Shown: piece after piece, positions 1 through 64,000 of the stretch | How the letters are laid out: each line of letters starts with the position of its first letter | Numbering within the stretch: position 1 is the stretch's first letter | DNA from: a virus | Strand: one strand, 5' to 3' | Virus record (IMG/VR): IMGVR_UViG_3300010939_000064 | Location: 1-64,000 of that record | DNA length: 64,000 nt | Translations under genes and position numbers: made by a program | Notes under the pieces: generated by a model | Database searches by the model: none | The model's input: the letters and a program-made list of their open reading frames with translations, nothing else | What the model was told of the DNA's origin: nothing

Positions 1-87
1 AGTAAATGTGGTAATAATATGGTTATTATAAAACTTCCGGGTGGTAATACTTTTGTGTGTAAAAAATGTATGAGTAATTTAAAATGA
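1..87 (+). CDS. 3' end of a small Zn-ribbon protein gene (truncated by window edge)
   Basis: Frame 1 is open from nt 1 to TGA 85-87. It translates as ..KCGNNMVIIKLPGGNTFVCKKCMSNLK with two CxxC pairs. The stop overlaps the next start (ATGA). Confidence 0.4.
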   Translation, partial: SKCGNNMVIIKLPGGNTFVCKKCMSNLK

Positions 88-665
88 GTAACATTTCTAT
101 GTACGACGGAAATGATAAATTAATTTTATCTAATGAAGCGAAAGATAAAATACTGAATAAAATTATAACTCCTAGAAATAAGAATGAATGTTGGGAATCT
201 AATGGAACACACGATAAAAATGGTTATTCTATGTGTGGTCTTGGTTATGGTTTTAGTAGTCAACTACATAGAATTATTTATGAATTAATAAAAGGTAAAA
301 TAGATGACAAATTAGAATTAGATCATCTTTGTAAGAACACTGGGTGTGTTAATCCAGATCATTTAGAAGCTGTAACACATCGTGAAAATGTTTTAAGAGG
401 AAATCATTCTATAATGAATAAGGGATATTGTAGAAAAGGTCATATATTAAATAAAGACAATATTTATGTTGTACCTAGTACTGGACATATACGTTGTAGA
501 AAATGTATTGGAATGTATCACCCTAAAATAGTTGATAAACACAATAGAGATAAAACGCGTTGTAAAAGAGGGCATGAATTTAATGAAAAGAATACTTATA
601 TTAGAAAAAATAATTCTAGACAATGCAAGAAATGTGTAAAATTAAGAAATCAAGGTTTGATATAG
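84..665 (+). CDS. HNH homing endonuclease, paralog 1 of 5 (HNH_3-like core plus two C-terminal Cys4 modules)
   Basis: Core motif LELDHLCKNTGCVNPDHLEAVTHRENVLRG. Two repeats of C-x2-GH..N.Y....G...C-x2-C follow. Clear paralogs lie at 54974, 58107, 59564 and 61398. Confidence 0.8.
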   Translation: MSNISMYDGNDKLILSNEAKDKILNKIITPRNKNECWESNGTHDKNGYSMCGLGYGFSSQLHRIIYELIKGKIDDKLELDHLCKNTGCVNPDHLEAVTHRENVLRGNHSIMNKGYCRKGHILNKDNIYVVPSTGHIRCRKCIGMYHPKIVDKHNRDKTRCKRGHEFNEKNTYIRKNNSRQCKKCVKLRNQGLI

Positions 666-695
666 AATGCAAAATCTGAATTACTATAAGAAACC

Positions 696-1847
696 TTGGA
701 TCTTTATACAGAGACCCTAAATATTTTTAAAGAACGAAAGTTCATAAAGGCAAATTTAATATTGCCGACTTACATTTGTTCTATCGGATCACATATGTTC
801 AATTTTACAAATAAACATAAACACCTATATTGGTACGGCGATACTATTCCTGATATGAGATTGCATATATTTATGGTAACAATTCCAGGATTTGGAAAGA
901 CATATTTGTTAAATCAATTTATGAGTAAATATAATGGATTATTAAGAGATTCTGCTGTTAATGTGGGTAAAATAGGAAGTTTAACTTCTTCAGGACTTGT
1001 TGGAAGTGTTAAATCTACACCAGACGGGCAGACAGTTATTAATAAAGGAGTACTTCAAAAGAAGGCTGATTACATTTTAGGTAGTGATGAATTTAGTAAT
1101 ATTACAACATCTAGTAAAGCAGCTCATAGTGCTAATTTGATTAACGACTTATTATCTGCTCTCGATGATGGAGAGATGCATAAAGATCAGAGCGGTGGTG
1201 GTATTGAATATGAAACTTTTGCTACAGTATGGGGAGCAACGCAACCAGGTCGTTATGAACTTAAAGCTGGACTTCCAAGAAGATTTGCGTTTGTTATTTA
1301 TATGCCAGATATTAGTGATGTTTATAAGTTTAGAAAAATCAGACAAGAATCTCAGAATGTTAAACTTAATGTTAAACGAATTTTAGAATATAGAGTTAAT
1401 CTTGCTGAGAGATATAAGGATATTAAAGAAGTTCTTACAAGGATTGAATTTAGTGATGAGTGGTATAAATGGATACATAAGAGATTTGCTACTCATTATG
1501 AAGATATGATTTATGAAAGGATATTGTTAGGTTATTGGTTAATGAAAATTGAAAGTATTCCTCAAACATTGATTTTAGGTTTGAACGATGAAGTTGAAAA
1601 AATTATCGATCAGCAGTTAGATGCGCGCTTGCAGATTGCTAAAGGTATTGAAAAAATTAAAATTATGGAAGTGCTTAAGAATATGAAACAAATTAAATAT
1701 CAAGAATTACTTAGGTTATTACTTACATTTGGACTTCCAGAAAAATATATTTTAGGAAGTTTAGATGCACTTATTGCTAATAAGTTTATTAGTATAGAGA
1801 AAGATAGTAATATGGTTATAAATTTAATGTATAAGGAGGTAACTTAA
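696..1847 (+). CDS. MCM/Mg-chelatase-clade AAA+ ATPase (candidate replicative helicase core)
   Basis: Walker A is IPGFGKTYL and Walker B is ILGSDEFSN. The stretch LSALDDGEMHKD..GGIEYETFATVWGATQPGRY..LPRRFAFVIYMPD parallels the MCM region hEamEqq..ia..G....l.ar..vlAAaNP..GrY...lsRFDL. TTG start. Confidence 0.5.
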   Translation: MDLYTETLNIFKERKFIKANLILPTYICSIGSHMFNFTNKHKHLYWYGDTIPDMRLHIFMVTIPGFGKTYLLNQFMSKYNGLLRDSAVNVGKIGSLTSSGLVGSVKSTPDGQTVINKGVLQKKADYILGSDEFSNITTSSKAAHSANLINDLLSALDDGEMHKDQSGGGIEYETFATVWGATQPGRYELKAGLPRRFAFVIYMPDISDVYKFRKIRQESQNVKLNVKRILEYRVNLAERYKDIKEVLTRIEFSDEWYKWIHKRFATHYEDMIYERILLGYWLMKIESIPQTLILGLNDEVEKIIDQQLDARLQIAKGIEKIKIMEVLKNMKQIKYQELLRLLLTFGLPEKYILGSLDALIANKFISIEKDSNMVINLMYKEVT

Positions 1848-1848
1848 A

Positions 1849-2184
1849 ATGCATTATACTTTGTTACAACAGTTGTTGGATAGTCAATTACAAATGCAAG
1901 AAGAATATTTTCCAGAAATCAAGAAATTAAGTCAAGGAGAACAAATGTTAATTAATACTAGAGCGATGATTCATGAAACAATAGAAGTTGAAAATGAATT
2001 AAATTGGAAACATTGGAAAAAACCTATACTAATAAATGATAAAGCTATTAAAGATGAAATAGTGGATCAATTTATATTTTTGATGAATGAAATAAACATT
2101 AGTAAAATGGACGCAGAAGAATTATATGAACGTACTATGAATAAGATTAATATTAATATTGCGCGTCAGAAGTCCGGCTATTGA
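1849..2184 (+). CDS. all-alpha NTP pyrophosphohydrolase, dimeric dUTPase/dCTPase-like (dUTPase_2 type)
   Basis: Pattern ..AMIHETIEVENELNWKHWKK..IKDEIVDQFIFLMNE..Y..MNKININIARQKSGY matches the E..E...WK.W...E.vD.lhF...K...N..R...GY signature. GGAGGT lies 8 nt upstream of the ATG. Confidence 0.55.
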   Translation: MHYTLLQQLLDSQLQMQEEYFPEIKKLSQGEQMLINTRAMIHETIEVENELNWKHWKKPILINDKAIKDEIVDQFIFLMNEINISKMDAEELYERTMNKININIARQKSGY

Positions 2185-2220
2185 GTAACAGTTTATATAT
2201 CATTATGATTTATATATATT

Positions 2221-2622
2221 ATGGAGAATCCTATGTTTGACTTTTCAACCAAAGTGATCACACAGGATCAAACGCTTGTGTTACAGAGTAAAATTCTAGA
2301 TTTCATTAGAGAAGCGCTTGTATATGATAAAGGGTATGTTGTATTTGAAGTTGCTAATTTAGGTGTTTTTGAATTTAATATTTATTATAGCGACGGATCT
2401 ACTGTAGACGCGCATTATGATGAAACTAGAACTGAGACCATTGATAGAATTTTATATACAATTGATTGTAAAGAATTAAAAAAGTATAAAAGTAATAATA
2501 TTATAATTAATGAGATTATAAAGTATTTATATAACTATGTTATTGGTATGATTAGTTCCAATATTTTAGAAGAAACACATCATATTAAGAATTTTAGTTT
2601 TATATTTAAAAAGAATAAATGA
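2221..2622 (+). CDS. hypothetical protein
   Basis: 133-aa ORF, co-oriented with its neighbours. No motif recognised. Confidence 0.5.
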   Translation: MENPMFDFSTKVITQDQTLVLQSKILDFIREALVYDKGYVVFEVANLGVFEFNIYYSDGSTVDAHYDETRTETIDRILYTIDCKELKKYKSNNIIINEIIKYLYNYVIGMISSNILEETHHIKNFSFIFKKNK

Positions 2623-2668
2623 ATAAACGTAATTACTTATATACTATGGTTTGTATATATACATATCT

Positions 2669-2989
2669 ATGAACTCTCAAAATACTGAACAAGTGGGTGA
2701 TCAGCATGCAATGGTTGCTATAAAAGTGTTTAAAGATCATCGCGTAGATGAGAGTACAGAGTTTAGAGTCGAACCAGTTTTTTATGAAGATATCATAACT
2801 GTACTGGATAAATTCGCAAAACTTGCTAAAGTTAGTAAAAATACTAAAGAAGAAGTAGAAGAAGAAGTAAGTGTATGTCCACATGGATATGAAAATTGTA
2901 ACGAAGATGATTTTGAGTCTATGTGTGATGAATGTCGACAGGATAGAGCTGAGGCTCACAATGATGCGATGATGGATACTTATGATTAA
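2669..2989 (+). CDS. acidic hypothetical protein with C-terminal Cys cluster
   Basis: The track ORF 2651..2989 begins at a TTG inside a TA-repeat. The first ATG, at 2669 (MNSQNTEQ..), is the more likely start. TATA-like TTATATAC lies at 2637. Confidence 0.45.
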   Translation: MNSQNTEQVGDQHAMVAIKVFKDHRVDESTEFRVEPVFYEDIITVLDKFAKLAKVSKNTKEEVEEEVSVCPHGYENCNEDDFESMCDECRQDRAEAHNDAMMDTYD

Positions 2990-3069
2990 CGGTTGTATGC
3001 ATCTTAATCCTGTATCTCGAGTTACAGTCGAAGATAAAACATGGTGTACAGATTGTGGAAGACGTTTAG

Positions 3070-3282
3070 ATGTTTGATAAGAGTGAATATTATAAAGAGA
3101 GATATAGAAATGATCCAGAGTATAGGAAAAAGAGAATTGCTTGGTCTTCAAATTGGAATAAGAAAAATATCACACGAGTTAATGCTATAAATAGGAAACG
3201 TTATGCAAATAGAACTTCAAAACAAATTAAGGAAAGACAGCAACAACTAAGGAAAATGAGAGCTATTGGTAAATGGAGATAA
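3070..3282 (+). CDS. small highly basic protein
   Basis: 70-aa ORF rich in K/R (RYRNDPEYRKKRIAW..KRYANRTSKQIKERQQQLRKMR). Its start overlaps the stop of a 31-aa Zn-ribbon ORF (2982..3077). Confidence 0.4.
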   Translation: MFDKSEYYKERYRNDPEYRKKRIAWSSNWNKKNITRVNAINRKRYANRTSKQIKERQQQLRKMRAIGKWR

Positions 3283-3291
3283 TGGATACTA

Positions 3292-3447
3292 ATGTTTGAT
3301 AATGAGATGCATTGTAAGAAGTGTCAAATTACTTTTCATACATTTAATGAAGTAGGTTGGATTGGACCTGGTGAACCTTGTTGTCCACGATGCGGATCTA
3401 AAGAAATTGAAGAATTTAGACGTGATGGGAAAATTGTTGAAATATGA
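3292..3447 (+). CDS. Zn-ribbon mini-protein (51 aa)
   Basis: Hand translation: MFDNEMHCKKCQITFHTFNEVGWIGPGEPCCPRCGSKEIEEFRRDGKIVEI. It contains CxxC...CxxC. Below the 60-aa track cutoff. Confidence 0.45.
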   Translation: MFDNEMHCKKCQITFHTFNEVGWIGPGEPCCPRCGSKEIEEFRRDGKIVEI

Positions 3448-3699
3448 TAGAAATATTTAGAGTCGGAAGACATGTTGCTTTTAGAGGAGAACTTGATAAG
3501 TTATCTAAAGGAGATATGAGTAGTTTAGAGAATTTATTTTTGGCTCTTGAGTTCGCGGAGAAATTAAAGAAATGAGTAGTAAAGTCTTTAAAAAAACTCC
3601 AAAAGGTTGCTTTTGTGATGAATTGGAATTTCTAACTTGTGCAATTTGTATGTCAATAAATATGGGATACGGAAATCCTGCGGAGAAATTGAAAGCATA

Positions 3700-3825
3700 A
3701 TGCCAGGAAATCATAAATGTCCAGACTGTAAAACAATTTATTCATGTACAGCAGACGAATGTTCAGAACATTATTGGTTACAATGTATTCTTTGTGAAAT
3801 TAAAATTAGTGAGGTTAATAAATAA
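3700..3825 (+). CDS. Cys-rich mini-protein
   Basis: Internal ATG of track ORF 3637..3825 (MPGNHKCPDCKTIYSCTADECSEHYWLQCILCEIK). The ATG overlaps the stop of an upstream 42-aa ORF (3572..3700) as TAATG. Confidence 0.4.
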   Translation: MPGNHKCPDCKTIYSCTADECSEHYWLQCILCEIKISEVNK

Positions 3826-4015
3826 TGGCACACCATCATGATGGTTCAACATATTGTATAGAATCAGGCTGTGGAAATTTAAAAGCTGAAGGTTTCGATT
3901 TATGTGAAAGTTGTTTGGAGATGGAAAGAAATGGTTAAGGAATGTACGGTTTGTGGACATATAGATTGGTCTGATAATGAAGATGAATGTCCTTCATGTG
4001 GGAATTGTGGGTGGA

Positions 4016-4282
4016 ATGGAAGATAAGAATACAACAATGGATTTAGTATCAAGTGATATTAAATTTAAGCCGGATGATTTTGAACATATGTTTATAGTAA
4101 TTCAGGTAAAAAATGGGGATGAAATTGAGATTAAACAAGAAATATTAGAAAGTTATAAACTTTTAGGACTTATAGATCATAAAATATGGTGGTTAGATAC
4201 ATGGGCAGGAACAGAAACAGAAAATGGCATATTGCATAAACAACTTAGTGAATTAAGGAGAAAAAGTAAAAATGGTAGTTAA
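4016..4282 (+). CDS. hypothetical protein
   Basis: The 5' part of track ORF 3977..4282 overlaps a Zn-ribbon ORF (3933..4028, MVKECTVCGHIDWSDNEDECPSCGNCGWNGR). The in-frame ATG at 4016 is the likely start. Confidence 0.4.
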   Translation: MEDKNTTMDLVSSDIKFKPDDFEHMFIVIQVKNGDEIEIKQEILESYKLLGLIDHKIWWLDTWAGTETENGILHKQLSELRRKSKNGS

Positions 4283-4396
4283 CGGAAGATTAACATATCC
4301 TGATATTGTTAGACTTATTACAATAGTATTAGATTCTAAGCATTCAGATAAATATAAGAAAGATTTAGTAACTGGATTGGTGCATATTAAAGCATA

Positions 4397-4663
4397 ATGA
4401 AATATCAAATACACGTTAGAGACGTTGTGATAGTTAGTATGGCTGTGTTAATGACTGTGAATTATATAGCAGATTATAGTCATAGATCGTTTTTAACGCA
4501 TGATATACTAGACCCAATGTTACAAGCAATATCGTCTTTACAAAACATTCATTTGAAAGATTTAAAACAGGAAATATTTGAAAATGAATATGAAATACAT
4601 GTAGAGTATGAGAAGAAACTTATTAAAAAGATTACTCTTCTTGAAACGTTATTAGAAGGTTAA
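4397..4663 (+). CDS. hypothetical protein
   Basis: 88-aa ORF. Its start is coupled to the upstream small ORF by TAATG. Confidence 0.45.
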   Translation: MKYQIHVRDVVIVSMAVLMTVNYIADYSHRSFLTHDILDPMLQAISSLQNIHLKDLKQEIFENEYEIHVEYEKKLIKKITLLETLLEG

Positions 4664-4781
4664 TTATAATGAAAGTAGCATTGTCTAAAAAAGAAATTCG
4701 TACATTAGTGTATTTTAATGTTGATCCAGAATTAGGATTTAATTGGATTAAGTTTGAAACAGATTTAAGGAAATTGTTTAA

Positions 4782-5069
4782 ATGAGTGGATCTGGTAGAG
4801 CCGGTGGAATTATTTGTTATGAAGACACTTACAAAAATGTAAGCTGTAATAAATGTGGAACTGTCAACAAACTTTCAAAAAGAACTATGGATGATATTGG
4901 AATAAAATGGATAAGATCAGACACTGGAGAACAAGGACGTAATGAAGGTCAAAAATGTAGCAACTGCGGATATAAATTTACAAGGGAAGACTGGGGATTT
5001 GCTGAATGGAGTCAGACTGGTGGATTTGATAACAACCCAAGTCGAAGTCAATATGGAGAATTGTTATGA
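4782..5069 (+). CDS. Zn-ribbon protein
   Basis: Contains SCNKCGTV....KCSNCGYKF, two CxxC pairs about 40 aa apart. Confidence 0.5.
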   Translation: MSGSGRAGGIICYEDTYKNVSCNKCGTVNKLSKRTMDDIGIKWIRSDTGEQGRNEGQKCSNCGYKFTREDWGFAEWSQTGGFDNNPSRSQYGELL

Positions 5070-5266
5070 GTAACTTACCACCAGGAGTAACAGATCAAAT
5101 GATAGAAGATTATGGCAATGGTCCGTTGTGTAAGTGCGGAGATCATTTTAGTGAGCATAATGAGGATGGAAGTTGTAATTGTTATAAGAATCTTAGGACT
5201 AAAGAAGAGTGTCCATGTAAAAAGTTTGAAGAAGGATATCCAGAAGATGAAGACATAGATGAATGA
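5066..5266 (+). CDS. Cys/His-rich mini-protein (C-x-CG-x-H..H...C-x-C type)
   Basis: Motif LCKCGDHFSEHNEDGSCNCY is shared with ORFs 17866 and 18089. ATGA overlap with the upstream gene. Confidence 0.5.
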   Translation: MSNLPPGVTDQMIEDYGNGPLCKCGDHFSEHNEDGSCNCYKNLRTKEECPCKKFEEGYPEDEDIDE

Positions 5267-5533
5267 AGTTCCAAATGATCCAAAGGAAATGATTGACTAT
5301 CTTGTTAAAAGTGGATGGAAAATTGGTACATGGGGTATTAATTTTAGTAAGAAAATTCTTACTGTAAGATTTGAGGAAAATAAAAATGAATGATAAGTTA
5401 GTTCCTGCTAAAGAATGGAAATGTCCTGGTGTGGAAAGAAATTAAGCGACCATGAAGTGTGGGAATTAAATAACTGTAAATTAATGATAGATATACTTTT
5501 AACTGATAAAGATAGAAGGGTGCATTCTTCAAA

Positions 5534-5707
5534 ATGACTGAATGTAATAACGAGAAATGTAAAAACGAAGCTACATTACAGTTTGATCATAATGGTAAGT
5601 TAACGCTTTATTGCGATTTTTGTTTTGATAGAATATGTGCAGTATTTGAAGCAATGGGGTCGTTTAAACCTATTGCTTATCCGATAGGAACGGAGACAAA
5701 AGGTTGA
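5534..5707 (+). CDS. Cys-rich mini-protein (57 aa)
   Basis: Hand translation: MTECNNEKCKNEATLQFDHNGKLTLYCDFCFDRICAVFEAMGSFKPIAYPIGTETKG. It fills an otherwise empty gap. Confidence 0.4.
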   Translation: MTECNNEKCKNEATLQFDHNGKLTLYCDFCFDRICAVFEAMGSFKPIAYPIGTETKG

Positions 5708-5711
5708 GAAT

Positions 5712-6137
5712 GTGTTTATTATGATACCAGTTACTGAAAAAGAATCAAAAAAATTAAATGATTGGATACAAAAATGGTGTGATGATGGAGAATATGATGT
5801 TCATCAGACTGGTAAATCAATAGCGTATATTGGTTGGTATTGGAGAGAAGTTGATTTTACAATTCCATTTAGATTAGGTAAATGTAAATCAGAGGGAACA
5901 GTAGTTGAAGGAATAGGTATATTAGAAACTACATCTGATTTTATTGGATTTATGGAAAATAATAAATGGAGCTATGATCAAATTAGAGTTTCAAAAAGTT
6001 TTTATGAGAAATTTATTACAATACTTAGAGAAGTAAAATTAAGTCATGAAAGAAATGACAAATTGTCATTAGATTCTTTACAAGAAATAAATGATTTGAT
6101 TCAATCGCAACGTTTACAATTTAAGGTGGCACCTTGA
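5712..6137 (+). CDS. hypothetical protein
   Basis: 141-aa ORF. Start is GTG 5712 or ATG 5721. Confidence 0.5.
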   Translation: MFIMIPVTEKESKKLNDWIQKWCDDGEYDVHQTGKSIAYIGWYWREVDFTIPFRLGKCKSEGTVVEGIGILETTSDFIGFMENNKWSYDQIRVSKSFYEKFITILREVKLSHERNDKLSLDSLQEINDLIQSQRLQFKVAP

Positions 6138-6256
6138 GAATACATGGACAAACTGTAGTTCATCATGAATTTGAATGTAAATACTGTGATGAAGTTCTTC
6201 CTTCTAAAGCGAGACAAGTGGTTCATACTAAAGAAGTTCATGGAGTGGAGATGTAA
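6134..6256 (+). CDS. C2H2 zinc-finger mini-protein (40 aa, TTG start)
   Basis: Hand translation ..HEFECKYCDEVLPSKARQVVHTKEVHGVEM gives C-x2-C-x12-H-x4-H. The TTG overlaps the upstream stop. Confidence 0.35.
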   Translation: MRIHGQTVVHHEFECKYCDEVLPSKARQVVHTKEVHGVEM

Positions 6257-6405
6257 TGTGGGAGAAAATTTCAGACATGAAAAAATCAAGTGATTTTTGT
6301 ATTATGGCTAGAGGTTATATTGTCTTTGCATTATTACACGAGCCTTGTGGATATGGTAGTATTGTAATATTTAATCATATCATTTGGGAATCTATAGGTG
6401 ATTGA
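6256..6405 (+). CDS. mini-protein, paralog of ORF 14465..14623
   Basis: MWEKISDMKKSSDFCIMARGYIVFALLHEPCGYGSIVIFNHIIWESIGD aligns with MWRKLSTDTGVTDFCIAVNGWILFSLLHIKADKESETVLVIFNHTVFERCSY. Confidence 0.45.
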   Translation: MWEKISDMKKSSDFCIMARGYIVFALLHEPCGYGSIVIFNHIIWESIGD

Positions 6406-6623
6406 TATTGTTAAAGAAATTATTACCTAAAGTAAAATTTAGTTTATCTAAAATGAAAAGTTTTATTGTTGGAATTATATTTGGTGGTACGTGTGTTAGT
6501 GTTGGAGTTTGGATATTTGGATATAATAATATTTATTCAGGAATAGGAATTGGAGCACTTTTTGTAGTAGGGTTTCTTTGTTTAGTTTATGCATATAGGT
6601 TACATAAGCAGGAGAATAAATGA
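6402..6623 (+). CDS. small membrane protein (two predicted TM helices)
   Basis: Hydrophobic stretches FIVGIIFGGTCVSVGVWIFGY and GIGIGALFVVGFLCLVYAY. TTG start. Confidence 0.45.
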   Translation: MILLKKLLPKVKFSLSKMKSFIVGIIFGGTCVSVGVWIFGYNNIYSGIGIGALFVVGFLCLVYAYRLHKQENK

Positions 6624-6683
6624 AATCTGACAAAGAAAAGATAAAATCTAAAAGACGAAGTTCTATAGATTATAATCAAGGTT

Positions 6684-7214
6684 TTGAGTAACGAAGTTAG
6701 AGATTATACAACTAAGTGTTGTGATGGTGTTGGAGATAAGAATAGTCCTAAATATATGTTAGTTGGAATTTCTGGTGGACGTCTTGGATGTATACAGACA
6801 GGTGTACCGTTTACTAAAGACGCAAGTGGAAAATTGTTAATCCGTGTTTTACATGAATTAGGATATACTCATAGTTTAGAGTGGGATGAAAATCCTGTTT
6901 ATAATAATATTTATGTAACTAATATTGTTAAAGGTATTATTCTTGATCGAGACGGAAATAATAGAATTCCTTTAACAAATGAGATTAATTATTGGATTCC
7001 AATGTTTAAAAGAGAGATTAAAGAGATTAAGGCTGATAAAATGGTTGCTGTAGGTCGAATAGTGTTAGAAACATTTAATGACATTGGAATTAGGCATTCT
7101 TTGCTTCTTAGGCATCCAAGTTATTATGCTCGTAGTGGAGCACTTGGAAAAAGTAGAGCTTCTTGGAGTGAGATGTTGACTGAATATACAGAAGTATTAG
7201 GAATAAACAAATGA
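6684..7214 (+). CDS. uracil-DNA glycosylase superfamily protein (divergent family 4/5-like)
   Basis: MLVGISGG..GVPFTKDASGKLL..IYVTNIVKG..NRIPL..MVAVGR..RHPSYYA follows the family-4 UDG layout vGEaPG..G.PF.G.aG.lL..vyiTN.vK..nR.P..HPS. The GEAPG motif is replaced by GISGG. Confidence 0.5.
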   Translation: MSNEVRDYTTKCCDGVGDKNSPKYMLVGISGGRLGCIQTGVPFTKDASGKLLIRVLHELGYTHSLEWDENPVYNNIYVTNIVKGIILDRDGNNRIPLTNEINYWIPMFKREIKEIKADKMVAVGRIVLETFNDIGIRHSLLLRHPSYYARSGALGKSRASWSEMLTEYTEVLGINK

Positions 7215-7477
7215 AAGAATCAATAATACGTACATCTCTTAGATTTTTAGTAATGGGTGATACAACTTCAGCAGTTCATAATTTTACATTGATTGTAAAA
7301 AGAATGCTTAAAATTTTAGAAGAACTTGATAAAGAGCAAGATAGTGATATATTAATAGAAAATTTAAGAGATATAATTAAAAATTATGAACAGTTAGATA
7401 AATATATTAAAATCATAAAAGATGCAGATACTGAAGCAATGAAATTACATAATTTATTATATGGAGGTTCTAAATGA
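7211..7477 (+). CDS. hypothetical protein
   Basis: 88-aa ORF with ATGA overlaps at both ends. Confidence 0.5.
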   Translation: MKESIIRTSLRFLVMGDTTSAVHNFTLIVKRMLKILEELDKEQDSDILIENLRDIIKNYEQLDKYIKIIKDADTEAMKLHNLLYGGSK

Positions 7478-7638
7478 TTTGTCCTAAATGTGGTGGTAGT
7501 AAATTATCAGAAAACTCTATTGGTGATAAAGTATTATGTTTAGATTGTAGTAGAGAGTTTGAATTGACACCAATAAATACTTGGTATAAAGATACAGTAT
7601 TAGTTAATAGAAATATTGAATATAATATATCAGTATAG
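7474..7638 (+). CDS. Zn-ribbon mini-protein (54 aa)
   Basis: MICPKCGGSKLSENSIGDKVLCLDCSREFELTP... GGAGGT lies 6 nt upstream. Confidence 0.45.
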   Translation: MICPKCGGSKLSENSIGDKVLCLDCSREFELTPINTWYKDTVLVNRNIEYNISV

Positions 7639-7732
7639 TAAATGACAGTTAACAAAAGTTGATGGGAGGTGAAACGATATAGAAAGAAAGAAAACAACGT
7701 TAATTAGTATAACGGCAATTGCAACTATCTTA

Positions 7733-8734
7733 ATGACAAGTCAGTTAGTCGTATATGCAGATGAATTTAACATGATCTTTGGTGCAGATGCCTTTGTTAA
7801 AGATTGGCTTGAAGTAAAACTTGAACCAGTTGAAACAGGAGGTATAGATGTCAGAGTGATACACACAGCTCTATTCCATTTTGACAATCTTCTTGCCATG
7901 CCAGAACAATTCACAGTAACACATGAGCAAGCAGGTGGTGGCACAGAAATTCTGGCAGTTGAGGTTAAATCAACTTGGCAAAAAATGATTACCTTTGAAG
8001 AACCTGAAATGGAGACTCAAATAACTGAGCCAACAGTCACGCCAGAGATTCAAGCCAAACTTGATGAAAAGCGATCAGAACAAGGGAGACTATTTGAAGC
8101 AGCCATAATCTGTAAATACGGTGAAGGCGCAGAATCAGTGTTTCAAGCAAAGATGGATGTGATAAGACTCAAAGAAATTGAGTACTTTAAACATCTTCCA
8201 ATAAGTTACAAGCTAAGAGCATTGATACTTGCAACAGAAGCATGTGATGCATTCCAGGGATCATATCTATACAGATATCCTGAATATGTAGATATTGCTG
8301 AAGCACAATCGACAGACATCAAACCATTTGTTCTAGATGAAACAGATAGTCCATTGACTAATCCTATAACACAGAGAGATTTGGACAATGAAATCGAAAA
8401 AGCACAAAGATTCCAATGTTCAGAAGCAGGCAAACAACGAGGGCTTTGTATTAATGGAGACATAGGTTTCCCTGAAACCAATTATCCAGCAGGCAAGGCT
8501 TGTCAAGTTCGGCCAGTAGAACCAGGATTAAGAGTAGAATTGATGTGTCCGATGGCAGATCTGAATAGCTATCTAACCACTACACCGACAAAAGACCAAC
8601 ATTGGGCTACAGTGCAACAATTAGTCTGTGATACATATCTAATACAATATGGACATCTAGTAGAACGAATACAAGCCGGAGATGAAACAGCAGAACTTCC
8701 AGATTGGCTAAGCCATTGTGCATTAGAAAATTGA
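7733..8734 (+). CDS. hypothetical secreted protein (higher-GC island); real start probably upstream at ATA 7679
   Basis: 333-aa ORF counted from the first ATG. The same frame is open from 7673 and encodes a signal-peptide-like N-terminus (see findings). Cys-rich C-terminal half. Confidence 0.6.
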   Translation: MTSQLVVYADEFNMIFGADAFVKDWLEVKLEPVETGGIDVRVIHTALFHFDNLLAMPEQFTVTHEQAGGGTEILAVEVKSTWQKMITFEEPEMETQITEPTVTPEIQAKLDEKRSEQGRLFEAAIICKYGEGAESVFQAKMDVIRLKEIEYFKHLPISYKLRALILATEACDAFQGSYLYRYPEYVDIAEAQSTDIKPFVLDETDSPLTNPITQRDLDNEIEKAQRFQCSEAGKQRGLCINGDIGFPETNYPAGKACQVRPVEPGLRVELMCPMADLNSYLTTTPTKDQHWATVQQLVCDTYLIQYGHLVERIQAGDETAELPDWLSHCALEN

Positions 8735-8752
8735 AGTCCGTAAGTAACAGTC

Positions 8753-9397
8753 ATGAACAATAAAGTTTTAATTCTGATTGGAGTTGCTCTTGGAGTAATA
8801 ATTACTGCAAGTGTAATCGGCGGGCAACAAATGATAGCACAGGGAGATCTAACTGCAGCAGAAGTTATGGCTATTGTTGGAGACAATCCTGTCTTCATGT
8901 GGAACTTGATTAAAGACGACGCTAACACAGTAATTTCCGAAGAAATAAATGTGTTAAGTAATGCAGCGCAAGATTTAAGCAATACTGTACAAAGTCTAAA
9001 CAATACCATTGATAATCTTGAAAGTAGAATTGCTTCATTAGAAAATAGATTTCTAATAGTAGAAGCAACTGGTCAAGTAACAACTTCGCCTGTAAGTCCA
9101 ACCACGAATGATTATGATTTGACATGTTTAATCGTGTCTGGTGTAGAACTATTAGATTGTGAATACGCACAAGATCAAATAGTTTATATTCGTGGAACAC
9201 ATGATACTGGTGGACTGGACTATAAGTGGTCTATTAAAAGAGGTACTCAAACTTTGATATCACAAACATCTAGCCTTCCTAGTAATGGGCAGTTTTTGTT
9301 TGTGTTTAATACTGGAGGAGATGCTCTTTTAGGACCATACACTGCTGTAGTATTGATTGACGGAAAGACTGATGTACTTGAATTTAGTTTCAAGTAG
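8753..9397 (+). CDS. membrane-anchored coiled-coil protein (higher-GC island)
   Basis: N-terminal TM anchor VLILIGVALGVIITASVIGG, heptad-like region NVLSNAAQDLSNTVQSLNNTIDNLESRIASLENRF, then a beta-rich C-terminal domain. Confidence 0.55.
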   Translation: MNNKVLILIGVALGVIITASVIGGQQMIAQGDLTAAEVMAIVGDNPVFMWNLIKDDANTVISEEINVLSNAAQDLSNTVQSLNNTIDNLESRIASLENRFLIVEATGQVTTSPVSPTTNDYDLTCLIVSGVELLDCEYAQDQIVYIRGTHDTGGLDYKWSIKRGTQTLISQTSSLPSNGQFLFVFNTGGDALLGPYTAVVLIDGKTDVLEFSFK

Positions 9398-9420
9398 GTA
9401 TCATTGGTAGTCGCAACATC

Positions 9421-9453
9421 GTGCTTAGCAAGCACTACCCCCTTTCTTTTTTT
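9421..9453 (+). terminator. hairpin plus T-rich tract terminator closing the island
   Basis: GTGCTT-AGC-AAGCAC hairpin (9421-9435) followed by CCCCCTTTCTTTTTTT. Confidence 0.5.
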
Positions 9454-9675
9454 ATGCTAGTCATGATTATGGTTAACGAAAGGATGTTCTAATACCAATG
9501 CCCAGAATCATCGTGTTTTAGAGTGCTTCCGTATCTTCGAGAGAAGGCATCCAGTTAATAACCTTTAGATTGTTATGAATATGTTTGAAAAGATATATAA
9601 GATAGCAATAACATTTGCGCTTATATTAGGAATAATTATTGCACTTTTATTGTTAAGTGATGTATTGGATAACAT

Positions 9676-9870
9676 ATGAGAGTTTGTAACGGTATTTGTA
9701 TACGTTATGAAGCAAAGAAGACCAAAAAAGGATGGTATATAGAAGGCCTAAAACGATGTGATACTTGTGAGATATTTATTAAATGGGATGGAGTTATGTG
9801 TCCTTGTTGTAGAGCAAGATTGAGTAGCAGATCTAAGCGATCTAGTAAAAATGTGAAAAGAATAGATTAA
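9676..9870 (+). CDS. Zn-binding basic mini-protein
   Basis: MRVCNGICIRYEAKK..RCDTCEIFIKWDGVMCPCCRARLSSRSKRSSK has multiple Cys pairs and a basic tail. Confidence 0.5.
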   Translation: MRVCNGICIRYEAKKTKKGWYIEGLKRCDTCEIFIKWDGVMCPCCRARLSSRSKRSSKNVKRID

Positions 9871-10100
9871 TGGTTAAAGATATCAATAAGATTTTACCGA
9901 AACTTCCAGGTATGAAGTGGGGCGCATTATTTAATTGGCGTCTAAAAGATGTAGAAATTGATGAGATGGTTAGACGTCCTATTTTTCCATCAGATAGTAG
10001 ATGGCATATGGTTCAAAGAGATAATAGTAATAAAGAGAATAAAGATATAATCGTAGACGGACATATAATTAGAAGGTCCGACGATAGTAAATTAACATAG
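9870..10100 (+). CDS. hypothetical protein
   Basis: 76-aa ORF with TAATG coupling to the upstream gene. Confidence 0.45.
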   Translation: MVKDINKILPKLPGMKWGALFNWRLKDVEIDEMVRRPIFPSDSRWHMVQRDNSNKENKDIIVDGHIIRRSDDSKLT

Positions 10101-10112
10101 GAGGTTAGTAGT

Positions 10113-10325
10113 ATGGGAAAGTATGAACATATAATGACGAAACAAAGTGATGTCCAATATAAGATTATGATGGCTAATATTGCTGTTGCTAATGAATTGG
10201 ATGAAGCAAATCGGTTAAAAAGAATTGATTTAGCTGTTCAAATAATAAAATTGGATTCTGCTGAAAAGAAAAGAGTTGAAGCTGAAATAGCAGAAGATCT
10301 TGATTTGACAGAACAAACCGGATGA
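10113..10325 (+). CDS. hypothetical protein (helical, acidic C-terminus)
   Basis: 70-aa ORF. AGGAGGT lies 7 nt upstream. Confidence 0.5.
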   Translation: MGKYEHIMTKQSDVQYKIMMANIAVANELDEANRLKRIDLAVQIIKLDSAEKKRVEAEIAEDLDLTEQTG

Positions 10326-11902
10326 ATATTGTTGGATTAAGTGCAATTACGGCTGAGTATATTCAGCATTGTGGATCTGATAATATGGTTGTTAAAGCAG
10401 CTAGAGTTTCTATGAGCAAAGATGAAGTTAATATTAAACCAGATGAGACTCAATTGATTAAGGATTTAGTTGCCAAAAAACATCTTACTCCGTTTGAGAT
10501 GTGTGATATAACGTTTCTTGTTTCATGCCCTATATTTGTTGTTAGGCAATTTCATAGGCATAGGACTTTTTGTGTAAGTGGAGATACTGAAGTATATACA
10601 GATCCACCATCTAGTGTTAGAACTGATAGGCGTAGATTACATAAGATACCAATAGAGAGATTATATTATAGTCTTTTTAATGATATTACAAAGATTCATT
10701 TGAGAACGTATGATGTTAAACGTAATACTTTTGATTGGACACATATAAAGAAGGTATTTCAAAATGGCATGAAACATATGTATAGAATAACTTTGGCTGA
10801 TGGAAAAACTATTACTTGTACTAAAGAACATAGATTTTTAGGTAAAAATGGTTTTGAAACGCTTGAAGATACTATAGGTTTGATACATATAAACAAAAGC
10901 GTTGGTATGACTAAAAGAGGTATTATAAAAGTCAATGGTCAGTATCTTAAAGGTCAGATTCCTTGGAATAAAGGAGTTAAAGGATATAAAATCAATAACA
11001 CAATTTCTGATGAACAAAGAGAGGCTATACGTAACGCAAGATCTGGAAAGAAATCTAATTTCTGGAAAGGTGGAGTATCTTCTGAAAGACAGTTAATTGC
11101 AACATGGACTACAAATCAGACTACAGCAGTTCATAAGAAGTTTAATTATATATGTCAGAAGTGTGGAAAGAAAGGCGGTAAATTACATGCACATCATATA
11201 AAGTCAGTTGTAGAATTTCCTAAACTTGCTAAAGATTTTAATAATTTAGAATCTATATGCGTTTCGTGTCATAAAATAGAACATAAACAAAATGGAGATG
11301 CATTAAAATGGAGAAATTCTCATAATGGGAATCTATTGATTCCGAGAGAGGTTGAAATAATTAAGATAGAATATGTTGGAATAAAAGAATCATATGACTT
11401 AGAAGTTGAACATGAGGATCACAATTATATTGCGAATGGTATAATTGTTCACAATAGTTATAATGAATGGAGCGCGACTTATTCTACTGTTGGGGAAAGT
11501 TTTTATGTACCTAAAGAGATTAGACTTGAAGATAGTAATGTTAAAGCGCAATCAACATTTAGTGATGAAAAAAGTAAAGAACTATTAGGTCTTATTGAAT
11601 ATGAATGTTACAAATCTACTGAAGGTTATTGTAAATTAATTTCTAATGGAGTTTCTTTAGAAATGGCGAGGATGATTTTACCTCAGAATATGATGACTAA
11701 GTTTTATGCTAAAGGTAATATTAGAAATTGGGTTCAATATTGCGCAATAAGATGTAATAAGCGCGTATTGTATGAACATCAGGTACTAGCTAAACAGATA
11801 TTTAAAGAAATACTTAAGATGTTTCCTATTTCTGTTTGGGCGCTTGCTAAAGATATGTTTGATGAAGAGACTTTTAAGTCTTTAAATTTAAAACGAAAAT
11901 GA
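10322..11902 (+). CDS. thyX: FAD-dependent thymidylate synthase ThyX, interrupted by an intein
   Basis: N-extein ends ..VVRQFHRHRTF and C-extein starts SYNEWSATYS... Joined they give the ThyX signature RHRxxSxNxxSxxY. The extein total of 231 aa is typical for ThyX. Confidence 0.85.
   Translation: MNIVGLSAITAEYIQHCGSDNMVVKAARVSMSKDEVNIKPDETQLIKDLVAKKHLTPFEMCDITFLVSCPIFVVRQFHRHRTFCVSGDTEVYTDPPSSVRTDRRRLHKIPIERLYYSLFNDITKIHLRTYDVKRNTFDWTHIKKVFQNGMKHMYRITLADGKTITCTKEHRFLGKNGFETLEDTIGLIHINKSVGMTKRGIIKVNGQYLKGQIPWNKGVKGYKINNTISDEQREAIRNARSGKKSNFWKGGVSSERQLIATWTTNQTTAVHKKFNYICQKCGKKGGKLHAHHIKSVVEFPKLAKDFNNLESICVSCHKIEHKQNGDALKWRNSHNGNLLIPREVEIIKIEYVGIKESYDLEVEHEDHNYIANGIIVHNSYNEWSATYSTVGESFYVPKEIRLEDSNVKAQSTFSDEKSKELLGLIEYECYKSTEGYCKLISNGVSLEMARMILPQNMMTKFYAKGNIRNWVQYCAIRCNKRVLYEHQVLAKQIFKEILKMFPISVWALAKDMFDEETFKSLNLKRK
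10571..11455 (+). mobile_element. intein (295 aa) with HNH-type endonuclease domain
   Basis: It starts at Cys84 (CVSGDTEVYT, block A), contains TCTKEHRFL (block B) and ends GIIVHN followed by Ser (+1). The internal HNH motif is HAHHIKSV..NNLESICVSCHKIEH. Coordinates were checked codon by codon (TGT 10571-10573, AAT 11453-11455). Confidence 0.8.
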
Positions 11903-12247
11903 AGGTGAAATAAAATGGTAAAACATAAGAAGAAGAAAAAAGATAAAAAGAAGAAATGACATGTGAGAAATGTAAAGCATGTGGATTAGTTGTTGATAAT
12001 CATGATGCTAATATGGCTATTCAATGTGCAAAGGATTTAGGTTATTCAGTGTATGAAATGGCTATGTCTGTTTTACATAAATAATTGTTGAGATATGTAT
12101 GAAGTATAAGATTTATTGTGTTACATGTAATCATAAATTGGTTGCAACATGTAATGTTGAAATTGGTGATAAAATTGATGCTACAGTAGCACCTGGACTT
12201 AAGAATCATATTGGACATGAATGTGAATATCATCCGATGGGACACGA

Positions 12248-12694
12248 ATGGTCAAATTAGCTATAGTTGGTGCGAGTAAATTGACTGAGAATTGTGAACG
12301 AGACGCTAGACAAATTTGTGCATATATTATGCAGTATCAATCTTATTTGCCAAAGATTAATACTGTAATTAGTGGTGGTGCAAAAGGCGTAGATACTGTC
12401 GCTATTGAAGTTGCGAAAGGATTGGGATTAAAAACAGAAGTATTCCTTCCAGAGATTAATAAGTGGGAAGGTCCAGGTGGTAAACATGGTTATAAGTATA
12501 GAAATTTACAGATTGTAAATGCATGCGATAAGCTTTATTGTATTACAGTTCCATTTCATAAAATAGAATGTTATCATCATGGTGGAAAAAAAACTATTAC
12601 ACATGAGAAAACAGCAGCTTGTTGGACGATGGAAAGAGCTATTGATGCTGGTAAAGAAGTTAAATTTTTTGTTACAACTGATAGAAGTGGGTAA
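12248..12694 (+). CDS. SLOG/DprA-like Rossmann-fold protein (DUF2493-like)
   Basis: LAIVGASK..VISGGAKGVDTVAIEVAKGLGL..VFLP matches the GGA.G.D..A...A signature of the SLOG/DprA clade. Confidence 0.45.
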   Translation: MVKLAIVGASKLTENCERDARQICAYIMQYQSYLPKINTVISGGAKGVDTVAIEVAKGLGLKTEVFLPEINKWEGPGGKHGYKYRNLQIVNACDKLYCITVPFHKIECYHHGGKKTITHEKTAACWTMERAIDAGKEVKFFVTTDRSG

Positions 12695-12848
12695 AGAAGA
12701 TACTCCTCTTCCTTTTTGTTTTACTTGTAATAAAGTAATTCAAACAGTTGAAGAAATGATGTTTCATGCTAGTCATAAGACTGGTAAAAAATCATGGAGA
12801 CAAATGTATGATGAGGCTATGCATGATACTGGAGGAAATAGACCATGA
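12687..12848 (+). CDS. C2H2-like zinc-finger mini-protein (GTG start)
   Basis: 3' part of track ORF 12579..12848. The in-frame GTG at 12687 overlaps the upstream stop. Contains PFCFTCNKVIQTVEEMMFHASH (C-x2-C-x12-H-x2-H). Confidence 0.35.
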   Translation: MGKEDTPLPFCFTCNKVIQTVEEMMFHASHKTGKKSWRQMYDEAMHDTGGNRP

Positions 12849-12983
12849 GTAAGAAAAGGGAACGCTGTGGACGTTTAGGAGAAATAGGTTTAATTACTAT
12901 ATGTGGGTTAGATGCAGCATGGATGTTACATGCATATTATGAAGAAAATGAATTATAGCTATGAATATACTGTTAAGTAACTT

Positions 12984-13268
12984 ATGAAATTACAACATTT
13001 AAAATGTTCATGTGGTGAACGTTGGACTGAAAATGTAGTTGGAAAAGATGAATATATTCCAGTACAAATTGTTGAAAAGATGTTTAGACATTTTAGAAAG
13101 AAAGGACATAAACCTGTTATTAAAAGGTTTACTTGGCCTAAGAAAAGTAATAAAAAACAGCATTCTTGGAAAAAGCAAAATAAAGTAGTTTATGGTGAAC
13201 ATTTATTAGTTTGTCGTAAATGTGGATTGACAAGTTTTAATAGAGACATCAAACAAGAATGTATTTGA
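12984..13268 (+). CDS. basic Zn-ribbon protein
   Basis: CSCGERW....VCRKCGLTSF with a Lys-rich centre. Confidence 0.45.
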   Translation: MKLQHLKCSCGERWTENVVGKDEYIPVQIVEKMFRHFRKKGHKPVIKRFTWPKKSNKKQHSWKKQNKVVYGEHLLVCRKCGLTSFNRDIKQECI

Positions 13269-13393
13269 GTTATGGACGCAACGTTTCATATACACAGCAA
13301 ACAAGATTGCGACTACGCGCTAGACGTAATCAACCATATCAAGGAAGCCTATCCTTCAGATAAAAAAACTGAATGATAGTTTCTTGATCCCCC

Positions 13394-13402
13394 TTTTTTT
13401 TT
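13394..13402 (+). terminator. oligo-T terminator (T9)
   Basis: GATCCCCCTTTTTTTTTG follows a 34-aa ORF, and the next gene starts at 13408. Confidence 0.4.
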
Positions 13403-13407
13403 GAATA

Positions 13408-13845
13408 ATGGTTAAAAAAATTCATCACTCGATTCATAATTATCCACATAAGGATAAATTGATAGCTGATACAATTAAATATTATAGATCACTTAAAGAT
13501 ATTTCTAATAAATATGGACAAATGTATTTTGAAGACTTGGATGATTTCTTTTTGGATATAGTTAAATTTTATAAATTAGGAACTAAAATCATGAATCCAA
13601 GAACTCATTTTTTAGAACCGCATGGGCATCATGAGGGTGGTCATACTCATCAGATTGATACAGGTATTTATTATCTTCAAATACCGAAGAATTCTGGCAA
13701 TTTATTTTTTCATAATTTAGGTATTACTATTGAAGCGCAGGTAGATCATTTTATAGTTGTTCCAAGTAATGAACTTCATGGTATTACTATGAATAAAAGT
13801 AATGAAATAAGAATAGCTTTAGCTTTTGATATTGAACAAATTTGA
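13408..13845 (+). CDS. 2OG-Fe(II) oxygenase-superfamily protein (TIGR02466-like)
   Basis: HGHHEGGHTHQIDTGIYYLQIPKNSGNLFFHN....HFIVVPSNELHGITMNKSNEIRIALAFD resembles H.H....sGvyYl..p..sG.l.f....g.l.lFPS.l.H.V..n.s...RiSisFN. Confidence 0.45.
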   Translation: MVKKIHHSIHNYPHKDKLIADTIKYYRSLKDISNKYGQMYFEDLDDFFLDIVKFYKLGTKIMNPRTHFLEPHGHHEGGHTHQIDTGIYYLQIPKNSGNLFFHNLGITIEAQVDHFIVVPSNELHGITMNKSNEIRIALAFDIEQI

Positions 13846-14267
13846 TTAACGAAGAAAGATTTACACTTATGAAAAATGCTTTTGAACATTGGAGTTTGGA
13901 AGATATTTTTACATTAAGGAAGGCTATTGAGTTGAAGCAAGTGGATACTTATTGGGAGTTAGGATTTCTTCATATTGCGAGACTTAAAATGTTAGCGAAA
14001 GAATTTAGGTATGATGAGATATTACAAACTATTGCTAAGCGTATGTATGAACGTGTTGAGGAATATAAAGATATTAGAATGATGCATGGTAGACCTTTGT
14101 CTATTGAAGATATTGAAACGTTATTTAGACATCAACCAGTTACAGATTCTGCTGATGGTAAGGGAGATGTTATTGTTTATGATGTTATGAATTGTAAATA
14201 TAAAGCGAGATTAATTAAGAAATATCCAAAAGCGAAAGATATTATTGAGGACTTGGTGAATGCATAA
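13842..14267 (+). CDS. hypothetical protein
   Basis: 141-aa ORF with ATGA overlap to the upstream gene. Confidence 0.5.
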   Translation: MINEERFTLMKNAFEHWSLEDIFTLRKAIELKQVDTYWELGFLHIARLKMLAKEFRYDEILQTIAKRMYERVEEYKDIRMMHGRPLSIEDIETLFRHQPVTDSADGKGDVIVYDVMNCKYKARLIKKYPKAKDIIEDLVNA

Positions 14268-14465
14268 ATGGATGGATTAGATAGAATATTATTATTTTGG
14301 ACACAATATGTTACTATACTTGCTATCGCTAAAACACATCTTGCTCTAGCATCAATGTTTAATAATAAAGAAAATTTAGAAGCTGGATATGATTGTATGC
14401 ATATTGCAGCATCGTATATTATTGATTTAGAAATATTAAATAAAGAAAGGAGGAAGATTATATAA
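14268..14465 (+). CDS. hypothetical protein
   Basis: 65-aa ORF that directly abuts its neighbours. Confidence 0.45.
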   Translation: MDGLDRILLFWTQYVTILAIAKTHLALASMFNNKENLEAGYDCMHIAASYIIDLEILNKERRKII

Positions 14466-14623
14466 TGTGGAGAAAGTTATCAACTGATACTGGTGTTACT
14501 GATTTTTGTATTGCTGTAAATGGATGGATATTGTTTTCATTATTACATATAAAAGCTGATAAAGAGAGTGAAACTGTATTGGTTATTTTTAATCATACTG
14601 TATTTGAAAGGTGTAGTTATTAA
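14465..14623 (+). CDS. mini-protein, paralog of ORF 6256..6405
   Basis: See 6256..6405. Shared pattern: MW.K.S.....DFCI...G.I.F.LLH.......V.IFNH. Confidence 0.45.
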   Translation: MWRKLSTDTGVTDFCIAVNGWILFSLLHIKADKESETVLVIFNHTVFERCSY

Positions 14624-14624
14624 A

Positions 14625-14765
14625 ATGGCACAAATTATAATATGTAATAGTTGTGGAGGAAAATCTGTAACTATAACATGTAGTTCAGCTGATTCTAAAG
14701 GACGTTGTACTGCGTGTGGGGGAACATCATTTCATTATGAGGAGGTAAATAAAAATGACGTTTGA
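14625..14765 (+). CDS. Zn-ribbon mini-protein
   Basis: MAQIIICNSCGGKSVTITCSSADSKGRCTACGGTSFHYEE. The ATG at 14625 follows the stop of the previous ORF, so the GTG 14568 start given in the track is unlikely. Confidence 0.45.
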   Translation: MAQIIICNSCGGKSVTITCSSADSKGRCTACGGTSFHYEEVNKNDV

Positions 14766-14910
14766 CTGGAAAACTAAGAAGATAAATATACAGCGCTATT
14801 ATAAAGCTGTACGTAGATGTATTATTTTAAATGGTGATGACGGAACGTCTGGTAGTGGATATAAAGCATGACAAAAATTTAAAGAAACGTGGACCATTAT
14901 TGTAGCACCA

Positions 14911-15312
14911 TTGAGTAAAAGTAATAAGTATAATGGAATGTTTAAGCATTTAAAAATAGAAAAAGCAGGTGGAATGGCATGGGGTATTACAGGTAAAAAT
15001 ACTCTTTGGTGGTTTATAGCTGATAGTAGAGATCCGAGAATTTTTATGCAGAATCTTCTACCGGGATTTCATGAGTTATTGCATGCACTTTACCAGCAGG
15101 AAGTTGGAACTGAACATGTTAAGTATCTTACTTCAGATCCGCCTGAAGTTAGAAGAGTAGGTCAAACTGGACCTATGGCAACAGTTGTGGTTCATGATGA
15201 ATGGTACGGATTTAAAACATGGATTAGAATATGGTTTAAACATGGTGGTTGGCTTCCAATGAGAATGCCTTATATACCAATTAAAGTAGGAAAGAAAAGG
15301 TATAATATATGA
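14911..15312 (+). CDS. hypothetical protein with HExxH motif (possible zincin-like metallopeptidase)
   Basis: Contains PGFHELLHALY. TTG start. The 3' end is duplicated downstream of the following HNH gene. Confidence 0.4.
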   Translation: MSKSNKYNGMFKHLKIEKAGGMAWGITGKNTLWWFIADSRDPRIFMQNLLPGFHELLHALYQQEVGTEHVKYLTSDPPEVRRVGQTGPMATVVVHDEWYGFKTWIRIWFKHGGWLPMRMPYIPIKVGKKRYNI

Positions 15313-15845
15313 AAAACATTTGTATAATAGAAGAATGTAATGATTTTGTGCATGGAAATAGACTTTGTGGAAAACATTATAGAAGAGAATATTTATATGG
15401 AAGTCCACATGATATTATAGTTAAACAACATATTAGAGAAATATGTTCAATGCCTAATTGTGATAAAAAATATGCTGCAAAAGGTTTATGTCTTCAACAT
15501 TACAATGCTTTACCATATCACAAAGAAAGAAGAAGACGTAATGCATTAAAATATATGAAAAATAATAGAGATAAAGCAATTGAAGCAACAAGTAGATATT
15601 TAGAAAAGATGAGTAAATGTTTTAACATAAGTGGAAACATGTATAAGATATTAATAGATTGTTGGTCCAGAATAATTAAATATAGAGATAAGAAATGTGT
15701 TATTTGTGGTTCTGTAAATACATTAAATGCACATCATATATTTTATAAAAAAGATTATCCTATGTTAAGTTTAAATGAAAATAACGGAATAACATTATGT
15801 AGAAAATGTCATAGAGAATTACATGGAGGACATTGGAATGAATAA
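15309..15845 (+). CDS. HNH endonuclease (free-standing, different family from the five HNH_3 paralogs)
   Basis: C-terminal NAHHIFYKKDYPMLSLNENNGITLCRKCHRELH. Two N-terminal C..C......G.C..HY modules. Confidence 0.8.
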   Translation: MKNICIIEECNDFVHGNRLCGKHYRREYLYGSPHDIIVKQHIREICSMPNCDKKYAAKGLCLQHYNALPYHKERRRRNALKYMKNNRDKAIEATSRYLEKMSKCFNISGNMYKILIDCWSRIIKYRDKKCVICGSVNTLNAHHIFYKKDYPMLSLNENNGITLCRKCHRELHGGHWNE

Positions 15846-15912
15846 TATATGGGTTCCTACTAGGATGCCTTATATTCCTGTTAAAATGGCTAAAGTTGCT
15901 TATAACTTATAA
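15838..15912 (+). pseudogene. diverged duplicate of the 3' end of gene 14911..15312
   Basis: MNNIWVPTRMPYIPVKMAKVAYNL* compared with ..GGWLPMRMPYIPIKVGKKRYNI* at the end of 14911..15312. Confidence 0.55.
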
Positions 15913-16172
15913 TGGGAATAGAAATTCAACAGGGAAAAAAGCATCCAGATGATAAAATAATATTGGTTAATGGGTATTTGTTATCGTATGTAGAAGTCCT
16001 GGAAATTATATTACTTCAGATTAGGAATGAAGATGTTATTTATCCAGTGAGTAAGGGATTTAAAGGAGGCGCGAAATTGCAAGAATTTTATATTAAGTTT
16101 GTTGGAGAAAGGCGAATGCCTAATGATGTTGAAATGAAAGAACTTAAATTAGGAATGTATAAACCGGAATGA
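15912..16172 (+). CDS. hypothetical protein
   Basis: 86-aa ORF with TAATG coupling. Confidence 0.45.
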   Translation: MGIEIQQGKKHPDDKIILVNGYLLSYVEVLEIILLQIRNEDVIYPVSKGFKGGAKLQEFYIKFVGERRMPNDVEMKELKLGMYKPE

Positions 16173-16697
16173 ATGTGTTGGAGTTAGAATGATGCCTAAT
16201 TCAAAATGTATTTTATGTGGACTGGAGCTAATTAATCCACCTTATCCTCGTAAGACATTCCATGAAAAGTCAATATGTCATAATTGTTTAACGTCAATTA
16301 ATGGCTCGGAGTTGATTAGTGATTGACATCTATAAAGGAATGTAGCATAGCCTGTTCAGAAGCCCGACATTCTGACTGTTTTTACAAACCTTGTGAATGT
16401 AGGTGTCATCGTTAATGGCTTGTTGTCCTCAATGTGGTAAGCATACCTTAAATGGGCAAGGAAATTTTAATATATTTTGTAGTAAAGAATGTAGAGAAAA
16501 GTTTGGAGAAGAGGTGTTTTGAATGAATTGTTATGATAATATTGTTGATGATGAAGTTATACCGATGTGTTGTGATAAACCTACAATTGAGTTAGTTTTG
16601 GTACATGAAGAATATATGCATATTTGTACCAATTGTGACAGTCGTAGACCAGAGCTAGATTGAAATTGTTCTATACCTATGTTTCAGATATTCAATA

Positions 16698-16871
16698 ATG
16701 TACAAGTGTTCATTTTGCCCACGTACAGGTAGTCTTATTGAAATAAAAGATCATATAAGAAAGGAACATAAGAGAGAGCTTGAAAAATGTTTAGATGTTG
16801 ATAAGTGGAATAAAGGCCAAAAGATAAGTTATACATTTAAGGATAACGCTGTATCTAAAGATAAGGTTTGA
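16698..16871 (+). CDS. C2H2 zinc-finger mini-protein (57 aa)
   Basis: MYKCSFCPRTGSLIEIKDHIRKEHKRELEK.. gives C-x2-C-x12-H-x4-H. It is one of about seven ORFs under 60 aa packed between 16189 and 17000. Confidence 0.45.
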   Translation: MYKCSFCPRTGSLIEIKDHIRKEHKRELEKCLDVDKWNKGQKISYTFKDNAVSKDKV

Positions 16872-16982
16872 CTAAAACTGAAGTTATAACTTGGGTATGT
16901 ACGATATGTAGGTATAAAGTTACTCAAAGAATTAAGCCACGTAATTGTAGCAAATGTAAGAGGTTTGGAAGTATGACATTTT

Positions 16983-17306
16983 ATGGATCGAAAGTTGTCT
17001 GAAGATAAGTGTGCTGTTTGTGAAGGTTCTTGTAAATTTATAGGAGCACTATGTTTATATTGTAATGGAACTGGAGAGAAGAATAATGCTGCTACAGCTT
17101 ATATTAAGAATCATATTTGTCAATGTATTACATTGGATAGAAAATGGTGTCCTGTATGTAAGAAGAAATGTCATCATGATTCTAGTTCAAGACCTAAACA
17201 AACGATTGAACCTGGACCGGGAGGAATTTCGTATATAGATTATAGAATTACTGGTGATAAAACTACTGGTGAAGAAGAAACTAAAGTAGAGGAAGTTACA
17301 GCATGA
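16983..17306 (+). CDS. Cys-rich protein with DnaJ-type CxxCxGxG element
   Basis: CAVCEGSCKFIGALCLYCNGTGEK, then CPVCKKKCHH, with an acidic tail. Confidence 0.45.
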   Translation: MDRKLSEDKCAVCEGSCKFIGALCLYCNGTGEKNNAATAYIKNHICQCITLDRKWCPVCKKKCHHDSSSRPKQTIEPGPGGISYIDYRITGDKTTGEEETKVEEVTA

Positions 17307-17460
17307 AGAATTTAGAGACACATATTAAAATTGTTTGTATGTTCTGTGGATTTCATAATCATTTTATAATGCCTGTTTTAGGAGAAGATGCAATTGCACA
17401 TCATAGATGTGAACATTGTGATAAATATATAATTGAAATGCATACAGCAGATGTAGAAGA

Positions 17461-17820
17461 ATGAAGGGTATAGTTACTCTTTGTGGATCGACAAGATTTA
17501 AACGAGAGTTTGAGGAAATGAACGCGCTTTTAACTTTTGAAGGATGGATTGTTTTGAGTGTAGGTATTTTTGTGCATGATGAAAATAATAAAACTATAAA
17601 GGCTGAGATAAAGAAAAAGAAAAATATGTTAGATACTCTGCATAAAGAAAAAATAGAGATGTCTCAGTTTATTATTATTATTAATAAAGATGGATATATT
17701 GGTAAATCTACTGGAGAGGAAATTAAATACGCAGAAGAAATAGGTAAATCTGTTTATTATTGGAATAATAGATATTCATGGTTTAATGAAAAATTAATAA
17801 AAGCTTATGAAAAAGTTTAA
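17461..17820 (+). CDS. nucleoside 2-deoxyribosyltransferase-like / DUF4406-like protein
   Basis: N-terminus IVTLCGSTRFKREFEEMNALLTFEGWIVLS resembles the CGS.RF...f......L...G..V signature of this Rossmann-like family. Confidence 0.35.
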   Translation: MKGIVTLCGSTRFKREFEEMNALLTFEGWIVLSVGIFVHDENNKTIKAEIKKKKNMLDTLHKEKIEMSQFIIIINKDGYIGKSTGEEIKYAEEIGKSVYYWNNRYSWFNEKLIKAYEKV

Positions 17821-17865
17821 GCGCGGAGAACGTAAAGCAGATAATTCTTTATATAGGAGATAAAA

Positions 17866-18096
17866 ATGACTCGCGCAAATATCTGTACATGTGGTCACAT
17901 TAAATCAGATCATGGAGGAAAGAAGATAGAATCTAAATATTATCCAAGTGGAGGTGCGTGTATAGGTTCTAATTGTAGTTGTCAATTATTTATATTTGAT
18001 CATCTTGAACCTCTCGGTCAAGTGAGTAGACATATGCTAAAGATGAATGAGCTTGATGCACATGGCATACCGTTTAAATTAAGAAAAGATGACTAA
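17866..18096 (+). CDS. Cys/His mini-protein, tandem paralog A
   Basis: ICTCGHIKSDHGG....GSNCSCQLF. Confidence 0.5.
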   Translation: MTRANICTCGHIKSDHGGKKIESKYYPSGGACIGSNCSCQLFIFDHLEPLGQVSRHMLKMNELDAHGIPFKLRKDD

Positions 18097-18364
18097 AGTT
18101 CATATCTGTAAATGTGGTCATATGAAATCCGATCATTTGGGTAATCACAATAATGCATCATGTGATTATTTAGATTGTGATTGTGAAGAATATGATTTTT
18201 ATTGTATTAATATGAAAACAGTACCACATAAAGTTTTGCCTGAAGCGATACTTTCAAGTAATTATGAAAAGTTAAATTTAGAACCATATAGAAGGAAGTA
18301 CAAGGGAAAAGAATTATCAATGTCTAATCTAGATATAAATGGGAAGCCGATTAAATATTTATAA
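18089..18364 (+). CDS. Cys/His mini-protein, tandem paralog B
   Basis: ICKCGHMKSDHLG....YLDCDCEEY. It overlaps paralog A by 8 nt. Confidence 0.5.
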   Translation: MTKVHICKCGHMKSDHLGNHNNASCDYLDCDCEEYDFYCINMKTVPHKVLPEAILSSNYEKLNLEPYRRKYKGKELSMSNLDINGKPIKYL

Positions 18365-18366
18365 TT

Positions 18367-18903
18367 ATGGGAGATACATTAGAACCATCGTTAGATAAAG
18401 GATTATATATTATGACGTGGCAAAATCCAGCTGATGATAATGATAAGCATTATGAATTAATAAATGGGTTTGGAGATTATGAGTATGTGTTATTAGGGAC
18501 ATTAAAACTTCGATGGATTACTGAGACAATAGCACAGAATAGAATTTTAAGAATCCGTGAGCAATATAGTTATTTCAATGGAACAATGCTTGATGGCGAA
18601 CATATACTTACGCGTACATTAGACGGAAAGATCATCAGAACTTTTCGCTCTAAGAATAAGACTATTTGTCTTAAGTGTAAAGTTAATGTTCTGGTATTTA
18701 ATGATATATGTCCTAAGTGTAGTAACGCAAAACTCCAAATAAAGATAAACTGTTGTTCAAAACTATGTGTTGCAGCAAGACACAATAAATGTAAAGGGAC
18801 AGGATTACTTATATTAACGGGAGAACCATGTATCTGTGACTGTCACGAGGAAAAGAAAGTAGAGGATACTTTTATTACTGAGTTTATGCGATGGTTCGAA
18901 TAA
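18367..18903 (+). CDS. hypothetical protein with C-terminal Cys clusters
   Basis: 178-aa ORF, last gene of the plus-strand block. Contains CLKCKV..CPKCSN..CCSKLC..CICDCH. Confidence 0.5.
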   Translation: MGDTLEPSLDKGLYIMTWQNPADDNDKHYELINGFGDYEYVLLGTLKLRWITETIAQNRILRIREQYSYFNGTMLDGEHILTRTLDGKIIRTFRSKNKTICLKCKVNVLVFNDICPKCSNAKLQIKINCCSKLCVAARHNKCKGTGLLILTGEPCICDCHEEKKVEDTFITEFMRWFE

Positions 18904-19013
18904 AATTAATTAAAGAGAGAATATGTATATATCAGGGTAAGTGATAAATTCTTGATCGTAGACATTTTCAATTACAGAGCCACAGTTTCATTTTAATATT
19001 TAGATCATTAGCA

Positions 19014-19049
19014 AACAGAAAAAAAGAAAGAGAGGTAAAAAAGTACCTC
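19014..19049 (-). terminator. terminator of the late (minus-strand) operon in the convergent gap
   Basis: Hairpin GAGGTA-N6-TACCTC (19032-19049). On the minus strand it is followed by TCTCTTTCTTTTTTTCTG. Confidence 0.5.
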
Positions 19050-19056
19050 ACTTCAT

Positions 19057-19302
19057 TTATACTAGATCACAATAATTCTGTGCCTCTTTTCCAAGATAGA
19101 CACCAGCATTACAATTCTCTCTGAACTTGTCTATATCAATCCCTAGTTCATTTCTAATATAATTATTGATGATATTATCACCAATTTGACCTATATTAGT
19201 TTGACTGAAATCGAATGTCCAGTTAGAAGCTCCACCGCCAATTAACGCAGTGACTATTCCAAGAATTGCTAAAATAATAGCAATCTTGCCTTTACTATCC
19301 AT
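19057..19302 (-). CDS. small membrane protein (one N-terminal TM helix)
   Basis: KIAIILAILGIVTALIGGGA. Last gene of the late operon. Confidence 0.5.
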   Translation of the reverse strand: MDSKGKIAIILAILGIVTALIGGGASNWTFDFSQTNIGQIGDNIINNYIRNELGIDIDKFRENCNAGVYLGKEAQNYCDLV

Positions 19303-19578
19303 CTATTTTGGTTTTGTTGCTGCTGCTACTATAGCTGCGGTAGCCTTAGTAGTTAATTGTTGCGAAACTAATACTGTTGCAACTGCTGCTATACCTATAA
19401 TAACTACCATTAACTGATCAAGATTAATTCCACCAGTAATAGTTATCGTTTGACCACTTTGAATAGCAATAATAAATGATACTACTACCATTATTGTAAT
19501 CAAAGTAAGGTTAATCATCAATAAGATGAAAGCCCATTCTTTTAGGTTCATACCAGCAAGATCAAAGGTTGTCGACAT
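19303..19578 (-). CDS. small membrane protein (2-3 TM helices, holin-like topology)
   Basis: WAFILLMINLTLITIMVVVSFIIAI and LMVVIIGIAAVATVLV. Confidence 0.5.
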   Translation of the reverse strand: MSTTFDLAGMNLKEWAFILLMINLTLITIMVVVSFIIAIQSGQTITITGGINLDQLMVVIIGIAAVATVLVSQQLTTKATAAIVAAATKPK

Positions 19579-19637
19579 ATCTTCTACCTCCTGTATATAT
19601 TAAATTTTCTGCTTATTATAGTAAAAAGAATCCTTAA

Positions 19638-20414
19638 CTAGAAAGCTCTTATATCCCCACGTAGTGTACCTGGACTACCGTCAACTGTCTCTTTTGCTCT
19701 AATTTTAACAGCAGTAATATTCGGTGTATCTCTTTTTAACTCATATGGAGCACTTGTACCATCTACTCCACTTGCTAAAGTAGCACCACTGACTGCAAGT
19801 CTAACTCCAGTACTAGAAACAAGAGTAATCGTATTTCCAGCTGCTCCAAATAGTTTTGCACTAATCGTAACAACGGCTGCTGCACTGACTGCATCTTGAT
19901 CAAGACTTTCAGTTCCAACTCTAGTATCATTAGTTATTGAATCTGCCAAATCAGTTGCAGTCTCATTATTTCCTGTATCTATTGAAAATTCAGTATTATC
20001 AGCTTTGACACCTGCAACTGCCGTATATACAAGACCATTAACAGTAACTGTATCTGCTGCAACTACAGCTGCACAAGTTACGGTTCCATTTGATTTAACA
20101 GCTGCCACAAGTGCTGTCTCTGCTACTAATTCTTCAGTAAAGTCTCCATCATTCAGTCCAGTATCAATCTTGTTTATTACAAAGTCTTTAGTAGATCCTA
20201 ATATTTTATAGTCTATCGAATTTGCACCAATATTCTGTAATACAGCTGAAAACCCATCATGACTTCTTATATCATAGTCTCTATCTATAAATGTACCTTT
20301 GTCATAAGCGACATCATCTACCACTACACCAGCTAGTGCAAAACCAGTTTTATCTTTCCAGATAAATCTATTTCTATTATTATCGTTATCTCCAGTTAGA
20401 TCTTGTTCAACCAA
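19638..20414 (-). CDS. tail-associated protein carrying a module shared with 26808..28751
   Basis: Residues ~108-216 (TVTCAAVVAADTVTVNGLVYTAVAGVKADNTEFSIDT..ATDLADSITNDTR..) are paralogous to residues ~423-530 of the 647-aa protein. Confidence 0.45.
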   Translation of the reverse strand: MVEQDLTGDNDNNRNRFIWKDKTGFALAGVVVDDVAYDKGTFIDRDYDIRSHDGFSAVLQNIGANSIDYKILGSTKDFVINKIDTGLNDGDFTEELVAETALVAAVKSNGTVTCAAVVAADTVTVNGLVYTAVAGVKADNTEFSIDTGNNETATDLADSITNDTRVGTESLDQDAVSAAAVVTISAKLFGAAGNTITLVSSTGVRLAVSGATLASGVDGTSAPYELKRDTPNITAVKIRAKETVDGSPGTLRGDIRAF

Positions 20415-20444
20415 TTTATCTCCTTAAAAAAAGAAACCTAAGAT

Positions 20445-20984
20445 CTATGCGATCTTAGTTAGTACCAGTTGAGAATCTACTTCATAAGAAGTATCTTCTA
20501 CTGTCGCTACATTTTGTGCGCCTTGAACTTTAACTGTTCCTACTGTTCCACCAGTTCTTAATATACCACGTGCTGTAACTAATCCAGTACCTGCAATTGT
20601 TGCTACATTTTGTTCAGTAGCTTCAGTTAATTCTGCACCTGCAACATCTGCTGGATTACCTAATGCCCATTTCAATGTTGCTCCTGCTGGAATAACAAAT
20701 TTAATTTCAGCTCCAGGTACAACACCTACACTAGTTATTCTTAACAATAATTCAACATTATAAGTTGAATTAATTGCAAGATTACCAGTTACCAAACCAG
20801 TTAAGTCAGCAAGTGCTGCATCATTATTAAATGTCTTTATTGTAGTAATCCTAGCAACAGTTTCTTCCGCGCCTACTGATATTATATTTATCAGATTTGT
20901 AAGATATTCTTCACTAAATTCGCCTGCTGGTTCTAGTTTTCGAATATGTCTTCTCAGATCTGTTAATTGTTGTGCAGTTGCCAT
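20445..20984 (-). CDS. hypothetical virion/tail-associated protein
   Basis: 179-aa ORF in the distal part of the late operon. Ala/Gly/Thr-rich and beta-prone. Confidence 0.4.
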   Translation of the reverse strand: MATAQQLTDLRRHIRKLEPAGEFSEEYLTNLINIISVGAEETVARITTIKTFNNDAALADLTGLVTGNLAINSTYNVELLLRITSVGVVPGAEIKFVIPAGATLKWALGNPADVAGAELTEATEQNVATIAGTGLVTARGILRTGGTVGTVKVQGAQNVATVEDTSYEVDSQLVLTKIA

Positions 20985-21040
20985 ATTTCTATCCTCCTAT
21001 ATGTATACATTATTTCTCTATTTATCTCACTATTCATTTT

Positions 21041-21376
21041 TTAAGTAAAATCAGATGACTCTTCAACGTCAACTTTAAATGTTTCGCTTCTAAGTTTTGT
21101 ACCACCAGGATCTTCAACAACTTCTCCAATATAATCATCTATTGTATCAGTATCAGCAGATAACACAGTATAATCAAATTCACCTTGTACAATATCTGTA
21201 GGTACTAATGCACCACTACCTTTAACTACAGTTGCACCTCTTTTCCAAAATGCAAAAGTATAAGTTTTACCTGTACCGTCTCTTCTAGTTATACCATCAG
21301 ATTCAAATAATATAAAATGTTGAAGACCTTCCTCACCTTTTTTCCAAATAATATCTTCTATTAAAAATTCACCCAC
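21041..21376 (-). CDS. BppU_N-like small tail/baseplate protein
   Basis: G.GKTYTFAFWKRGATVVKGSGALVPTDIVQGEFDYTVLSADTDTIDDYIGEV resembles the N-terminal Ig-like domain of baseplate upper proteins. GTG start with AAGGGGGT 9 nt upstream. Confidence 0.35.
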   Translation of the reverse strand: MGEFLIEDIIWKKGEEGLQHFILFESDGITRRDGTGKTYTFAFWKRGATVVKGSGALVPTDIVQGEFDYTVLSADTDTIDDYIGEVVEDPGGTKLRSETFKVDVEESSDFT

Positions 21377-21515
21377 TAATTAAACCCCCTTATTTTTATA
21401 GTTATTCTTCTTAATCTATTACTAATAAATTTTCTAATAAAATTTATTTTATTAGTTTTTCTAAGTAATTTAACTTTAATAGTTCTCAAATTAATTAACA
21501 CTACCAATATATTAT

Positions 21516-23306
21516 TTAACTATTTAACTCAATATCATGTATTTTAACTAATGTAGCTTCTAAGATATCCAATGAGTCACTAATTCTTGGAATAAATTTT
21601 CCTGTTTTACTAAACTGTAATTTAATCAAACTCTTAGAATTAGAAGAAACAACCTGAATAAGCCTATAAAACCCTTTTACAGTCTGAGTTTCACTATTAC
21701 TAACAATTTTAATAATATCTCCAGACCGCATATCATATTTATGAATAGTTTCATCTTTAATATCTATCTTAACATCAGGAATAATAGAATCAAAATCTTC
21801 TAGAATTCTAGATGCAACCCCATCAACACTTGCCTGTGTTGCTAAATTATTATCACTAACAACACGTTCATAATTATATAATAAATCTGTTTGCGTAGCA
21901 CTAACATTAGTATGTAAATTCGTTCCACCTGATTCAGCACCAACTACATTAATTATATTTCCATACGTATCTAAATCAATATTCGTATTTAATTTCTCAT
22001 ATATCTTATCATCACGATCTAATGTAATCGTTTTTCCTTTAGTACCAATATAAACTTTATTATTTTCAAACCATAAATCATTTAAACTATTAACTACAAC
22101 CTTTCTTAAAACTTCATAATAAGTTTTCCATTTAATACCAAAATTAAAAACACTGGTAGAAGGAATCTCATCAGTTCTAAAGTTATCAATATATGATTGA
22201 GTAGCCCTAAATTTAGTTCTAATCTGTGCTGCTGTAAGTATAGCACCGTATAATCTTACATCATCTATAGGTCCATCAAACGTTGCTGTTTGTCCAGTAT
22301 TATTACCTATAATTAAACTAGCTCCAACATCAGAAACTCTAGTTCCTACTGGTGTAGACGTTCTTGTTAATAATCCATTTGCTACAGTTCTAGCTATTTC
22401 ATTAACATAAATAATAGGATCATTACCTACTGCAGAATTATTATAAATAACATCTATAACAGTGTTCTTATTAATCGGTATATCTATATCTGTTTGCCAT
22501 ATACCATCTGTTGTATCAAAATCAGCAACTAATTCTATTCTAAATAATCCAGCAACTTCATCTCTTATTCTTACTATCCAATTAACTTTTTCAATTATTA
22601 CACCTAAACTTCCTTCACCATCAGATGCAGCATTAATTATAGCAGAAACACTTCCACCACCATCAAAAACATTATCTAAACTAGCACTTGATCCACAATC
22701 AACTTTCGTAGAAAGATTATCAAAGTTTAATGCTTTCTTATATTTACCTGTTACATATACCTCAGGTCCACTAACAGTTCCATTATTATTTCCCTTAGAA
22801 TCTAAAACATCATCGTCAAATCTCCATAAAGAAATTAAATTAGGAATATTTACTTTCCCTTCACCTAATTCCCAAGTAAAAGGCATATCTGTATTAGCAG
22901 AATCTAAAATAAGTTGCAAGAAATCAGGAAATGATTGATTTGCATTTAACGTAAGAATATATTCTTTAAGTGAATCAGCAATCTTATAAATCCTTCTAGT
23001 AAAATGCCATGCTCTTTCATGCATAGTGATCTGTAAAATTGAATCATTAATATCTGTTAACCTTGTAATAAGACCTCTAAAATTAAACGCTGGAACAAAA
23101 ACTTCTCGTTCGAAAAATATCTTACTCCTATCAACATCTGATTTGAAAACTGTAACTGTTAATTCATTTATTTGATTTAATGAATCCTTAAACTTCCATG
23201 TAACTAATGCAGTTAATACAAACGGACCTTTTAAATTCTCCCTTTCAGCACTTAACCCAATTGCTTGTGTGTTATATAGAAAACTAACTGCTTGACTTAT
23301 CGGCAT
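21516..23306 (-). CDS. tail fibre / receptor-binding protein with LamG (concanavalin-A-like) domain
   Basis: The central stretch LWRFDDDVLDSKGNNNGTVSG..YVTGKYKKALNFD..STKVDCG........FDGPIDDVRLYGAILTAAQI is a typical Laminin_G_3 pattern. Confidence 0.6.
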   Translation of the reverse strand: MPISQAVSFLYNTQAIGLSAERENLKGPFVLTALVTWKFKDSLNQINELTVTVFKSDVDRSKIFFEREVFVPAFNFRGLITRLTDINDSILQITMHERAWHFTRRIYKIADSLKEYILTLNANQSFPDFLQLILDSANTDMPFTWELGEGKVNIPNLISLWRFDDDVLDSKGNNNGTVSGPEVYVTGKYKKALNFDNLSTKVDCGSSASLDNVFDGGGSVSAIINAASDGEGSLGVIIEKVNWIVRIRDEVAGLFRIELVADFDTTDGIWQTDIDIPINKNTVIDVIYNNSAVGNDPIIYVNEIARTVANGLLTRTSTPVGTRVSDVGASLIIGNNTGQTATFDGPIDDVRLYGAILTAAQIRTKFRATQSYIDNFRTDEIPSTSVFNFGIKWKTYYEVLRKVVVNSLNDLWFENNKVYIGTKGKTITLDRDDKIYEKLNTNIDLDTYGNIINVVGAESGGTNLHTNVSATQTDLLYNYERVVSDNNLATQASVDGVASRILEDFDSIIPDVKIDIKDETIHKYDMRSGDIIKIVSNSETQTVKGFYRLIQVVSSNSKSLIKLQFSKTGKFIPRISDSLDILEATLVKIHDIELNS

Positions 23307-23311
23307 ATCTC

Positions 23312-23323
23312 AAAAAAAAAAAA
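23312..23323 (-). terminator. T12 tract between the Zn-ribbon gene and the LamG fibre gene (attenuator/terminator candidate)
   Basis: A12 on the plus strand equals T12 on the coding strand. It starts right after the stop at 23324 and ends 5 nt before the ATG at 23306. Confidence 0.3.
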
Positions 23324-23521
23324 TTAAACGTCCGCACCGCAAGTAGGACATTTAATCTTATCATCTATAACTTCTACGTTATTAACAGGCTTTCCACAAC
23401 GTCTACATGTACCATTAAATATAGTTTTACCTGGGCCTGCAGTTGCTATAGTTGCTTTAGATTTTACAGTTGCCGAATCATCAAAAGATACTTTTTCTTC
23501 TGATTTTTCTATATCTTCCAT
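23324..23521 (-). CDS. Zn-ribbon protein
   Basis: ..GTCRRCGKPVNNVEVIDDKIKCPTCGADV. Confidence 0.5.
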   Translation of the reverse strand: MEDIEKSEEKVSFDDSATVKSKATIATAGPGKTIFNGTCRRCGKPVNNVEVIDDKIKCPTCGADV

Positions 23522-23639
23522 TTAAATCACCTCATCTTTATATTAACTGTAGTACTACTTTCTTCAAATTTATCAAATGCAAAACTAGTACCTTCCCTAA
23601 TACTATTATATTTAAAACTAAATGGTTCGCTAAGCGGCA

Positions 23640-24068
23640 TTATACTATAGTTAAGTCATATTTAACTGGAACAGCCATTGCGGCAACAACAGTTATTCCT
23701 GTAGAATCAGTTGCCCTTGCAAATAAAAATTCTGTTCCACTAGGTCCAAACCAAATACCTACTTCTTTAAGAACTGTACCACCAGTAATATCATCAGCAG
23801 GAATAGTAATATTTAATTCTAAATCAAACGGAAAAACTGAGTTTACACTATGTGATCCAATAGTAAATTTTGTTGCTGCTGGAATTTCTGCAACCAATGC
23901 ACTCAACGTTGTATCATCTGGAGTAGCATCACTAGTACCAACAGACATTGCAATTAATAATGTATTTGCTTCTGTATTATCAGCAAGCACACGCATCATC
24001 TTTTTTATACCTTGATCCATAATATGGTTGTTCCATACTTTTCCATTTATAATAAATTTGCCTTTCAT
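23640..24068 (-). CDS. hypothetical tail-fibre-associated protein
   Basis: 142-aa ORF in the baseplate/fibre cluster. Confidence 0.4.
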   Translation of the reverse strand: MKGKFIINGKVWNNHIMDQGIKKMMRVLADNTEANTLLIAMSVGTSDATPDDTTLSALVAEIPAATKFTIGSHSVNSVFPFDLELNITIPADDITGGTVLKEVGIWFGPSGTEFLFARATDSTGITVVAAMAVPVKYDLTIV

Positions 24069-24073
24069 ACTTT

Positions 24074-24205
24074 TTAACTTCTATCCTTAAACATACTACC
24101 ACATTTTCCGCATGACAAAGGATGTTCAGTATCAATAATTATATACTCATCTATAAACATTTTCCATCCACAAAGATTACATTCCCAATTCCATTTTTCA
24201 CTCAT
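24074..24205 (-). CDS. Zn-ribbon mini-protein (43 aa)
   Basis: Hand translation: MSEKWNWECNLCGWKMFIDEYIIIDTEHPLSCGKCGSMFKDRS. Confidence 0.4.
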   Translation of the reverse strand: MSEKWNWECNLCGWKMFIDEYIIIDTEHPLSCGKCGSMFKDRS

Positions 24206-24228
24206 ATCAATTTACAACCATAGTTAAG

Positions 24229-24456
24229 TTAAGATTTATTGATTTTGAATTCAGTCTGATAACCTAATTTATCACATTGAGGACAGAGTAGTCTTACCAT
24301 CTTGCCTTTTTTTGTATCTACTTCATTGACTTTGGCATAAAATTTCTTCTTGTTTCCTCTTTCTTTATCATATTCTTTCACGTTCCTATTGATTGATCCA
24401 GGACAAGTGTAGATACATCCACATTCACAAGATATTGATTTTAGATTAATGTGCAT
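24229..24456 (-). CDS. Zn-ribbon protein
   Basis: SCECGCIYTCPG....LLCPQCDKLGY. Confidence 0.45.
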   Translation of the reverse strand: MHINLKSISCECGCIYTCPGSINRNVKEYDKERGNKKKFYAKVNEVDTKKGKMVRLLCPQCDKLGYQTEFKINKS

Positions 24457-25445
24457 TAGAAATATACCACCGATATTCCATCTTCAGCGGGCGTAGCACC
24501 GCCTCCTTTTGATACATCTAGTATAGCGTTACTTGAAGAAATTATTCTCATAAAAATAAAGCCGCCTCCGCCGCCTCCGCCTTGAGCTGGACTTGACCCT
24601 GATCCCAATCCACCAGTTCCACCAGTGGCAGCTATTGTACAAGCATCTTCTATTAAACCAGCTTCGATTAAAAGTAAACCGCCAGAGCCTCCTCCTCCTC
24701 CGCCACCGCGAACATTAGTATTGATTCCGCCCTCACCGCCGCCAGAACCTTTGCTTGTAGGTAAATTATAAAAATCAAATGGTATATCTTTTAAACTTGT
24801 TAAAGCCACACCGCCAGGGCCACCATTTACACCAACACCTGTGGCACCTTTTCCAAAATATCCGCCGCCACCACCACCATGACCAATTCCAGAGCCTCCA
24901 CCGCCACCGCCTGTATGTGTATCTGTTCTTAAACTTCCATCTGTTCCAGAAGCTCCATTAGCATCTCCAGTTTGTCCACTAGAGGCAAAACCATCAATTC
25001 CATTAACATTAATTGAACCTGTTCCTTTGATGGTTGCTACTTGTAATTGGAAAGAACCGCCACCAGGCCCACCGTCGCCTGCATCTGAAACAGCGTCAAC
25101 GCCTCCCGCGGCGCCATCATCACAAATAAGATTTCCATCAAGTTGTAGTGTATTTTGAACCCTGATGATGCCAGCGGAGTTCATGTCTAATGTGATGCCT
25201 GCGTTTATTGTGAGATTGTCATAATTCTTGTCATTTGCGGCACCCAGATCTGTATTACTTGATATTACAACATCCCCATCTGTGGCATCTCCAAACAAAG
25301 GGCTCTCATCTTTTACAGACATATTACCATATACAGGAATATCATATGTACCTGTATTCTTAAAAAGTATAAGTGTATCTGTTCTAAATAATAAATCTGT
25401 AACAGAGAACTTACTTGGGAAAAATGCTAATTCAACAATTGTCAT
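24456..25445 (-). CDS. glycine-rich tail fibre-like protein
   Basis: Four poly-Gly blocks: GGPGGG, GGGGGGSGIGHGGGGGGYFGKG, RGGGGGGGSGG and QGGGGGGGFIF. The N-terminal region is beta-helix-like. Confidence 0.5.
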   Translation of the reverse strand: MTIVELAFFPSKFSVTDLLFRTDTLILFKNTGTYDIPVYGNMSVKDESPLFGDATDGDVVISSNTDLGAANDKNYDNLTINAGITLDMNSAGIIRVQNTLQLDGNLICDDGAAGGVDAVSDAGDGGPGGGSFQLQVATIKGTGSINVNGIDGFASSGQTGDANGASGTDGSLRTDTHTGGGGGGSGIGHGGGGGGYFGKGATGVGVNGGPGGVALTSLKDIPFDFYNLPTSKGSGGGEGGINTNVRGGGGGGGSGGLLLIEAGLIEDACTIAATGGTGGLGSGSSPAQGGGGGGGFIFMRIISSSNAILDVSKGGGATPAEDGISVVYF

Positions 25446-25991
25446 TTAAATACACCTAATCTCTACATGCTCTATATTTACCTGTGTTCCTAAAACCTGA
25501 ATATTAAGTTTAACATCAATAGCAAAAGAAGTAGTATCTACTTCAAATCTATGAAATATTGTTACCGGTGATGAATTTGAACTAAAAGATTCTGTAACTG
25601 TGACTGGAGTTGTACCATCAGTAACTCTAGCTTTAACACTTCCAGCTTGACTTACTTCAGCTAAAAATTCTAATGTTACAAATACACGTGTATTACAAAA
25701 TCCCTTATGATTCAAAGTTTCTTCATCAATTATTGTTTGTTCAACAGAGCCAATACCAATTTGAGCATCTTGTCTAAAGAAAAAATTCGATAATTCTGAA
25801 ATATTAAATGTTGAACCATTCCCATTTTGATAGACCTGAAATGCTTTATTATCAGTATTATAATTAGCCATTCCAGCTAATCGACTAACATCGATAATAG
25901 CTATTTGTTCAGCAACACTATATTTAGGAATACCTAATTGATTCATTTTAACTTTCGCTAATAATTCTTTAATAGCCCAACTAGTAGCCAT
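25446..25991 (-). CDS. hypothetical baseplate/tail protein
   Basis: 181-aa ORF, contiguous with its neighbours. Confidence 0.4.
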   Translation of the reverse strand: MATSWAIKELLAKVKMNQLGIPKYSVAEQIAIIDVSRLAGMANYNTDNKAFQVYQNGNGSTFNISELSNFFFRQDAQIGIGSVEQTIIDEETLNHKGFCNTRVFVTLEFLAEVSQAGSVKARVTDGTTPVTVTESFSSNSSPVTIFHRFEVDTTSFAIDVKLNIQVLGTQVNIEHVEIRCI

Positions 25992-26212
25992 TATAAATCA
26001 ACCTCAAATTTTTTACCAATAAACACATTTTGCTCTTCCTCCTTAATTACTTTATCTGAAATATGTTTTTCTACTTCAACATCACTTAGATTTTTAGCAA
26101 CAAGATATTGTCTACGCTTAGTAATTCCTTTAATTTCAATATCTACTTCAATGACCATACTATTTTCAACATTCCTTTGTTGTAATATCTTAACTTTTGC
26201 TTTTCCAGTCAA
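25991..26212 (-). CDS. hypothetical protein
   Basis: 73-aa ORF with start/stop overlaps on both sides. Confidence 0.4.
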   Translation of the reverse strand: MTGKAKVKILQQRNVENSMVIEVDIEIKGITKRRQYLVAKNLSDVEVEKHISDKVIKEEEQNVFIGKKFEVDL

Positions 26213-26805
26213 CTTAACAACGACTCTCCCACTAAATCTATATCACAGAAGTATTGTGGACTTCTATTTTTAATAAAATCATTATCATGACTATTTTCAA
26301 TACTACTAAAATCACCAGTTGGTGTAACAACATTATCTTGTCCATCAATAACAATACTAACAGTCCTAATACTATCACTACCAAGAGTAACTTTTCGCCT
26401 AAGCCAAATAGCAACTTCATCACCAATATCAAATGTTCCAATTGGAATCTCAAGTGTATTCCATTCTTTAAATTGAAGAAAATATAATCCTATAGGAACT
26501 GAATCTTCTGTAGCTAATAATTGAGGAGTACTACCACGATCATTAACAGCATATGCAATCTCTGTATCAGCTGGAATTACCAACGTAATAAATCTAGATC
26601 TATAAAAATTTGTTGCAGAAATATTCTTAATATAAAAACATCGATGTTCAATTCTACCATTTATAACTTCAACTCTATTAACATCATCAAATAAATTCTC
26701 TAATGTTGCATTTGGAATAACTTCAGTACTTATAGCTCCACCAATAGAAGTAATTGCAAACTTATTACTTGCTCCTCCGCTGTATCTTAATTCAACATCT
26801 GGCAT
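26209..26805 (-). CDS. hypothetical virion/baseplate protein
   Basis: 198-aa ORF. The N-terminus LRYSGGASNKFAITSIGGAIS is reminiscent of structural proteins of marine phages. Confidence 0.35.
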   Translation of the reverse strand: MPDVELRYSGGASNKFAITSIGGAISTEVIPNATLENLFDDVNRVEVINGRIEHRCFYIKNISATNFYRSRFITLVIPADTEIAYAVNDRGSTPQLLATEDSVPIGLYFLQFKEWNTLEIPIGTFDIGDEVAIWLRRKVTLGSDSIRTVSIVIDGQDNVVTPTGDFSSIENSHDNDFIKNRSPQYFCDIDLVGESLLS

Positions 26806-26807
26806 TT

Positions 26808-28751
26808 TTACCTCCTTTTAATAGTTTCTAACTCTCTAAATGAAAGTACTGCTTCATTAGCTCTCCATTTAACATACTCATCTTGTGTACCAACAATAAA
26901 TGGAAACGGTACACCACCAACTAAGTTATTTGGAAATGTAGGCAAAATACCTATACCAAAAACATTACCAGCTTTTGGATAAGTAAAAGTATAAACCAAT
27001 TCAGAACTTATATCTTCAATCTTAATTGTATCAGGTTTAATCATACTAGAAAGCCACCCAACTGCAGCATTACTATCAGTATTATTATAAACACTATACC
27101 AATTATCATTAAGGGTAAATACACTCAAAGTTTCAATCCCTGTACCACCAGTTGCTGCACCTCCAGTAAGAGTTGCTCCACTTAATGTAATAGTTCCACC
27201 TGTTTGTGACATCGTAATATTATTACCAGAAGTTCCACCAGCTTTAGCAGTTATCGTAACAACATTAGTTACTGAATTTCCATCAGTATCAATTTCAACT
27301 TCTACCATACCTTGTCTTGTATCATTCTTAATAGAATCTGCTAAATCAGTTGCACAAGCTGTACCACTAGTATCAACACTAAATTCTGTATTATTTGCTT
27401 TGACACCGGTAACAGCTGTATAAACTAATCCATTAATCGTAATTGTATCAGTTGCAACAACTGAAACACATGTAGCAGTACCAGTTGCTTTCTTAGTTAA
27501 AGGACTACCACTTTCATCAGTATTCTTAAGTGTATATCCATTAGATTGATTCTTAAAATCACCTGCTAATCTATTAAATGCACTTTTAAATTTAAACTTT
27601 AATTTTGCCTTATTTAACACACTAATATAAGGATCTCCTCTACTCATAATTATCGAATAAATACTTGTACCAAAATTAATATCAAATTTAATTTGCATTT
27701 TAGTAAAATATTCAAATATAATATTTTGAATCTTAAGAGACTTAACTGCAGAATCACTTTCAACTTCTATAGTCATACATTTTTCCCACGAAGGAACAGC
27801 ATCATTATAATTCCATCCCCATACTTCTATGTTTGGATTAACAGTCTTAACAATAAGTCTAATCATTCCATTTTCAATAACTCTGTTGCCTTCAAATTTA
27901 TAATCTCTAGACCTAATTTCTTTCCAATTTGCTTCAACTGGATTATTGAGATCATCATACATTCTAACTTTTCCTATAAATCTCTCATCAGTAGTTCTAT
28001 CGAATTTAATAAAAATCTTAGGATAATCTATAAATATAAAATCACTCTTAATAATTCTCAAAACTTCTTCTGAATTGTGATTATGTATAGCAACATTACA
28101 TTCACCAAGTTTAGCTTTTAAATTGCCAATCCATTTCCTAGTTTTAATCTGAGTAGCTGTTCCATAATTAGCAAAACTATAAAACTTAGACATACCATTT
28201 ATAAGAAAATCAAATTCAAAAAAATATTCATCTATTCCACTATCAAGTACTTCATTATATATAACAGTGTCAACATCATCAACCGTTTCAAGAACATCAA
28301 GTTCTAAATTATTTTCCTTTAATGAAAGTATAAAAAATAATGCATCTTTACTAAGTAAATCTGTAAGATGATAATGTGCTTCAAGTACTGGAACTGGAAC
28401 ACCATGACTAGTAATTGGTAACTTTAAATGTCCTCTTATTCTCATTCCCGGATAAAAATATGTAAAACTAGAAAAACTACCAATTAACTTTGCGGTTATA
28501 GTTCCAGCAGTTTCTAATTCTGCAGCAAGTTCGATTTCACTATTATTATTAACACTAATTGATTTTGTATTATCATCTATATCACCTTTAGAATCTTGTT
28601 GTATAATTCCAGCCATAGAAATATTATAATCTGTACCAAATAATAAAATAATAACATTAACATCTCCATCTTTACTTTTTCTAACAATACTTGAAGTAAC
28701 AGGTCTAAATGTTAAAGGATCTCCTGTTGTAGCTATAGTTAATCTTGTCAT
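26808..28751 (-). CDS. tail-tip / baseplate hub protein (Tal-like position) with shared C-terminal module
   Basis: 647 aa, second gene after the tape measure. Residues 423-530 are paralogous to part of 19638..20414. Confidence 0.45.
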   Translation of the reverse strand: MTRLTIATTGDPLTFRPVTSSIVRKSKDGDVNVIILLFGTDYNISMAGIIQQDSKGDIDDNTKSISVNNNSEIELAAELETAGTITAKLIGSFSSFTYFYPGMRIRGHLKLPITSHGVPVPVLEAHYHLTDLLSKDALFFILSLKENNLELDVLETVDDVDTVIYNEVLDSGIDEYFFEFDFLINGMSKFYSFANYGTATQIKTRKWIGNLKAKLGECNVAIHNHNSEEVLRIIKSDFIFIDYPKIFIKFDRTTDERFIGKVRMYDDLNNPVEANWKEIRSRDYKFEGNRVIENGMIRLIVKTVNPNIEVWGWNYNDAVPSWEKCMTIEVESDSAVKSLKIQNIIFEYFTKMQIKFDINFGTSIYSIIMSRGDPYISVLNKAKLKFKFKSAFNRLAGDFKNQSNGYTLKNTDESGSPLTKKATGTATCVSVVATDTITINGLVYTAVTGVKANNTEFSVDTSGTACATDLADSIKNDTRQGMVEVEIDTDGNSVTNVVTITAKAGGTSGNNITMSQTGGTITLSGATLTGGAATGGTGIETLSVFTLNDNWYSVYNNTDSNAAVGWLSSMIKPDTIKIEDISSELVYTFTYPKAGNVFGIGILPTFPNNLVGGVPFPFIVGTQDEYVKWRANEAVLSFRELETIKRR

Positions 28752-29302
28752 ACTTCTAAGGGAATACCAAATACTACCTTAAACAGTTCAATTGGACCAA
28801 AATCAGTTACCTCAAGATCTGTATCTGTTTGTTCAGTCAACTCATTTAATTGTTGTAACCCAAGTGCATCTTCATCTGTATCAGTAAAACCATCAATACC
28901 TTCTTGAGTTTCACCTTCATCTGGTAATTCTGTTAAAGTTAATGTATACGGTAATGCTTGTACAACTTCTCCTAAAAATTTAACAAACAATGGACCTTTT
29001 CTACTAATAACCAAACTTTTAACTGCATATTTAGTTGTGTTAAAAATCTTTTGATCTAAAGGAATAGTTATAATCACAGTATTAGTATCTGCACTTTTAG
29101 CAATTTGATCAAGAGCAAATGCTTTACCTTCAGGATAAACAATTCCTTTAATTGTGTAATCAAACGCTCTTGCAGTTGACTTAGTAAGACTTGGAAAAAA
29201 GTTAAACAAAGTTTCACTTTTAAACGTTCTAGAAATATTTCTTTCATCTGTATCTGGAGCTATCTCTAACTCAACATCATCAATAAACCAACCACTTGCC
29301 AT
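28748..29302 (-). CDS. distal tail protein (Dit-like by position)
   Basis: 184-aa ORF immediately downstream of the tape measure gene. Confidence 0.4.
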   Translation of the reverse strand: MASGWFIDDVELEIAPDTDERNISRTFKSETLFNFFPSLTKSTARAFDYTIKGIVYPEGKAFALDQIAKSADTNTVIITIPLDQKIFNTTKYAVKSLVISRKGPLFVKFLGEVVQALPYTLTLTELPDEGETQEGIDGFTDTDEDALGLQQLNELTEQTDTDLEVTDFGPIELFKVVFGIPLEV

Positions 29303-29303
29303 T

Positions 29304-32300
29304 TTATGTACTCACTATTGTTCCTATTCTTTTTTGTAAAACACTATCTAATTCATCAGTAATACTAGTAGCAATCTCTGCTACATTTTGACCATTTGCA
29401 TTTTCTACTGTAATAGTCGGTTGTATTAGAATACTAATATCTTGCGATAGATTTACTTGATTTCTTCTTGTAGTTGCTAAATTAGTAGCTGCACCAGCAA
29501 TAGCCGCCCTATCAGCTCCTGATACACCAGGATCTGTAATAGAGAATCTACCAGATGCAGAAACCCTTAAACTAGCAAGTTTACCAGCAGCTCTATTACC
29601 TTGAGCAATTAAATTAGCAAACATTAAATTAGTAGCTGCAACCATTATAGCTAATGTAGACAAATTATTAATATTCTTAATTACTTCAACAATATTTGTA
29701 CGTAATAAACCTGTCAAAACTAATAAAAGCTGCGTATGTCTAATTATTATAGTATTATTAGCCCTAATAATAGCATTTGCTCTTTCCTTTAATTCATTTG
29801 AGAGTGAAGTTAATGAAGCAGTTTCTTCAAATAATTCATTATTTTCTCCTTGTAATTCAGTAAAAGTAGTCATTTCTTCAGCAAATGCTTCTGGTACTCC
29901 ACCTGTAAAAAAATCAATTAAAGGTTGAAACGCTTCTGTTATCTGATCAATAATCCTATTTCCACCACCAACTTTCTCACCATTTCTTGTTCTATCGAGA
30001 GGATCAAAAAATGGTACTTTTGGAGCAGGAATTCCAATAGCTTCGCTAGGACTTGGTACATCAAAACCTAATCTTCTAGCTATCTCTTTAATTGTACTAG
30101 TACCAAATAATTGTTCTGTTAAAACATCAAGAATAGCAGCTGCTGTCAATGCTGACGCAATTGCTAATAACGCCCCACCTACAAACGATAAACCAAATTT
30201 AGTACCAGCAGCTGCTCCTCCAACAGCAGATGATATCCCGATTCTAGCAAAAATACCAGTAAGCCATGCACCAGCTGCCATCACAAGACGAGCTGCAGTA
30301 GTCCAAACAGCACCAAATGCAGCACCTATAGCTGCACCAAATGCAGCAAATCTAACACTAATTGCTGCTATTACTCTAGATATCCAAGCAGTAGATTTCA
30401 TTGTAGTTGCAGCACTAATAGTAAATCCGCTTCCGAATGCAATACCACTAACTCCTCCGCCAAATCCTAATTTAACAGCAATAGCAGCAATCAATGTTGT
30501 TATCCAAGCTCCAGCAGCCATAATAGCTCTACTCGCCGCTGTGAAAGCACCTCCAAATGCACCACCTGCAGTAGCACCCATTACAACAAATATACCAGCT
30601 AATTTAATTGCTAATCGTTTAAGCCATGCACCTGCACCTATAAATGCATTAGCTAAAATATTAAATGCAGCACCAAAAAATAATCCTGCTCTTGCACCAA
30701 TTGCTATAAATTTAGGAACTAAAAATTTTAACCCACTAGTTATTCCTCCAACTATTTTTCGTCCTACTCCTCTAAAAGCATTTACCATCCCTACAGCAAC
30801 TTTCTTTATTGAAAGAAGTAATCCTTTAAACGTTTTACTTAAAAACATTATAGCAGTTCTTAATAATTTACTCTTCTCCATAAGTTTCTCGTATACACTA
30901 ATTAACATAGCTATACTACCAGCTACCAGAAATATAACTCCCATTGCAATCAATGCGCCAACTAGAGCAGTCGTAGCTGTAGCTAAAAATCTTACCAAAG
31001 ACGCATTATTTTTTAATATATTACTAAAAAATTTCAACGGTGGAATAATTAAATTAAGACCTTTAACTAACGTATCACCCATAGTTTTACCAAATTGTTC
31101 AAGTACATTAATAAATTCTTTATCTTGACTAAATAATCTAACTGCAGCAGTAAAAGTTTTAAATGTTGGTATCAGACCACTTGCAAATTCTGTCTTAAGA
31201 TTTCTAAGTTCATTTTCAAAAGTTTGTAATTGAACAGATGCTCCTTCACCTAATGCAGCTGATAATAAGTCAGCTGTTCCTACTTTTTTAACTCCAGCTG
31301 TTAATTCATTAAGTTCTTCTTCTGTAGCTTGCATTAAACTAAGAAAACCCCTTATTTCAATTTTACTAAATCCAAATTCTTCTAGTAAAGCAGTCTCAAA
31401 AATTTGCCCCTTACCTTCAGCTCTCATTTTTGCAAATGCTATTCTAGATTGATTTATAATATCTGTAAAACTATTATATTCACCAGCGGCATCTACAATT
31501 TCAATACCCATACTTCTAATCTTAGGATTAAGTGCTACTGTAAGGGATGCTAACTTATTTATAACATTTCCAAATGTTCTACCAGCCGCGCCTGCTTTTC
31601 TACCACCTTTTTCAAAGAAGAAACCTGTTAATGCTAATGATTCATTAATATCTAATCCAAATCTTTGCATTTCTGCACCAGCAAATCCTAACGACGAAAC
31701 TAATTGATTTAATTCAATAGCACCTTGTTGATTTACATTAACTAATTTATCAAGAAATACATCTAAATCCTTTGCTCCAATACTAAATTGTACCATTACT
31801 CTTCTTAAATCAACAGCTGTTTTTGGTAATCCAGCTCCTTCTGTTTTATCTATTCTTGCCATTTTTAACAAATTTTCAGTAACTTCTTCAATATCATCTA
31901 ATGATGTACTAGAAGGAAAAGCTCTTCCAATTTGTTCAAACGCTGATCCAACATCTGCTCTTGTAAATTCTCCAAATATCCGTTGTAAGTTTTTAATTCT
32001 ATCACTAACAATATCAAATTCACGAAGATTACCACCTAAGAAATTTTCTAAATTAATACCAGATTGAACAATTGCTCTATTCATTGCACCAAGGTCTTCT
32101 ACTCCTTCTCTAACTATATCAATAAAAAATCTTTTAAGCATATCACCAGCAAAACTAGCTGTACTACCTAAAGCAAGCATTCTAAATCCTAAAAGACTTA
32201 TACCACCTGCAGCAGCTTGAGAACTTCTTCCAGTCTTTCCAGTTGCTTTAGTATATTTAGTAGTATTTTTTATTAATCTTTTAAGAGATGCTGCAGCTCT

Positions 32301-32525
32301 TTTTTGTTTACTTTCTTGCGATTTTAAAGCTTTAGTAAATTTCCTTGACTTATTAGATGCAGAATTAAACTTTGAATCTAATCGTTTAAGACTTCCACCA
32401 AGTTTAGTCATATCTTTAGACATTGATTTAATTTTAGTACTCAGTCTAGTTAGATGTTGGAACATCTTTTTTAACTGAGATGCATTAACGTTAAACCTTA
32501 TATTAACACTTGTTTCACTACTCAT
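29304..32525 (-). CDS. tail tape measure protein
   Basis: 1073 aa, directly downstream of the chaperone genes. Helical N-terminal part and a central Gly/Ala-rich hydrophobic region with four repeats (..AGAWLKRL.., ..AAGAWITTL.., ..STAWISRV.., ..AAGAWLTGI..). Confidence 0.8.
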   Translation of the reverse strand: MSSETSVNIRFNVNASQLKKMFQHLTRLSTKIKSMSKDMTKLGGSLKRLDSKFNSASNKSRKFTKALKSQESKQKRAAASLKRLIKNTTKYTKATGKTGRSSQAAAGGISLLGFRMLALGSTASFAGDMLKRFFIDIVREGVEDLGAMNRAIVQSGINLENFLGGNLREFDIVSDRIKNLQRIFGEFTRADVGSAFEQIGRAFPSSTSLDDIEEVTENLLKMARIDKTEGAGLPKTAVDLRRVMVQFSIGAKDLDVFLDKLVNVNQQGAIELNQLVSSLGFAGAEMQRFGLDINESLALTGFFFEKGGRKAGAAGRTFGNVINKLASLTVALNPKIRSMGIEIVDAAGEYNSFTDIINQSRIAFAKMRAEGKGQIFETALLEEFGFSKIEIRGFLSLMQATEEELNELTAGVKKVGTADLLSAALGEGASVQLQTFENELRNLKTEFASGLIPTFKTFTAAVRLFSQDKEFINVLEQFGKTMGDTLVKGLNLIIPPLKFFSNILKNNASLVRFLATATTALVGALIAMGVIFLVAGSIAMLISVYEKLMEKSKLLRTAIMFLSKTFKGLLLSIKKVAVGMVNAFRGVGRKIVGGITSGLKFLVPKFIAIGARAGLFFGAAFNILANAFIGAGAWLKRLAIKLAGIFVVMGATAGGAFGGAFTAASRAIMAAGAWITTLIAAIAVKLGFGGGVSGIAFGSGFTISAATTMKSTAWISRVIAAISVRFAAFGAAIGAAFGAVWTTAARLVMAAGAWLTGIFARIGISSAVGGAAAGTKFGLSFVGGALLAIASALTAAAILDVLTEQLFGTSTIKEIARRLGFDVPSPSEAIGIPAPKVPFFDPLDRTRNGEKVGGGNRIIDQITEAFQPLIDFFTGGVPEAFAEEMTTFTELQGENNELFEETASLTSLSNELKERANAIIRANNTIIIRHTQLLLVLTGLLRTNIVEVIKNINNLSTLAIMVAATNLMFANLIAQGNRAAGKLASLRVSASGRFSITDPGVSGADRAAIAGAATNLATTRRNQVNLSQDISILIQPTITVENANGQNVAEIATSITDELDSVLQKRIGTIVST

Positions 32526-32527
32526 TT

Positions 32528-32749
32528 CTACTTTCTACTTTTGAATTTATGTATTCTTGCAGTCTGTCCACTCTTATCATTTATTTGTTTATTTTCTTCT
32601 TCTATTATTTTTTCTAAAATTTTTATACTTAATAGCATCCCTGGTAAACTATCTGTTTTATATCCCAATAGTTCGTGTGGTAAGTATGCAGGGATTGCTT
32701 TACATACATTGCCCACATTCATTACAAATTGAGATTTAATTAATTTTTT
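32528..32749 (-). CDS. -1 frameshift extension of the tail assembly chaperone (gpGT-like product)
   Basis: Slippery heptamer A_AAA_AAT (plus-strand ATTTTTT, 32743-32749) lies just before the chaperone stop. The -1 frame is open from there through ORF 32528..32722. Confidence 0.55.
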   Translation of the reverse strand, partial: KKLIKSQFVMNVGNVCKAIPAYLPHELLGYKTDSLPGMLLSIKILEKIIEEENKQINDKSGQTARIHKFKSRK

Positions 32750-33168
32750 CTTTTTTGTTCTTCTTTGTCTGATAGTCCAGATATTGACATGATCTCATTA
32801 AATAAATCCATGAGAACATCCATTGGAACATCAGTCAAACTTAATGTTTCCGGATCAGTACTTACACCATCAACAACCTTAGGGTTAATACAGCAATAAG
32901 GAAATACAACTTTCATTGCTGGATAATATACATCTGCGAAAACTTTTAATCCATCAAGTTGTGTTAACTTTTCTAGATCTAAGCCTTCTGACTTCATTGC
33001 TTGTCCCATCGATGCATATATATCATTATTCATTGGTCTAACAGTGAATTTTATATCACCATGTTTTTTGTTCTTAACAATGACTTCAACAGATTGAGGG
33101 CGTGAAAAAAGACCCTTAATCTCTAACCCTTCGTATACTTTTTCTACCTTAGTTAATTCTGTGGTCAT
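32740..33168 (-). CDS. tail assembly chaperone (gpG-like)
   Basis: 142 aa, located between the tail tube and tape measure genes. It ends in the slippery site. Confidence 0.6.
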   Translation of the reverse strand: MTTELTKVEKVYEGLEIKGLFSRPQSVEVIVKNKKHGDIKFTVRPMNNDIYASMGQAMKSEGLDLEKLTQLDGLKVFADVYYPAMKVVFPYCCINPKVVDGVSTDPETLSLTDVPMDVLMDLFNEIMSISGLSDKEEQKRKN

Positions 33169-34151
33169 ATCGCAAATTCTGCTGCAGTTTCATCGTTATA
33201 AACGACAAGTTGAATGCCGTTTTCATCTACACCAGGATCAGTTTCTGCTTGGAAATTAACTTCCAAAATAAATTCGTTACTACCATCTGTTGGTAACTTA
33301 GCACTATCATAAGATATTTTACCAAGTATAACCTCCATTTGTCGATAATTAGCTGTACCAATAGTACCAGTTGCAAATAGAAATTCAAGTTTGACTTCTA
33401 CTTCATCTAATACATCAGTATATCTAACAATGTCGTCAAAAGCAATAGTAACTGATCCAGTTATTTCTAAACCTTGTACTCTAAGATCAGGTAAGAACCT
33501 ACTTCCAAATGAATGGTTATCTTCAACAAGATCATTACCAATATCTACACTGAAATTTCGTACATACCCAACTGTAGCACCATCAACTTTTGCAACCACT
33601 TCAGTTCCCAAAAATGATCTTTCCTTTACATCATAATCTGGAAATGTTGGTGTTAACAAAGTTCCTGGCGGAGTAAGTTCCTTTCTTACTAAAAGATCAA
33701 ACGTTGCCATTGCAGGATCTCCAATTGTATAATCTAGCTTCAAACTTTTAATAGCACATCCAACAAATTGATGTTGATTCAAATCTTTCCCAATACCCAT
33801 TCTAAACGATGGTATTGTTGTCGATGGAACTATTACATGTTTAAAATTCGGTGGTGTCAATAGAGTTATTGGTTCTGTGGTTGTAACTTGTCCTAATGCA
33901 TAATACAAAAGAGTTGTTGTTCCTCTTGTATATAATGGGACAGCGATCTCTCCACCAGTAACTCTTGGTCCAAGAAGTCTACTACGTGCTAATCTTCTTG
34001 CGCTTGTTTCAGTATAGACAAAACCATGTTCTTCACTGATATCTTCACTTACTTGATCAACAGCATGTGCTGCTGCTGCTGCCGCAAATGCAACAAAAGT
34101 TTCTATAGCCCAAGCTTGTTCTTCGAATATCACATATCTATTATTTACCAT
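33165..34151 (-). CDS. major tail (tube) protein
   Basis: 328 aa, immediately upstream of the chaperone genes. No sheath gene is present. Confidence 0.5.
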   Translation of the reverse strand: MVNNRYVIFEEQAWAIETFVAFAAAAAAHAVDQVSEDISEEHGFVYTETSARRLARSRLLGPRVTGGEIAVPLYTRGTTTLLYYALGQVTTTEPITLLTPPNFKHVIVPSTTIPSFRMGIGKDLNQHQFVGCAIKSLKLDYTIGDPAMATFDLLVRKELTPPGTLLTPTFPDYDVKERSFLGTEVVAKVDGATVGYVRNFSVDIGNDLVEDNHSFGSRFLPDLRVQGLEITGSVTIAFDDIVRYTDVLDEVEVKLEFLFATGTIGTANYRQMEVILGKISYDSAKLPTDGSNEFILEVNFQAETDPGVDENGIQLVVYNDETAAEFAI

Positions 34152-34157
34152 CTATAT

Positions 34158-34592
34158 TCACCTCGTAGCAAATATTTTATACTCACATTGAAATGTGAGA
34201 TTTATCATTCTTTCTTTTTCTACTATAGGATTATCAAAGGCAATATTAACTGTAACAGTTGATACGCCATTTATAAAATTTTGTTTATCATAAAGTGCTT
34301 GTAATAAAGCATTACCTTTAGTCATCATTTCAGCCCATGCATCTTTAAAGTTATCATCTGCTTCCATATCATAATGCATAAAAATATCAATTAATAAATT
34401 TGGTAAACTAAGTGAACCAGAAAATTCTCTGGTAATAATTTGTTGTGGTAAAATATTAAACCCGTATTTTCCTCTTTCAACTGTAAGTTCAGGAGTATAA
34501 GTTTCAATAATATAATCATTATCTAAAGTCTTAATAATGTCATAATCTTTATTAATAATATTGTCAATATGTGTTAATGAATTAGTTGGCAT
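34158..34592 (-). CDS. tail completion / neck protein (by position)
   Basis: 144-aa ORF between the gp10-like gene and the tail tube gene. Confidence 0.3.
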   Translation of the reverse strand: MPTNSLTHIDNIINKDYDIIKTLDNDYIIETYTPELTVERGKYGFNILPQQIITREFSGSLSLPNLLIDIFMHYDMEADDNFKDAWAEMMTKGNALLQALYDKQNFINGVSTVTVNIAFDNPIVEKERMINLTFQCEYKIFATR

Positions 34593-35041
34593 TAATTAAT
34601 AAATCTTCTAATATTAAATCTTCCTTGTCCATAATGATTATCGACAATAACTTGTGCATTTCGAATAATCTCAATCTTACTAAGAGTAATAAAATTATTA
34701 GCCTTAGTTCCTGGATGCATTCCAAACTTGATTCTCTTCTTTAACACAGGTACATATGCACCTTGACTTGGTCTTGTTTTTCTAATAACAAATTTACTAT
34801 GTGCAGCAGTAGGCATTATCTTAACAAAACCTCTAAAAACTCCTTCAGATTCTCTTCTTTTCGATTCAACTATTTGTATTGAATTCCTAAATTTACCAGA
34901 ATGAACAGGTGCTTTCTTTTTCATCACTCTTAAAGCCATCTTTTGAACTCTATTAATAATAGAAGCATTCTTAATTCTAACTGAATTCATAGCTTCTCCT
35001 TCTCTAGGTCGAATAGTAGAAGTAATCTTGATAACACTCAT
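34592..35041 (-). CDS. HK97 gp10-like head-tail joining protein
   Basis: RVMKKKAPVHSGKFRNSIQ matches the a..aPv.tG.lr.si motif of this family. Confidence 0.5.
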   Translation of the reverse strand: MSVIKITSTIRPREGEAMNSVRIKNASIINRVQKMALRVMKKKAPVHSGKFRNSIQIVESKRRESEGVFRGFVKIMPTAAHSKFVIRKTRPSQGAYVPVLKKRIKFGMHPGTKANNFITLSKIEIIRNAQVIVDNHYGQGRFNIRRFIN

Positions 35042-35466
35042 AGTAAATCAGTCCTGTCTATATCTACAAAACTTCCACCAGTTTTAAGAATTGGTAAAGG
35101 ATCATTAAGCGTCTGTTCTGCCTCTGTCATAATACTCACATTAATTAATGCTGCTGCAGATTGAGCAAGTTCCTTATAATGTTCTAAATTTGCTCTAAAT
35201 GCACCTATATCTTGTAATTGTAAAGCCTGACTAATTGAATTACCATAAGCACCAAAACAATGCCAAGCTGCAATAGCATATATTGCATCAACAACCACTG
35301 TCTGATTTGTAGTGTCAATATCAATCTGATAAAAAATCATATTATATGCTCTTTTAATAACTGCAGTAATAGTTTCTGCTTTTAAAAACTTTTGAGCAGG
35401 TTGATCTAAAAGCTTCTTTACTTCAGATTCTTTCAAATTTAATGCTGATAACGATAATCCACTCAT
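35038..35466 (-). CDS. head-tail connector/adaptor protein
   Basis: 142 aa, all-helical, first gene after the capsid gene terminator. Confidence 0.4.
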   Translation of the reverse strand: MSGLSLSALNLKESEVKKLLDQPAQKFLKAETITAVIKRAYNMIFYQIDIDTTNQTVVVDAIYAIAAWHCFGAYGNSISQALQLQDIGAFRANLEHYKELAQSAAALINVSIMTEAEQTLNDPLPILKTGGSFVDIDRTDLL

Positions 35467-35489
35467 TTCTTTAATTTATTAATCATAAT

Positions 35490-35526
35490 AAAAAAAAAAA
35501 GAAATAGAACCGTCTATGCGACGGTT
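35490..35526 (-). terminator. stem-loop plus T11 terminator after the major capsid gene
   Basis: On the minus strand: AACCGTC-GCATA-GACGGTT (the stem spans the stop codon), then CTATTTC and T11. Confidence 0.6.
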
Positions 35527-36512
35527 GCTATAACTCCTATTCTCCTATTTTCAGTCAATGAACCGTCTGACTCAGATGGTGTCACTGCAAATTTCATCCA
35601 AGAGTTTGTACTAACTCTTTTACCATTTTCATCCACTGTTGTGAATATACTTGGTAAATCTCTGCCATTGAAAGTATAGAACTTTCCAACATGTCTATCT
35701 TGAGTTGGAATTACAATTGCTTTATCTGTTACAGGCCATACTGTTAGATCCTGTAAGTTAAATGGTGGACGTGTATAGATAATCTGTGCCCCTAGTCTTT
35801 GACTAATTAACTCAGATAATCCAATCTTTATACCATCAACGATTGTAATTTTCTCTAATGCTTCCCTTGCTTGAATTGGAGCAATTACAGTAAACCATTT
35901 ATCTACCTTAGCATTTGGATTAATACCACTATTTTCAACAATGTTATTAATCATTTTGTTAATATCTGCGTATACATCACCAGTTGAAATCCAAGTCGCT
36001 GCTGCTGTAAAATCATTAGCTGCCAATGATTTATCATCCAACTCAACTAACATGTGATTATCCATCTTAGCACCTAATTGTTCAGCACCTTCCATTACAG
36101 AATCATTTTCTGCAAGACTACCACCTTCTAAAAGAGCTTCGTGCATAATATTATATGTCACATTCGCTCGATCTAACGTAATAGTCTTTGGAATAAGTGG
36201 ACCATTAACTGTTTGTCTGCCCATATTACCTGTAGGACCATCTATTGGATATTGTACGATAACTCCGCCATTAGCAGATCTTTCCATAATAGTATTTAAA
36301 CCACTAATTGATCTAAATATTACAGATCTTTCTGCTACTGATAATAAAGCTGCGGTTCTCTCAATAAAATCTTTTTCAATACCTCTTTGCACAACATTTC
36401 TAAAATCAGCTGCGCCATATTTTTGTAAGATTTCCTTATATCGTGGATTTGTTGGGTCACTTGCACTTACATATGGAATCCATCCTATCATATCATTACC
36501 TATTGAAGACAT
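35514..36512 (-). CDS. major capsid protein (HK97-fold)
   Basis: 332 aa. It follows the scaffold and decoration genes and is followed by the strongest terminator in the module. Confidence 0.7.
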   Translation of the reverse strand: MSSIGNDMIGWIPYVSASDPTNPRYKEILQKYGAADFRNVVQRGIEKDFIERTAALLSVAERSVIFRSISGLNTIMERSANGGVIVQYPIDGPTGNMGRQTVNGPLIPKTITLDRANVTYNIMHEALLEGGSLAENDSVMEGAEQLGAKMDNHMLVELDDKSLAANDFTAAATWISTGDVYADINKMINNIVENSGINPNAKVDKWFTVIAPIQAREALEKITIVDGIKIGLSELISQRLGAQIIYTRPPFNLQDLTVWPVTDKAIVIPTQDRHVGKFYTFNGRDLPSIFTTVDENGKRVSTNSWMKFAVTPSESDGSLTENRRIGVIATVA

Positions 36513-36514
36513 GA

Positions 36515-36979
36515 TTATGGAGATACTCCCATTGGTAACTTAAGAGCAACTAGAACTTTTCCGCCAGCATTTACTGCAATTACTTCTTCTGCGAATCCAA
36601 CAGTTAATAATATATCAGCAACACTTGCTTCGTCTGCTGCACCATTAACAGTACCATCGTCATCTGCGTGAACAACAATTCTATCACCAACTTTAATTGC
36701 TAGATTAGTCGAACCTAATTCTAACTCAGCGATACCACTCCTAAACACTGCAATATCCGCAGTCGGTCCAGTAACAAATTGTGTAATACCAGCAGTTCTT
36801 GCAACTTTATCTTGTGTACTTTTAGATGCTATTGCATAAGGTGTTCCAGTATTTGTAGCTAGAATTAATTTACCATTTGTATCAATTTCTAAAACCAAAT
36901 GATCTTTAGTTAATGAAACTGTTGATAGCAAAGGTCTAGCAAGATATTGACCTACGTTATAATCTCTTCCTTCTGCCAT
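36515..36979 (-). CDS. head decoration protein (DUF2190-like)
   Basis: 154 aa. YAIASKS....GITQFVTGP.ADIAVFRSGIAELELG...AIKVGDRIVV....G.V resembles the DUF2190 pattern. It sits immediately upstream of the capsid gene. Confidence 0.45.
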   Translation of the reverse strand: MAEGRDYNVGQYLARPLLSTVSLTKDHLVLEIDTNGKLILATNTGTPYAIASKSTQDKVARTAGITQFVTGPTADIAVFRSGIAELELGSTNLAIKVGDRIVVHADDDGTVNGAADEASVADILLTVGFAEEVIAVNAGGKVLVALKLPMGVSP

Positions 36980-36982
36980 TTA

Positions 36983-37513
36983 TTAATCCCCTTTATCTGT
37001 TTTAGTCATTTCAGTAATGATAGCTTCAGCAGTTTTATCTCCTACTAGAGGTTTTCCAAAGGTTTGTGTTTCATTTCCTGTACCAGATTTAGAACCAAGT
37101 TCTTTTTTAATAGTTGTAATCTGACCAGTATAATGTTCAATCATACCTTGGACACTACCTAAAATGCTTATCTTATCTAAATTATTAAATTTACTTTCTA
37201 ACACAGCTGCTAATGGAGCATCTGCATCAATCTTTTTGATATCACTTACAATTCTATCAATACTCGCTTGTGATAAAACTTTCTCATTATCACTAAGATC
37301 TTTAGAACTTGATGCATCAGTTAACTCTTTAACTTTTGCTGTTAATGGATCAAATTGCTCGATCTTATTTTTATCTTCTTCTGAAGGTGGAGCACCGAAA
37401 TATTGTGTAACATCTACTTTCTTGTCCTTAACGACTGTACTCAATTGTTCTAAATGTTTAGTTAAAACATCTTGCGGCATATCCGTATAAGGATTCTTGT
37501 CTTTGTCGTCCAA
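36983..37513 (-). CDS. scaffolding protein
   Basis: 176 aa, acidic and helical, located between the protease-like gene and the capsid genes. Confidence 0.5.
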   Translation of the reverse strand: MDDKDKNPYTDMPQDVLTKHLEQLSTVVKDKKVDVTQYFGAPPSEEDKNKIEQFDPLTAKVKELTDASSSKDLSDNEKVLSQASIDRIVSDIKKIDADAPLAAVLESKFNNLDKISILGSVQGMIEHYTGQITTIKKELGSKSGTGNETQTFGKPLVGDKTAEAIITEMTKTDKGD

Positions 37514-37525
37514 TTTGTTACCTCC

Positions 37526-38371
37526 TTATCTTATCATGCATATTGTACATGCAGGAATTGTTTCTGTCATAATACTAATGCCTTTTGCTTCAGCACTTAA
37601 CAGAACAAATACATTTAAATTACTATCCCATTTTAATGTTGATTTTATCAAAATAGATAAACCAGATCCCATTGGAATCAGCTTATCTCCTATACCTTTC
37701 ACAGATATATATTTTATTCCTCTCCGTTCCTCTAATTTCACATTTGTTAACTTTCCCGAACTAATGAAATCATGATTATAATCAACTAACTGATCTTCCA
37801 TATTATTTTTCATTTGTTGTGCAAGAGATTCTATAACAGTATCTGTAAATAATGTTGTATGAAAATCTCCACCAGTCCAAATACCTTCAGCTGCTGCTAT
37901 ACCATCAAAATTATGCCCATCAGTTGTTATTTCAAATACAGAAAATCGTTGTTCAATAACAGGTAATTCCTCACCATTTTCTTGAATTACCTGAATATCT
38001 TTAGTTGGCATAACTGAAACAACCTGAAATGGTTTCCAAAATAAAACATCACCACTAGATAAATATCTAAGTAACCAATCACCTTGTAAAGTCTTATTAT
38101 TTTCTAAAAATCTAATACGAACAAATTTTTCCGCATCTTCTATTAACATAAATTCTCCAACTTCAACATTATCAAAAGTTAAAGGAAACAAAAAATAATT
38201 TCCTGCAATATCAAATATTTGTTTTCCAAATAATCTAGTAATACCATCTTCATTACTAATAGCTTTTATATTACTATTAAACTCATAACATAAAACTCCT
38301 TTAGGCATTTCAATATATAATCTAAATACGTTTACCTCTTCACTAAAGAATTGATAAAAACTATATCTCAT
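37526..38371 (-). CDS. possible prohead protease (XkdF/S78_2-like C-terminal half)
   Basis: The call rests on position and on weak similarity of the stretch FDGIAAAEGIWTGGDFH...LVDYNHD..GKLTNVKLEE. Confidence 0.3.
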   Translation of the reverse strand: MRYSFYQFFSEEVNVFRLYIEMPKGVLCYEFNSNIKAISNEDGITRLFGKQIFDIAGNYFLFPLTFDNVEVGEFMLIEDAEKFVRIRFLENNKTLQGDWLLRYLSSGDVLFWKPFQVVSVMPTKDIQVIQENGEELPVIEQRFSVFEITTDGHNFDGIAAAEGIWTGGDFHTTLFTDTVIESLAQQMKNNMEDQLVDYNHDFISSGKLTNVKLEERRGIKYISVKGIGDKLIPMGSGLSILIKSTLKWDSNLNVFVLLSAEAKGISIMTETIPACTICMIR

Positions 38372-38853
38372 GCTAAATGTTGTAATTCTAAAGGTAACGT
38401 TCTATCTATATTATCTGAACTAATAATGAAACTATTAAATACTTTAGTTTCTGTACCATCTACAATTACATTCCATATAACTTTATATTCACCAGCTCTA
38501 GAACGTGAATCTATTACATAACTAAAACTAGCACCAAAATCTTCTTCAATAGCATCAATTTCAGCAATTACTTCATCTATTCCTACTAAAAAAATTTCAA
38601 TAGTTTTAACTTCAACATTATCACTTTTATCAAATTTCAATTTACCTGTAATTAGACTACTAACTTTAATTTCACCATGATCATGTAAACTGAATTTAGA
38701 AGATTTATTTTTACTCTGATTTCTTTCAAGAGTTGCAACGAATGCATTAGGATCTTTAATATCAGGTCTATTCTTTTTTATCCACGAAACTGCTTCTGCA
38801 TGATCCTTAAATGTATGTTTTTTACCATTTTTATCTTTAAAACTTACTGGCAT
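38368..38853 (-). CDS. hypothetical head-morphogenesis protein
   Basis: 161-aa ORF between the portal region and the protease-like gene. Confidence 0.35.
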   Translation of the reverse strand: MPVSFKDKNGKKHTFKDHAEAVSWIKKNRPDIKDPNAFVATLERNQSKNKSSKFSLHDHGEIKVSSLITGKLKFDKSDNVEVKTIEIFLVGIDEVIAEIDAIEEDFGASFSYVIDSRSRAGEYKVIWNVIVDGTETKVFNSFIISSDNIDRTLPLELQHLA

Positions 38854-39149
38854 TATTTTATGAATTTAAATCTTTCTGCTTCTGAATTATTTTCAGCTAA
38901 AACTGTATTAACAATATTTTCAAGTTCTTTAAAATCACTAGCATTTTCTGGATGTAAACGTCTAGTTTCTTGAATTGATAACTTAACAAAAACCATAATA
39001 GCTCTCTCTGTTCTCCAACTTCTTTTTGAAACTATATCAATTCTCCTATGAAACCAAATACCAATTGAACTTATAAATATAATTCCACCCATAAGTAAAG
39101 TAAAAACATGAGCTGGTTCTATTCCTAAAAGCATTTGTTCAGACACCAC
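38853..39149 (-). CDS. small membrane protein
   Basis: TM helix VFTLLMGGIIFISSIGIWF. Confidence 0.4.
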   Translation of the reverse strand: MVSEQMLLGIEPAHVFTLLMGGIIFISSIGIWFHRRIDIVSKRSWRTERAIMVFVKLSIQETRRLHPENASDFKELENIVNTVLAENNSEAERFKFIK

Positions 39150-40611
39150 TATTCTTCCTCTGACTTTCAGTTGTATTTCTTATTGCTTGTGGACTTAAAT
39201 TATTTTTATTACTTTCAGTCTTTTCTGTTTCAATATCACCCACTTGATCGTTGATTGATTTATTCGCTTCACCAATACTAATCTTAACAAATGCTTCTTC
39301 TGGCAATTGAGGAAGTCTTACATAACCACATGCATCACGAATTTCTGCTCTAGTAAATTGACCTGTTGCTGCCATTGATAGCGCAGTTTTAACTTTATTA
39401 AATTTTTCAACAGTCAGTGATGGATCTACATGAATAAATAATCTATCTATAACTTCTTCAGTAGCACTAGTTGCCATTATTTTAACATGACTTCGCATTA
39501 ATTCATCAAGTACATTTACAATTTTTCTAACAATATAATCAACTCTAATACCAGAAAATATTGCAGCTAATTCTAAACCCATTGAAGCACCAGTTTCTCC
39601 ACCCAATAATCCGCTAGGAATACCTTGTGGAGTATTCAAAAATGTATTAATCTGTGATATCGTATCATTCGGTTGTTGATAATTAGTACTACTTGATTCT
39701 AACATCTTAGCATCTGCTGCATCACTAATTACAAGATCATCATCTGGTCTAAGCGTCTTAGTTGTATTTATAAATTTAGTAGTTAATAATTCAGCGTCAG
39801 CAGTTGCCGCTTGAACTTTTTCTGTTTGAGAACCAGTATATTTACTCGGAATAATACTTGGCATTTTAAGTTTATACAAAATCCTCGGTAAAAGTTTGTT
39901 TTTCCAAATAATATCATTCTCAATTGTTTTCTTTTTCCAATTAACTAATCTTTGTAACGAAGCAATCGGTGGCTTTGAATAAATTCCATAAGTATCAGTA
40001 TCTTCTATATCTTTACGCCATACTGCGTGATTCTTAAATGATAAATGAAAGTAATCACCTTCCTTAAATACTGGTGGATTAGTATCATTATCATGCTTCT
40101 TAACTGAAATAAGATTTTCTACTAATATTTGTGCTCCATTACCTCTAGACTTTATTTGTGATTCATTTGCTAAAACTCTAACAGAACTTAATGGTAACGA
40201 TATTAAGCCTGTAATACCCTTTTCTGTTTTAATAATTTGTTCAAATAAATCCCCATGACTAACTAACTGCCATGCATAATCATAACATTTTTCTCTAAAT
40301 TTTAAATCTCTAGAAACTTTAATCGCTGCATTGATAGCTTTAGTTTCATTATTATCTATTTTATCATCTGTGTATCTATCTTTTGGATGTAATTCTGGTC
40401 CAATATATGCTTTCTGAACCATTGATGCAACTAAAGCAACAATAGAGTAAATTCTTTCGTCTTCAAGTAATTTTTCAATAGTAGTATAATCATACTTTAA
40501 CGGCGTATCAAATTCAGTAGTACTAGTTTTCCATATTTTTCCACCAATTGGAATACTTGGATCAGTAAACCATTGAGTTACATTATATCTAAGGTTAGAT
40601 AAGATTCCCAT
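39139..40611 (-). CDS. portal protein
   Basis: 490 aa, directly downstream of TerL. Confidence 0.7.
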   Translation of the reverse strand: MGILSNLRYNVTQWFTDPSIPIGGKIWKTSTTEFDTPLKYDYTTIEKLLEDERIYSIVALVASMVQKAYIGPELHPKDRYTDDKIDNNETKAINAAIKVSRDLKFREKCYDYAWQLVSHGDLFEQIIKTEKGITGLISLPLSSVRVLANESQIKSRGNGAQILVENLISVKKHDNDTNPPVFKEGDYFHLSFKNHAVWRKDIEDTDTYGIYSKPPIASLQRLVNWKKKTIENDIIWKNKLLPRILYKLKMPSIIPSKYTGSQTEKVQAATADAELLTTKFINTTKTLRPDDDLVISDAADAKMLESSSTNYQQPNDTISQINTFLNTPQGIPSGLLGGETGASMGLELAAIFSGIRVDYIVRKIVNVLDELMRSHVKIMATSATEEVIDRLFIHVDPSLTVEKFNKVKTALSMAATGQFTRAEIRDACGYVRLPQLPEEAFVKISIGEANKSINDQVGDIETEKTESNKNNLSPQAIRNTTESQRKNSGV

Positions 40612-40612
40612 T

Positions 40613-42160
40613 TTATGTTCCTCTCAAAAGTAATATTTGATTCTCATCAATATCGTTTTCTATATTCTTAGGATCATCCCAAAAAGCAACTGCTTGACAT
40701 ATAGAATCCATCATATCTTTAGATCCACCAGTAGGTCTAGTTACCTTACCGCCTTTTAATAGTAATGAAGCCATCTCAATTTCTAAATATCTTAAATACG
40801 GTCCATGAATTCTATTAGTATTAAATCTCTCCTTTAATGCTTCCCAATCTGGAAGCCTAAGTTGATGTTGAACTGTATTAATACCTAAATCAGAAATATC
40901 TTTACGTAATTCTGTATGCATATAAATATCATAAGCATAAAATTCTACTGGAACAACATTAATTATCTTTTTGACCATCATACTAATAAGTTTCGGATCT
41001 ACTTCTTCGTCCTTTCCAGGTTTAAAAACAGTAATACCATCAAAAATAATATTATCATCTAAAGTTAAATGTGCTAAAGAAAGCCCAAACCCATCACCAA
41101 CACTAGCTGGATCAGATAATATTCCATAAGCAACAGAGTTTTTATCAAATTTTAATCTTTCTATTCTTAAGTCTGGAGTAAATGGTTTATTTTTCCCATT
41201 AAGCGGAGTACCTTCAAATATGTTTTTCAAATTCCACTTCTTAAGTTGCTCTAATGTTATCTCCTTAAAATAAGAAGAACCTGATCTTCTAGCACCAAAA
41301 CCATAATCATTACTATATGAATCTTCATCCATTAGTCTTTCATCTGCTAAATCTTCTTCAGTTAAATTAGGATTCATCTCTAAAGAATCCTTCTGAATAA
41401 TTAAAGTTGTTTCTAGCTTTTGCTCTCTAGTTAAATTAATACGTGTACTTAAGAAATCACTTCCATCTGCTTGTGATGAAATAGCTACTTTAATATCTTC
41501 CCCAAATGGTTTAAATGTTGTTGTTGATTTTGATAATCTATTATACAAATCAGCTGGTGAAACTTTATATGTTTCTTCACCTGTAAAATTAATCTCTTCA
41601 GCTACAAATACTTTAACTGTTAATCCAACATTTGATTTCAAATTAGATCCTAAACCTAAAACAACTAAATTTTTTGGACATCTTAATCTACCTTGTGTTA
41701 ATTCCATCTCACGTTCAAACGAACAAAAATATGGACTAGTTTCTATAAACGCAATTACCTTTTTAAAAATAGTTCTATGGCACTGTTTTTCTGTACTCGC
41801 AGTTGCTAAAAATAAAATTTCCTCCTTTGGTAATAAATCATAATGTTTTTGTGGACTGTCCATCATAAGACATGTTTTTAGTTCACTTAAAATAATCAAC
41901 GCAGCTATGGCAGTTTTACCTGATCTCATCCCTGCTGACAATAAAAGTTCTTTATATTTACGTTTACCATCAATAGTTTTTAAATTAAATTCGCGTAATA
42001 ATTCTTTCTGACTAGGCCACAATTTCATATTTCCTAATTTCGGATGTTCCCAAAAGAATACTATATCTTCATCAGACTTAAGTTGAAGTTTAAACTTTTC
42101 AGCTTGAGATAAATTTAACCATAAAGTTGGATCACATGATACGTCTAATCTTGTTTGCAT
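40613..42160 (-). CDS. terL: terminase large subunit
   Basis: Walker A is SAGMRSGKTAIAA and Walker B-like is KVFVAEEINF. The C-terminal nuclease-like half contains SDPASVGDGFGLSLAH. Confidence 0.8.
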   Translation of the reverse strand: MQTRLDVSCDPTLWLNLSQAEKFKLQLKSDEDIVFFWEHPKLGNMKLWPSQKELLREFNLKTIDGKRKYKELLLSAGMRSGKTAIAALIILSELKTCLMMDSPQKHYDLLPKEEILFLATASTEKQCHRTIFKKVIAFIETSPYFCSFEREMELTQGRLRCPKNLVVLGLGSNLKSNVGLTVKVFVAEEINFTGEETYKVSPADLYNRLSKSTTTFKPFGEDIKVAISSQADGSDFLSTRINLTREQKLETTLIIQKDSLEMNPNLTEEDLADERLMDEDSYSNDYGFGARRSGSSYFKEITLEQLKKWNLKNIFEGTPLNGKNKPFTPDLRIERLKFDKNSVAYGILSDPASVGDGFGLSLAHLTLDDNIIFDGITVFKPGKDEEVDPKLISMMVKKIINVVPVEFYAYDIYMHTELRKDISDLGINTVQHQLRLPDWEALKERFNTNRIHGPYLRYLEIEMASLLLKGGKVTRPTGGSKDMMDSICQAVAFWDDPKNIENDIDENQILLLRGT

Positions 42161-42161
42161 T

Positions 42162-42698
42162 CTATACTGTTAAAGCATCCATTCTTTCAAGTACAATTTT
42201 CTTAAAAGATGGTGGAGCATTTTCCATTACTATAGCCATTAATTTATCAACCTGCAACGTATTATTCTGTATATGTATTGTTGTCGCAGCATGAATATCT
42301 CCTTCTAATATCGCAAGCTCTTTTAGTCCAGAAATAACATTCTTTTCTAATTGAGCATAAGCTGAGATCAATTTAGTATTACCTTGAATATTTTCATCTT
42401 CTAATTTTTTAGAAATCTTTTCAGTCAGACTAATAAGTCTTCTTAATGATTCAGTTCCTTTTTCTATTTTATCAAAAAAATTCTTTTTTATTGGTTCTAA
42501 ATCATGTGCTATTACATTTATAAGTTTGTTTCTTACGTGCAATTCATAATGAGCAATCCATTCTGTTAGAGGGACATTAAGCTCTCTTGCTGCCTGTTCA
42601 TTTGTTAATTCTTTTTTAACAACTTTATTATCAATAACTACACTACTATCTTTAAGACACAACATACATTGCCCAGGCTTCATCAGACTGGTCTCCAT
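42162..42698 (-). CDS. terS: terminase small subunit (Zn-ribbon plus HTH)
   Basis: Located immediately upstream of terL. N-terminus CMLC..., HTH-like LTNEQAARELNVPLTEWIAHY, and a coiled C-terminal part. Confidence 0.5.
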   Translation of the reverse strand: METSLMKPGQCMLCLKDSSVVIDNKVVKKELTNEQAARELNVPLTEWIAHYELHVRNKLINVIAHDLEPIKKNFFDKIEKGTESLRRLISLTEKISKKLEDENIQGNTKLISAYAQLEKNVISGLKELAILEGDIHAATTIHIQNNTLQVDKLMAIVMENAPPSFKKIVLERMDALTV

Positions 42699-42980
42699 TG
42701 ACTGTTTACATATTCATCGCTGTGCATCTTATGCCCAGCGTTCGCACAAGTTCTAATATGCTTGATACTTTTGCCTACCCCTGATATGTAAATAAATCGA
42801 CACATATCTTTATATACTAATCTAGTGCATATAAACGTTGTCCTTTATTCCTTATAGTATATGGTTATTGGAATTTTAGTGGCTCTATGTCAAATTGCCG
42901 TCACAGTTAAAAAATGTATGGGGATAAAATGAAGTATTCATTTATAAAAGTTGTACGATATCGGAAGTGACCCGGCTCAC

Positions 42981-43102
42981 GTAAGAAAGTGTGAAAGTAA
43001 GAAAGTATGATTGTGTGAATGTATTAATTTATTAAAGTATTAATTTATTAGATTAATATTTTAATAGGTAGAAGGGCTGTAGGGCTGATGGGCCCAGGGC
43101 TG
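42981..43102. repeat. iteron cluster and GC-rich repeats (candidate cos/pac site or origin)
   Basis: GTAAGAAAGT occurs twice (42981, 42997) and GTATTAATTTATTA twice (43021, 43037), both with 16-nt spacing. AGGGCTG occurs three times (43073, 43081, 43096) around GGGCCC (43090). Confidence 0.5.
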
Positions 43103-43168
43103 CTTGGCTGTTGATTTAATGATATATAAAGGTTTCCTTGTTTATATAGGTTGCTATTTTTAGATAGA

Positions 43169-43176
43169 TTTATATT
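43169..43176 (+). promoter_or_regulatory. TATA box of wHTH-1 unit
   Basis: TTTATATT starts 30 nt upstream of ATG 43199. No SD is present. Confidence 0.5.
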
Positions 43177-43198
43177 GAGCATAGACTATTAGTAGACA

Positions 43199-43480
43199 AT
43201 GACAAAAGAGGTCTCTGAGACTTCTGAAATTGAACGTTTAGTTTCAAAAGCTAGACAAGTAGGTTTTGACGAAGTTCCAGAATCGACTTCAGAATTGGAA
43301 ACGAAAGTCATCGAAATTCTTCGACAATCGAAGAAAATTATGACTGCGAAACAGATGTTTTCAATTTTGCAAGAAAAGAATGCGAAGTGGTATTCTGACA
43401 AAATGTGGAATCTTGCTAAGAAAGGAGTCTTAGTAAAATTACCCACTAGAGGATTCTACAAGCACATTGAGACTGAATAG
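43199..43480 (+). CDS. winged-helix DNA-binding protein, paralog 1 of 4
   Basis: SKARQVGFDEVPESTSE..VIEILRQ...MTAKQMFSIL....LAKKGVLVKLPTRGFY. Paralogs lie at 46049, 47069 and 49424. Confidence 0.55.
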   Translation: MTKEVSETSEIERLVSKARQVGFDEVPESTSELETKVIEILRQSKKIMTAKQMFSILQEKNAKWYSDKMWNLAKKGVLVKLPTRGFYKHIETE

Positions 43481-43489
43481 TCTCTTCCC

Positions 43490-43498
43490 TTTTTTTTT
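43490..43498 (+). terminator. oligo-T terminator (T9)
   Basis: AGACT-GAAT-AGTCT mini-hairpin spanning the stop, then CTTCCC and T9. Confidence 0.5.
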
Positions 43499-43609
43499 AT
43501 TCTATTAGGCCCGCTTAGTATATGGGCCCTATATAGGCCTATTAGGTTCCTTGATATTCTTATTATTTCTAATCGATTATTAGAATCATTATATAAGAAA
43601 ACTATAGGG

Positions 43610-43625
43610 TTCCTAGGTTTTTTGA
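43610..43625 (+). repeat. CTAGG element copy 1
   Basis: TTCCTAGGTTTTTTGA. Confidence 0.5.
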
Positions 43626-43726
43626 CTATCAGTGAGATGTCATATATATAAGTGTTCACGTATATACTGGCTTACGTGACCTCGTGTCATCTCTGTGCTC
43701 ATCTAGAACAACTAACCTCTCCAACT

Positions 43727-43908
43727 ATGTATATATATATATATATGTATATAAGAAAAAACATGTCTTATATACTTGCTGATCTTATATTTAGACTAAA
43801 TTTTAATTTAATATATATAAACGTTTCTATTAGTTTTAGTCTAGATATAAACTAAGAGTACTTATAAGAGCACTTTTTTCTTATATATACATATATACAT
43901 ATACACAC
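43727..43908. repeat. long imperfect AT-rich palindrome (~180 bp)
   Basis: Outer arms are ATGTATATAAGAAAAAACA and its complement at CACTTTTTTCTTATATATACAT. Nested arms are TCTTATATACTTG/AGTACTTATAAGAG and TATTTAGACTAAA/TTTAGTCTAGATA. The centre is near 43817. Confidence 0.55.
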
Positions 43909-44063
43909 TGATTGGTCTGTATTTAAGATATGTAAGGTTATTGTGGAGATATATGTTATTAAGTATCTCGAGAAGAAAAAGACTGGTTCACCACAAGGGG
44001 ATGTAGAAAAAGGACAACTGTAGTAAAGAAGAGCCGAAAAGATATAATGAATAAAGGTTACTG

Positions 44064-44071
44064 TTTATATA
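44064..44071 (+). promoter_or_regulatory. TATA box
   Basis: TTTATATA starts exactly 30 nt upstream of ATG 44094. Confidence 0.5.
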
Positions 44072-44093
44072 CTATAACAGCGTAAGGGGTTTG

Positions 44094-44201
44094 ATGAAGA
44101 AATTTTCTAAACGAGAGTGTGAGTATTTAATGAATACTCAAGAAACTCTGACAGAAGAAATCCTCTTAAGTGTTGCTGTTTTTTATGGAGGTAACGATTG
44201 A
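44094..44201 (+). CDS. mini-protein (35 aa)
   Basis: MKKFSKRECEYLMNTQETLTEEILLSVAVFYGGND. First ORF of a leaderless unit. Confidence 0.4.
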   Translation: MKKFSKRECEYLMNTQETLTEEILLSVAVFYGGND

Positions 44202-44202
44202 G

Positions 44203-44316
44203 ATGATATGTGAGATATGTGACGCAGAGACTACAAAGTTAATTCTTAATCTAGAATTAAATAAATTTCTTTGTAATCAGTGTGACATAGAAATGAAGAG
44301 GGAATGTTCAACATGA
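44203..44316 (+). CDS. Zn-ribbon mini-protein (37 aa)
   Basis: MICEICDAETTKLILNLELNKFLCNQCDIEMKRECST. GGAGGT upstream. Confidence 0.4.
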   Translation: MICEICDAETTKLILNLELNKFLCNQCDIEMKRECST

Positions 44317-44465
44317 CTCTCCTCGAAATATTAGAACGAATGAAACAAGATGGAAAGACACACGAGCAAATACTAGACTATATAGGAGAATGTGTAGTTA
44401 TAGCCGGAATCGCCACATCAGATAGTACGTGGATGAGGTCCATAAGTGGAAAAAACGTGGTATAG
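44313..44465 (+). CDS. mini-protein (50 aa)
   Basis: MTLLEILERMKQDGKTHEQILDYIGECVVIAGIATSDSTWMRSISGKNVV. ATGA coupling. Confidence 0.35.
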   Translation: MTLLEILERMKQDGKTHEQILDYIGECVVIAGIATSDSTWMRSISGKNVV

Positions 44466-44496
44466 TCTTGATAGAAGCGAGGAGAAAAAGAAAATA

Positions 44497-44616
44497 ATGT
44501 ACGAATGGGAATGTAAATGTGGTCAAGTTACATATACAAAGACGAAAGAAACGCTACTACCGATACGATGGGACGACGGACATATATGTATGTTCAAATT
44601 AAGTGAGGAAAACTAA
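44497..44616 (+). CDS. Cys-rich mini-protein (39 aa)
   Basis: MYEWECKCGQVTYTKTKETLLPIRWDDGHICMFKLSEEN. TAATG coupling to the next gene. Confidence 0.35.
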   Translation: MYEWECKCGQVTYTKTKETLLPIRWDDGHICMFKLSEEN

Positions 44617-44843
44617 TGACAGAAGGATCTGGAAACGAAAAACCCAGTTTTGTAAACTTCATGCTAATTATGATAGTTGGATTCATAGTTGCGACTATTC
44701 TAGCATTGATTGGAATAGCAGGAGTTGGAATGGCTGTAATGATGCTTACTGGAGAAGAGGCAGGAATAATAGCTGGAATTATAGTAGGGATAGTAATCTT
44801 TACTATTGTTGGTATTGCGACATTAAAGACAGCAAGAGGTTAA
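44616..44843 (+). CDS. small membrane protein (2-3 TM helices)
   Basis: FVNFMLIMIVGFIVATILALIGIAGVGMAVMML and GIIAGIIVGIVIFTIVGIATL. Preferred over the overlapping frame 44603..44851. Confidence 0.55.
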   Translation: MTEGSGNEKPSFVNFMLIMIVGFIVATILALIGIAGVGMAVMMLTGEEAGIIAGIIVGIVIFTIVGIATLKTARG

Positions 44844-44858
44844 AAAAATGATACATAA

Positions 44859-45065
44859 GTGGATCCAATCAATATTGGAAAAACTAAGTATATCAGATAC
44901 ATGGAATATATGGCAATGTGTACATTCGCATACACAGGGAATATTGCCATGTTAGATAAATGCAAAAAGTGCGGAAGTACAAACGTTAAGAACGTGAATA
45001 TAAGTCCATACTGGTATTGTGAGATAAGAGAAATTATCTGTAACTCTTGTGGTTACAAATATTAA
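44859..45065 (+). CDS. Zn-ribbon protein (start uncertain)
   Basis: DKCKKCGSTNV....ICNSCGYKY. The track start is GTG. Confidence 0.4.
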   Translation: MDPINIGKTKYIRYMEYMAMCTFAYTGNIAMLDKCKKCGSTNVKNVNISPYWYCEIREIICNSCGYKY

Positions 45066-45075
45066 TTTTTTTTTT
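45066..45075 (+). terminator. oligo-T terminator (T10)
   Basis: T10 begins directly after stop codon 45063-45065. Confidence 0.5.
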
Positions 45076-45116
45076 CGAATCGAAATCTAGAATAGTTATA
45101 TTGGATAATTGTAGAA

Positions 45117-45132
45117 TTCCTAGGTTTTTTGA
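45117..45132 (+). repeat. CTAGG element copy 2
   Basis: TTCCTAGGTTTTTTGA, identical to copy 1. Confidence 0.5.
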
Positions 45133-45145
45133 ATAAAGGTGATGA

Positions 45146-45153
45146 TTTATATA
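45146..45153 (+). promoter_or_regulatory. TATA box
   Basis: TTTATATA starts exactly 30 nt upstream of ATG 45176. The segment between box and start resembles the one at 44064-44096 (..CGTAA.GG..TTGATGAA). Confidence 0.5.
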
Positions 45154-45175
45154 TCATTATGACGTAAAGGTATTG

Positions 45176-45304
45176 ATGAACAAAACCTATAGTTTATCTG
45201 TAATTTTGAAGACAATTGAGAAATTATACGCAAATCAGTTGTCAGATGAAGATATAGATAAAATAAGTAGTGAGTTAGAAAGGCAGGAGAAATACGAACA
45301 TTGA
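45176..45304 (+). CDS. mini-protein (42 aa)
   Basis: MNKTYSLSVILKTIEKLYANQLSDEDIDKISSELERQEKYEH. Confidence 0.4.
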   Translation: MNKTYSLSVILKTIEKLYANQLSDEDIDKISSELERQEKYEH

Positions 45305-45411
45305 TTTATAAAGTTTTTCTTTTTATTAAAGAATGTATAGTATTTTTATGGTATACAGGTCCAATCGCAGGATTAGATATTGAAGAAGCTGAAGAGAGGA
45401 TGAAAAGATAG

Positions 45412-45540
45412 ATGGTTATTATTTTATGTCCTAAGTGTTTAAGTAGTAACGTAAACTCAGATCCATCAGATGAAACTTATATAATATGTTTAAATGAGAA
45501 TTGTCCGAGACATAGGATATATAAAGAGGTTGAAGAATAA
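45412..45540 (+). CDS. Zn-ribbon mini-protein (42 aa)
   Basis: MVIILCPKCLSSNVNSDPSDETYIICLNENCPRHRIYKEVEE. Confidence 0.4.
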   Translation: MVIILCPKCLSSNVNSDPSDETYIICLNENCPRHRIYKEVEE

Positions 45541-45723
45541 ATGGAAGCAATAATTACAGAAAAAGAGTGTCCAAAGTGTAATGTAGGAGCTATGACATTT
45601 GTATTATGTAGAGTTAATGCATTTAATAGTAATTTAATTATGGAGATATCACTGTTTAGATGTGGTAATTGTGGATATACAGATGAAATAGTAAGTAATA
45701 GAGTTGGAAACTTGACACGTTAA
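45541..45723 (+). CDS. Zn-ribbon protein
   Basis: ECPKCNVGAM....FRCGNCGYTDE. Confidence 0.5.
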   Translation: MEAIITEKECPKCNVGAMTFVLCRVNAFNSNLIMEISLFRCGNCGYTDEIVSNRVGNLTR

Positions 45724-45739
45724 GTGGAGGTGAAAAATT

Positions 45740-45988
45740 ATAGGAAAGAAAAAGCATCCAGATTTATTAACATATTGGAAACCAGAATTTAATCTCGGAA
45801 TAGAATATTCAGTAGAAATATGGAACGAAGATATACCATGTGAAACATGTGCTAGTAAAGATATAATCGTAAAAGGGTCTTACATATTAAGAGACGATCA
45901 TAATAGTATGATTGGTGCATGTAGAAAACATATTAAAGGAAAGACAGTCTTGAAAGTAGTTGAATTGCCGTATATTCATAAATACTAA
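45740..45988 (+). CDS. Cys-rich hypothetical protein with apparent ATA start (absent from the ORF track)
   Basis: The frame is open for 82 codons from ATA 45740. GGAGGTGA (45726-45733) ends 6 nt upstream. The first canonical start is ATG at codon 57. Product: IGKKKHPDLLTYWKPEFNLGIEYSVEIWNEDIPCETCASKD...GACRKHIKG... Confidence 0.45.
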   Translation: MGKKKHPDLLTYWKPEFNLGIEYSVEIWNEDIPCETCASKDIIVKGSYILRDDHNSMIGACRKHIKGKTVLKVVELPYIHKY

Positions 45989-45990
45989 GG

Positions 45991-46007
45991 TTACTAGGAT
46001 TTTAGTG
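45991..46007 (+). repeat. CTAGG element copy 3 (diverged)
   Basis: TTACTAGGATTTTAGTG. Confidence 0.4.
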
Positions 46008-46019
46008 TTTATGTTACCC

Positions 46020-46027
46020 TTTATATA
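46020..46027 (+). promoter_or_regulatory. TATA box of wHTH-2 unit
   Basis: TTTATATA starts 29 nt upstream of GTG 46049. Confidence 0.5.
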
Positions 46028-46048
46028 TTATCGTGCCTACTTATAAGC

Positions 46049-46333
46049 GTGGACATTAACAAAATTATCGAGAATTCGAAGTTGGTTGGTAAGACGGAAA
46101 TAGTAGAGAGTGATGTTTCTATGGAAATAATTAGAGTAGCAAAGTTAATATATGAAGAAAATAAAAATATGCATCCATGGTTTCGTGGTATTGATATGAT
46201 AGATAAATTAAAAGATTTAGGGAAATCAAGTGTAAGAAGTCATCTTGAAAAATTAGGTGATAAAGGCACGCTTGAGTCAAAGTTACATGGAACAAAAAAA
46301 GTATATAGATTAAGAGTGATAGAGGATGATTGA
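46049..46333 (+). CDS. winged-helix DNA-binding protein, paralog 2 of 4
   Basis: MDINKIIENSKLVGKTEIVESD..IIRVAKLIY......VRSHLEKLGDKGTLESKLHGTKKVY. GTG start. Confidence 0.5.
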   Translation: MDINKIIENSKLVGKTEIVESDVSMEIIRVAKLIYEENKNMHPWFRGIDMIDKLKDLGKSSVRSHLEKLGDKGTLESKLHGTKKVYRLRVIEDD

Positions 46334-46562
46334 GATTATTCAAAACCTAATAGGTGCATACGTTATTCTTACTTTATGTGTTGGTAGTATCTATTTATCT
46401 ATGAAAATTTGGGAGTCAAAAAGGAGATTAGATAAAAATGAGTAAAGAGAAACTAATAGTTTTATGGAAGAAACCATTAATAGAAATTATAGAAAACTGT
46501 ATTTATATAGATGATACATTAGTATGGAGAGATGGTGAATTTGTTAATAGGAGAGAAGACGA

Positions 46563-46739
46563 ATGATTAAATCGAAAAAACAACAAAATGCAATAGACGA
46601 ATATTGGAAAGTTGCTAATGAATATATAAAAGAAAGAAAGAATATTGATCCAACAGATTATGCAATGTTGTATTATAAAATGGGATTAGGAGCTTTATGG
46701 TTAAAGTGTTATGTATTGGGAGTAAGTCCTTTTGAGTAG
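46563..46739 (+). CDS. hypothetical mini-protein (58 aa)
   Basis: MIKSKKQQNAIDEYWKVANEYIKERKNIDPTDYAMLYYKMGLGALWLKCYVLGVSPFE. ATGA coupled to the small ORF 46438..46566. Confidence 0.4.
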   Translation: MIKSKKQQNAIDEYWKVANEYIKERKNIDPTDYAMLYYKMGLGALWLKCYVLGVSPFE

Positions 46740-47016
46740 TTTTTCTAAGTTAGTTGAGCATCATTTGACAAAAGAGAAAATAGTATTTAAAGAAATTACA
46801 AAAAGTGAGACAAGTGGAAAAGAACAAGTTCATTATCAGGTTAAATCAATAACTCAGAAGAATCAGAGCTATGTTGTAGTTTATGAAAATGATGTATGGT
46901 ATTGTGACTGTCCAAGTTTTAAATATAAGACGGGAACAGATGTTAATGGGAATTGTAAGCACATTCAATTAATTATATTCTTGAACGCAAATAAAGTAGT
47001 GATTGAGATAATCTAG
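46732..47016 (+). CDS. SWIM zinc-finger protein
   Basis: VWYCDCPSFKYKTGTDVNGNCKHIQL gives C-x-C-x(n)-C-x-H. Confidence 0.55.
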   Translation: MSSFSKLVEHHLTKEKIVFKEITKSETSGKEQVHYQVKSITQKNQSYVVVYENDVWYCDCPSFKYKTGTDVNGNCKHIQLIIFLNANKVVIEII

Positions 47017-47038
47017 ATAAATTACTAAAAGGAGTACC

Positions 47039-47046
47039 TTTATATA
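47039..47046 (+). promoter_or_regulatory. TATA box of wHTH-3 unit
   Basis: TTTATATA starts exactly 30 nt upstream of ATG 47069. Confidence 0.5.
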
Positions 47047-47068
47047 TTATCTCAACACTCTATAATAT

Positions 47069-47380
47069 ATGGACATTAAAGACCTTGTTCAGAGAGCCAA
47101 AGAGGTTGGACACGATGAAGTGCCAGTCGGTGGAGGCAATAGTAGCGAAGTGATAGAAGTCCTATCAGCAATCTTCAGCGCAAATGAGGAAAAGTATTTC
47201 AGATCACAAGATCTGTCAAAGCTTTTAAATGACAACGGCGTTGCAATAACGAAGATAGGAAACACTCTCTTTGCTATGAAGAATTCAAGGAAATGTAGCC
47301 AAGTCAAGAAAGGTGTCTATACTAGTTATAGATCCGAGTTTGATGGAAACATTTCTGCTCCTACTCCAAAGGAAGAGTAG
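47069..47380 (+). CDS. winged-helix DNA-binding protein, paralog 3 of 4
   Basis: MDIKDLVQRAKEVGHDEVPVGGGNSSEVIEVLSAIF....FRSQDLSKLL....VKKGVY. Confidence 0.55.
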   Translation: MDIKDLVQRAKEVGHDEVPVGGGNSSEVIEVLSAIFSANEEKYFRSQDLSKLLNDNGVAITKIGNTLFAMKNSRKCSQVKKGVYTSYRSEFDGNISAPTPKEE

Positions 47381-47391
47381 GAGAACCCCTC

Positions 47392-47400
47392 TTTTTTTTT
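47392..47400 (+). terminator. oligo-T terminator (T9)
   Basis: GAGAACCCCTC followed by T9, 11 nt after the stop. Confidence 0.5.
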
Positions 47401-47427
47401 GCATGGGAAAATTAGTAATTACACTAA

Positions 47428-48246
47428 ATGATTATTAAGAATCTAGAAAATTGGTATACGAGTAAAAGGGTCACGGAGATCACCACACTAGTGGGTAACA
47501 CAGGTTATGGAAAAACTTATTCAGCAGGATTAATAGAAGAAAAGTACATGAAAGAATCATGGCCTCTGGCTGTTATTGATAAAATGGGGATTCATTATGT
47601 TTTAAGAAATAAATATAATAAATGTATTATAATTGGTGGAGATCATGGTGATTTTGGTACTGATCAGATTGATTTGGTTATGCCAATAATCATGGAAAAA
47701 GGTTATAGTTTTATTTTAGATTTAAGTGAATTTGATGAGTTTTTTGCACAGGAATTTGTAGCAGATTTCTTTGAATATGTGTTTCAATGGCATAAAGAAA
47801 ATCAGAAACCTAGACATTATATGATTGAAGAAGCTGATGCGTTCCTTGGACAAACAGGAACTATGAAGGAATGTAAAGCAGTCTTAACTAGATGTATAAC
47901 TAAAGGGCGAATGAATGGATTTGGGTTTACATTAATTTCTCAGAGATTTAGAATGCTTGATAAAACTCCTTTAGGTCAAACAAAGAATTATATTATTTTT
48001 AATATGAAGTTACCAATAGATTTGAATACATTAAAGTTATTAGTAGGTGATGATATATCGTTTAAGGTTAGGAGATTAAAGCAAGGTCAATGTATAATAA
48101 TGACAGATGAAGGTTATTCATCATATACTATAGGAACGAGAGAATGTCCAACTGCAGGCGATACTCCAGAAATTGGTGTTATATTAAAGAAAGTAGAAAT
48201 TTTACCATTAGATGAAAAGATTAAAAAAGAATTGAAAGGACATTAA
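47428..48246 (+). CDS. P-loop ATPase (HerA/FtsK-like, DUF87-type)
   Basis: Walker A is LVGNTGYGKTYSAG and Walker B is HYMIEEADAFL. Confidence 0.5.
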   Translation: MIIKNLENWYTSKRVTEITTLVGNTGYGKTYSAGLIEEKYMKESWPLAVIDKMGIHYVLRNKYNKCIIIGGDHGDFGTDQIDLVMPIIMEKGYSFILDLSEFDEFFAQEFVADFFEYVFQWHKENQKPRHYMIEEADAFLGQTGTMKECKAVLTRCITKGRMNGFGFTLISQRFRMLDKTPLGQTKNYIIFNMKLPIDLNTLKLLVGDDISFKVRRLKQGQCIIMTDEGYSSYTIGTRECPTAGDTPEIGVILKKVEILPLDEKIKKELKGH

Positions 48247-48296
48247 ATTTTTAAGAAATTAAAATAATATAGAGTATATATTGGCATATTTAAAAG

Positions 48297-48312
48297 TTAC
48301 TAGGTTTTTCGA
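48297..48312 (+). repeat. CTAGG element copy 4
   Basis: TTACTAGGTTTTTCGA. The flanks align with copy 2 (..TATATTGG.ATA.TT..A.A.TT.CTAGGTTTTT.GAATAAA). Confidence 0.45.
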
Positions 48313-48321
48313 ATAAAATAA

Positions 48322-48918
48322 TTAAGATATTTTAGGATGTATGATTGTTCTAGATGCATATTCTTTCATCTCATTCCAAGTTGCTAATACGCGAGAATCC
48401 ATATATACTTCTTCCTTAGCTTTTACTCTCCTATATTCTCCGTACTTACTTGATACATCAAATACGATTTTTAGTATTAATTCTATAGGCACAATTCTAT
48501 GATTTGCTAAATCGCAAATTGCATATATATCATCATATTTAAGATCATTTATTATTTTTTTAGCTCTATACCGGCACCAATTCCTACTCCAATCTCTTTG
48601 AATCTTAAGAATACTTTTTCTAATATCTACTAATTTCTGTTGATAAGTTTTCTGAATAAATTTAAGGATCTGAGAATCTGTTAATTTCATTTCTTCAGAC
48701 AAACGTTTATATAAATCATCTGGAATTTCTAATGGCTCAATACATTTATATATTAAATACTGGTGTTCTTTTGAAATAATTTTTGTCTTTAACTTTTGTC
48801 CATATAAACGTATCTCTGCTGTTGTTGGAATAATCGTTGACCTTTCTGTTATTTTCCAATCAAATAATTGTTTTCTGAATTCAAATTCGTTCATAGTTAT
48901 GTGCATATATATATACAC
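48322..48918 (-). CDS. hypothetical protein (one of two minus-strand genes in this block; start uncertain)
   Basis: 198-aa track ORF whose first codons lie in a TA-repeat. ATG 48894 (MNEFEFRK..) is an alternative start. Confidence 0.45.
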   Translation of the reverse strand: MYIYMHITMNEFEFRKQLFDWKITERSTIIPTTAEIRLYGQKLKTKIISKEHQYLIYKCIEPLEIPDDLYKRLSEEMKLTDSQILKFIQKTYQQKLVDIRKSILKIQRDWSRNWCRYRAKKIINDLKYDDIYAICDLANHRIVPIELILKIVFDVSSKYGEYRRVKAKEEVYMDSRVLATWNEMKEYASRTIIHPKIS

Positions 48919-48994
48919 ATGATAATTTATAAGTGTTTACGTTTAATCTCAAATACATAACGTTTATATATATAGGTTTATTAGACATATATAT

Positions 48995-49378
48995 ATGACA
49001 ACTGAAAATCATAAAGAAAGTATTAGAAAATGGCAAAAAACAGCAAGAGGTATAGCATCAAGGAAGAGAGCATATAATGTATATAGAATTCAACAAAGAG
49101 GAAGATTATTTAGTATATTAGGTGGTCATAAATGTGTAAAGTGTAATTTTGACGATTTTAGAGTTCTTCAATTTGATCACATCAATGGAGGTGGTAGAAT
49201 AGATATGAAAAGATTTGGTAATACACATGTGATGGTGTGTTATTATTTAAAACATCAAAAAGAAGCCAAAGAAAAATTACAAGTATTGTGTGCGAATTGT
49301 AATTGGATAAAAAGATGTGATAATAATGAACACAAACAAAATTATGCTAAGAAAGTACAAGGTGACATTTTTGCCTAG
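48995..49378 (+). CDS. HNH-like nuclease (single DH..GG / CxxCN domain)
   Basis: HKCVKCNFDDFRVLQFDHINGGG.....LQVLCANCNWIKR. Confidence 0.6.
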   Translation: MTTENHKESIRKWQKTARGIASRKRAYNVYRIQQRGRLFSILGGHKCVKCNFDDFRVLQFDHINGGGRIDMKRFGNTHVMVCYYLKHQKEAKEKLQVLCANCNWIKRCDNNEHKQNYAKKVQGDIFA

Positions 49379-49393
49379 TGAGCATTAACAACA

Positions 49394-49401
49394 TATATAT
49401 A
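49394..49401 (+). promoter_or_regulatory. TATA box of wHTH-4 unit
   Basis: TATATATA within a TA-repeat (49392-49405), 30 nt upstream of ATG 49424. Confidence 0.45.
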
Positions 49402-49423
49402 TATTGAACCGCCTATATAAAAC

Positions 49424-49678
49424 ATGGACGTATCACAAATCGTAAGCCAATCGAAATCGATTGCTCAAGATACAGTGCCAGCAGGTGGCAGTGAGTATAC
49501 TGATGCAATAGTACAGATTTTTAAGGCAAACCCAGGCAAACATTTCTGTGGTAAAGATATCAAGAAATTGTTTGCTGATGCAGATGTCGAATTGAAGAAT
49601 CCATCCAATATATTATTTGGATTGATGAAAGCAGGGACACTACAAAGGCCCAAGACAGGGTGGTACTCGCTTGCATAA
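49424..49678 (+). CDS. winged-helix DNA-binding protein, paralog 4 of 4
   Basis: MDVSQIVSQSKSIAQDTVPAGGSEYTDAIVQIFKAN...FCGKDIKKLF....LMKAGTLQRPKTGWY. Confidence 0.55.
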   Translation: MDVSQIVSQSKSIAQDTVPAGGSEYTDAIVQIFKANPGKHFCGKDIKKLFADADVELKNPSNILFGLMKAGTLQRPKTGWYSLA

Positions 49679-49693
49679 GTGAGTATCAAATTC

Positions 49694-49704
49694 TTTTTTT
49701 TTTT
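49694..49704. terminator. T11 tract in convergent gap
   Basis: T11 lies between the stop at 49678 (+) and the stop of the minus-strand gene at 49703. Confidence 0.45.
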
Positions 49705-50278
49705 AAGATTTAAAAGAATTATTTGTAAGTTCATTGTTTGTTGATCTTTTGATCCAGTTGCAATTTGCACATAATACTTGTAAATCACGAATAGCTATTT
49801 CTGGATTAGCAAAGTAAAAAGTTAACATTTTATCATAATCACCAAATTCTCTTACATCTTCTTTACAACTTCCATATATATGATCTAACTGAAGAGTGTA
49901 ATAATTGGTAATTCCACAATGTTTACAACTAGATCCACCGAGTAAATTGTACATTCTTATATTTCTATCCATATGTTGTTTAGATTTATTCTTACGCATT
50001 TTAATTTGTTTTTCAGTAAGGTCTTTAATCTTATTTCTTAAACATTCACCATTGATAGTACGTTTAATCCAGTTACAGTTAACACATAATACTTGCAATA
50101 TCTGTTTAGCTTCCTTAGGATGCTTAGTATAATATTTGTGCATATAAAAGCTAGTGCGTTGGAATTTATCAATAACTTCTTTAGTACCACCACTATCTAT
50201 ATGATCAAATTGTAATGCTCTAACATCAGTAAAATTACAATTGATACATTGTTTACCTCCAAGAATATTAAATAACAT
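49703..50278 (-). CDS. tandem double HNH-like nuclease (two DH / CxxCN domains); the 5' end probably extends upstream
   Basis: Domain 1: KQCINCNF..LQFDHIDSGG...LQVLCVNCNWIKR. Domain 2: SSCKHCGI..LQLDHIYG....LQVLCANCNWIKR. Homologous coding sequence continues upstream of ATG 50278. Confidence 0.6.
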   Translation of the reverse strand: MLFNILGGKQCINCNFTDVRALQFDHIDSGGTKEVIDKFQRTSFYMHKYYTKHPKEAKQILQVLCVNCNWIKRTINGECLRNKIKDLTEKQIKMRKNKSKQHMDRNIRMYNLLGGSSCKHCGITNYYTLQLDHIYGSCKEDVREFGDYDKMLTFYFANPEIAIRDLQVLCANCNWIKRSTNNELTNNSFKS

Positions 50279-50491
50279 ATTCTTTATTTTAAGTCTATGT
50301 TTAATTTCAGCTTTATGTCTAGCAAATCTACCTTTATCAGATTGTCTATATCGTTTTTTATAATCTATGATTTCTATAGTAATATAGAATATACCGTTGT
50401 TGGTATATATATACGTTTCTTTAGATAAATGATATAAAAATGAATAAATACGACAACCTTTAAATACTATAGATTGTATATATATACTACT

Positions 50492-50809
50492 ATGAAATTT
50501 AAATTAATGAAATTTGACTTTTTCACATGTATTCAATGTAAAATAATTGTTAATGATAAAAATTTAAATAAACACAATGGTCATGATATTATGGGAGAAT
50601 TTTTTGTAATTAAACAGAATAAGAAGAAGATTCTACCGGGATTAGTTTCAAAGAGATTAATTAATAGTGAGAAAGAAAAACTTAATGTTATTAAGTTTGA
50701 GAAGAGGCAGGCTTTAGATAAGAAAAAGAAAACTTTAGCCCAAGAGAGATATCAGAAACAGATCCCTGATGGAGCTGTTATTGTGAATTTATCGGAGATG
50801 AAGATTTGA
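50492..50809 (+). CDS. hypothetical protein
   Basis: The track ORF starts at TTG 50474 inside a TA-repeat. The first ATG is at 50492 (MKFKLMKFDFFTCIQCKIIVND..). Confidence 0.45.
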   Translation: MKFKLMKFDFFTCIQCKIIVNDKNLNKHNGHDIMGEFFVIKQNKKKILPGLVSKRLINSEKEKLNVIKFEKRQALDKKKKTLAQERYQKQIPDGAVIVNLSEMKI

Positions 50810-50894
50810 TTATAGTTACAAGTGTTAATCTTGGTTGGACCCTTCCAGCGTTTCAAGGCTTTTGTAACATGTGTGATAAAGGAGGTTTCCAAGG

Positions 50895-51110
50895 TTGTCC
50901 TTTATCATTTATTGTAAATTTAATGGAGATGAAAATTTAATGGAAGACATTAATGAAGAACGCTGTGTTTATTGTGGTATAGAAATGACAGAAGACTCTG
51001 TAATTTATGTAAGAGAACAAGTAAAAGGAAAATGGGGCTCTTATCCATCATGCACTAAATGTTGGTTTGAACAAAATCCTAATAGAAAACCAGTGAGAGT
51101 GATATCATGA
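50895..51110 (+). CDS. Zn-binding mini-protein (start ambiguous)
   Basis: TTG 50895 has GGAGGT 8 nt upstream. Alternatively ATG 50940 is coupled by TAATG to a 44-aa ORF (50806..50940). Contains ..RCVYCGIEM....CTKCWFEQ. Confidence 0.45.
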   Translation: MSFIIYCKFNGDENLMEDINEERCVYCGIEMTEDSVIYVREQVKGKWGSYPSCTKCWFEQNPNRKPVRVIS

Positions 51111-51394
51111 GTTCATTAGTTTTACGAGAATGTAATAGCGAAAAGAATTGTAGTAAATGTGACAAAGAAATTCAAAAAGGTGAGCAATATATGGCAGGTC
51201 CATATAAGGCTTTGTGTTTGAGTTGTTATGAGATAGAAAAAAAAGAATCAGTAAGTTCTTCTGGGAAAGGTCCAAATAATGATTATATCGTAAGCGGTAC
51301 TTGTGCATATTGTTCCGAAGATGCTATTGGTGTCCTGTGGAATAAGAAAGTATGTGCAGCCCATATAAATCAGGTGATTACAGAATCCTTGTAA
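51107..51394 (+). CDS. Cys-rich protein
   Basis: CSKCDKEI..LCLSCYE..CAYCSEDA..VCAAH. Confidence 0.5.
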   Translation: MSSLVLRECNSEKNCSKCDKEIQKGEQYMAGPYKALCLSCYEIEKKESVSSSGKGPNNDYIVSGTCAYCSEDAIGVLWNKKVCAAHINQVITESL

Positions 51395-51448
51395 TCGAAT
51401 CGATATAATAAAAACTTAGCATCGCAAAGATGTAATGGGGAGAACAAA

Positions 51449-51805
51449 ATGGGAAACGAGAAACCAACTGATAGAACACAAGAGACACGGGGAGATTTTC
51501 TACGATCTTTTAAAGAGAAGCATCCTCGGGCCAGACGTGATATATTCGAAGACTATGAACAGGTGAATAGTTACGAATTAGATTTACCTAACACACAGAA
51601 CAAGTTAGTTATCTCGTTACATAAAAGAAAGAATGATGAGACTGATCATTTGCTTAAGTGGCAAATTGGGAAGAGCTCAATGTTTATCGATGCAAAAACA
51701 TCATTTGTTGTTTCAGAAGCAATGAGATTTTTGACAGATGATATTGTGCCAGCGGATTTGAAACCAACATTTGATACAGTTAAGATGAAGGAGTCAACGA
51801 CATGA
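51449..51805 (+). CDS. hypothetical protein
   Basis: 118-aa ORF. Confidence 0.5.
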   Translation: MGNEKPTDRTQETRGDFLRSFKEKHPRARRDIFEDYEQVNSYELDLPNTQNKLVISLHKRKNDETDHLLKWQIGKSSMFIDAKTSFVVSEAMRFLTDDIVPADLKPTFDTVKMKESTT

Positions 51806-52437
51806 CTGTAGAACTAGTTTGTAGTGTGTGTGGTAATACCACCTCTTCTTTTTTTATGGTAGTAGGTGTAGAATCAATATGTATAAATTGTAAAAGTAGA
51901 CATAAAAGTAAGCATGTTTCTAAATTCCAGAAACCGCCAATATTTACTAGATATATTTGTAAAACGCATAACTGCGGTACGTATAACGTTACTAGTATGA
52001 TGTTTAGACATGTTATGAAACCATGTATAATTGTGACTCAACAAACTTTAGGTATTATTAGACCAGCAACTTTTGGTGGACATAATGGTGATATAAGTAG
52101 AAAATATTTTCTAGGACTTAATCAAATGGATCGTTTGAAGACTAATCTTGTTAATTATAAACGATTTATTCGTATTCACTCAAGAAGAGGGCGAGGAAAA
52201 ATTTCTTATAGTGATACAAAGTATTATAATAAACATGTGAGATTTTTGAATCTTAATATTAAAAAGGATTATCACAAACATGATTCCTTGTTTTTAAAGT
52301 TAAAATTTAATTTAGATGTTTATATTCAATCAGTAGTACCTAGGTTTAAACAGATAAAAATATCTACAGAAGAGAGAAAGAATTTATATTATAAAGATTT
52401 GATGGATAATTTCAAATTGCAAGTGATTAAAAAATGA
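51802..52437 (+). CDS. basic hypothetical protein with N-terminal Zn-ribbon
   Basis: VCSVCGNT....CINCKSRH. ATGA overlap. Confidence 0.5.
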   Translation: MTVELVCSVCGNTTSSFFMVVGVESICINCKSRHKSKHVSKFQKPPIFTRYICKTHNCGTYNVTSMMFRHVMKPCIIVTQQTLGIIRPATFGGHNGDISRKYFLGLNQMDRLKTNLVNYKRFIRIHSRRGRGKISYSDTKYYNKHVRFLNLNIKKDYHKHDSLFLKLKFNLDVYIQSVVPRFKQIKISTEERKNLYYKDLMDNFKLQVIKK

Positions 52438-52714
52438 GTAGTTTAGGATTTCATTGTATGAAGTGTTGTATGGGCAATCATGAACATTGTATGAATTTAC
52501 ATAGAACATATAGTGGAGAATTATGTACTTGTAATTGCAATTGGACGAAATAGATAAAAAAAATGACTAACGTTTATTTAGAAATTCATCAGAACGGAGA
52601 ACTTAAAATGGTACTGGGTATTAAAGATTTTAAGTTGCCACTTGAAGACGTTATAGAGTCTCTTATTAATAGTGTTGCTACTGTGAGTAAATTAATGGAT
52701 ACGGGAAATAAAAG

Positions 52715-53152
52715 ATGATTACAAAGAAATTAATACTTCATTATGATTTTATGAAAAACTTTTTAAAAGATGATCCAAAAACAACAAAACAATTAGCGGA
52801 TGGAATGAAAAAAGAATTTGGTGTTGATTATCATTATGTTTATACAGAAGTGCAGGATCTTATCTCACTAAATAAAATTAAAATGATAAAGTATAATACA
52901 GAGATGATGCTACTTTGGACTAATGTTGAGCTTAAATTTGAGTATGAACTTAGTCGCAATGTAGTACAGATAGAAAAGCAATTTATAGAATTTAATACAA
53001 GACCAAGTAAGGTACGACAAATGAAGTTACCTTTATTTGTGCTTGTTAAATTGAGAGAAAAAATTGCTGATCTAGACGAAAATCTAGAACTTATGGTAGC
53101 CTTAACAGCAGTTAAGTCTAACGAAGTTTGGTACAAAATAGAAAGGAGATAA
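52715..53152 (+). CDS. hypothetical protein (possible wHTH N-terminus)
   Basis: KTTKQLADGMKKEFGVDYHYVYTEVQDLISLNKIKMIKY. Confidence 0.4.
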   Translation: MITKKLILHYDFMKNFLKDDPKTTKQLADGMKKEFGVDYHYVYTEVQDLISLNKIKMIKYNTEMMLLWTNVELKFEYELSRNVVQIEKQFIEFNTRPSKVRQMKLPLFVLVKLREKIADLDENLELMVALTAVKSNEVWYKIERR

Positions 53153-53156
53153 TAGA

Positions 53157-54125
53157 ATGGATAAAAATCAAGCTTTGCAAAATATTGCAAAGAAAGGGAA
53201 AACAGAGGTCGCTGTTCTTGAAACTGAGTTAACAGAAATTATTTCGCAAATGCCGGATTCACCTGACAGAGAACGCCTAGCAATGAGAGAGTTAAACAAC
53301 AGGTATAGCGGTCCACCAGACAAAACAGTTAAGTTTGATGTGTGTATAGTTGGATTGTACAATCTCACTGACTTTAACAGAAAAGCTACAAAGACAGCAA
53401 TGGACGCATATAAGGCTGATAAAGAGGGAACTCTTGAAAGAGGCATGGTACAACTTATTGATGGTGAACCAGTTGCCATTGATTTAAAGGAAACCTTTGG
53501 TGATAATATTAAGAACAATAACTATGGTAAACCATTAGGACATAGTTATAATAGAAATGTTCTTGTTTTAGCCAAAGAAGATGGTACACTTGAATGGAAA
53601 ATGTCTACGATAGCATTGAGAGGCGATTTTTCATCAACAAGTTTGCCTGAAATGCATAAAGTACTAAAGTGTAATCTATTAGGAGAAATAGTAAAAGAAC
53701 TTAAAACAGCAAAAAGTACTAAGTTTACTGTTTCAGATGAAGCTGTAGATTTTAATACGGTATTAACTGATATAGCAAAAGATCATATTGTTATGTTAGG
53801 TGACTGTTTAACTGAAGCAAAAAAACACGACAAGAAAGAAAAAGGTTTCTATAATAGATTTGTTATTACATCTGGTGAATGTAGATTTATGAATGATCCA
53901 AAGAAAGAAGGTGGAAACTTCAATGGAACATTTGATGACTTTACAACAGATAAGATGATAACAGCATTTGTTGATCCAGCATTAGGTAAACCTGATATTG
54001 GATCTGAATATACATTGATTGCGCAGACATCTGTTAAGAAGGAACAAAAAAAGAATGATGCGGGAGAATACGTTGACACTGATGAGGATGCACTCATCAT
54101 GAATGTTATGGGATATTATTCCTAA
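53157..54125 (+). CDS. hypothetical replication-module protein (possible ssDNA-binding protein by position)
   Basis: 322 aa, first gene of the replication cluster. AAGGAGA upstream and a T10 terminator downstream. Confidence 0.3.
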   Translation: MDKNQALQNIAKKGKTEVAVLETELTEIISQMPDSPDRERLAMRELNNRYSGPPDKTVKFDVCIVGLYNLTDFNRKATKTAMDAYKADKEGTLERGMVQLIDGEPVAIDLKETFGDNIKNNNYGKPLGHSYNRNVLVLAKEDGTLEWKMSTIALRGDFSSTSLPEMHKVLKCNLLGEIVKELKTAKSTKFTVSDEAVDFNTVLTDIAKDHIVMLGDCLTEAKKHDKKEKGFYNRFVITSGECRFMNDPKKEGGNFNGTFDDFTTDKMITAFVDPALGKPDIGSEYTLIAQTSVKKEQKKNDAGEYVDTDEDALIMNVMGYYS

Positions 54126-54131
54126 CATTCC

Positions 54132-54141
54132 TTTTTTTTTT
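54132..54141 (+). terminator. oligo-T tract (T10)
   Basis: CCTAACATTCC followed by T10 right after stop 54125. Confidence 0.45.
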
Positions 54142-54149
54142 AGAAAAAC

Positions 54150-54977
54150 ATGTCAGCTAATATTGAGACGACGCAAAGTACATCAGAAAAGTATGATATA
54201 GATACTTTATTTGAAAATGCGCACGCACAACAAGAAAAGAATCCATATATAAGTTGTATATTTTGGGGACCGCCAGAATCTGGTAAAACGTATACTGCGT
54301 TATCGTTTCCTGGACCGATCCATTATGTTGATTTAGATGGTGGATTAGATTTAAATCTAAAATACTATAAAGATAAAGATATTCAACGCATTAGGTGCAT
54401 TAGTTTGGATGACGATAAAGAGAATCTTGCAGATCCAAAAGATTATGATGGATTCAAGGTTGATCCAATTAATACATTAAGGAATTTTGATGTTGCGTGT
54501 ACAGTACTTCAACAGAAAAAAGGTGGTACAGTTGTTGTCGATACAATGACAGCGTATAATGAGTGGCTTAAAGCATTGATGACTGCCAGAATTCCTAAAC
54601 ATATAAACAAAGAAGGACAAGAATATGTGGACCAATTCGATTGGAAATATGTCAATCAAAAATGGTTATGGTCTTGGGAGAAACTAAAGAATATATCGGC
54701 AAATTTAGTAGTTACCGCAAAATCTAAACCTGTATATCAAGGTAGAGACATTACTGAAAATATTGAAGCAGATTTACGGCCTAATACAGGATTTCAGACT
54801 GCGATTAATGTTGAGTTTACTAAAGATGTTTCACAGGCACAAGATGGGAAAGTAACCACTGTACGAAAAGCTAAATTTAATAAATTTAGAGGTAATAAAC
54901 TTGGATCTACATATAGTATTGAAAATCTTACATATGATAAGATAATGGATATTCTTAAGGCAGAAAAACAAGTATGA
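54150..54977 (+). CDS. RecA-like ATPase (AAA_24 / Sak4-like)
   Basis: Walker A is CIFWGPPESGKTYTAL and Walker B is TVVVDTMTAY. Confidence 0.55.
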   Translation: MSANIETTQSTSEKYDIDTLFENAHAQQEKNPYISCIFWGPPESGKTYTALSFPGPIHYVDLDGGLDLNLKYYKDKDIQRIRCISLDDDKENLADPKDYDGFKVDPINTLRNFDVACTVLQQKKGGTVVVDTMTAYNEWLKALMTARIPKHINKEGQEYVDQFDWKYVNQKWLWSWEKLKNISANLVVTAKSKPVYQGRDITENIEADLRPNTGFQTAINVEFTKDVSQAQDGKVTTVRKAKFNKFRGNKLGSTYSIENLTYDKIMDILKAEKQV

Positions 54978-55558
54978 GTAATATTTTAGATAATTATAAT
55001 AAAGATAATAAATTACTTTTACCTAAGGGTATGTTAAATAATTTTATGGCAAAAATTAACATACCTAAAGATAAAAGTAAATGTTGGATATGGATGGCGT
55101 CGTTAAACAATGGATATGGTACTTTTAGTACATATGGACTTACTGGTAAATTTGTTCATAGAATTATGTATGAACTAATTAAAGGAAGGATTAAAGAATC
55201 TTACACAATAGATCATTTATGTAGTAATAAATTATGTGTAAATCCAGAGCATTTAGAACAAGTAACTCGTGATGAGAATTTATTGAGGGGCAACGGCGAT
55301 TTAACTCACGCTGGATTTTGTTCCAAAGGTCATAAAAGAACATTAGATAATATTTATATTACACCAAGTACTGGTGCAACTAGGTGTCGTAAATGTAAAG
55401 GAATTTATCATCCGGAAAGAAAAGATTTTGTTAATAATAAAGATAAAACTTATTGTAAAAGAGGACATGAGTTTACTAAAGAAAATACTTATTTAAGATC
55501 AAATGGTGGACGACAGTGTAGAACATGTATGAGTTTAAGAAATAAAGGATTAATATGA
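54974..55558 (+). CDS. HNH homing endonuclease, paralog 2 of 5
   Basis: YTIDHLCSNKLCVNPEHLEQVTRDENLLRG plus two C..GH...C..C modules. Confidence 0.8.
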   Translation: MSNILDNYNKDNKLLLPKGMLNNFMAKINIPKDKSKCWIWMASLNNGYGTFSTYGLTGKFVHRIMYELIKGRIKESYTIDHLCSNKLCVNPEHLEQVTRDENLLRGNGDLTHAGFCSKGHKRTLDNIYITPSTGATRCRKCKGIYHPERKDFVNNKDKTYCKRGHEFTKENTYLRSNGGRQCRTCMSLRNKGLI

Positions 55559-58116
55559 TAGATATATATAGAAAAGTACACACAGGAATTAGTTTCTCTA
55601 CTAAAGGAAGACCTATTTTAGATATTTTCTCTAGAGATAAAGATAATAATAGGGGTACTATTAAAATATTAGATTTACCAATATATTTCTACTTAAAAGA
55701 AGATGAGTATATTGAAGAAATAGATAGAAAATCAAGTATTATTGGTGAATATTATGGATATATGAGTTTATATGGAGAAAAACTTAAGAAAGTTAAAGTT
55801 AAAAAAATATCAGATATGCGTAGATTAGGTAAAATATATCATGGTTATGAGTCAGATATTAATTGGAGTAAAAAATGTATGTTAGATTTACAAATTACTG
55901 ATAAGTTTCTTTATCATGAAGGAAAAGCTTATACTCTTGATCCTAGATTTAATGCATTAAAAGATAAACAGATGGAGGTATTGACAGATGATGGATTATC
56001 AATATCTACTACTGTCGAGAGTAATGTGGATAAATTACTTATATCAAAAGCGTTAGAAGAAGAAGGTGATTTACATAATTATAAACCAAAGATTGGAACT
56101 GAACCATTTGAGGTTAGATACGGAATTTTTGATATCGAAGTTGTTGTTAATAAAAGAGAGGATCTTAAAACTTATAATGGTAAAATAGTTTGTGTTGTTA
56201 TTTATGATTCTTATACTAAATTGTATCATAAATTAAAATTAGATCTTAGTGAAAAAGATTTTATTAAGACAGTTTTAAGTAAATTCCGTGAATTAGATTT
56301 TGATATTATAAGTGGATGGAATGTTAAATTTGATATGGGGTGGCTTATAAATAAAGCTGAAGATTATAATTTAGATTTAAGTATTTATTTTCCTGGAGGT
56401 AAAACTTTTATTAGTAAGTATACTGACCATGAAGGTAAATTTAAAGAAAGTTTTTATATTGGTGGACGGGTTCTTCTTGATGGAATGGATTTATATATTA
56501 AGAAAACCGCTACAACTGAAAAGCTTAATTCTTATAATTTAAAGTCTGTTGCTGCTGCTGAAAAGTTACCTGAATGGACAGATTTAGGTGGTCAAGTTAA
56601 AGAAATATGGGAAAATAATCCTAATCTAATTTTAGACTACTGTAAAATAGATGTTGAAAGAACTATGCAAATTATTGAAAAGAAGGATTTACTTGGTGGT
56701 GCCCTTACTATTTGTAAATTTTATGGCTGTGGATTTGAAGATGTTACTGTTAATTCTAAAATTATTGATTGTCTTAGTTTTTTGCTTAAAAAGAATCGTA
56801 TTCTTCCTAATATTATTAGAGGTCGAGAAAAAGCTAAAATTACAGGAGCAAAAGTTCTTGGTACAAAAGCCGGTGTACATAAGAATGTAGGTGTACTTGA
56901 TGCTGCTAGTTTGTATCCAAGTATTATTCAAGGTTTGAATATTTCTCCTGAATGTTTAGTTTATGAAAAGGATTTATCTGAAGATAGGCGTATACATTGT
57001 ATTACTGTGGATTCTTATACTGCTAAACATTATTTGTACAAAAAAGAATATAAAGTAGGATTAATGACTGAAGTTATTCAAGAGATGAGAAAATTAAGGG
57101 AAGAAATTAGATCCAATAGAGCGCAAGCAACTAAAGATAATGATACAGAAAAATTTACTCTTCACAATAATGAAGAAAAAGTAGCTAAAGGAGTTCTTGC
57201 TTCTGTTTATGGTGTTATGGGATTTAATGGATTTAGATTATTTAATGAAGATTGTGCTAATATTATCACTAAAGTTGCACGTGATACTGTTTTAATGACT
57301 GCTGAAAAGTTAGAATCAGATCGTTTTCATGTTATTGCAGGTGATACAGATTCATTATTTGTTCAAATGAATAATGTTAACGATGGATTTATTGCTGCTG
57401 ATATAATAGATAAAATGGCTGTAGACTATATGAAAAAATTAGGTATAAATGAATCTATAATTAAAGTTAATTATGAGAAGTTCTTTAAATGGATTATGTT
57501 TAGTAAAAAAGTTTCTAAAAAAAGAAAAACAAAATTATATAAAGTAGATGAAGGTTCAGCTAAAAAGAGATATATTGGATTTATTAGTCATGTTGAAAGT
57601 GGTCCACGAGAAATGAAGGAAGTTAATGAGTTATATTATAAAGGATTTGAATTACGTAGAAGTGATAGCGCAAAAGTTTTGAAAGATGTTATGCGCAAAT
57701 TTTTTAATCTTATGGAAGACGGTAATTATAAGTTAGCTGTTAAATATTTAAGAGATGTTAAAGATGCATTTCATGGTTATACAATGGATTATGTTTCTAT
57801 GCCTAGATCAGTTAATGTTGAAGACGCTAAGGGTCCATGGGCTGACGGATATAGATACGCGAAGACAGAACTTAAATTTGAATTTGAACCTGAAACTATG
57901 CCTAAACTTATTTATGTTAAAAATCAATTTAAATATCCTAAGACTAAAGTTATCTGTTATCAAGATGGACATGCTATACCACCAGAGTTTAAGATTGATT
58001 ATGATACTATGTTTGATAAGATTATTAAAGCTAAGTTTGAACCTATTCTCGAATCATTAGGAACCTATTGGGATGTATCTATCAATAACCAAGTTGCGTT
58101 AGATCAGTGGTGTTAA
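55555..58116 (+). CDS. polB: family B DNA polymerase
   Basis: Exo I YGIFDIEVV, Exo II ISGWNVKFDMGWL, Exo III YCKIDVERT, motif A VLDAASLYPSII, motif B KGVLASVYGVMG and motif C VIAGDTDSLFV. Confidence 0.9.
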   Translation: MIDIYRKVHTGISFSTKGRPILDIFSRDKDNNRGTIKILDLPIYFYLKEDEYIEEIDRKSSIIGEYYGYMSLYGEKLKKVKVKKISDMRRLGKIYHGYESDINWSKKCMLDLQITDKFLYHEGKAYTLDPRFNALKDKQMEVLTDDGLSISTTVESNVDKLLISKALEEEGDLHNYKPKIGTEPFEVRYGIFDIEVVVNKREDLKTYNGKIVCVVIYDSYTKLYHKLKLDLSEKDFIKTVLSKFRELDFDIISGWNVKFDMGWLINKAEDYNLDLSIYFPGGKTFISKYTDHEGKFKESFYIGGRVLLDGMDLYIKKTATTEKLNSYNLKSVAAAEKLPEWTDLGGQVKEIWENNPNLILDYCKIDVERTMQIIEKKDLLGGALTICKFYGCGFEDVTVNSKIIDCLSFLLKKNRILPNIIRGREKAKITGAKVLGTKAGVHKNVGVLDAASLYPSIIQGLNISPECLVYEKDLSEDRRIHCITVDSYTAKHYLYKKEYKVGLMTEVIQEMRKLREEIRSNRAQATKDNDTEKFTLHNNEEKVAKGVLASVYGVMGFNGFRLFNEDCANIITKVARDTVLMTAEKLESDRFHVIAGDTDSLFVQMNNVNDGFIAADIIDKMAVDYMKKLGINESIIKVNYEKFFKWIMFSKKVSKKRKTKLYKVDEGSAKKRYIGFISHVESGPREMKEVNELYYKGFELRRSDSAKVLKDVMRKFFNLMEDGNYKLAVKYLRDVKDAFHGYTMDYVSMPRSVNVEDAKGPWADGYRYAKTELKFEFEPETMPKLIYVKNQFKYPKTKVICYQDGHAIPPEFKIDYDTMFDKIIKAKFEPILESLGTYWDVSINNQVALDQWC

Positions 58117-58118
58117 TA

Positions 58119-58712
58119 ATGACTAAATATGATAATGTAAATAAATTAGTTTTACCATGTGATGTATTAGATAAATTTATTAAAAAATTAATAATTCCTA
58201 AAGATATAACACAATGTTGGTTGTGGAAAGGAATACATTCGCCAAAAGGATATGCAAGATGGAGTACTTGTTATTCTAAAAGCGCACATGTAAGTAGGAT
58301 AATTTATGAATTAATATTTGAAAGAATAGAAGAAAAATTAGTTATAGATCATTTATGTTGTAATAAAAGTTGTGTAAATCCTAATCATTTAGAAATTGTA
58401 ACAATGGGAGAAAATACAAAAAGAGGTAATACTAAATTGAGACATAATGATTATTGTAAAAATGGGCATAAAAGAACTTTAGATAATATTTATATACGTA
58501 AAAATGGATTTGTGCAATGTCGTAAGTGTTTAGGAATCTATCATCCTGATAGATTAGATAGAAAACCAGGTATTAATCATAATACTTTTAAAACTATATG
58601 TATAAGAGGACATAAATTTGATGAACAAAATACAGGATTTAATAAAGATGGAAGTAGGTACTGTAAATCGTGTAAATCGTTAAGTAATAAAGGAATGTTA
58701 ACAACATTATGA
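58119..58712 (+). CDS. HNH homing endonuclease, paralog 3 of 5
   Basis: LVIDHLCCNKSCVNPNHLEIVTMGENTKRG. The likely start is ATG 58119 (MTKYDNVNKLVLP), as in the paralogs. The track start GTG 58107 lies inside polB. Confidence 0.8.
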   Translation: MTKYDNVNKLVLPCDVLDKFIKKLIIPKDITQCWLWKGIHSPKGYARWSTCYSKSAHVSRIIYELIFERIEEKLVIDHLCCNKSCVNPNHLEIVTMGENTKRGNTKLRHNDYCKNGHKRTLDNIYIRKNGFVQCRKCLGIYHPDRLDRKPGINHNTFKTICIRGHKFDEQNTGFNKDGSRYCKSCKSLSNKGMLTTL

Positions 58713-58750
58713 TGATTAATAACCAAGTGACACTGGATGTATGGGCGTAA
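58712..58750 (+). pseudogene. diverged duplicate of the polB 3' end
   Basis: ATG ATT AAT AAC CAA GTG ACA CTG GAT GTA TGG GCG TAA (MINNQVTLDVWA*) compared with the polB end ..INNQVALDQWC*. Confidence 0.55.
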
Positions 58751-59061
58751 CTAAAGAAGACTATGAGAAAATTACTAAATGGAAAACAACTACTCCTGCG
58801 AAAGTCTTTAGTAGAGGTACTGGACTTGGTACTAGTAAAGCTGCCATTAGAGAAATGGCTCATCAAATTAGGAAAAATAGAATAAAAGAATTGTATATTA
58901 ATGTTTTACGCGGAATGCGAGATAGTTATCTTGCAAAAGGGGATTTTTTTTCTGCAGCATGTAGTGCTCAATTGTTAGCAGCATGGACTATAGAATTTCC
59001 AAAGTCTCAAAGTATTGGTATTGGACAGTTAGACGTGCTTATAAGGAAATATTTTAGATGA
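58741..59061 (+). CDS. hypothetical protein
   Basis: 106-aa ORF. Confidence 0.5.
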   Translation: MGVTKEDYEKITKWKTTTPAKVFSRGTGLGTSKAAIREMAHQIRKNRIKELYINVLRGMRDSYLAKGDFFSAACSAQLLAAWTIEFPKSQSIGIGQLDVLIRKYFR

Positions 59062-59468
59062 TTAATAAGATTTATTTTGATGGTGGAAGTTCACTTCACG
59101 TGATATGTGTTTTTGATGAGAATCGAAATATATCTATTACCGAAGAAATAAATACACCAAGAACAAATAATGAATTAGAGTATCTTGCTTTAGTAAAGGC
59201 TGTTAAGTACGCTAGAAATTATTATCAAAGATTAGATAAAGTTTTATTTTTAGGTGACAGTGAATTAATAATTAAACAAATGATTGGTGAATATAAGGTT
59301 AAACGGATTCATTTAAAAAAATTGTATGATAATGCTATTAGAGAGATGAATATTGTATCATTGAATAATTTTGAATCTCATTTTAAATGGATTCCAAGAA
59401 GCGAGAATTTAGCTGGTATTGTTTTGGAAAAAATGTTAAATAAAATAAAGACCGAAAGAAATGGTTAA
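59058..59468 (+). CDS. ribonuclease H (type 1)
   Basis: IYFDGGS....TNNELEYLALVKAVKYA.....FLGDSELIIKQM......WIPRSENLAG gives the D-E-D layout of RNase HI. Confidence 0.7.
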   Translation: MINKIYFDGGSSLHVICVFDENRNISITEEINTPRTNNELEYLALVKAVKYARNYYQRLDKVLFLGDSELIIKQMIGEYKVKRIHLKKLYDNAIREMNIVSLNNFESHFKWIPRSENLAGIVLEKMLNKIKTERNG

Positions 59469-59571
59469 ATGTTCAGATTGTGATGATACTGGTATTATAG
59501 TTGTTGGTGGATTAAAAACTAGATGCTGGAACTGTTCATCGTTTAAAGGTTGGAATAGAAAAAATGACTGA
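59461..59571 (+). CDS. DnaJ-type CxxCxGxG zinc mini-protein (36 aa)
   Basis: MVKCSDCDDTGIIVVGGLKTRCWNCSSFKGWNRKND. It overlaps both neighbours. Confidence 0.4.
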   Translation: MVKCSDCDDTGIIVVGGLKTRCWNCSSFKGWNRKND

Positions 59572-60010
59572 ATATAATAATAATAATAAAATGATTTTAA
59601 CTGAGAATATGGTAAATAAAATAAGAAATAAAATTATTATTACTCTAAATGGAGATGAATGCTGGGATTGGAAAGGATCTTATAGTAAATCAGGATATGC
59701 AACATTCAATTTAGGATCTGGAATTAGTAATCGTGTTCATAAAATTTTATATGAATTAACTATAGGTAAAGTACCAGAAGGTTTAGAATTAAATCATAAA
59801 TGTTGTAACAGATGGTGTGTTAATGCTGGTCACTTAGAGATAGTTACACATCAAGAGAATCAATTAAAAGGTGGAAGTTTGTTAACTCAAAAAGGATTTT
59901 GTAAAAATGGACATAAAAGAACTATTGAAAATACTTATTTTAAACCTGATAAAACTAGTATTGAATGTAAAGAATGTAATAAAATTAGACAAAAAAATAG
60001 ATATAAATAA
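59564..60010 (+). CDS. HNH homing endonuclease, paralog 4 of 5 (short form with one C-terminal Cys module)
   Basis: LELNHKCCNRWCVNAGHLEIVTHQENQLKG. Confidence 0.75.
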   Translation: MTEYNNNNKMILTENMVNKIRNKIIITLNGDECWDWKGSYSKSGYATFNLGSGISNRVHKILYELTIGKVPEGLELNHKCCNRWCVNAGHLEIVTHQENQLKGGSLLTQKGFCKNGHKRTIENTYFKPDKTSIECKECNKIRQKNRYK

Positions 60011-60019
60011 GTTTAAAGG

Positions 60020-60379
60020 ATGGGGGCATGGAAGATGAATGGAGATATTGGTAGAATCGATCCTGATTTTGATACTATAATTAAAGAATGTATAAAACAA
60101 TTAAAGATTAAATTTCCTAACTACGGAAATACATGGTTAGAGCAAGATGATAAACATTATAAAGAAAGAATTAAAAAAGAGGTTAATGAATATATTGATA
60201 GTATGTCAATAGATTCTGAACGTCGTAAATTATTAAACATAATTAATTTAGCAGCAATGGCTTATCAGACGGCACATGTAAATAGAGCAGATAGACGTAT
60301 ATCAGCTAGATGTCCAAAATGCAGTAAGCCTTTAACATTGCATAACATAAAAGATGGATTTTTTGTATGCCTTGACTGA
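60020..60379 (+). CDS. hypothetical protein (helical N-terminal part, C-terminal Zn-ribbon)
   Basis: ..NTWLEQDDKHYKERIKKEVNEYIDS..LLNIINLAAMAY.. is weakly MazG-like. The C-terminus has ARCPKCSKPL. Confidence 0.3.
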   Translation: MGAWKMNGDIGRIDPDFDTIIKECIKQLKIKFPNYGNTWLEQDDKHYKERIKKEVNEYIDSMSIDSERRKLLNIINLAAMAYQTAHVNRADRRISARCPKCSKPLTLHNIKDGFFVCLD

Positions 60380-60526
60380 TATAGAATCAAATAAAGAAAT
60401 ATGTCCAGACTGTAGTAGTATAATGATTACTGGTGGATATGAATCAAATCTTAAACCAACTGAATTTTATTGTCATTGTGGATATTGTAGAATAGAACAA
60501 GATAAGTTGATAGGAGAATTTAGATA

Positions 60527-60760
60527 TTGAATAAAGTAATTGTAAAGGCAAAAGCTTTTCGTTTTAATTTTGGCAAGACTAGACTGATTTTTAATTTTGG
60601 TTGGTGTAATCTTTCAAAACAGTATAGAATAGATAGAAGTGGATTATTGCCTTATGTCAATGAATCTGAACCTGAAAAAGGTTATGTTGAATTTGCTAGA
60701 TTAGTATTTATGTTTGGTTACTATCAATTAATTGTTACTAAATTAAAAAAGTGGAAATAA
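60527..60760 (+). CDS. hypothetical protein
   Basis: 77-aa ORF with TTG start. Its N-terminus is weakly similar to ORF 63738..63908. Confidence 0.35.
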   Translation: MNKVIVKAKAFRFNFGKTRLIFNFGWCNLSKQYRIDRSGLLPYVNESEPEKGYVEFARLVFMFGYYQLIVTKLKKWK

Positions 60761-60761
60761 A

Positions 60762-61370
60762 ATGACACGTATTATTACTTTTACAGGTGCTCAAGGCACA
60801 GGTAAAACTGCTACTAGAGGAGAACTTGTTAGATGGTTACAGAAACATAAATATTCTGTTATCGATAGATATTCAGGTGTAAAACAAAGTATTGCAAGAG
60901 ATGCTAAACAGTTTGGATTTATTATAAATGAAAAAACTAATTTTGAATCACAGTATTACATTGCTAGTAGATATATTGTTGCAGATATTGAAACGCGAAA
61001 AAATGCTGAACGAAGAAGTGTTGATTTTATAGTTCTAGATAGATCTGTGCTTGATAGTATTCCTTATATTATGGTGGCTACCGCTATTACAATAAGTCAG
61101 AAAGAGGTACTTAAAAACATGTTAATTGATCATTTTGCTTTATTTCCTAGTAGATTACTTTATTGTGAACCGTTAGATTTTGTTACTTGGGATAAAGATA
61201 GATCTACTAATACGAAATTTCAGGATAGTGTTGATGCTGAATTTAGGAATATTCTTATAAAAGCTTCACAATATTCAAATACGTTTATTTTAAAAAGAGG
61301 ATCTATTGAACAACGGTTAAGAGATGTTATTAAGGAACTAGGTATCGAATGTGGAACTATTAGAATTTAA
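60762..61370 (+). CDS. P-loop NTPase, nucleotide/deoxynucleotide kinase-like
   Basis: Walker A is ITFTGAQGTGKTAT. FIVLDRSVLDSIPY resembles the D-R lid region of dNK/AAA_28 kinases. Confidence 0.45.
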   Translation: MTRIITFTGAQGTGKTATRGELVRWLQKHKYSVIDRYSGVKQSIARDAKQFGFIINEKTNFESQYYIASRYIVADIETRKNAERRSVDFIVLDRSVLDSIPYIMVATAITISQKEVLKNMLIDHFALFPSRLLYCEPLDFVTWDKDRSTNTKFQDSVDAEFRNILIKASQYSNTFILKRGSIEQRLRDVIKELGIECGTIRI

Positions 61371-61410
61371 CAAAATTCGTAAGTCATTATTAATGTCATG
61401 GAAAGTGTAA
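61351..61410 (+). pseudogene. diverged duplicate of the 5' end of the Cas4-like nuclease gene
   Basis: VELLEFNKIRKSLLMSWKV* compared with MKELEFNKVRKSLLMSWKVC.. at 61989. The differences are mostly synonymous. Confidence 0.6.
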
Positions 61411-61988
61411 TGCAAAGTTTAAATTATGATAATGAGAATAAATTAATTCTACCTAAATCTACAGTTAAGAGAATTATCAAGAAAATTATAATACCAGAAG
61501 ATATATCGAAATGTTGGGAATGGATCGGCGGTCGCGCACATGAGTATCCGTATATTAGAATAAATAATATAATGAATAAGCCTGTACATAGGATAATGTA
61601 TGAATTAGTGAATGGTAAAATAGAACAGGGATTAGTTATTGATCATGTTTGTAGTAATAAAAATTGTGTAAATCCACAACATTTAGAAGAAGTAACTAAT
61701 CATGAAAATAATCTTAGAGGTAATACTGATTTACAACATGCTGGATATTGTAAAAATGGACATAAGAGAACTCCTGAAAATACGTACATTAGACCAGATG
61801 GACGTGGTACGTATTGTCGTAAATGTGCAGATATATATCATCCAAAAAGGGAAGATTATATTGTAAATAAAGATAAAACACATTGCATTAGAGGACATGA
61901 ATTTACACTAGAAAATACACGTATAAGAAAATATGGTGGAAGACAATGTAAAACGTGTGATATATTACACGCTAAAGGATTAATTTAA
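61410..61988 (+). CDS. HNH homing endonuclease, paralog 5 of 5
   Basis: LVIDHVCSNKNCVNPQHLEEVTNHENNLRG. The likely start is ATG 61410 (MQSLNYDNENKLILP), with TAATG overlap to the fragment stop. The track start is 61398. Confidence 0.8.
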   Translation: MQSLNYDNENKLILPKSTVKRIIKKIIIPEDISKCWEWIGGRAHEYPYIRINNIMNKPVHRIMYELVNGKIEQGLVIDHVCSNKNCVNPQHLEEVTNHENNLRGNTDLQHAGYCKNGHKRTPENTYIRPDGRGTYCRKCADIYHPKREDYIVNKDKTHCIRGHEFTLENTRIRKYGGRQCKTCDILHAKGLI

Positions 61989-62828
61989 ATGAAAGAATTA
62001 GAATTTAATAAAGTAAGAAAGTCGTTGTTGATGAGTTGGAAGGTATGTCCAAGGCAAAGTTGGTATAGTGTTAGAGATCCAGAATATGGGGAATATAATA
62101 AATTTAATTTTAAAGATCCTGCTTTATTATTAGGACAAATTTTTCATAAAGAAATGGATAAGTTTTATTCTGAAATTGATATTAATGATATGGTAAAAAT
62201 GATGAATAATAATGAAGATTCATGGAAAGTATTAGAAGAGTATTTGTTTAGTCAATTTAGTCAAACAACTCATGAAAAATGTCTTAAATATTTTCATTGG
62301 TATGCTGGTATTGAAGCGCAGAGATTTATTGAGTTATATAGTGAATCTAATACTGGTATTGTTCAAAGATTTATTCCATTATATATAGAGAAATTTGTTG
62401 AAATGATAGATGAAAAAAATAATATATATAGGAATGGACATTTTGATAGAATTGATTATATTTCACCAGGGAAACTTAGACTTGCTGAATATAAAACAGG
62501 ACATAGTTATGATGTAGCAAAGTCTTATAAATTAACTAAATTAAGATTGGAATTATATTATTATAAACGTATTATTGAACAACTTCCTGAATTTAAGGAT
62601 TATGAAGTCTATGAATGGATGCTAATTAATCCTACGACTGAAGCAGTATTTACTTCTAAGTTTTCAGTGTTAACTGAACGTGTGTTAGAAGAGTCAATTC
62701 CAAGGTTAGCTGCGGATATAAATAAGAAAGAACCACCTCGTAGAAATTTAAATTTTTATTGTTTTAGATGTAAGTATAAACGTGGATGTTTAATAGATAT
62801 TGCAGAAAATATATTTGATATAATGTAG
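61989..62828 (+). CDS. Cas4/RecB-like PD-(D/E)XK exonuclease with Cys cluster
   Basis: N-terminal CPRQSWY, core GHFDRIDYISPGKLRLAEYKTG (D...E.K) and C-terminal CFRCKYKRGC. Confidence 0.65.
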   Translation: MKELEFNKVRKSLLMSWKVCPRQSWYSVRDPEYGEYNKFNFKDPALLLGQIFHKEMDKFYSEIDINDMVKMMNNNEDSWKVLEEYLFSQFSQTTHEKCLKYFHWYAGIEAQRFIELYSESNTGIVQRFIPLYIEKFVEMIDEKNNIYRNGHFDRIDYISPGKLRLAEYKTGHSYDVAKSYKLTKLRLELYYYKRIIEQLPEFKDYEVYEWMLINPTTEAVFTSKFSVLTERVLEESIPRLAADINKKEPPRRNLNFYCFRCKYKRGCLIDIAENIFDIM

Positions 62829-63745
62829 TGATGAAGTTTGTACATGTTATAGAAAAAAATAATTTTACAGATTTATATAAACAGTTACAATTTGATTTAG
62901 TTCATGAGGGGATTACTATTGAACCAAGAAGAATGTTAACGCGTGAACTTGTTAATGTTAATCTTGTATTGACTGACCCACAAGAGAGATTGCTTTATTC
63001 AAATGTTCGTAAACATAATTATACGTATGCTTCAGCGGAGTTTCTTTGGTATTTATCAGGTACTAATAGGTTAGATTTTATTGAATATTATTTACCTAAA
63101 ATGAGAGAATATTCTGATGATAAGGTAACACTTAATTCTGCGTATGGATATAGAATATTCGGTAATCATGATGATTTTCCGAATCAATGGATTAATGCTA
63201 TACTTAAAATGAAAGATGATCCATCTACTAGACAAGCTGTGATAACAGTTCATTATCAGTATGATATTGATATGCCATCGAAAGATGTGCCGTGTACTAT
63301 GAATCTTCATTTTATGATAAGAGAAAATAGATTAAATTTATTAGTACAAATGCGAAGTAATGATGCATTCATGGGTTTGATTTATGATGTATTTTCGTTT
63401 ACATTATTACAAGAACATTTTTTTAATTGTTTAAAGGTAACTGATCCTGAGATGTTTGCATATTTGAAATTAGGAACTTATATACATAAGTCTGATTCAA
63501 TGCATCTGTATGAAAGGAATTTAGATAACGTTAATCAATTATTAGATGAAAACTCAGCATCAGCTAGGAATATTATTTCTCCCGATATAGGTTTATTTCT
63601 TGATTCTCTTGATTTGCCTTCACTTCAGAGAGATGAGCAAGCATTGAGAAAACATGGTATAAAGATAGAAACACACTTATATAGAGGGATATGTAGATTT
63701 ATGGCTGAAAAGCTTAATAAAATATTGGAGAAGAAAAATGACTAG
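62828..63745 (+). CDS. ThyA-family enzyme with cytosine-type active site: deoxycytidylate 5-hydroxymethyltransferase (T4 gp42-like) or dCMP methylase
   Basis: EFLWYLSGTN, NSAYGYRIF, DDPSTRQAVITV, VPCTMNLHFMIRENRLNLLVQMRSNDAFMGLIYDVFSF and SDSMHLY. The residue aligned with E. coli ThyA Asn177 is Asp. Confidence 0.6.
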   Translation: MMKFVHVIEKNNFTDLYKQLQFDLVHEGITIEPRRMLTRELVNVNLVLTDPQERLLYSNVRKHNYTYASAEFLWYLSGTNRLDFIEYYLPKMREYSDDKVTLNSAYGYRIFGNHDDFPNQWINAILKMKDDPSTRQAVITVHYQYDIDMPSKDVPCTMNLHFMIRENRLNLLVQMRSNDAFMGLIYDVFSFTLLQEHFFNCLKVTDPEMFAYLKLGTYIHKSDSMHLYERNLDNVNQLLDENSASARNIISPDIGLFLDSLDLPSLQRDEQALRKHGIKIETHLYRGICRFMAEKLNKILEKKND

Positions 63746-63908
63746 TTATATTAGTCTTAAAAAAGCGTCGTTTAGAATAGCTATTAATTTTAATAAATAT
63801 CATGCCTTTAGACATTTTAATAAAACAAGATTTTATTTTGAAATATGGCGTAGTGCTAATAGAAATTGGCATATTGAATTGTTTATAATAGGTAAAAGAG
63901 TTTTATAA
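63738..63908 (+). CDS. mini-protein (56 aa)
   Basis: MTSYISLKKASFRIAINFNKYHAFRHFNKTRFYFEIWRSANRNWHIELFIIGKRVL. It overlaps the upstream stop. Confidence 0.35.
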   Translation: MTSYISLKKASFRIAINFNKYHAFRHFNKTRFYFEIWRSANRNWHIELFIIGKRVL

Positions 63909-64000
63909 TGCTTGAATCACATACTTTCTTTAGGAAAATGGTTGATGAACTCGTAGAGTTCTCTGAATATGATCCTGAGCTTGCTGATGGAATAAAGTGG
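63908..64000 (+). CDS. 5' end of a gene truncated by the window end
   Basis: ATG 63908 (TAATG coupling). MLESHTFFRKMVDELVEFSEYDPELADGIKW.. is open to the window edge. Confidence 0.35.
   Translation, partial: MLESHTFFRKMVDELVEFSEYDPELADGIKW

What the first reader, a model, noticed from the sequence alone, without database searches (positions are those of the whole stretch)
15241..15912. HNH gene bracketed by two diverged copies of the 3' end of the HExxH-motif gene
Gene 14911..15312 ends ..GGWLPMRMPYIPIKVGKKRYNI*. Overlapping the end of the HNH gene (15309..15845) is a mini-ORF at 15838..15912 that reads MNNIWVPTRMPYIPVKMAKVAYNL*.

The core RMPYIP is identical. The nucleotide strings GGCTTCCAATGAGAATGCCTTATATACCAATTAAAGTAGG and GGGTTCCTACTAGGATGCCTTATATTCCTGTTAAAATGGC align without gaps. 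The downstream copy is in the same reading frame (position mod 3) as the upstream gene.

This HNH belongs to a different family from the five HNH_3 paralogs, so the terminal-duplication architecture is not tied to a single endonuclease lineage.
Basis: seen in the sequence. Interest (0 to 1): 0.65.

Follow-up and report, generated by a model that had tools for sequence, protein, structure and literature searches.

The report
Phage endonuclease cassette replacing a gene's end
A selfish HNH endonuclease gene entered this phage genome together with a foreign copy of the last 24 codons of the neighbouring gene, pushing the original gene end downstream as a leftover, which is a splice-free way of settling in a gene known from fungal mitochondria and yeast but which I did not find described for phages.

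Summary
Window 15241-15312 and 15841-15912 lie exactly 600 nt apart, share 44/72 nt, and their peptide alignment scores 79 against 27±4 for shuffles.

The closest relative found (L001) has an empty site. There the HExxH gene (X) directly overlaps the downstream 86-87 aa gene (D). Eight close relatives all lack the HNH.

X is a mosaic. Its body is L001-like at informative sites (82:32). From 15228-15231 onward the tail in use is L049-like (2:14; 0 of 2000 permutations reach this). The downstream copy is L001/L053-like and is contiguous with D. Each copy is closer to a tail in another genome (79% and 76%) than to its partner (61%).

The ~600-bp insert (~15239-15838) is therefore a foreign X tail plus the HNH gene, and 15839-15912 is the displaced native tail. 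There is no intron (Rfam negative, only 63 nt outside the ORF) and no intein (different frame).

The same architecture recurs at the DNA polymerase tail (HNH_3 at 58107), where an empty site was also found in a relative. A mirror image occurs at HNH_3 61398.

This matches fungal mitochondrial mORF gene hybrids and yeast WHO elements. Seven literature searches found no phage description.

Cleavage specificity and resistance of the new tail are inferred, not shown.

The parts
14755..15312 (+). Gene X, an HExxH-motif protein of unknown function. It is 185 codons long, as in all homologues. It is chimeric: an L001-like body and a foreign tail.
   Evidence: Alignment with 16 homologues of 175-201 aa. 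tblastn of L001 X covers 14755-15309 at 73% identity. Strong SD GAGGAGG before 14755. The AF2 model of the family has pLDDT 87 but no significant PDB match.
14869..14871 (+). In-frame TGA at a Trp that is invariant in 15/15 homologues. It splits X into a 38-aa and a 124-133-aa ORF.
   Evidence: It is the only real gene with an in-frame stop in the comparison with L001. TGA is an ordinary stop in 31/80 ORFs. The same TGA is in three other contigs. No tRNA gene in the window.
15229..15312 (+). The 3' tail of X that is in use (..KHGGWLPMRMPYIPIKVGKKRYNI*), of foreign L049/P0010-like ancestry. It is the upstream copy of the duplication (15241-15312).
   Evidence: Max-chi2 breakpoint between 15228 and 15231: left 82:32, right 2:14, L001-type versus L049-type informative sites, 0/2000 permutations. 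80% nt identity to L049 in the tail against 67% in the body; for L001, 65% against 77%. Fisher p=1e-4.
15309..15845 (+). Free-standing HNH endonuclease gene (178 aa). It has two N-terminal Cys-rich, GLCxxHY-type repeats that look like zinc fingers, plus a C-terminal HNH domain. Its start overlaps the X stop (ATATGA). It is in a different frame from X.
   Evidence: Pfam PF01844 E=1.1e-6; PHROG HNH families. Invariant C130, C133, H142, H143, N159, C164, H168, H172. Absent after X in 8 close relatives. GC 26% against 35% in the X body.
15239..15838 (+). Inferred inserted cassette of 600 bp: foreign X tail plus the HNH gene, except the last two sense codons and stop of the HNH.
   Evidence: Window 14619-15284 aligns to L001 9865-10530, and 15839-16174 aligns to L001 10485-10820. 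So 600 bp are extra and 46 nt of L001 are matched twice. Register alignment.
15839..15912 (+). Displaced native tail of X (NNIWVPTRMPYIPVKMAKVAYNL*). It is readable as a mini-ORF from ATG 15838, with the SD GGAGGA at 15825-15830. Its stop overlaps the start of D (TAATG).
   Evidence: It is contiguous with D as in L001. It is closer to L053 (55/72) and L001 (52/72) than to the upstream copy (44/72). All 5 family-invariant tail residues are kept. SD duplex energy is -9.3 kcal/mol for the mini-ORF and -0.4 for D.
15912..16172 (+). Gene D (86 aa, unknown function). In relatives it is the immediate, overlapping downstream neighbour of X.
   Evidence: 75% aa identity to L001 10555-10818, which overlaps the L001 X stop.
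58066..58750 (+). Second cassette of the same architecture. It comprises the DNA polymerase tail in use (..INNQVALDQWC*, ends 58116), HNH_3 gene 58107..58712, and the displaced tail remnant MMINNQVTLDVWA* (58709-58750), which overlaps the start of gene 58741.
   Evidence: Relative L072 (90% nt identity in pol) has the empty site: its pol tail ..INSQLTLDAWA* directly overlaps MGLTKED. The remnant matches L072 at 27/36 nt and the in-use tail at 24/36.
61351..62828 (+). Mirror-image case. It comprises a remnant copy of the 5' head of the PD-(D/E)XK exonuclease gene (61351-61410, VELLEFNKIRKSLLMSWKV*), HNH_3 gene 61398..61988, and the intact exonuclease gene 61989..62828 (MKELEFNKVRKSLLMSWKV..).
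   Evidence: SW score 80 against a null of 30±4. 17/19 aa identical but only 41/60 nt, so the differences are mostly synonymous. Pfam HNH_3 and PDDEXK_1.

Best explanation
This is a free-standing HNH homing-endonuclease cassette that settled in the 3' end of gene X by replacing the gene's end rather than by splicing.

Shown:
- Relative to its nearest known relative, the genome carries 600 extra bp.
- The extra DNA is a foreign, diverged version of the last ~24 codons of X (with stop) followed by the HNH gene.
- The native last 24 codons were pushed downstream. They remain attached to gene D, whose start they overlap.

Inferred, by analogy with intronless homing in T-even phages, fungal mitochondrial mORFs and yeast WHO elements:
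- In a mixed infection the HNH cuts HNH-less alleles of X near the junction, around X codon 160.
- The break is repaired from the HNH-carrying genome. The X body serves as the left homology arm, and the displaced tail plus D serves as the right arm.
- Repair copies in the new tail and the HNH.
- The new tail keeps X full-length. Because its nucleotide sequence differs most from the native tail right at the junction, it would make the invaded allele uncuttable.

More speculative: the remnant stays open because a strong SD inside the HNH 3' end drives a mini-ORF, and termination of that mini-ORF at TAATG re-creates the translational coupling that D (which has no SD) had with X.
For: - Duplication significant.
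- Empty site in L001, with X overlapping D; exactly 600 bp extra in the window.
- HNH absent after X in all 8 close relatives.
- The mosaic breakpoint at 15228-15231 coincides within ~10 nt with the start of the duplicated segment. Informative sites are 82:32 to the left and 2:14 to the right, 0/2000 permutations.
- The upstream and downstream copies are 61% identical. That is less than upstream versus L049 (79%) and downstream versus L053 (76%) or L001 (72%).
- The closest body relatives (P0002, P0003, P0005) have tails nearer the downstream copy. The upstream copy is nearest P0010, a more distant lineage.
- The HNH has intact catalytic residues, and GC is lower in the cassette.
- No ribozyme.
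- The same architecture, with an empty site in a relative, occurs at the DNA polymerase with an unrelated HNH_3. The mirror case at 61398 differs mostly by synonymous changes.
- Precedents with the same anatomy and the same discordant 5'/3' phylogeny: WHO elements (PMC7282813; bioRxiv 10.64898/2026.08.13.744650) and mORF gene hybrids (PMC3630166).
- SD energies for the mini-ORF and D.
Against: - No donor genome with this HNH next to an X gene was found. L049, the tail's nearest relative, has an oxygenase gene after X.
- The ancestry signal in the tail rests on 16 informative sites in ~80 nt.
- Endonuclease activity, target site and resistance of the new tail are untested. The conserved MPYIP core (ATGCCTTATAT) is present in both copies, so if it were the target the genome would be self-sensitive.
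- X carries a premature TGA at an invariant Trp in every contig that holds the cassette. So 'the new tail keeps X functional' may no longer apply in this strain.
- All four contigs holding the cassette are identical, so there is no population evidence of ongoing homing.
- The mini-ORF's SD could simply be the Gly-Gly codons GGAGGA of the HNH.
Confidence: 0.75

Rival explanations
1. The tail of X was duplicated in place when the HNH inserted (a long target-site duplication or slippage), and the two copies have since diverged. Nothing foreign came in except the HNH.
For: Both copies are collinear with L001, and the offset is a clean 600 nt. An untranslated copy could diverge fast.
Against: Copies made in place after the split from L001 should be each other's closest relatives. 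Instead the upstream and downstream copies are 61% identical, below upstream versus L049 (79%) and downstream versus L053/L001 (76% and 72%). The copy that departs from the L001 lineage is the one in use, not the unused one, and it departs towards a specific other lineage (2:14). The downstream copy is no more diverged from L001 (72%) than the X body is (77%).
Confidence: 0.1
2. The HNH sits in a self-splicing intron, an intein or a translational bypass, and the downstream copy is the real last exon of X.
For: The downstream copy is in the frame of X and is open. All five invariant tail residues are intact. The same genome has an HNH-containing intein in thyX.
Against: Rfam finds no intron or other RNA family in 14500-16500, even at E<=10. 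Only 63 of the 600 nt lie outside the HNH ORF. The upstream copy already completes X at the position where all homologues end. The HNH is in another frame and has no intein domain. The analogous polymerase remnant is offset by 634 nt, so it is out of frame.
Confidence: 0.03
3. The tail exchange and the HNH insertion were two unrelated events, or the HNH is a domesticated or inactive nuclease that no longer homes. The remnant is then just a decaying scar with no role.
For: No donor was found, and all cassette-bearing contigs are identical. X has a nonsense codon. 0 of 118 other HNH/HNH_3 loci surveyed show such duplications.
Against: The breakpoint and the duplication boundary coincide within ~10 nt. 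The pattern occurs three times in one genome. The HNH catalytic residues are intact.
Confidence: 0.12

Closest known systems
WHO elements at FBA1 in Torulaspora/Lachancea yeasts (Coughlan et al. 2020, PMC7282813; Osborne et al. 2026 preprint 10.64898/2026.08.13.744650)
   Same: The endonuclease gene lies between a full-length host gene, whose 3' end has been replaced by another allele's, and a downstream fragment that is the host's previous 3' end. The 5' and 3' parts of the host gene have discordant ancestry. No splicing is involved. In the published model, resistance comes from allelic sequence differences and the fragment serves as the second homology arm.
   Different: WHO proteins are intein-derived LAGLIDADG plus zinc-finger enzymes, whereas this one is an HNH. 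WHO elements are nuclear and act in meiosis, whereas this is a phage and would act in co-infection. The fragment is ~400 bp there and 72 bp here. WHO elements form clusters of up to 9 genes, whereas here there is a single cassette per site. Cleavage and resistance are shown for WHO and not here.
Mobile endonuclease ORFs (mORFs) making gene hybrids in fungal mitochondria: Allomyces macrogynus atp6; Glomus atp6, atp9, cox2, nad3 (Beaudet et al. 2013, PMC3630166, which cites Paquin et al. 1994)
   Same: An inserted foreign C-terminus, then the endonuclease ORF, then the native C-terminus downstream. The native copy is closest to the sister species and the inserted copy clusters elsewhere. That is the pattern seen here.
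   Different: Those enzymes are LAGLIDADG or GIY-YIG. The mORF is often fused in phase with the host gene. They occur in organelle genomes, and the duplicated parts are longer (51-279 nt and more).
Free-standing homing endonucleases of T-even phages (Seg and Mob proteins; 'intronless homing') and the HEGs near essential genes surveyed by Barth et al. 2023 (PMC10448857)
   Same: A free-standing phage HEG lies between genes and shows presence/absence polymorphism between relatives. Flanking sequence is co-converted, producing a mosaic neighbouring gene. The HEG is modular, with a Zn-finger-type DNA-binding part and a nuclease domain. The T4 details are from my own knowledge.
   Different: Those cases are described as insertions between genes with co-conversion. 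I found no report of a duplicated, displaced gene end flanking the HEG.
Intein- and intron-borne HNH endonucleases (for example the thyX intein in this same window, 10322..11902)
   Same: An HNH homing nuclease living inside a conserved gene without destroying it.
   Different: Those rely on protein or RNA splicing. Here there is no splicing domain or ribozyme, and integrity of the host gene is restored at the DNA level by a spare gene end.

Membership tests
Free-standing HNH homing endonuclease gene | HNH (beta-beta-alpha-metal) nuclease domain with catalytic His/Asn and zinc-binding Cys pairs | tested here: met
   PF01844 at 29.1 bits (cut-off 21.4). C130, C133, H142, H143, N159, C164, H168 and H172 are invariant in the alignment. 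Matches PHROG HNH families.
Free-standing HNH homing endonuclease gene | Presence/absence polymorphism at one site between related genomes | tested here: met
   Empty site in L001. The HNH is absent after X in L049-L056.
Free-standing HNH homing endonuclease gene | Not embedded in an intron or intein | tested here: met
   No Rfam match at E<=10. Own start codon and SD, a frame different from X, and no intein domain.
Free-standing HNH homing endonuclease gene | Site-specific cleavage of the HEG-less allele, and biased inheritance in mixed infection | not testable with these tools
   Needs the protein and a host. The phage is known only from metagenomes.
Gene-end-replacement homing element (WHO-like / mORF-like architecture) | Endonuclease gene lies between the full-length host gene and a downstream duplicate of the host gene's 3' end | tested here: met
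Gene-end-replacement homing element (WHO-like / mORF-like architecture) | The 3' end in use has a different ancestry from the 5' part of the host gene | tested here: met
   Max-chi2 breakpoint at 15228-15231, 82:32 against 2:14, 0/2000 permutations. Tail 80% and body 67% identical to L049; the reverse for L001.
Gene-end-replacement homing element (WHO-like / mORF-like architecture) | The displaced fragment is the native end (matches the nearest relatives and keeps native linkage to the downstream gene) | tested here: met
   The fragment is contiguous with D as in L001. Informative sites are 9:5, 18:10 and 20:4 in favour of the L001/L053 type. The signal is modest because the fragment is only 72 nt.
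Gene-end-replacement homing element (WHO-like / mORF-like architecture) | The new end confers resistance, and the native allele is sensitive to the element's endonuclease | not testable with these tools
   Only indirect evidence: the upstream and downstream copies differ most in the first ~24 nt after the junction.
WHO/HO protein family (homology) | Intein-derived LAGLIDADG domain fused to a zinc-finger domain | tested here: not met
   The enzyme is an HNH. So it works like a WHO element but is not a member of that family.
Group I/II intron or intein with homing endonuclease | Ribozyme core, or an in-frame splicing domain, flanking the endonuclease ORF | tested here: not met
   By contrast, thyX in the same window does match Intein_splicing plus HNH.

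The most novel reading that the evidence does not exclude
Phage homing endonucleases of unrelated HNH families may use a third, splice-free way of living inside tightly packed, overlapping genes. They would travel as cassettes that carry a cleavage-resistant spare end (3' or 5') of the target gene. The displaced native end would be kept on purpose, as the homology arm for the next homing event and as a translated leader that preserves translational coupling of the next gene. That would make WHO/mORF-type elements a general category spanning phages, organelles and yeast nuclei, and a source of rapid, chimeric evolution of phage gene ends.
Probability: 0.35. Interest if true: 0.65.

Novelty: new variant of a known kind. 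Interest (0 to 1): 0.5.

Why it matters
Homing endonuclease genes are usually thought to persist in genes through introns or inteins, or to sit harmlessly between genes. This window shows, with an empty-site control and an ancestry breakpoint, a phage HNH that instead brought a replacement gene end. The same solution appears three times in one 65-kb genome, with two unrelated HNH families.

If this is general, three things follow:
- It explains some short 'orphan' ORFs and chimeric gene ends in phage genomes.
- It gives annotators a signature to look for: gene tail, then HEG, then a diverged tail.
- It extends the recently named WHO category of homing elements from yeast to viruses of bacteria.

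The remnant also marks approximately where the endonuclease cut, which gives a direct hypothesis for the target site.

Tried and rejected
- **Known phages.** blastn and tblastn of the region and of X against 50,697 GenBank phages found no match, so no annotated relative exists there.
- **Splicing.** An Rfam scan at E<=10 found nothing relevant.
- **Global TGA recoding.** I considered this as an explanation for the in-frame TGA and rejected it. TGA ends 31/80 ORFs, including X itself and X in L001, L053, L054 and L055. No other real gene has an in-frame stop. The window has no suppressor tRNA.
- **Second X-tail motif in L048 (position 5213).** It lies in a region coded on the other strand, so it is chance.
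- **Search for a donor.** The closest HNH homologues (P0019, P0020, L079) sit in unrelated contexts without flank duplication. 0 of 76 HNH loci and 0 of 42 HNH_3 loci from IMG/VR show a convincing duplication. The only z>6 hit is low-complexity, out-of-frame sequence.
- **Function of X.** There is no Pfam or PHROG hit. The AF2 model is confident, but the best PDB match is E=0.03 (an M61 peptidase). The function stays unknown.
- **IMG/VR relatives of the polymerase tail.** They were too distant (25-28% identity) to be useful.
- **'HGG' in the HNH C-terminus versus 'KHGGW' in X.** The two are out of register by 16-19 nt, so I treated the resemblance as chance.

Full report
**1. The observation**

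- ORF 14911..15312 ends ..HGGWLPMRMPYIPIKVGKKRYNI*.
- ORF 15838..15912 reads MNNIWVPTRMPYIPVKMAKVAYNL*.
- The two stretches are offset by exactly 600 nt, so they share a frame, and match at 44/72 nt without gaps.
- The quoted 40-mers lie at 15251-15290 and 15851-15890 and match at 29/40.

I compared the 150 nt before the HNH with the 260 nt after it, in all frame pairs. The best local peptide score is 79, against 27.4±4.0 (maximum 38) for shuffled sequence.

The intervening ORF 15309..15845 is a Pfam HNH (PF01844, above its cut-off). The five paralogs at 84, 54974, 58107, 59564 and 61398 are HNH_3 (PF13392).

The whole region is 100% identical in three further contigs from ENA, JGI and Logan samples. 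It is therefore not an assembly artefact.

**2. The host gene and its relatives**

The window is a ~65-kb, 31% GC phage genome. Structural genes lie on the minus strand and many small early genes on the plus strand. It has no match in GenBank phages.

Gene X has 16 homologues of 175-201 aa in metagenomes. They show that X really starts at 14755, where there is a strong SD. In the window an in-frame TGA at 14869-14871 interrupts X at a Trp that is invariant in 15/15 homologues.

X has a conserved HExxH motif. A confident AlphaFold model was obtained (pLDDT 87). It has no Pfam or PHROG family and no significant PDB fold match.

All homologues end at the same place as the upstream copy (..MPYIPxxxAKxxYxI*), so the upstream copy completes the protein.

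**3. The empty site**

The closest relative is L001, a 55-kb ENA scaffold whose X is 73% identical over its full length. There X directly overlaps (ATGA) an 87-aa gene that is 75% identical to window gene D (15912..16172).

- Window 14619-15284 aligns to L001 9865-10530.
- Window 15839-16174 aligns to L001 10485-10820.

So the window has 600 extra bp, and 46 nt of L001 are matched twice.

Homology of the downstream copy to L001 starts at about 15839. That is 7 nt before the HNH stop codon.

None of the eight close relatives whose contigs I fetched has an HNH after X. I scanned the 46 more distant IMG/VR loci with a MPYIP-type tail motif. The motif recognised the X tail in only 9 of them, and none of those shows a real second copy. 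That part of the survey is therefore weak.

**4. Which copy is native**

At informative sites, where L001 and L049 differ and the window matches one of them:
- The X body is L001-like.
- The tail in use is L049-like.
- A maximum chi-square scan places the switch between 15228 and 15231: 82:32 to the left and 2:14 to the right. None of 2000 permutations reaches this value.

This breakpoint is within ~10 nt of the start of the duplicated segment.

The downstream copy is L001/L053-like (9:5, 18:10 and 20:4 in three comparisons).

Nucleotide identities between tails:

| Comparison | Identity |
|---|---|
| upstream vs downstream copy | 61% |
| upstream copy vs L049 | 79% |
| downstream copy vs L053 | 76% |
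| downstream copy vs L001 | 72% |

Two copies made in place after the split from L001 could not be more distant from each other than from tails in other genomes.

I conclude that the insert (~15239-15838) is a foreign X tail plus the HNH gene, and that 15839-15912 is the displaced native tail. The cassette also has lower GC (26%, against 35% in the X body).

**5. Splicing**

Splicing is very unlikely, for four reasons.
- Rfam finds nothing relevant at E<=10.
- Only 63 of the 600 nt lie outside the HNH ORF.
- The HNH is in a different frame from X and has no intein domain.
- The analogous remnant at the polymerase is out of frame (offset 634).

For contrast, thyX in the same window (10322..11902) does carry a true intein with an HNH domain.

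**6. Recurrence in the same genome**

*DNA polymerase tail.* The DNA polymerase (55555..58116) ends ..INNQVALDQWC*. HNH_3 58107..58712 follows, then a remnant MMINNQVTLDVWA* (58709-58750) that overlaps the start of gene 58741.

A relative with 90% nt identity in the polymerase (L072) has the empty site. Its polymerase tail ..INSQLTLDAWA* directly overlaps the downstream gene. The remnant resembles that close relative (ending WA*). The tail in use resembles a more distant homologue (P0026, ending WC..).

*Mirror image.* At HNH_3 61398..61988 the 5' head of the PD-(D/E)XK exonuclease gene is duplicated upstream of the HNH_3. The two heads match at 17/19 aa but only 41/60 nt. The differences are mostly synonymous, as expected for two alleles rather than a decaying copy.

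So 3 of 7 endonuclease genes tested here show the pattern. A quick survey of other IMG/VR loci found 0 convincing cases among 76 HNH and 42 HNH_3 loci. That survey would miss old, decayed remnants.

**7. Mechanism**

Shown:
- insertion polymorphism;
- a chimeric host gene;
- a displaced native end;
- intact nuclease motifs.

Inferred:
- The HNH cuts HNH-less X alleles near the junction.
- Repair from the HNH-bearing genome uses the X body as the left arm and the remnant plus D as the right arm.
- The imported tail, which differs most from the native tail just after the junction, makes the invaded allele resistant.

This is the model published for yeast WHO elements (PMC7282813; preprint 10.64898/2026.08.13.744650). 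It is also the anatomy described for fungal mitochondrial mORF gene hybrids (PMC3630166).

A further, weaker inference concerns the remnant.
- D has no SD (-0.4 kcal/mol) and in relatives overlaps the stop of X.
- In the window a strong SD (GGAGGA, -9.3 kcal/mol) lies 8 nt before the mini-ORF's ATG at 15838.
- The mini-ORF stops at TAATG, on the start of D.
- The remnant may therefore be translated and keep D coupled, which would explain why it is still open with all five invariant residues.
- Recency of the insertion explains the same facts.

**8. Caveats**

- No donor genome was found.
- The ancestry signal of the tail rests on 16 informative sites.
- Activity, target and resistance are untested.
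- The conserved MPYIP core is present in both copies.
- X carries a premature TGA in every contig that holds the cassette. In this strain X may be dead or may depend on read-through, and the HNH, whose start overlaps the X stop, may be poorly expressed.

**9. Comparison and novelty**

Functionally this is a WHO-like or mORF-like gene-end-replacement homing element. It is not a member of the WHO protein family, because the enzyme is an HNH rather than a LAGLIDADG plus zinc-finger protein.

It also fits the family of free-standing phage HEGs. However, the displaced duplicate end is not part of how those are described in the papers I could search. Seven full-text searches were run. Barth et al. 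2023 was read for this point.

I rate it a new variant of a known kind, of moderate interest. What this analysis adds is the different ancestry of the two copies and the controls that establish it.

Noticed in passing
window 14869-14871 (within gene X, 14755..15312): In-frame TGA at a Trp that is invariant in 15/15 homologues. It splits X into 38-aa and 124-133-aa ORFs. The same TGA is in three other contigs from different samples. TGA is otherwise a normal stop in this genome, and no suppressor tRNA is encoded. It could be a nonsense mutation, a pseudogene or leaky read-through.
   Followed up: partly
window 10322-11902: thyX is 526 aa here, against 237 aa in relative L001. The extra ~290 aa match Pfam Intein_splicing and HNH, so this is an HNH-containing intein in thymidylate synthase ThyX.
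   Followed up: partly
window 58066-58750: Second cassette of the same kind: the DNA polymerase tail in use, HNH_3 58107..58712, and a displaced 12-13-codon polymerase tail that overlaps the start of gene 58741. Relative L072 has the empty site.
   Followed up: yes
window 61351-62050: Mirror-image case. A 19-codon copy of the 5' head of the PD-(D/E)XK exonuclease gene lies just upstream of HNH_3 61398..61988. The two heads match at 17/19 aa but only 41/60 nt, so the differences are mostly synonymous. No relative with an empty site was looked for.
   Followed up: partly
window 54974-58712: The DNA polymerase gene (55555..58116) is bracketed on both sides by HNH_3 genes (54974..55558 and 58107..58712), each overlapping a polymerase end. 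This recalls the 'HEG islands' of Barth et al. 2023. No flank duplication was detected at the upstream HNH_3.
   Followed up: no
window 13408-13845; loci L049 637-1903, L050 1650-3246: The HExxH gene family sits next to 2OG-Fe(II) oxygenase genes in several lineages. A non-significant fold hit of X was to the HExxH domain of an alpha-ketoglutarate-dependent oxygenase (PDB 8s5f). This is a possible functional link, not tested.
   Followed up: no
window 48995-50278: Two more HNH-like ORFs lie in divergent orientation: 48995..49378 on the plus strand and 49703..50278 on the minus strand. The second has only a weak PF01844 match. They may be degenerate endonuclease genes.
   Followed up: no
window 3292-18400 (plus strand): There are very many small ORFs rich in CxxC pairs (zinc-ribbon-like), mostly with overlapping stop and start codons. 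This tight coupling may be why endonuclease insertions here need a duplicated gene end.
   Followed up: no

Follow-up and report, generated by a model that had tools for sequence, protein, structure and literature searches.

The locus at 45724–45988 raises a simple question: is the frame that runs to the TAA at 45986–45988 a gene and, if it is, at which codon does its translation begin? The window, by which we mean the whole analyzed stretch of 64,000 nucleotides, corresponds to positions 1–64,000 of a complete IMG/VR virus record (65,398 bp, 105-bp terminal repeat, 31% G+C). A preliminary description had proposed that an ORF starts here at an ATA placed six bases after an extended Shine-Dalgarno (SD) motif, GGAGGTGA. 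All coordinates given for this site were recovered on the sequence. The frame is open from 45734 to the TAA, with ATT 45737 and ATA 45740 both in frame, and its first canonical start is indeed an ATG at codon 57, counted from the ATA; it lies at 45908 and would yield a product of 26 amino acids. The translation quoted at that time corresponds to residues 3–84 of our P0001. The features are collected in Table 1.

Table 1. Positions of the features discussed in the text (window coordinates).
Feature	Position	Strand	Remarks
Second GGAGGTGA-N6-ATA site	7665..7681	+	GGAGGTGA at 7665–7672, ATA 7679, first ATG 7733
Secreted protein, 351 aa	7679..8734	+	Signal peptide encoded only with a start at ATA 7679
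TTTATATA box	45146..45153	+	Lies 30 nt ahead of the operon's first start codon (45176)
Upstream zinc-ribbon mini-gene, 60 aa, other frame	45541..45723	+	TAA 45721–45723; stop 16 nt before the ATA; neighbor also in L003
Extended Shine-Dalgarno motif GGAGGTGA	45726..45733	+	Complementary to the 16S rRNA 3' end over 8 nt; one of two genome copies
TGA within the SD, closing the frame of the gene upstream	45731..45733	+	In frame
Alternative near-cognate start ATT	45737..45739	+	Spacing 6; the corresponding place of the other two sites has no ATT
Most likely start codon ATA	45740..45742	+	9 nt after GGAGG, 6 nt after GGAGGTGA; same spacing and codon at 7679 and L003:816
CDS of the 82-aa Cys/His mini-protein (HPDLL-domain family)	45740..45988	+	Coding score, homologues, AF2 model; last cistron of a five-gene operon
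Codons of the HPDLL family motif	45755..45769	+	Alignment A3: kept in 10/10 homologues reaching this far
TTACTAGGATTTT element after the stop codon	45991..46003	+	T-run; candidate transcription end (putative function)

Coding signal and conservation of the frame

The coding potential of the frame was scored with a three-periodic Markov model that was trained on the 57 longest ORFs. The stretch 45740–45985 reached +13.1, while the other five frames gave values between -15 and -43. For comparison, in-frame windows of real genes have a mean of 21.9 with a 5th percentile of 9.0, and off-frame windows have a mean of -42 with a 99th percentile of 12.8. The homology search that had been proposed for the 82-aa translation was also positive. 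An exhaustive HMMER search over 1.84 billion representatives furnished 12 homologues with lengths of 77–412 aa, and a word-indexed search gave two 73-aa proteins that share 84% identity with the 82-aa protein. The homologues are listed as P0002, P0003 and P0019–P0029.

More importantly, the alignment of these proteins (A3) contains the motif HPDLL(T/V)YW.PE in every homologue that extends that far, and the window encodes this motif upstream of every ATG, GTG and TTG of the frame. The start of translation must therefore lie between TGA 45731 and codon 45755. In this interval the frame reads AAA ATT ATA GGA AAG AAA AAG, and its only near-cognates are ATT 45737 and ATA 45740. Because homologues exist and the conserved HPDLL lies upstream of the canonical starts, the ORF is real and its start is one of these two codons. 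As judged from homologues and coding score, we have thus shown that 45740–45988 is a gene which is coding upstream of all canonical starts.

The closest homologues tell us something about how such genes are currently annotated. The three closest proteins, P0002, P0032 and P0003, start with M, M and L, respectively, and in each of them this residue falls on the second Leu of the motif. The gene calls thus begin at the motif's own Leu codon, showing that all three are truncated. The codon is a legal start in P0002, P0003 and P0032 and reads TTA in the window. All three are independent close homologues that were called without an upstream canonical start, and from these truncated calls we infer that the start is conserved among the closest homologues (84% identity). 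In P0020, a stand-alone homologue of 77 aa, a Met is found four residues before PDLL; the protein of the window, when read from the ATA, has five residues at this place.

Nine positions of the 82-aa protein are invariant in the family (P0001 numbering: P17, C36, C39, G48, Y50, C63, L78, P79 and H82). They suggest a CxxC...C...H zinc site, and the protein is probably zinc-binding. The AlphaFold (AF2) model (pLDDT 77, pTM 0.63) predicts a small fold that is rich in beta structure and contains two short helices. No fold match for this model was found in the PDB (Foldseek best E = 4.5, VIA-align best Z = 3.7), the family profile matched no solved structure among the PDB sequences, and Pfam and PHROG gave no domain in the 82-aa protein or in ten homologues. 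The family is uncharacterized.

Recurrence of GGAGGTGA-N6-ATA and the choice of start codon

The motif GGAGGTGA is present only twice in the whole 65,398-bp genome, at 7665 and at 45726, and both copies are followed by N6-ATA. This arrangement would be expected 0.03 times by chance, which bears out the earlier view that two occurrences make a coincidence less likely. The TGA inside the motif, which had been pointed out as the in-frame upstream stop, is truly in frame. This is, however, not an independent feature, because a spacer of six nucleotides puts it in frame automatically.

The second site was found as previously described. Here, the frame continues after the TGA with AAC GAT ATA, so that ATA 7679 is the sole near-cognate. 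All 13 homologues of the encoded secreted protein possess a signal peptide of 20–27 aa that ends in YA before an invariant ADEF (alignment A2), and the hydrophobic core of P0008 is identical, letter for letter, to that of the protein in the window. With a start at the first ATG 7733, nine residues would be left and the signal peptide would be lost. The related virus L002 (IMGVR_UViG_3300023443_001574) has GGAGG-N10-ATG at the position that is equivalent to ATA 7679.

When the whole genome was searched for an SD with a non-canonical codon ahead of the first canonical start, no further convincing case came up, and hence the habit concerns about 2% of the genes (2 of about 116). The other SD-led non-canonical candidates in the genome are situated only one or two codons before a canonical start. 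What looked like a third SD+ATA site, 17914/17950, was rejected as internal to an ordinary gene with ATG 17866.

The same architecture was detected outside of this virus. The contig L003 (GenBank SDBT01162034.1) belongs to the K1060 assembly from Loki's Castle sediment (PMC6401483) and is syntenic with the window, with a zinc-ribbon gene, an HPDLL gene and a winged-helix gene; the latter shares 71% identity with window 46049–46333. At L003 802–818 we find GGAGGTGA (802–809), six bases and ATA 816; canonical starts and further near-cognates are absent. The HPDLL gene of L003 has been called from GTG 894, and the 22 residues upstream of this codon match the N-terminus of P0021 almost exactly. 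At the nucleotide level, GGAGGTGA-N6-ATA is conserved in this orthologue, the one homologue of the 82-aa gene whose DNA was compared, with motif, spacing and codon being identical. The SD-N6-ATA architecture hence recurs at a second gene and in the orthologue of another virus. In all, three sites share SD, spacing and codon; they belong to two unrelated genes and to two viruses, and ATA is the only near-cognate found in all three.

Some further details of L003 should be recorded. Its orthologue (L003:802–1373) comprises 185 aa from ATA 816 and 159 aa from the called GTG 894, and its N-terminal region includes about 100 additional aa with no counterpart in the gene of the window. The TAA of the gene upstream (812–814) ends one nucleotide before ATA 816, which suggests translational coupling.

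The proposal that the ORF starts at ATA after GGAGGTGA-N6 is thereby supported by the homologues, the second site, the L003 orthologue and the SD spacing. Indeed, the SD-to-start spacing of the canonical genes in this genome has its mode at 7–9, and ATA 45740 is located 9 nucleotides from GGAGG. We consider it probable that 45740–45988, a real gene of an uncharacterized viral family and the last cistron of its operon, is read from an ATA start behind an 8-nt SD.

A real gene could also be initiated at ATT 45737, instead of or besides ATA 45740, giving 83 aa. The ATT is in frame 6 nt after GGAGG, an acceptable spacing that is used by 2 of the 26 SD-led canonical genes. AUU is moreover the best-known non-canonical start in bacteria, where it is found in E. 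coli infC and pcnB. S. aureus cvfC1 likewise starts at AUU (PMC13009471). The other two sites, however, carry GAT (7665) and AAG (L003:802) at this place, leaving ATA as the only near-cognate, and the genes with a GTGA-extended SD use a spacing of 8–9. The latter are canonical genes with ATG or TTG starts (34151, 23521 and 6408); by the same alignment, the ATA has a spacing of 9 and the ATT one of 6. Because site 7679 has the ATA alone, because L003 has the same GGAGGTGA-N6-ATA, and because the spacing is that of the GTGA-extended SDs, we infer that ATA rather than ATT is the start of the 82-aa gene. An initiation at ATT is accordingly unlikely, though it is the likeliest of the alternatives.

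It is very improbable that the gene is dead or mis-sequenced, meaning that a mutation or an assembly error removed an ATG and that the ORF is now untranslated. The missing canonical start would fit such a loss, and the window is one metagenomic assembly. Yet the ORF is intact and scores as coding, and the strongest possible SD is retained at the exact spacing. In addition, the architecture is present at the second gene and in an independent assembly from another site, and three independent close homologues were likewise called without an upstream canonical start.

We attach very little probability to the idea that translation enters from elsewhere, either by a +1 frameshift or fusion with the zinc-ribbon gene, by a start at GTG 45730 with a subsequent +1 shift, or by read-through of the TGA. 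This idea draws on P0023, in which a zinc ribbon is fused N-terminally with a CxxC...CxxC segment directly before HPDLL, on the GTG 45730 inside the motif, and on a TATAG that follows the SD at both sites of the window. However, the frame of 45541–45723 closes at 45721, while the target frame opens at 45734, after TGA 45731. The upstream frame thus closes ten bases before this TGA, leaving no overlap for a single shift, and fusion or frameshift is excluded. GTG 45730 overlaps the SD and is consequently without an SD of its own. Read-through is countered by a further in-frame stop upstream of TGA 45731, TGA 45713, and by the lack of a start between the two. The TATAG context is absent in L003. 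That only the short 26-aa product is made from ATG 45908, the sole canonical start in frame, is hardly credible, given that this ATG has no SD and that the homology and the invariant C36, C39 and G48 lie upstream of it.

Transcription, gene neighborhood and virus

The 82-aa gene closes an early operon of five mini-protein cistrons, and its neighbors in this early region encode zinc-ribbon and winged-helix proteins. The first start of the operon, 45176, has no SD, and the TTTATATA box in front of it is probably an archaeal-type promoter of a leaderless transcript. The same arrangement, with 29–32 nt from box to start, is present at 2221, 44094, 46049, 47069 and 48995. Altogether, 6 of 28 TTTATATA boxes have a start 29–32 nt downstream, compared to a background of 3.4% (P = 3e-4), and neither sigma-70-like sites nor hairpin terminators are enriched in the genome. 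A TATA box about 27–30 nt before starts that lack an SD is the typical look of archaeal leaderless transcription units (PMC7531240). From this leaderless TATA-box pattern it follows that the host of the virus is probably an archaeon.

At the other end of the operon, the CTAGG plus T-run element at 45991–46003 belongs to a set of intergenic repeats in the window, with further copies at 45117, 43610 and 48297. The orthologous gene in L003 is followed by CTAGGCAATTCG and then T8. Such an element would be consistent with an oligo-T transcription terminator.

The zinc-ribbon mini-proteins of the operon measure 42–60 aa and show the pattern CPKC...C..C; they are encoded at 45412–45723 of the window and at L003:662–814. 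The fusion in P0023 suggests that the zinc-ribbon and HPDLL neighbors may work together. The winged-helix gene begins with GTG in the window (46049–46333) and with ATG in L003 (1498–1782), with the same first residues at 71% identity. Both starts are without an SD and are located about 29–30 nt after a TATA box.

Two other genes came to our attention because of their open upstream frames. For the double-HNH gene on the minus strand of the window (50383–49703), the open frame extends 75 codons beyond the first ATG (50278) in the upstream direction without a canonical start, and similarity to the N-terminus of the paralogue at 48995 covers about 35 of them. ATT 50383 is found 30 nt after a TATATATATA box, and ATA 50377 adjoins. 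This gene may have a leaderless non-canonical start. The second gene encodes 1073 aa in the related virus G001 (L004, 3149–3370) and is open for 68 codons upstream of ATG 3370, which has its own AAGGAG. Where the preceding gene ends, there is an AGGAGGT with ATA 3166, which may represent a further ATA start or simply an open spacer. G001 has no GGAGGTGA-N6-ATA and no homologue of P0001.

The source virus is tailed and stands far apart from all cultured viruses. Its terminase shares about 23% identity with Microcystis phages, and the sole full-length match of its polB is Halorubrum tailed virus 25, at 21% identity; against GenBank phages, both proteins reach only about 21–24%. No match among the GenBank phages, at the nucleotide or protein level, was obtained for the region, the 82-aa protein, the major capsid protein or the portal. 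Scanning IMG/VR with P0001, terL, A4 and A5 gave no matches, and neither did a first metagenome scan. Two scans of genome contigs were likewise without a match and hence without a pointer to the host. In the ESM Atlas, P0001 gave no usable match, while polB gave matches of mixed taxa.

A possible initiation mechanism and its meaning

How could such a gene be initiated? In the mechanism that we propose, the eight-base helix between GGAGGTGA and the 3' end of the 16S rRNA would place ATA 45740 in the P site. This SD-antiSD helix would offset the third-position mismatch of the ATA with the initiator Met-tRNA, which would then accept the codon, so that the 82-aa protein would begin with Met. A phage-encoded tRNA able to read AUA as initiator was not found in the genome. 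The output from ATA 45740 would presumably be reduced, since bacterial AUA reaches roughly 1–30% of AUG, and the combination of a weak codon with a maximal SD could set a low expression, or one that is sensitive to an initiation-fidelity factor.

SD-driven AUA initiation is already known. In S. aureus, infC, ccpN and citZ have AUA starts behind extended SDs, with 10–30% of the AUG output (PMC13009471), while AUA in E. coli gives 1–2% of AUG (10.1101/063800). The genes infC, ccpN and citZ (AUA) and cvfC1 (AUU) of S. aureus and B. subtilis resemble the present case in that a near-cognate start, a long SD-antiSD match and a fixed short spacing come together, with SD and start codon both being conserved across relatives (PMC13009471). 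In this set, cvfC1 too encodes a small putative zinc-finger protein. The present case differs in that the genes belong to an uncultivated, probably archaeal virus and have no link to the gene of the fidelity factor itself. In addition, initiation in S. aureus and B. subtilis was established by ribosome profiling and reporters, while here it is deduced from sequence. The AUU starts of E. coli infC and pcnB (PMC9723500) similarly join a weak start codon to an expression that depends on initiation fidelity, as may be the case here. They differ in that the codon is AUU and not AUA, the gene is cellular, autoregulation has been demonstrated and the discrimination is IF3-dependent. AUG, GUG and UUG are the only start codons listed in a review of archaeal translation (PMC7531240).

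What is new is first the setting, a very divergent and probably archaeal virus, and second that the exact GGAGGTGA-N6-ATA module is conserved across orthologues with about 50% identity. Third, the public gene calls for the HPDLL family are demonstrated to be truncated. The finding adds a well-supported, conserved case of probable AUA initiation outside of cultured bacteria, and it has practical consequences. Gene calling with ATG, GTG and TTG misses the 82-aa gene entirely, and its closest public homologues are stored 9–11 residues short. At 7679 the secreted protein loses its signal peptide, and in L003, 26 codons are cut from the orthologue. With its fixed and simple form, the GGAGGTGA-N6-ATA module lends itself to a systematic search.

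One may speculate that the virus and its relative from Loki's Castle infect an archaeon, possibly a Lokiarchaeion, whose ribosomes readily accept ATA and ATT, and that the virus mirrors the relaxed starts of its host. We put this forward as a doubtful but conceivable scenario. If it is true, near-cognate starts behind GGAGGTGA would be a signature that links Asgard viruses to their hosts. In that event, AUA initiation in an archaeal virus would also be described here for the first time.

Follow-up and report, generated by a model that had tools for sequence, protein, structure and literature searches.

A putative HNH homing-endonuclease gene lies between a foreign and a native polB tail in a viral genome

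A free-standing HNH homing-endonuclease gene has probably inserted itself where polB meets the next gene of this genome, bringing with it a foreign polB tail from a diverged donor. The window analysed here is the whole stretch of 64,000 nucleotides, positions 1 to 64,000 of IMG/VR record IMGVR_UViG_3300010939_000064. The features at the junction are as follows.

55555..58116, + strand: polB, an intact family B DNA polymerase gene, 853 aa (Pfam DNA_pol_B, 3.6e-34, and DNA_pol_B_exo1)
58061..58116, + strand: tract of polB tail judged foreign (imported) from a drop in identity to L025 and a peptide match to P0004; its last 36 nt are the fused copy
58119..58712, + strand: free-standing HNH (His-Me finger) gene, 197 aa, putative homing endonuclease (Pfam HNH_3, 6.4e-10, and zf-His_Me_endon)
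58715..58750, + strand: native polB tail remnant (INNQVTLDVWA and stop), detached from polB, 29/36 to L025/L026 and L027
58741..59061, + strand: conserved 106-aa gene whose ATG lies within the remnant and overlaps the old polB stop by 10 nt (homologue P0162)

Two copies of the polB end

Homologues of polB show 47-78% identity over the full length. The 3' end of the gene, ATCAATAACCAAGTTGCGTTAGATCAGTGGTGTTAA (INNQVALDQWC and stop, 58081-58116), is the fused copy, and the second copy, ATTAATAACCAAGTGACACTGGATGTATGGGCGTAA, begins 2 nt past the HNH stop, a spacing that the initial annotation gave as one codon. The positions and sequences given there for both copies are correct, and its hand count (8 of 11 residues, about two thirds of the nucleotides, TAA codons in register) agrees with ours: 58081-58116 and 58715-58750 are identical at 24/36 nt and 8/11 aa, with the stop codons aligned. 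A repeat search independently recovered the pair 58081-58094 and 58715-58728, at a spacing of 634.

This similarity exceeds the background of the AT-rich genome. When the 36-mer of the polB tail was compared with both strands of the window, 24/36 was the top non-self match and the runner-up reached 22. The binomial probability of at least 24/36 is 2.5e-6 per position at the base composition of the window. Among 10.1 million pairs at a spacing of 560-720 nt, matches of at least 24/36 occurred at 1.5e-5 per pair, and the expectation for the polB tail is ~0.002 over that spacing range. A gapped local-alignment test of the HNH flanks gave p=0.017. The DNA-level statistic of the 36-nt repeat alone (p ~0.002-0.02) is therefore suggestive, modest rather than overwhelming, and it is the comparison with the polB ends of HNH-less relatives that we regard as decisive for the duplication.

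The same arrangement of polB and HNH was present at 99.9-100% identity in three contigs from other samples (L113-L115), one of which (L113) continues past the remnant into the next gene. The arrangement is thus not an assembly artefact.

Native and foreign copies

In HNH-less relatives (at least 10 contigs: L025, L026, L033, L116-L122, L123), polB ends INNQ(V/A)TLD(T/V)WA and stop, and overlaps the ATG of the next gene by 10 nt, as does the downstream copy in the window. P0162, an 85% homologue of the 106-aa gene, lies directly after polB with a 10-nt overlap in 7 contigs, and the homologue in L033 and L123 follows polB likewise. Since the relatives' polB genes end in the same way and with the same overlap, the downstream copy (58715-58750) is, on this comparison, the native polB tail. 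These polB ends agree with the initial annotation in placing an HNH cassette of ~600 nt within a duplicated polB terminus, the upstream copy being fused to polB. They also settle whether the downstream copy belongs to an independent gene in relatives: there it is the polB terminus itself.

The alignment with HNH-less L025 changes abruptly at the cassette. Identity was 167/180 (93%) over 57881-58060, fell to 35/56 (62.5%) over 58061-58116 (Fisher p=2.5e-7 against the upstream segment), and rose to 158/180 (88%) from 58715 on, where homology restarts exactly; the other Fisher p-value for this profile is 9.5e-5. Against the polB ends of L025 and L027, the remnant matches at 29/36 in both cases and the fused copy at only 24/36 and 22/36, respectively. 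The remnant differs from L025 at seven positions, five of which leave the amino acid unchanged when read in the polB frame. Another polB allele, P0004, has exactly the same peptide tail as the fused copy, INNQVALDQWC. The region of P0004 before the tail is closer to P0002 than to the window, which places one tail on two different polB backgrounds. By these comparisons the fused copy is foreign, and forms part of the 56-nt tract 58061-58116.

The two copies also differ by a multi-nucleotide synonymous change (Leu TTA/CTG). Differences of this kind are expected from long separate coding evolution and not from a recent local duplication. The copies are not a simple duplication in place.

The HNH gene

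The HNH gene starts at ATG 58119, 2 nt past the polB stop and in a different frame from polB, and ends at TGA 58710-58712. It matched the HNH endonuclease family PHROG 826 (7.8e-40), and its HNH_3 match exceeds the Pfam gathering score. Residues H78, N87, H90 and N99 and the Cys ligands are invariant in 40 homologues. The closest PDB structure to the AF2 model (pLDDT 87) was I-HmuI (1U3E; Foldseek probability 0.97, E 4.6e-3), at 21% sequence identity and a TM-score of 0.30-0.34; a sequence search of the PDB gave no match. The C-terminal half is made up of two Cys/His zinc-ribbon-like repeats. The catalytic His-Me core is intact as judged from alignment and model, and the protein is predicted to be an active endonuclease.

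The gene was missing between polB and the 106-aa gene in L025-L030, L033, L111 and L116-L123, and present in the window and L113-L115, so that otherwise syntenic genomes are polymorphic for its presence at one exact site. Next to it lies a donor-type co-conversion tract (58061-58116). Our search for a donor genome with this gene in another context found none, and its closest homologues outside the genome were at most 44% identical.

A conserved motif in the swapped tail

The glutamine of the polB tail is invariant in alignment A3, and across 25 polB tails Leu (rarely Ile or Met) recurs at +3 and Trp, Phe or Tyr at +6. Both window copies contain QxxLxxW. The consensus of the PIP box, found at the extreme terminus, is Qxx[ILM]xx[FWY][FWY] (PMC3504372); the final aromatic position is absent from the window copies. 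The family-conserved tail looks like a sliding-clamp-binding peptide, and on motif resemblance it may have a clamp-binding role. We found no PCNA gene in the window.

Other HNH genes with stranded gene ends

A stranded gene end lies beside the HNH gene at four further sites in the window, three of them with a recognisable duplicate: the 5' end of a PDDEXK gene (a mirror image of the polB case), a zinc-ribbon gene, an ERCC4-like gene and a gene ending at 15312. The five HNH_3 paralogues in the window are 40-56% identical to one another.

61351..61410, + strand: native 5' end of the PDDEXK/Cas4-like gene (VELLEFNKIRKSLLMSWKV and stop), upstream of the HNH gene, 48-50/57 to the L027/L116 gene starts
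61410..61988 (ORF open from 61398), + strand: HNH_3 paralogue, 57 nt into the PDDEXK gene (Pfam HNH_3, 1e-14)
61989..62045, + strand: substitute (foreign) PDDEXK 5' end (MKELEFNKVRKSLLMSWKV), fused to the body 61989..62828, 42-43/57 to relatives
59564..60010, + strand: HNH_3 paralogue, 148 aa, in the tail of the zinc-ribbon gene (Pfam HNH_3, 3.9e-12)
60012..60038, + strand: native zinc-ribbon tail remnant (FKGWGHGR and stop), 27/27 to the gene tail of HNH-less L119
84..665, + strand: HNH_3 paralogue in the tail of the ERCC4-like gene (tblastn paralogue match)
695..730, + strand: native ERCC4 tail remnant (LGSLYRDPKYF and stop), with the TTG start (696) of a 383-aa gene
15309..15845, + strand: HNH gene of another type (HH...CRKCH motif; ORF list, translation)
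15850..15912, + strand: second copy of the tail of gene 14911..15312 (WVPTRMPYIPVKMAKVAYNL and stop), 45/75 nt in register
54974..55558, + strand: HNH_3 paralogue, clean insertion (Pfam HNH_3, 8.6e-14; junctions compared with L025)

At the PDDEXK gene, the stranded start overlaps the 3' end of the AAA_28 gene (60762..61370), as do the starts in relatives. The HNH gene, 51% identical to that at 58119, was absent in L027, L028, L029, L111 and L116. The substitute start and the remnant share 40/57 nt and 16/19 aa, and the copies show codon-family switches (Ser TCA/AGT, Arg CGT/AGA).

The zinc-ribbon gene (59461..59571, 36 aa) now ends FKGWNRKND and stop, and its native remnant overlaps the start of the next gene (60020/60035..60379); the HNH gene was absent in L027, L116, L119 and L121. 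The ERCC4-like gene now ends in KKCMSNLK and stop at 86. In L027, ERCC4 directly overlaps the 383-aa gene; the remnant aligns with its end (LGSLSRDASNI and stop), and homology to L027 restarts at 694. At the 15312 site, the HNH gene sits after gene 14911..15312, which ends GGWLPMRMPYIPIKVGKKRYNI and stop. The two tail copies lie at a spacing of 600 with aligned stops, and the stop of the second overlaps the ATG of the next gene (15912). The clean insertion lies between AAA_24 (54150..54977) and polB, and its sole repeat is an ATGA stop/start overlap.

The substitute tails at the ERCC4 and zinc-ribbon sites are not homologous to the native tails. The import of a homologous end is therefore not seen at every site, and in part it may come down to selection on whatever tail the insertion made.

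Proposed origin of the arrangement

An insertion at a gene overlap would be tolerable only if polB retained a tail and the next gene retained its start. The substitute tail (58061-58116) meets the first need, preceding the cassette in frame with polB, and the resident tail (58715-58750), left behind the cassette and detached from polB, still provides the region in which the 106-aa gene starts. That the remnant holds the ATG (58741) of this gene, which overlaps polB by 10 nt in HNH-less relatives, explains its retention.

As the most likely origin we envisage a mixed infection in which the endonuclease would cut an HNH-less genome ~36 nt before the polB stop, and the break would be repaired by copying a diverged donor carrying a polB tail followed by HNH. 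Homologous pairing would have taken place on the polB side only and the other side would have been rejoined at the break, making this a one-sided, partly illegitimate homing event. On such a route the remnant's left boundary (58714/58715) would mark the cut site, which is predicted to lie immediately 5' of ATTAATAA, at a distance of 36 nt from the polB stop in HNH-less genomes.

Alternative explanations

The unit of substitute tail, HNH gene and native remnant may instead be old, having formed once and then been inherited or moved by two-sided homologous recombination. The remnant would then be under selection for the start of the next gene and its initiation context, and would not be the scar of a fresh cut. 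The remnant does overlap the ATG of the next gene at every site, the divergence of the HNH_3 paralogues (40-56% identity, n=5) points to old endonuclease lineages, and with the cassette at 99.9-100% identity in four samples ongoing change is not evident. However, the 26 nt of the remnant before the ATG are still polB codons, with five of the seven L025 differences synonymous, and the zinc-ribbon remnant is identical to its relative at 27/27 positions, both indicating little time spent as non-coding DNA. In addition, none of these HNH genes occurs in relatives at 57-78% polB identity. We consider a single old formation doubtful, though a serious alternative.

Very unlikely, in our judgement, is a duplication in place, whether from slippage of replication or from duplication of a long target site on insertion, in which the copies diverged later and the fused copy was perhaps selected to escape cleavage. 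Direct repeats with aligned stops do flank the insert exactly, and alleles that carry the endonuclease need a cleavage-resistant target. Yet the untranslated copy is nearer to relatives than the translated one (29 against 24/36 at polB, 48-50 against 42-43/57 at PDDEXK), which is the opposite of expectation. The foreign tract, from 58061, reaches 20 nt upstream of the repeat into sequence that is not duplicated, the fused peptide is an allele found elsewhere (P0004), the Ser and Arg codon-family switches take many steps, and terminal inverted repeats and a transposase are both absent. A transposable element with a target-site duplication was considered separately and rejected, there being no transposase domain and no end-pairing inverted repeat, and the direct repeats being 36 nt long and 33% diverged.

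Chance similarity, or an assembly that joined two strain variants, might be entertained given a GC content of 31%, a repeat of only 36 nt and the local-alignment p of 0.017, but is effectively refuted by the best non-self match among 128,000 positions, by exact agreement in position and frame with the polB ends of at least 10 HNH-less contigs, by similar stranded ends at four other HNH genes and by 99.9-100% identity across the site in three contigs that came from other samples and other assemblers. Inteins do occur in polB relatives (P0004, P0025), and ThyX in the window has an HNH-containing one, but there is next to no chance that the HNH gene belongs to an intein or a group I intron with the downstream copy as the true last extein or exon of polB: the HNH ORF accounts for 594 nt of an insert of 634 nt, leaving no space for a ribozyme, an Rfam scan of 54000-63000 gave no match at E<=1, polB is closed by a stop before an HNH gene that has its own ATG in another frame, and the 58119 HNH protein contains no intein domain.

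Meaning of the stranded ends

If invasion with an imported tail is correct, the locus is a clean natural record of a homing endonuclease gene colonising the overlap of two essential genes: the interrupted gene is given a replacement terminus, and its former end remains to serve the neighbour. The scar would be legible in that each remnant edge predicts the cut site of the enzyme, at five sites in one genome. As the swapped tail is a conserved clamp-binding-like peptide, homing could shuffle an interaction motif between viruses. Chimeric tails and pseudo-tails will mislead gene callers and polB phylogenies.

The stranded ends could also act as working adaptors, short translated ORFs that hand ribosomes from the HNH gene to the downstream gene, although we think this rather unlikely. 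The reading frames at polB form a chain: polB TAA-TA-ATG HNH, then ATGATG (58709-58714) before the remnant, which may open a 13-codon mini-ORF whose ATG (58709) overlaps the HNH TGA and whose TAA overlaps ATG 58741. The PDDEXK site has a mini-ORF of 19 codons that terminates in TAATG on the HNH start. If adaptors do operate, the cassettes would be plug-ins for tightly overlapping viral operons, expression of the endonuclease would be tied to replication genes, and the clamp-binding tail of the polymerase would be swapped on moving.

Comparison with known systems

By analogy, the arrangement is a free-standing homing-endonuclease cassette with a substitute gene end, and is of a kind already known. 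A mobile-ORF gene hybrid was reportedly described by Paquin, Laforest and Lang in 1994 in the mitochondrial atp6 of Allomyces macrogynus. In Glomus sp. mitochondria, atp6, atp9, cox2 and nad3 carry a foreign C-terminus, an endonuclease ORF and then the native C-terminus (Beaudet et al. 2013, PMC3630166). The window shares this order of gene core, in-frame foreign terminus, endonuclease ORF and native terminus at polB, and the hybrid layout also occurs at the PDDEXK (mirror), zinc-ribbon and 14911..15312 genes. In both systems the native remnant is nearer to relatives (91-98% against 64-81% in Glomus, 81-88% against 61-75% in the window), and import from a diverged donor through the endonuclease is the reading given. 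The fungal enzymes are LAGLIDADG or GIY-YIG proteins, often in phase with the host gene, in an organelle, whereas the window enzyme is of the HNH_3 type, with its own start, in a tailed virus; the window targets are overlapping-gene junctions, with one 5'-end mirror case and several sites per genome. The resemblance lies in the construction of the element and not in the enzyme family.

I-HmuI, an intron-encoded HNH homing endonuclease of Bacillus phage SPO1, nicks one strand. The AF2 model of the window enzyme resembles it in having a His-Me finger core and, after this, an extended DNA-binding region; unlike I-HmuI, the window enzyme is free-standing and has C-terminal zinc-ribbon-like repeats.

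The free-standing endonucleases of T-even phages (Seg, Mob) home without an intron, by gene conversion with co-conversion of flanking markers (review PMC2988022). As in those phages, the window gene lies between conserved genes and would cleave in a conserved neighbour. Classical intronless homing leaves no duplicated target, unlike the window, for which the proposed route is T4-type one-sided illegitimate double-strand-break repair. As summarised in that review, experimental T4 events with one-sided homology formed junctions at microhomologies (Parker, Belisle & Belfort 1999, in PMC2988022).

MobA of T4-like phages is an HNH homing endonuclease in the topoisomerase large-subunit gene, with a recoded HomR segment 67-81% identical to the parental DNA (bioRxiv 10.1101/2022.08.31.505936). 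The window resembles it in being a phage HNH cassette with a recoded target homologue (copies 67-70% identical) that overlaps or abuts the endonuclease ORF and would move with it. MobA deletes 55-75 nt of native sequence and splits its host gene into two proteins, with a 50-nt translational bypass, whereas the window cassettes retain the native piece and leave host genes whole, so that no bypass is needed. The window complements the recoded HomR segment of T4 MobA, and extends to HNH enzymes and tailed viruses a layout known mainly for LAGLIDADG and GIY-YIG mobile ORFs in fungal mitochondria.

Two copies of the polB tail flank an HNH gene

The initial annotation had placed an HNH cassette inside a duplicated polB terminus. 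The two genes concerned are as follows.

55555..58116, + strand: polB, 853 aa (Pfam DNA_pol_B, 3.6e-34)
58119..58712, + strand: gene of the Pfam family HNH_3, 197 aa (Pfam 6.4e-10), 2 nt from the polB stop

The 3′ end of polB, ATCAATAACCAAGTTGCGTTAGATCAGTGGTGTTAA, translates to INNQVALDQWC and a stop (58081-58116, the fused copy), and 2 nt past the HNH stop lies ATTAATAACCAAGTGACACTGGATGTATGGGCGTAA (58715-58750, the remnant), translating to INNQVTLDVWA and a stop. We confirmed that the two copies are similar, with 24/36 nucleotides and 8/11 residues identical, and that their TAA stops coincide in the alignment. The pair was also recovered by a separate repeat search of the window. The similarity lies above background, 24/36 being the top non-self match of the 36-mer across the entire window on two strands (runner-up 22), with a binomial probability of 2.5e-6 per position. 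In 10.1 million pairs with spacings of 560-720 nt, matches of at least 24/36 occurred at an empirical rate of 1.5e-5, which gives ~0.002 for the polB tail across that spacing range, and stricter gapped local alignment of HNH flanks against random flanks gave p = 0.017 at the polB site. Taken alone, the DNA similarity of the tail copies is suggestive; the comparison with relatives settles the question.

The HNH frame can be extended upstream without a stop as far as a GTG at 58107, 10 nt ahead of the polB stop, the same offset as that of the ATG of the downstream 106-aa gene from the remnant stop. Alignment of the paralogues favours ATG 58119 over GTG 58107 as the probable true start.

Comparison with relatives lacking the HNH gene

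A protein search recovered 26 polB homologues (32-82% identity), the C-termini of which have the common form [IV]xNQxxL[DE]x[WF]x. The tails of the homologues P0002 (78% identical; INNQVTLDTWA) and P0003 (72% identical; INNQATLDVWA) resemble the downstream copy, and that of the intein-bearing P0004 (81%; INNQVALDQWC) is an exact match to the fused copy. Gene order was kept on the relatives' contigs (AAA_24, polB, a ~105-aa gene and an RNase H-like gene, with AAA_28, PDDEXK and neighbouring replication genes further on), and no HNH gene was found on contigs L025-L030, L111 and L116-L123. In L025, L026, L116-L122, L033 and L123, the next gene begins with an ATG 10 nt ahead of the polB stop; the 106-aa gene of the window starts at 58741, 10 nt before the remnant TAA. 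On alignment with the HNH-less L025, homology breaks off at the HNH gene and restarts exactly at 58715; the downstream copy is therefore the original polB end and not part of another gene. In the polB 3′ regions of the relatives this stretch is the end of polB, with no conserved independent gene in its place. Comparison with HNH-less relatives therefore supports and extends the claim of a cassette within a duplicated terminus.

In relatives of the L025 type, the 106-aa and RNase H-like genes are separated by an extra 98-aa gene (L025 8903-9199), which is absent from the window (59061/59058), so that the gene content of the module varies beyond the HNH genes. P0004 and the homologue P0025 have LAGLIDADG-type inteins at the YGDTDS motif, where the window polB has none.

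The tail fused to polB is the divergent copy

Identity to L025, counted in register, was 167/180 across 57881-58060, 35/56 across 58061-58116 and, past the HNH gene, 158/180 starting at 58715 (the two contrasts have Fisher p values of 2.5e-7 and 9.5e-5). The foreign tract starts ~20 nt upstream of the duplicated stretch, and its boundary is visible only in the DNA comparison, across the last 56 nt of polB; sliding protein identity against P0002 and P0004 showed no long block at the polB 3′ end that was obviously mosaic. The 100 residues before the tail of P0004 are closer to P0002 than to the window, and since P0004 shares the fused-copy peptide, the same tail occurs on two polB backgrounds. 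The remnant matched L025 and L027 at 29/36 positions each, and the fused copy at 24/36 and 22/36, respectively.

Five of the seven differences between the remnant and L025 are synonymous in the polB frame, and the remnant therefore still resembles recently coding DNA. The main alternative to the repair route proposed below, less probable than that route, is that the entire unit is old and that the remnant has been maintained by selection. Duplication of the tail in place fits poorly, because the translated, constrained copy should then have stayed nearer to the relatives than the released copy, and the identity pattern is the opposite of this expectation. A transposon/TSD reading was rejected on the repeat search, which found no terminal inverted repeats around the HNH insert, and an intron or intein was rejected on the domain search and on a scan of 54000-63000 that matched neither a group I intron nor any other Rfam family.

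The arrangement is present in independent contigs

Three further contigs, which come from other samples and were built with other assemblers, encode the exact HNH protein; their extents in window positions are as follows.

L113: 55913-58802, 100% identity
L114: 55913-58722, 99.93% identity
L115: 57949-58722, 100% identity

L113 runs across the remnant into the 106-aa gene. The polB/HNH arrangement is not an artefact. L114 and L115 both terminate at 58722, a position 8 nt inside the remnant and a single base ahead of the first difference between the remnant and L025, which hints at strain variation starting at the cassette edge. Although the three contigs are independent, their end points coincide, 55913 being the start of two and 58722 the end of two; this looks like assembly-graph branching from co-occurring strain variants at that edge.

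HNH genes at other junctions

There are five HNH_3 paralogues in the window, mutually 40-56% identical, in every one of which the DH..N..H..N core and Cys ligands are retained. The nearest homologues outside the window genome are at most 44% identical; as the homologue search gave no close HNH relative beyond this genome, no donor can be named. An AF2 model of the HNH protein (pLDDT 87) had as its top PDB match the HNH homing endonuclease I-HmuI (probability 0.97, E 4.6e-3), followed by I-PpoI, and a PDB sequence search with the protein gave no match. Besides the gene following polB, the HNH genes, and the two PDDEXK 5′ ends beside one of them, are located as follows.

84..665: HNH_3, after the ERCC4-like gene, the present end of which is KKCMSNLK and a stop at 86
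15309..15845, + strand: HNH gene of a different type, sixth in the window; upstream gene (14911-15312) ends GGWLPMRMPYIPIKVGKKRYNI and a stop
54974..55558: HNH_3, inserted cleanly where AAA_24 and polB overlap by ATGA
59564..60010: HNH_3, inserted at a zinc-ribbon gene (36 aa) with the present end FKGWNRKND and a stop
61398/61410..61988: HNH_3, within the PDDEXK/Cas4-like gene start
61351-61407: native PDDEXK 5′ end, left of HNH 61410..61988, VELLEFNKIRKSLLMSWKV
61989-62045: substitute PDDEXK 5′ end, right of the HNH gene and fused to the PDDEXK gene, MKELEFNKVRKSLLMSWKV

The PDDEXK site is a mirror image of the polB case. Its native 5′ end, which shares with relatives an overlap onto the end of the AAA_28 gene, is identical to L027/L116 at 48-50/57 positions, and the substitute end to relatives at 42-43/57. 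The two copies share 40/57 nucleotides and 16/19 residues (local-alignment p = 0.00025) and differ by codon-family switches (Ser TCA/AGT, Arg CGT/AGA). Behind HNH 59564..60010 lies TTTAAAGGATGGGGGCATGGAAGATGA (60012-60038; FKGWGHGR and a stop), which overlaps the start of the next gene and is 27/27 identical to the zinc-ribbon gene end in the HNH-less L119. The native ERCC4 tail LGSLYRDPKYF and its stop (695-730; L027 counterpart, LGSLSRDASNI and a stop) lie behind HNH 84..665 and include the TTG start of a 383-aa gene. The sixth HNH gene is followed by WVPTRMPYIPVKMAKVAYNL and a stop that overlaps the next ATG (15850-15912), the two tail copies around it being identical at 45/75 nt with a spacing of 600.

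All invaded junctions for which comparison was possible are overlapping or abutting gene pairs in HNH-less relatives, and no target motif shared by the five HNH_3 insertion sites was seen by eye in the junction sequences. Substitute and native ends are homologous at two sites: polB, where the tail is conserved family-wide, and the PDDEXK gene, where the first 19 codons are largely conserved in most relatives compared. The ERCC4 substitute is an arbitrary short tail, and that of the zinc-ribbon gene is arbitrary beyond a 12-nt FKGW stretch held in common.

Start codons precede the remnants, and stop/start overlaps chain them (58709-58750, 61351-61412). At the polB site there are two such overlaps, one of ATGATG (58709) with the TGA of the HNH gene and one of the remnant TAA (58748-58750) with the gene starting at 58741; at the PDDEXK site, a 19-codon ORF begins with GTG 61351 and finishes as TAATG at the start of the HNH gene. 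Such mini-ORFs may be translational-coupling relays, or coincidence.

Database matches and other features of the genome

A blastn search of 57000-59500 against 50,697 phage records gave no match, tblastn of the polB C-terminus reached haloarchaeal tailed viruses at 24% only, and TerL had matches of 23% only; these searches yielded neither a cultured relative nor a host assignment. IMG/VR contained polB relatives at 25% only, and the C-terminal profile specific to this polB family was not found in IMG/VR or GTDB genomes. A metagenome scan with very general polB motifs (SLYPSII.., YGDTDS..) returned mostly distant polBs among the matches listed, and the 3,871-nt JGI contig that encodes P0004 was not one of them.

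The ThyX (Thy1) gene at 10322-11902 (+) is split by an intein bearing an HNH domain (Pfam Thy1 3.4e-40, Intein_splicing 5.5e-13, HNH 1.6e-9), an additional class of selfish element in this genome. A 191-aa ORF at 49703-50278 (-) matched HNH weakly and below threshold (Pfam E 0.0046) and may be a further, degraded endonuclease gene. The window opens (1-86) partway through the 3′ part of the ERCC4-like gene, which in relatives follows ThyA or, in L028, PDDEXK, and the window closes with ThyA (62828-64000); the contig is therefore probably a complete genome of ~65 kb, circularly permuted or terminally redundant. An intergenic repeat at 43560-43650 / 45070-45150 (77/140 in register, exact core TTCCTAGGTTTTTTGA, TATATA-rich flanks) is found near a switch in gene orientation and GC skew, and could represent a promoter present twice or an element of the origin type.

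Proposed mechanism and relation to known systems

Our comparisons show presence or absence of the HNH gene at a precise site with the host gene intact, and a donor-type tract on the polB side with a native remnant on the other. We propose that the enzyme cuts HNH-less genomes near the left edge of the remnant, and that the break would be repaired by copying the polB tail together with the HNH gene from a donor of diverged sequence; homologous pairing would be confined to the polB side, and the opposite end would be joined directly at the break. In T4, homing that is one-sided and leaves illegitimate junctions was demonstrated experimentally, according to the summary in PMC2988022. In the HNH-less polB junction, the cut is predicted to lie within a few nt of the boundary between GCA and ATT; for other HNH genes, sites are predicted between TGGAAAGT(G/T) and TGTCC, directly before TTTAAAGG, and between TG(T/C) and CTTGGATC. 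Selection would retain only those products with a polB QxxLxxW tail and the start of the next gene. Archaeal PolB enzymes have a C-terminal PIP box of the Qxx[ILM]xx[FWY][FWY] form. This form is the PIP-box consensus (PMC3504372).

The arrangement in the window belongs to a known kind of selfish-element architecture, and its repeated scars are of value for being unusually legible and for the testable cut-site predictions drawn from them. The layout is like that of the mobile-ORF gene hybrids of fungal mitochondria, exemplified in PMC3630166 by Allomyces atp6 and Glomus atp6, atp9, cox2 and nad3; these hybrids have gained an endonuclease ORF along with a foreign C-terminus, and their native C*-terminus persists downstream. 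Identity to relatives is 91-98% for the native piece and 64-81% for the inserted one. The phage MobA element carries HomR, a target replacement 67-81% identical to parental DNA; MobA eliminates the native stretch, and the gene is left split (bioRxiv 10.1101/2022.08.31.505936). The window case differs from known systems in having an HNH_3 enzyme with a separate ORF, in its host, an uncultured tailed virus with a polB nearest to those of haloarchaeal tailed viruses at 24%, in the targeting of overlapping-gene junctions together with a mirror case at a 5′ end, and in the occupation of multiple sites in one genome.
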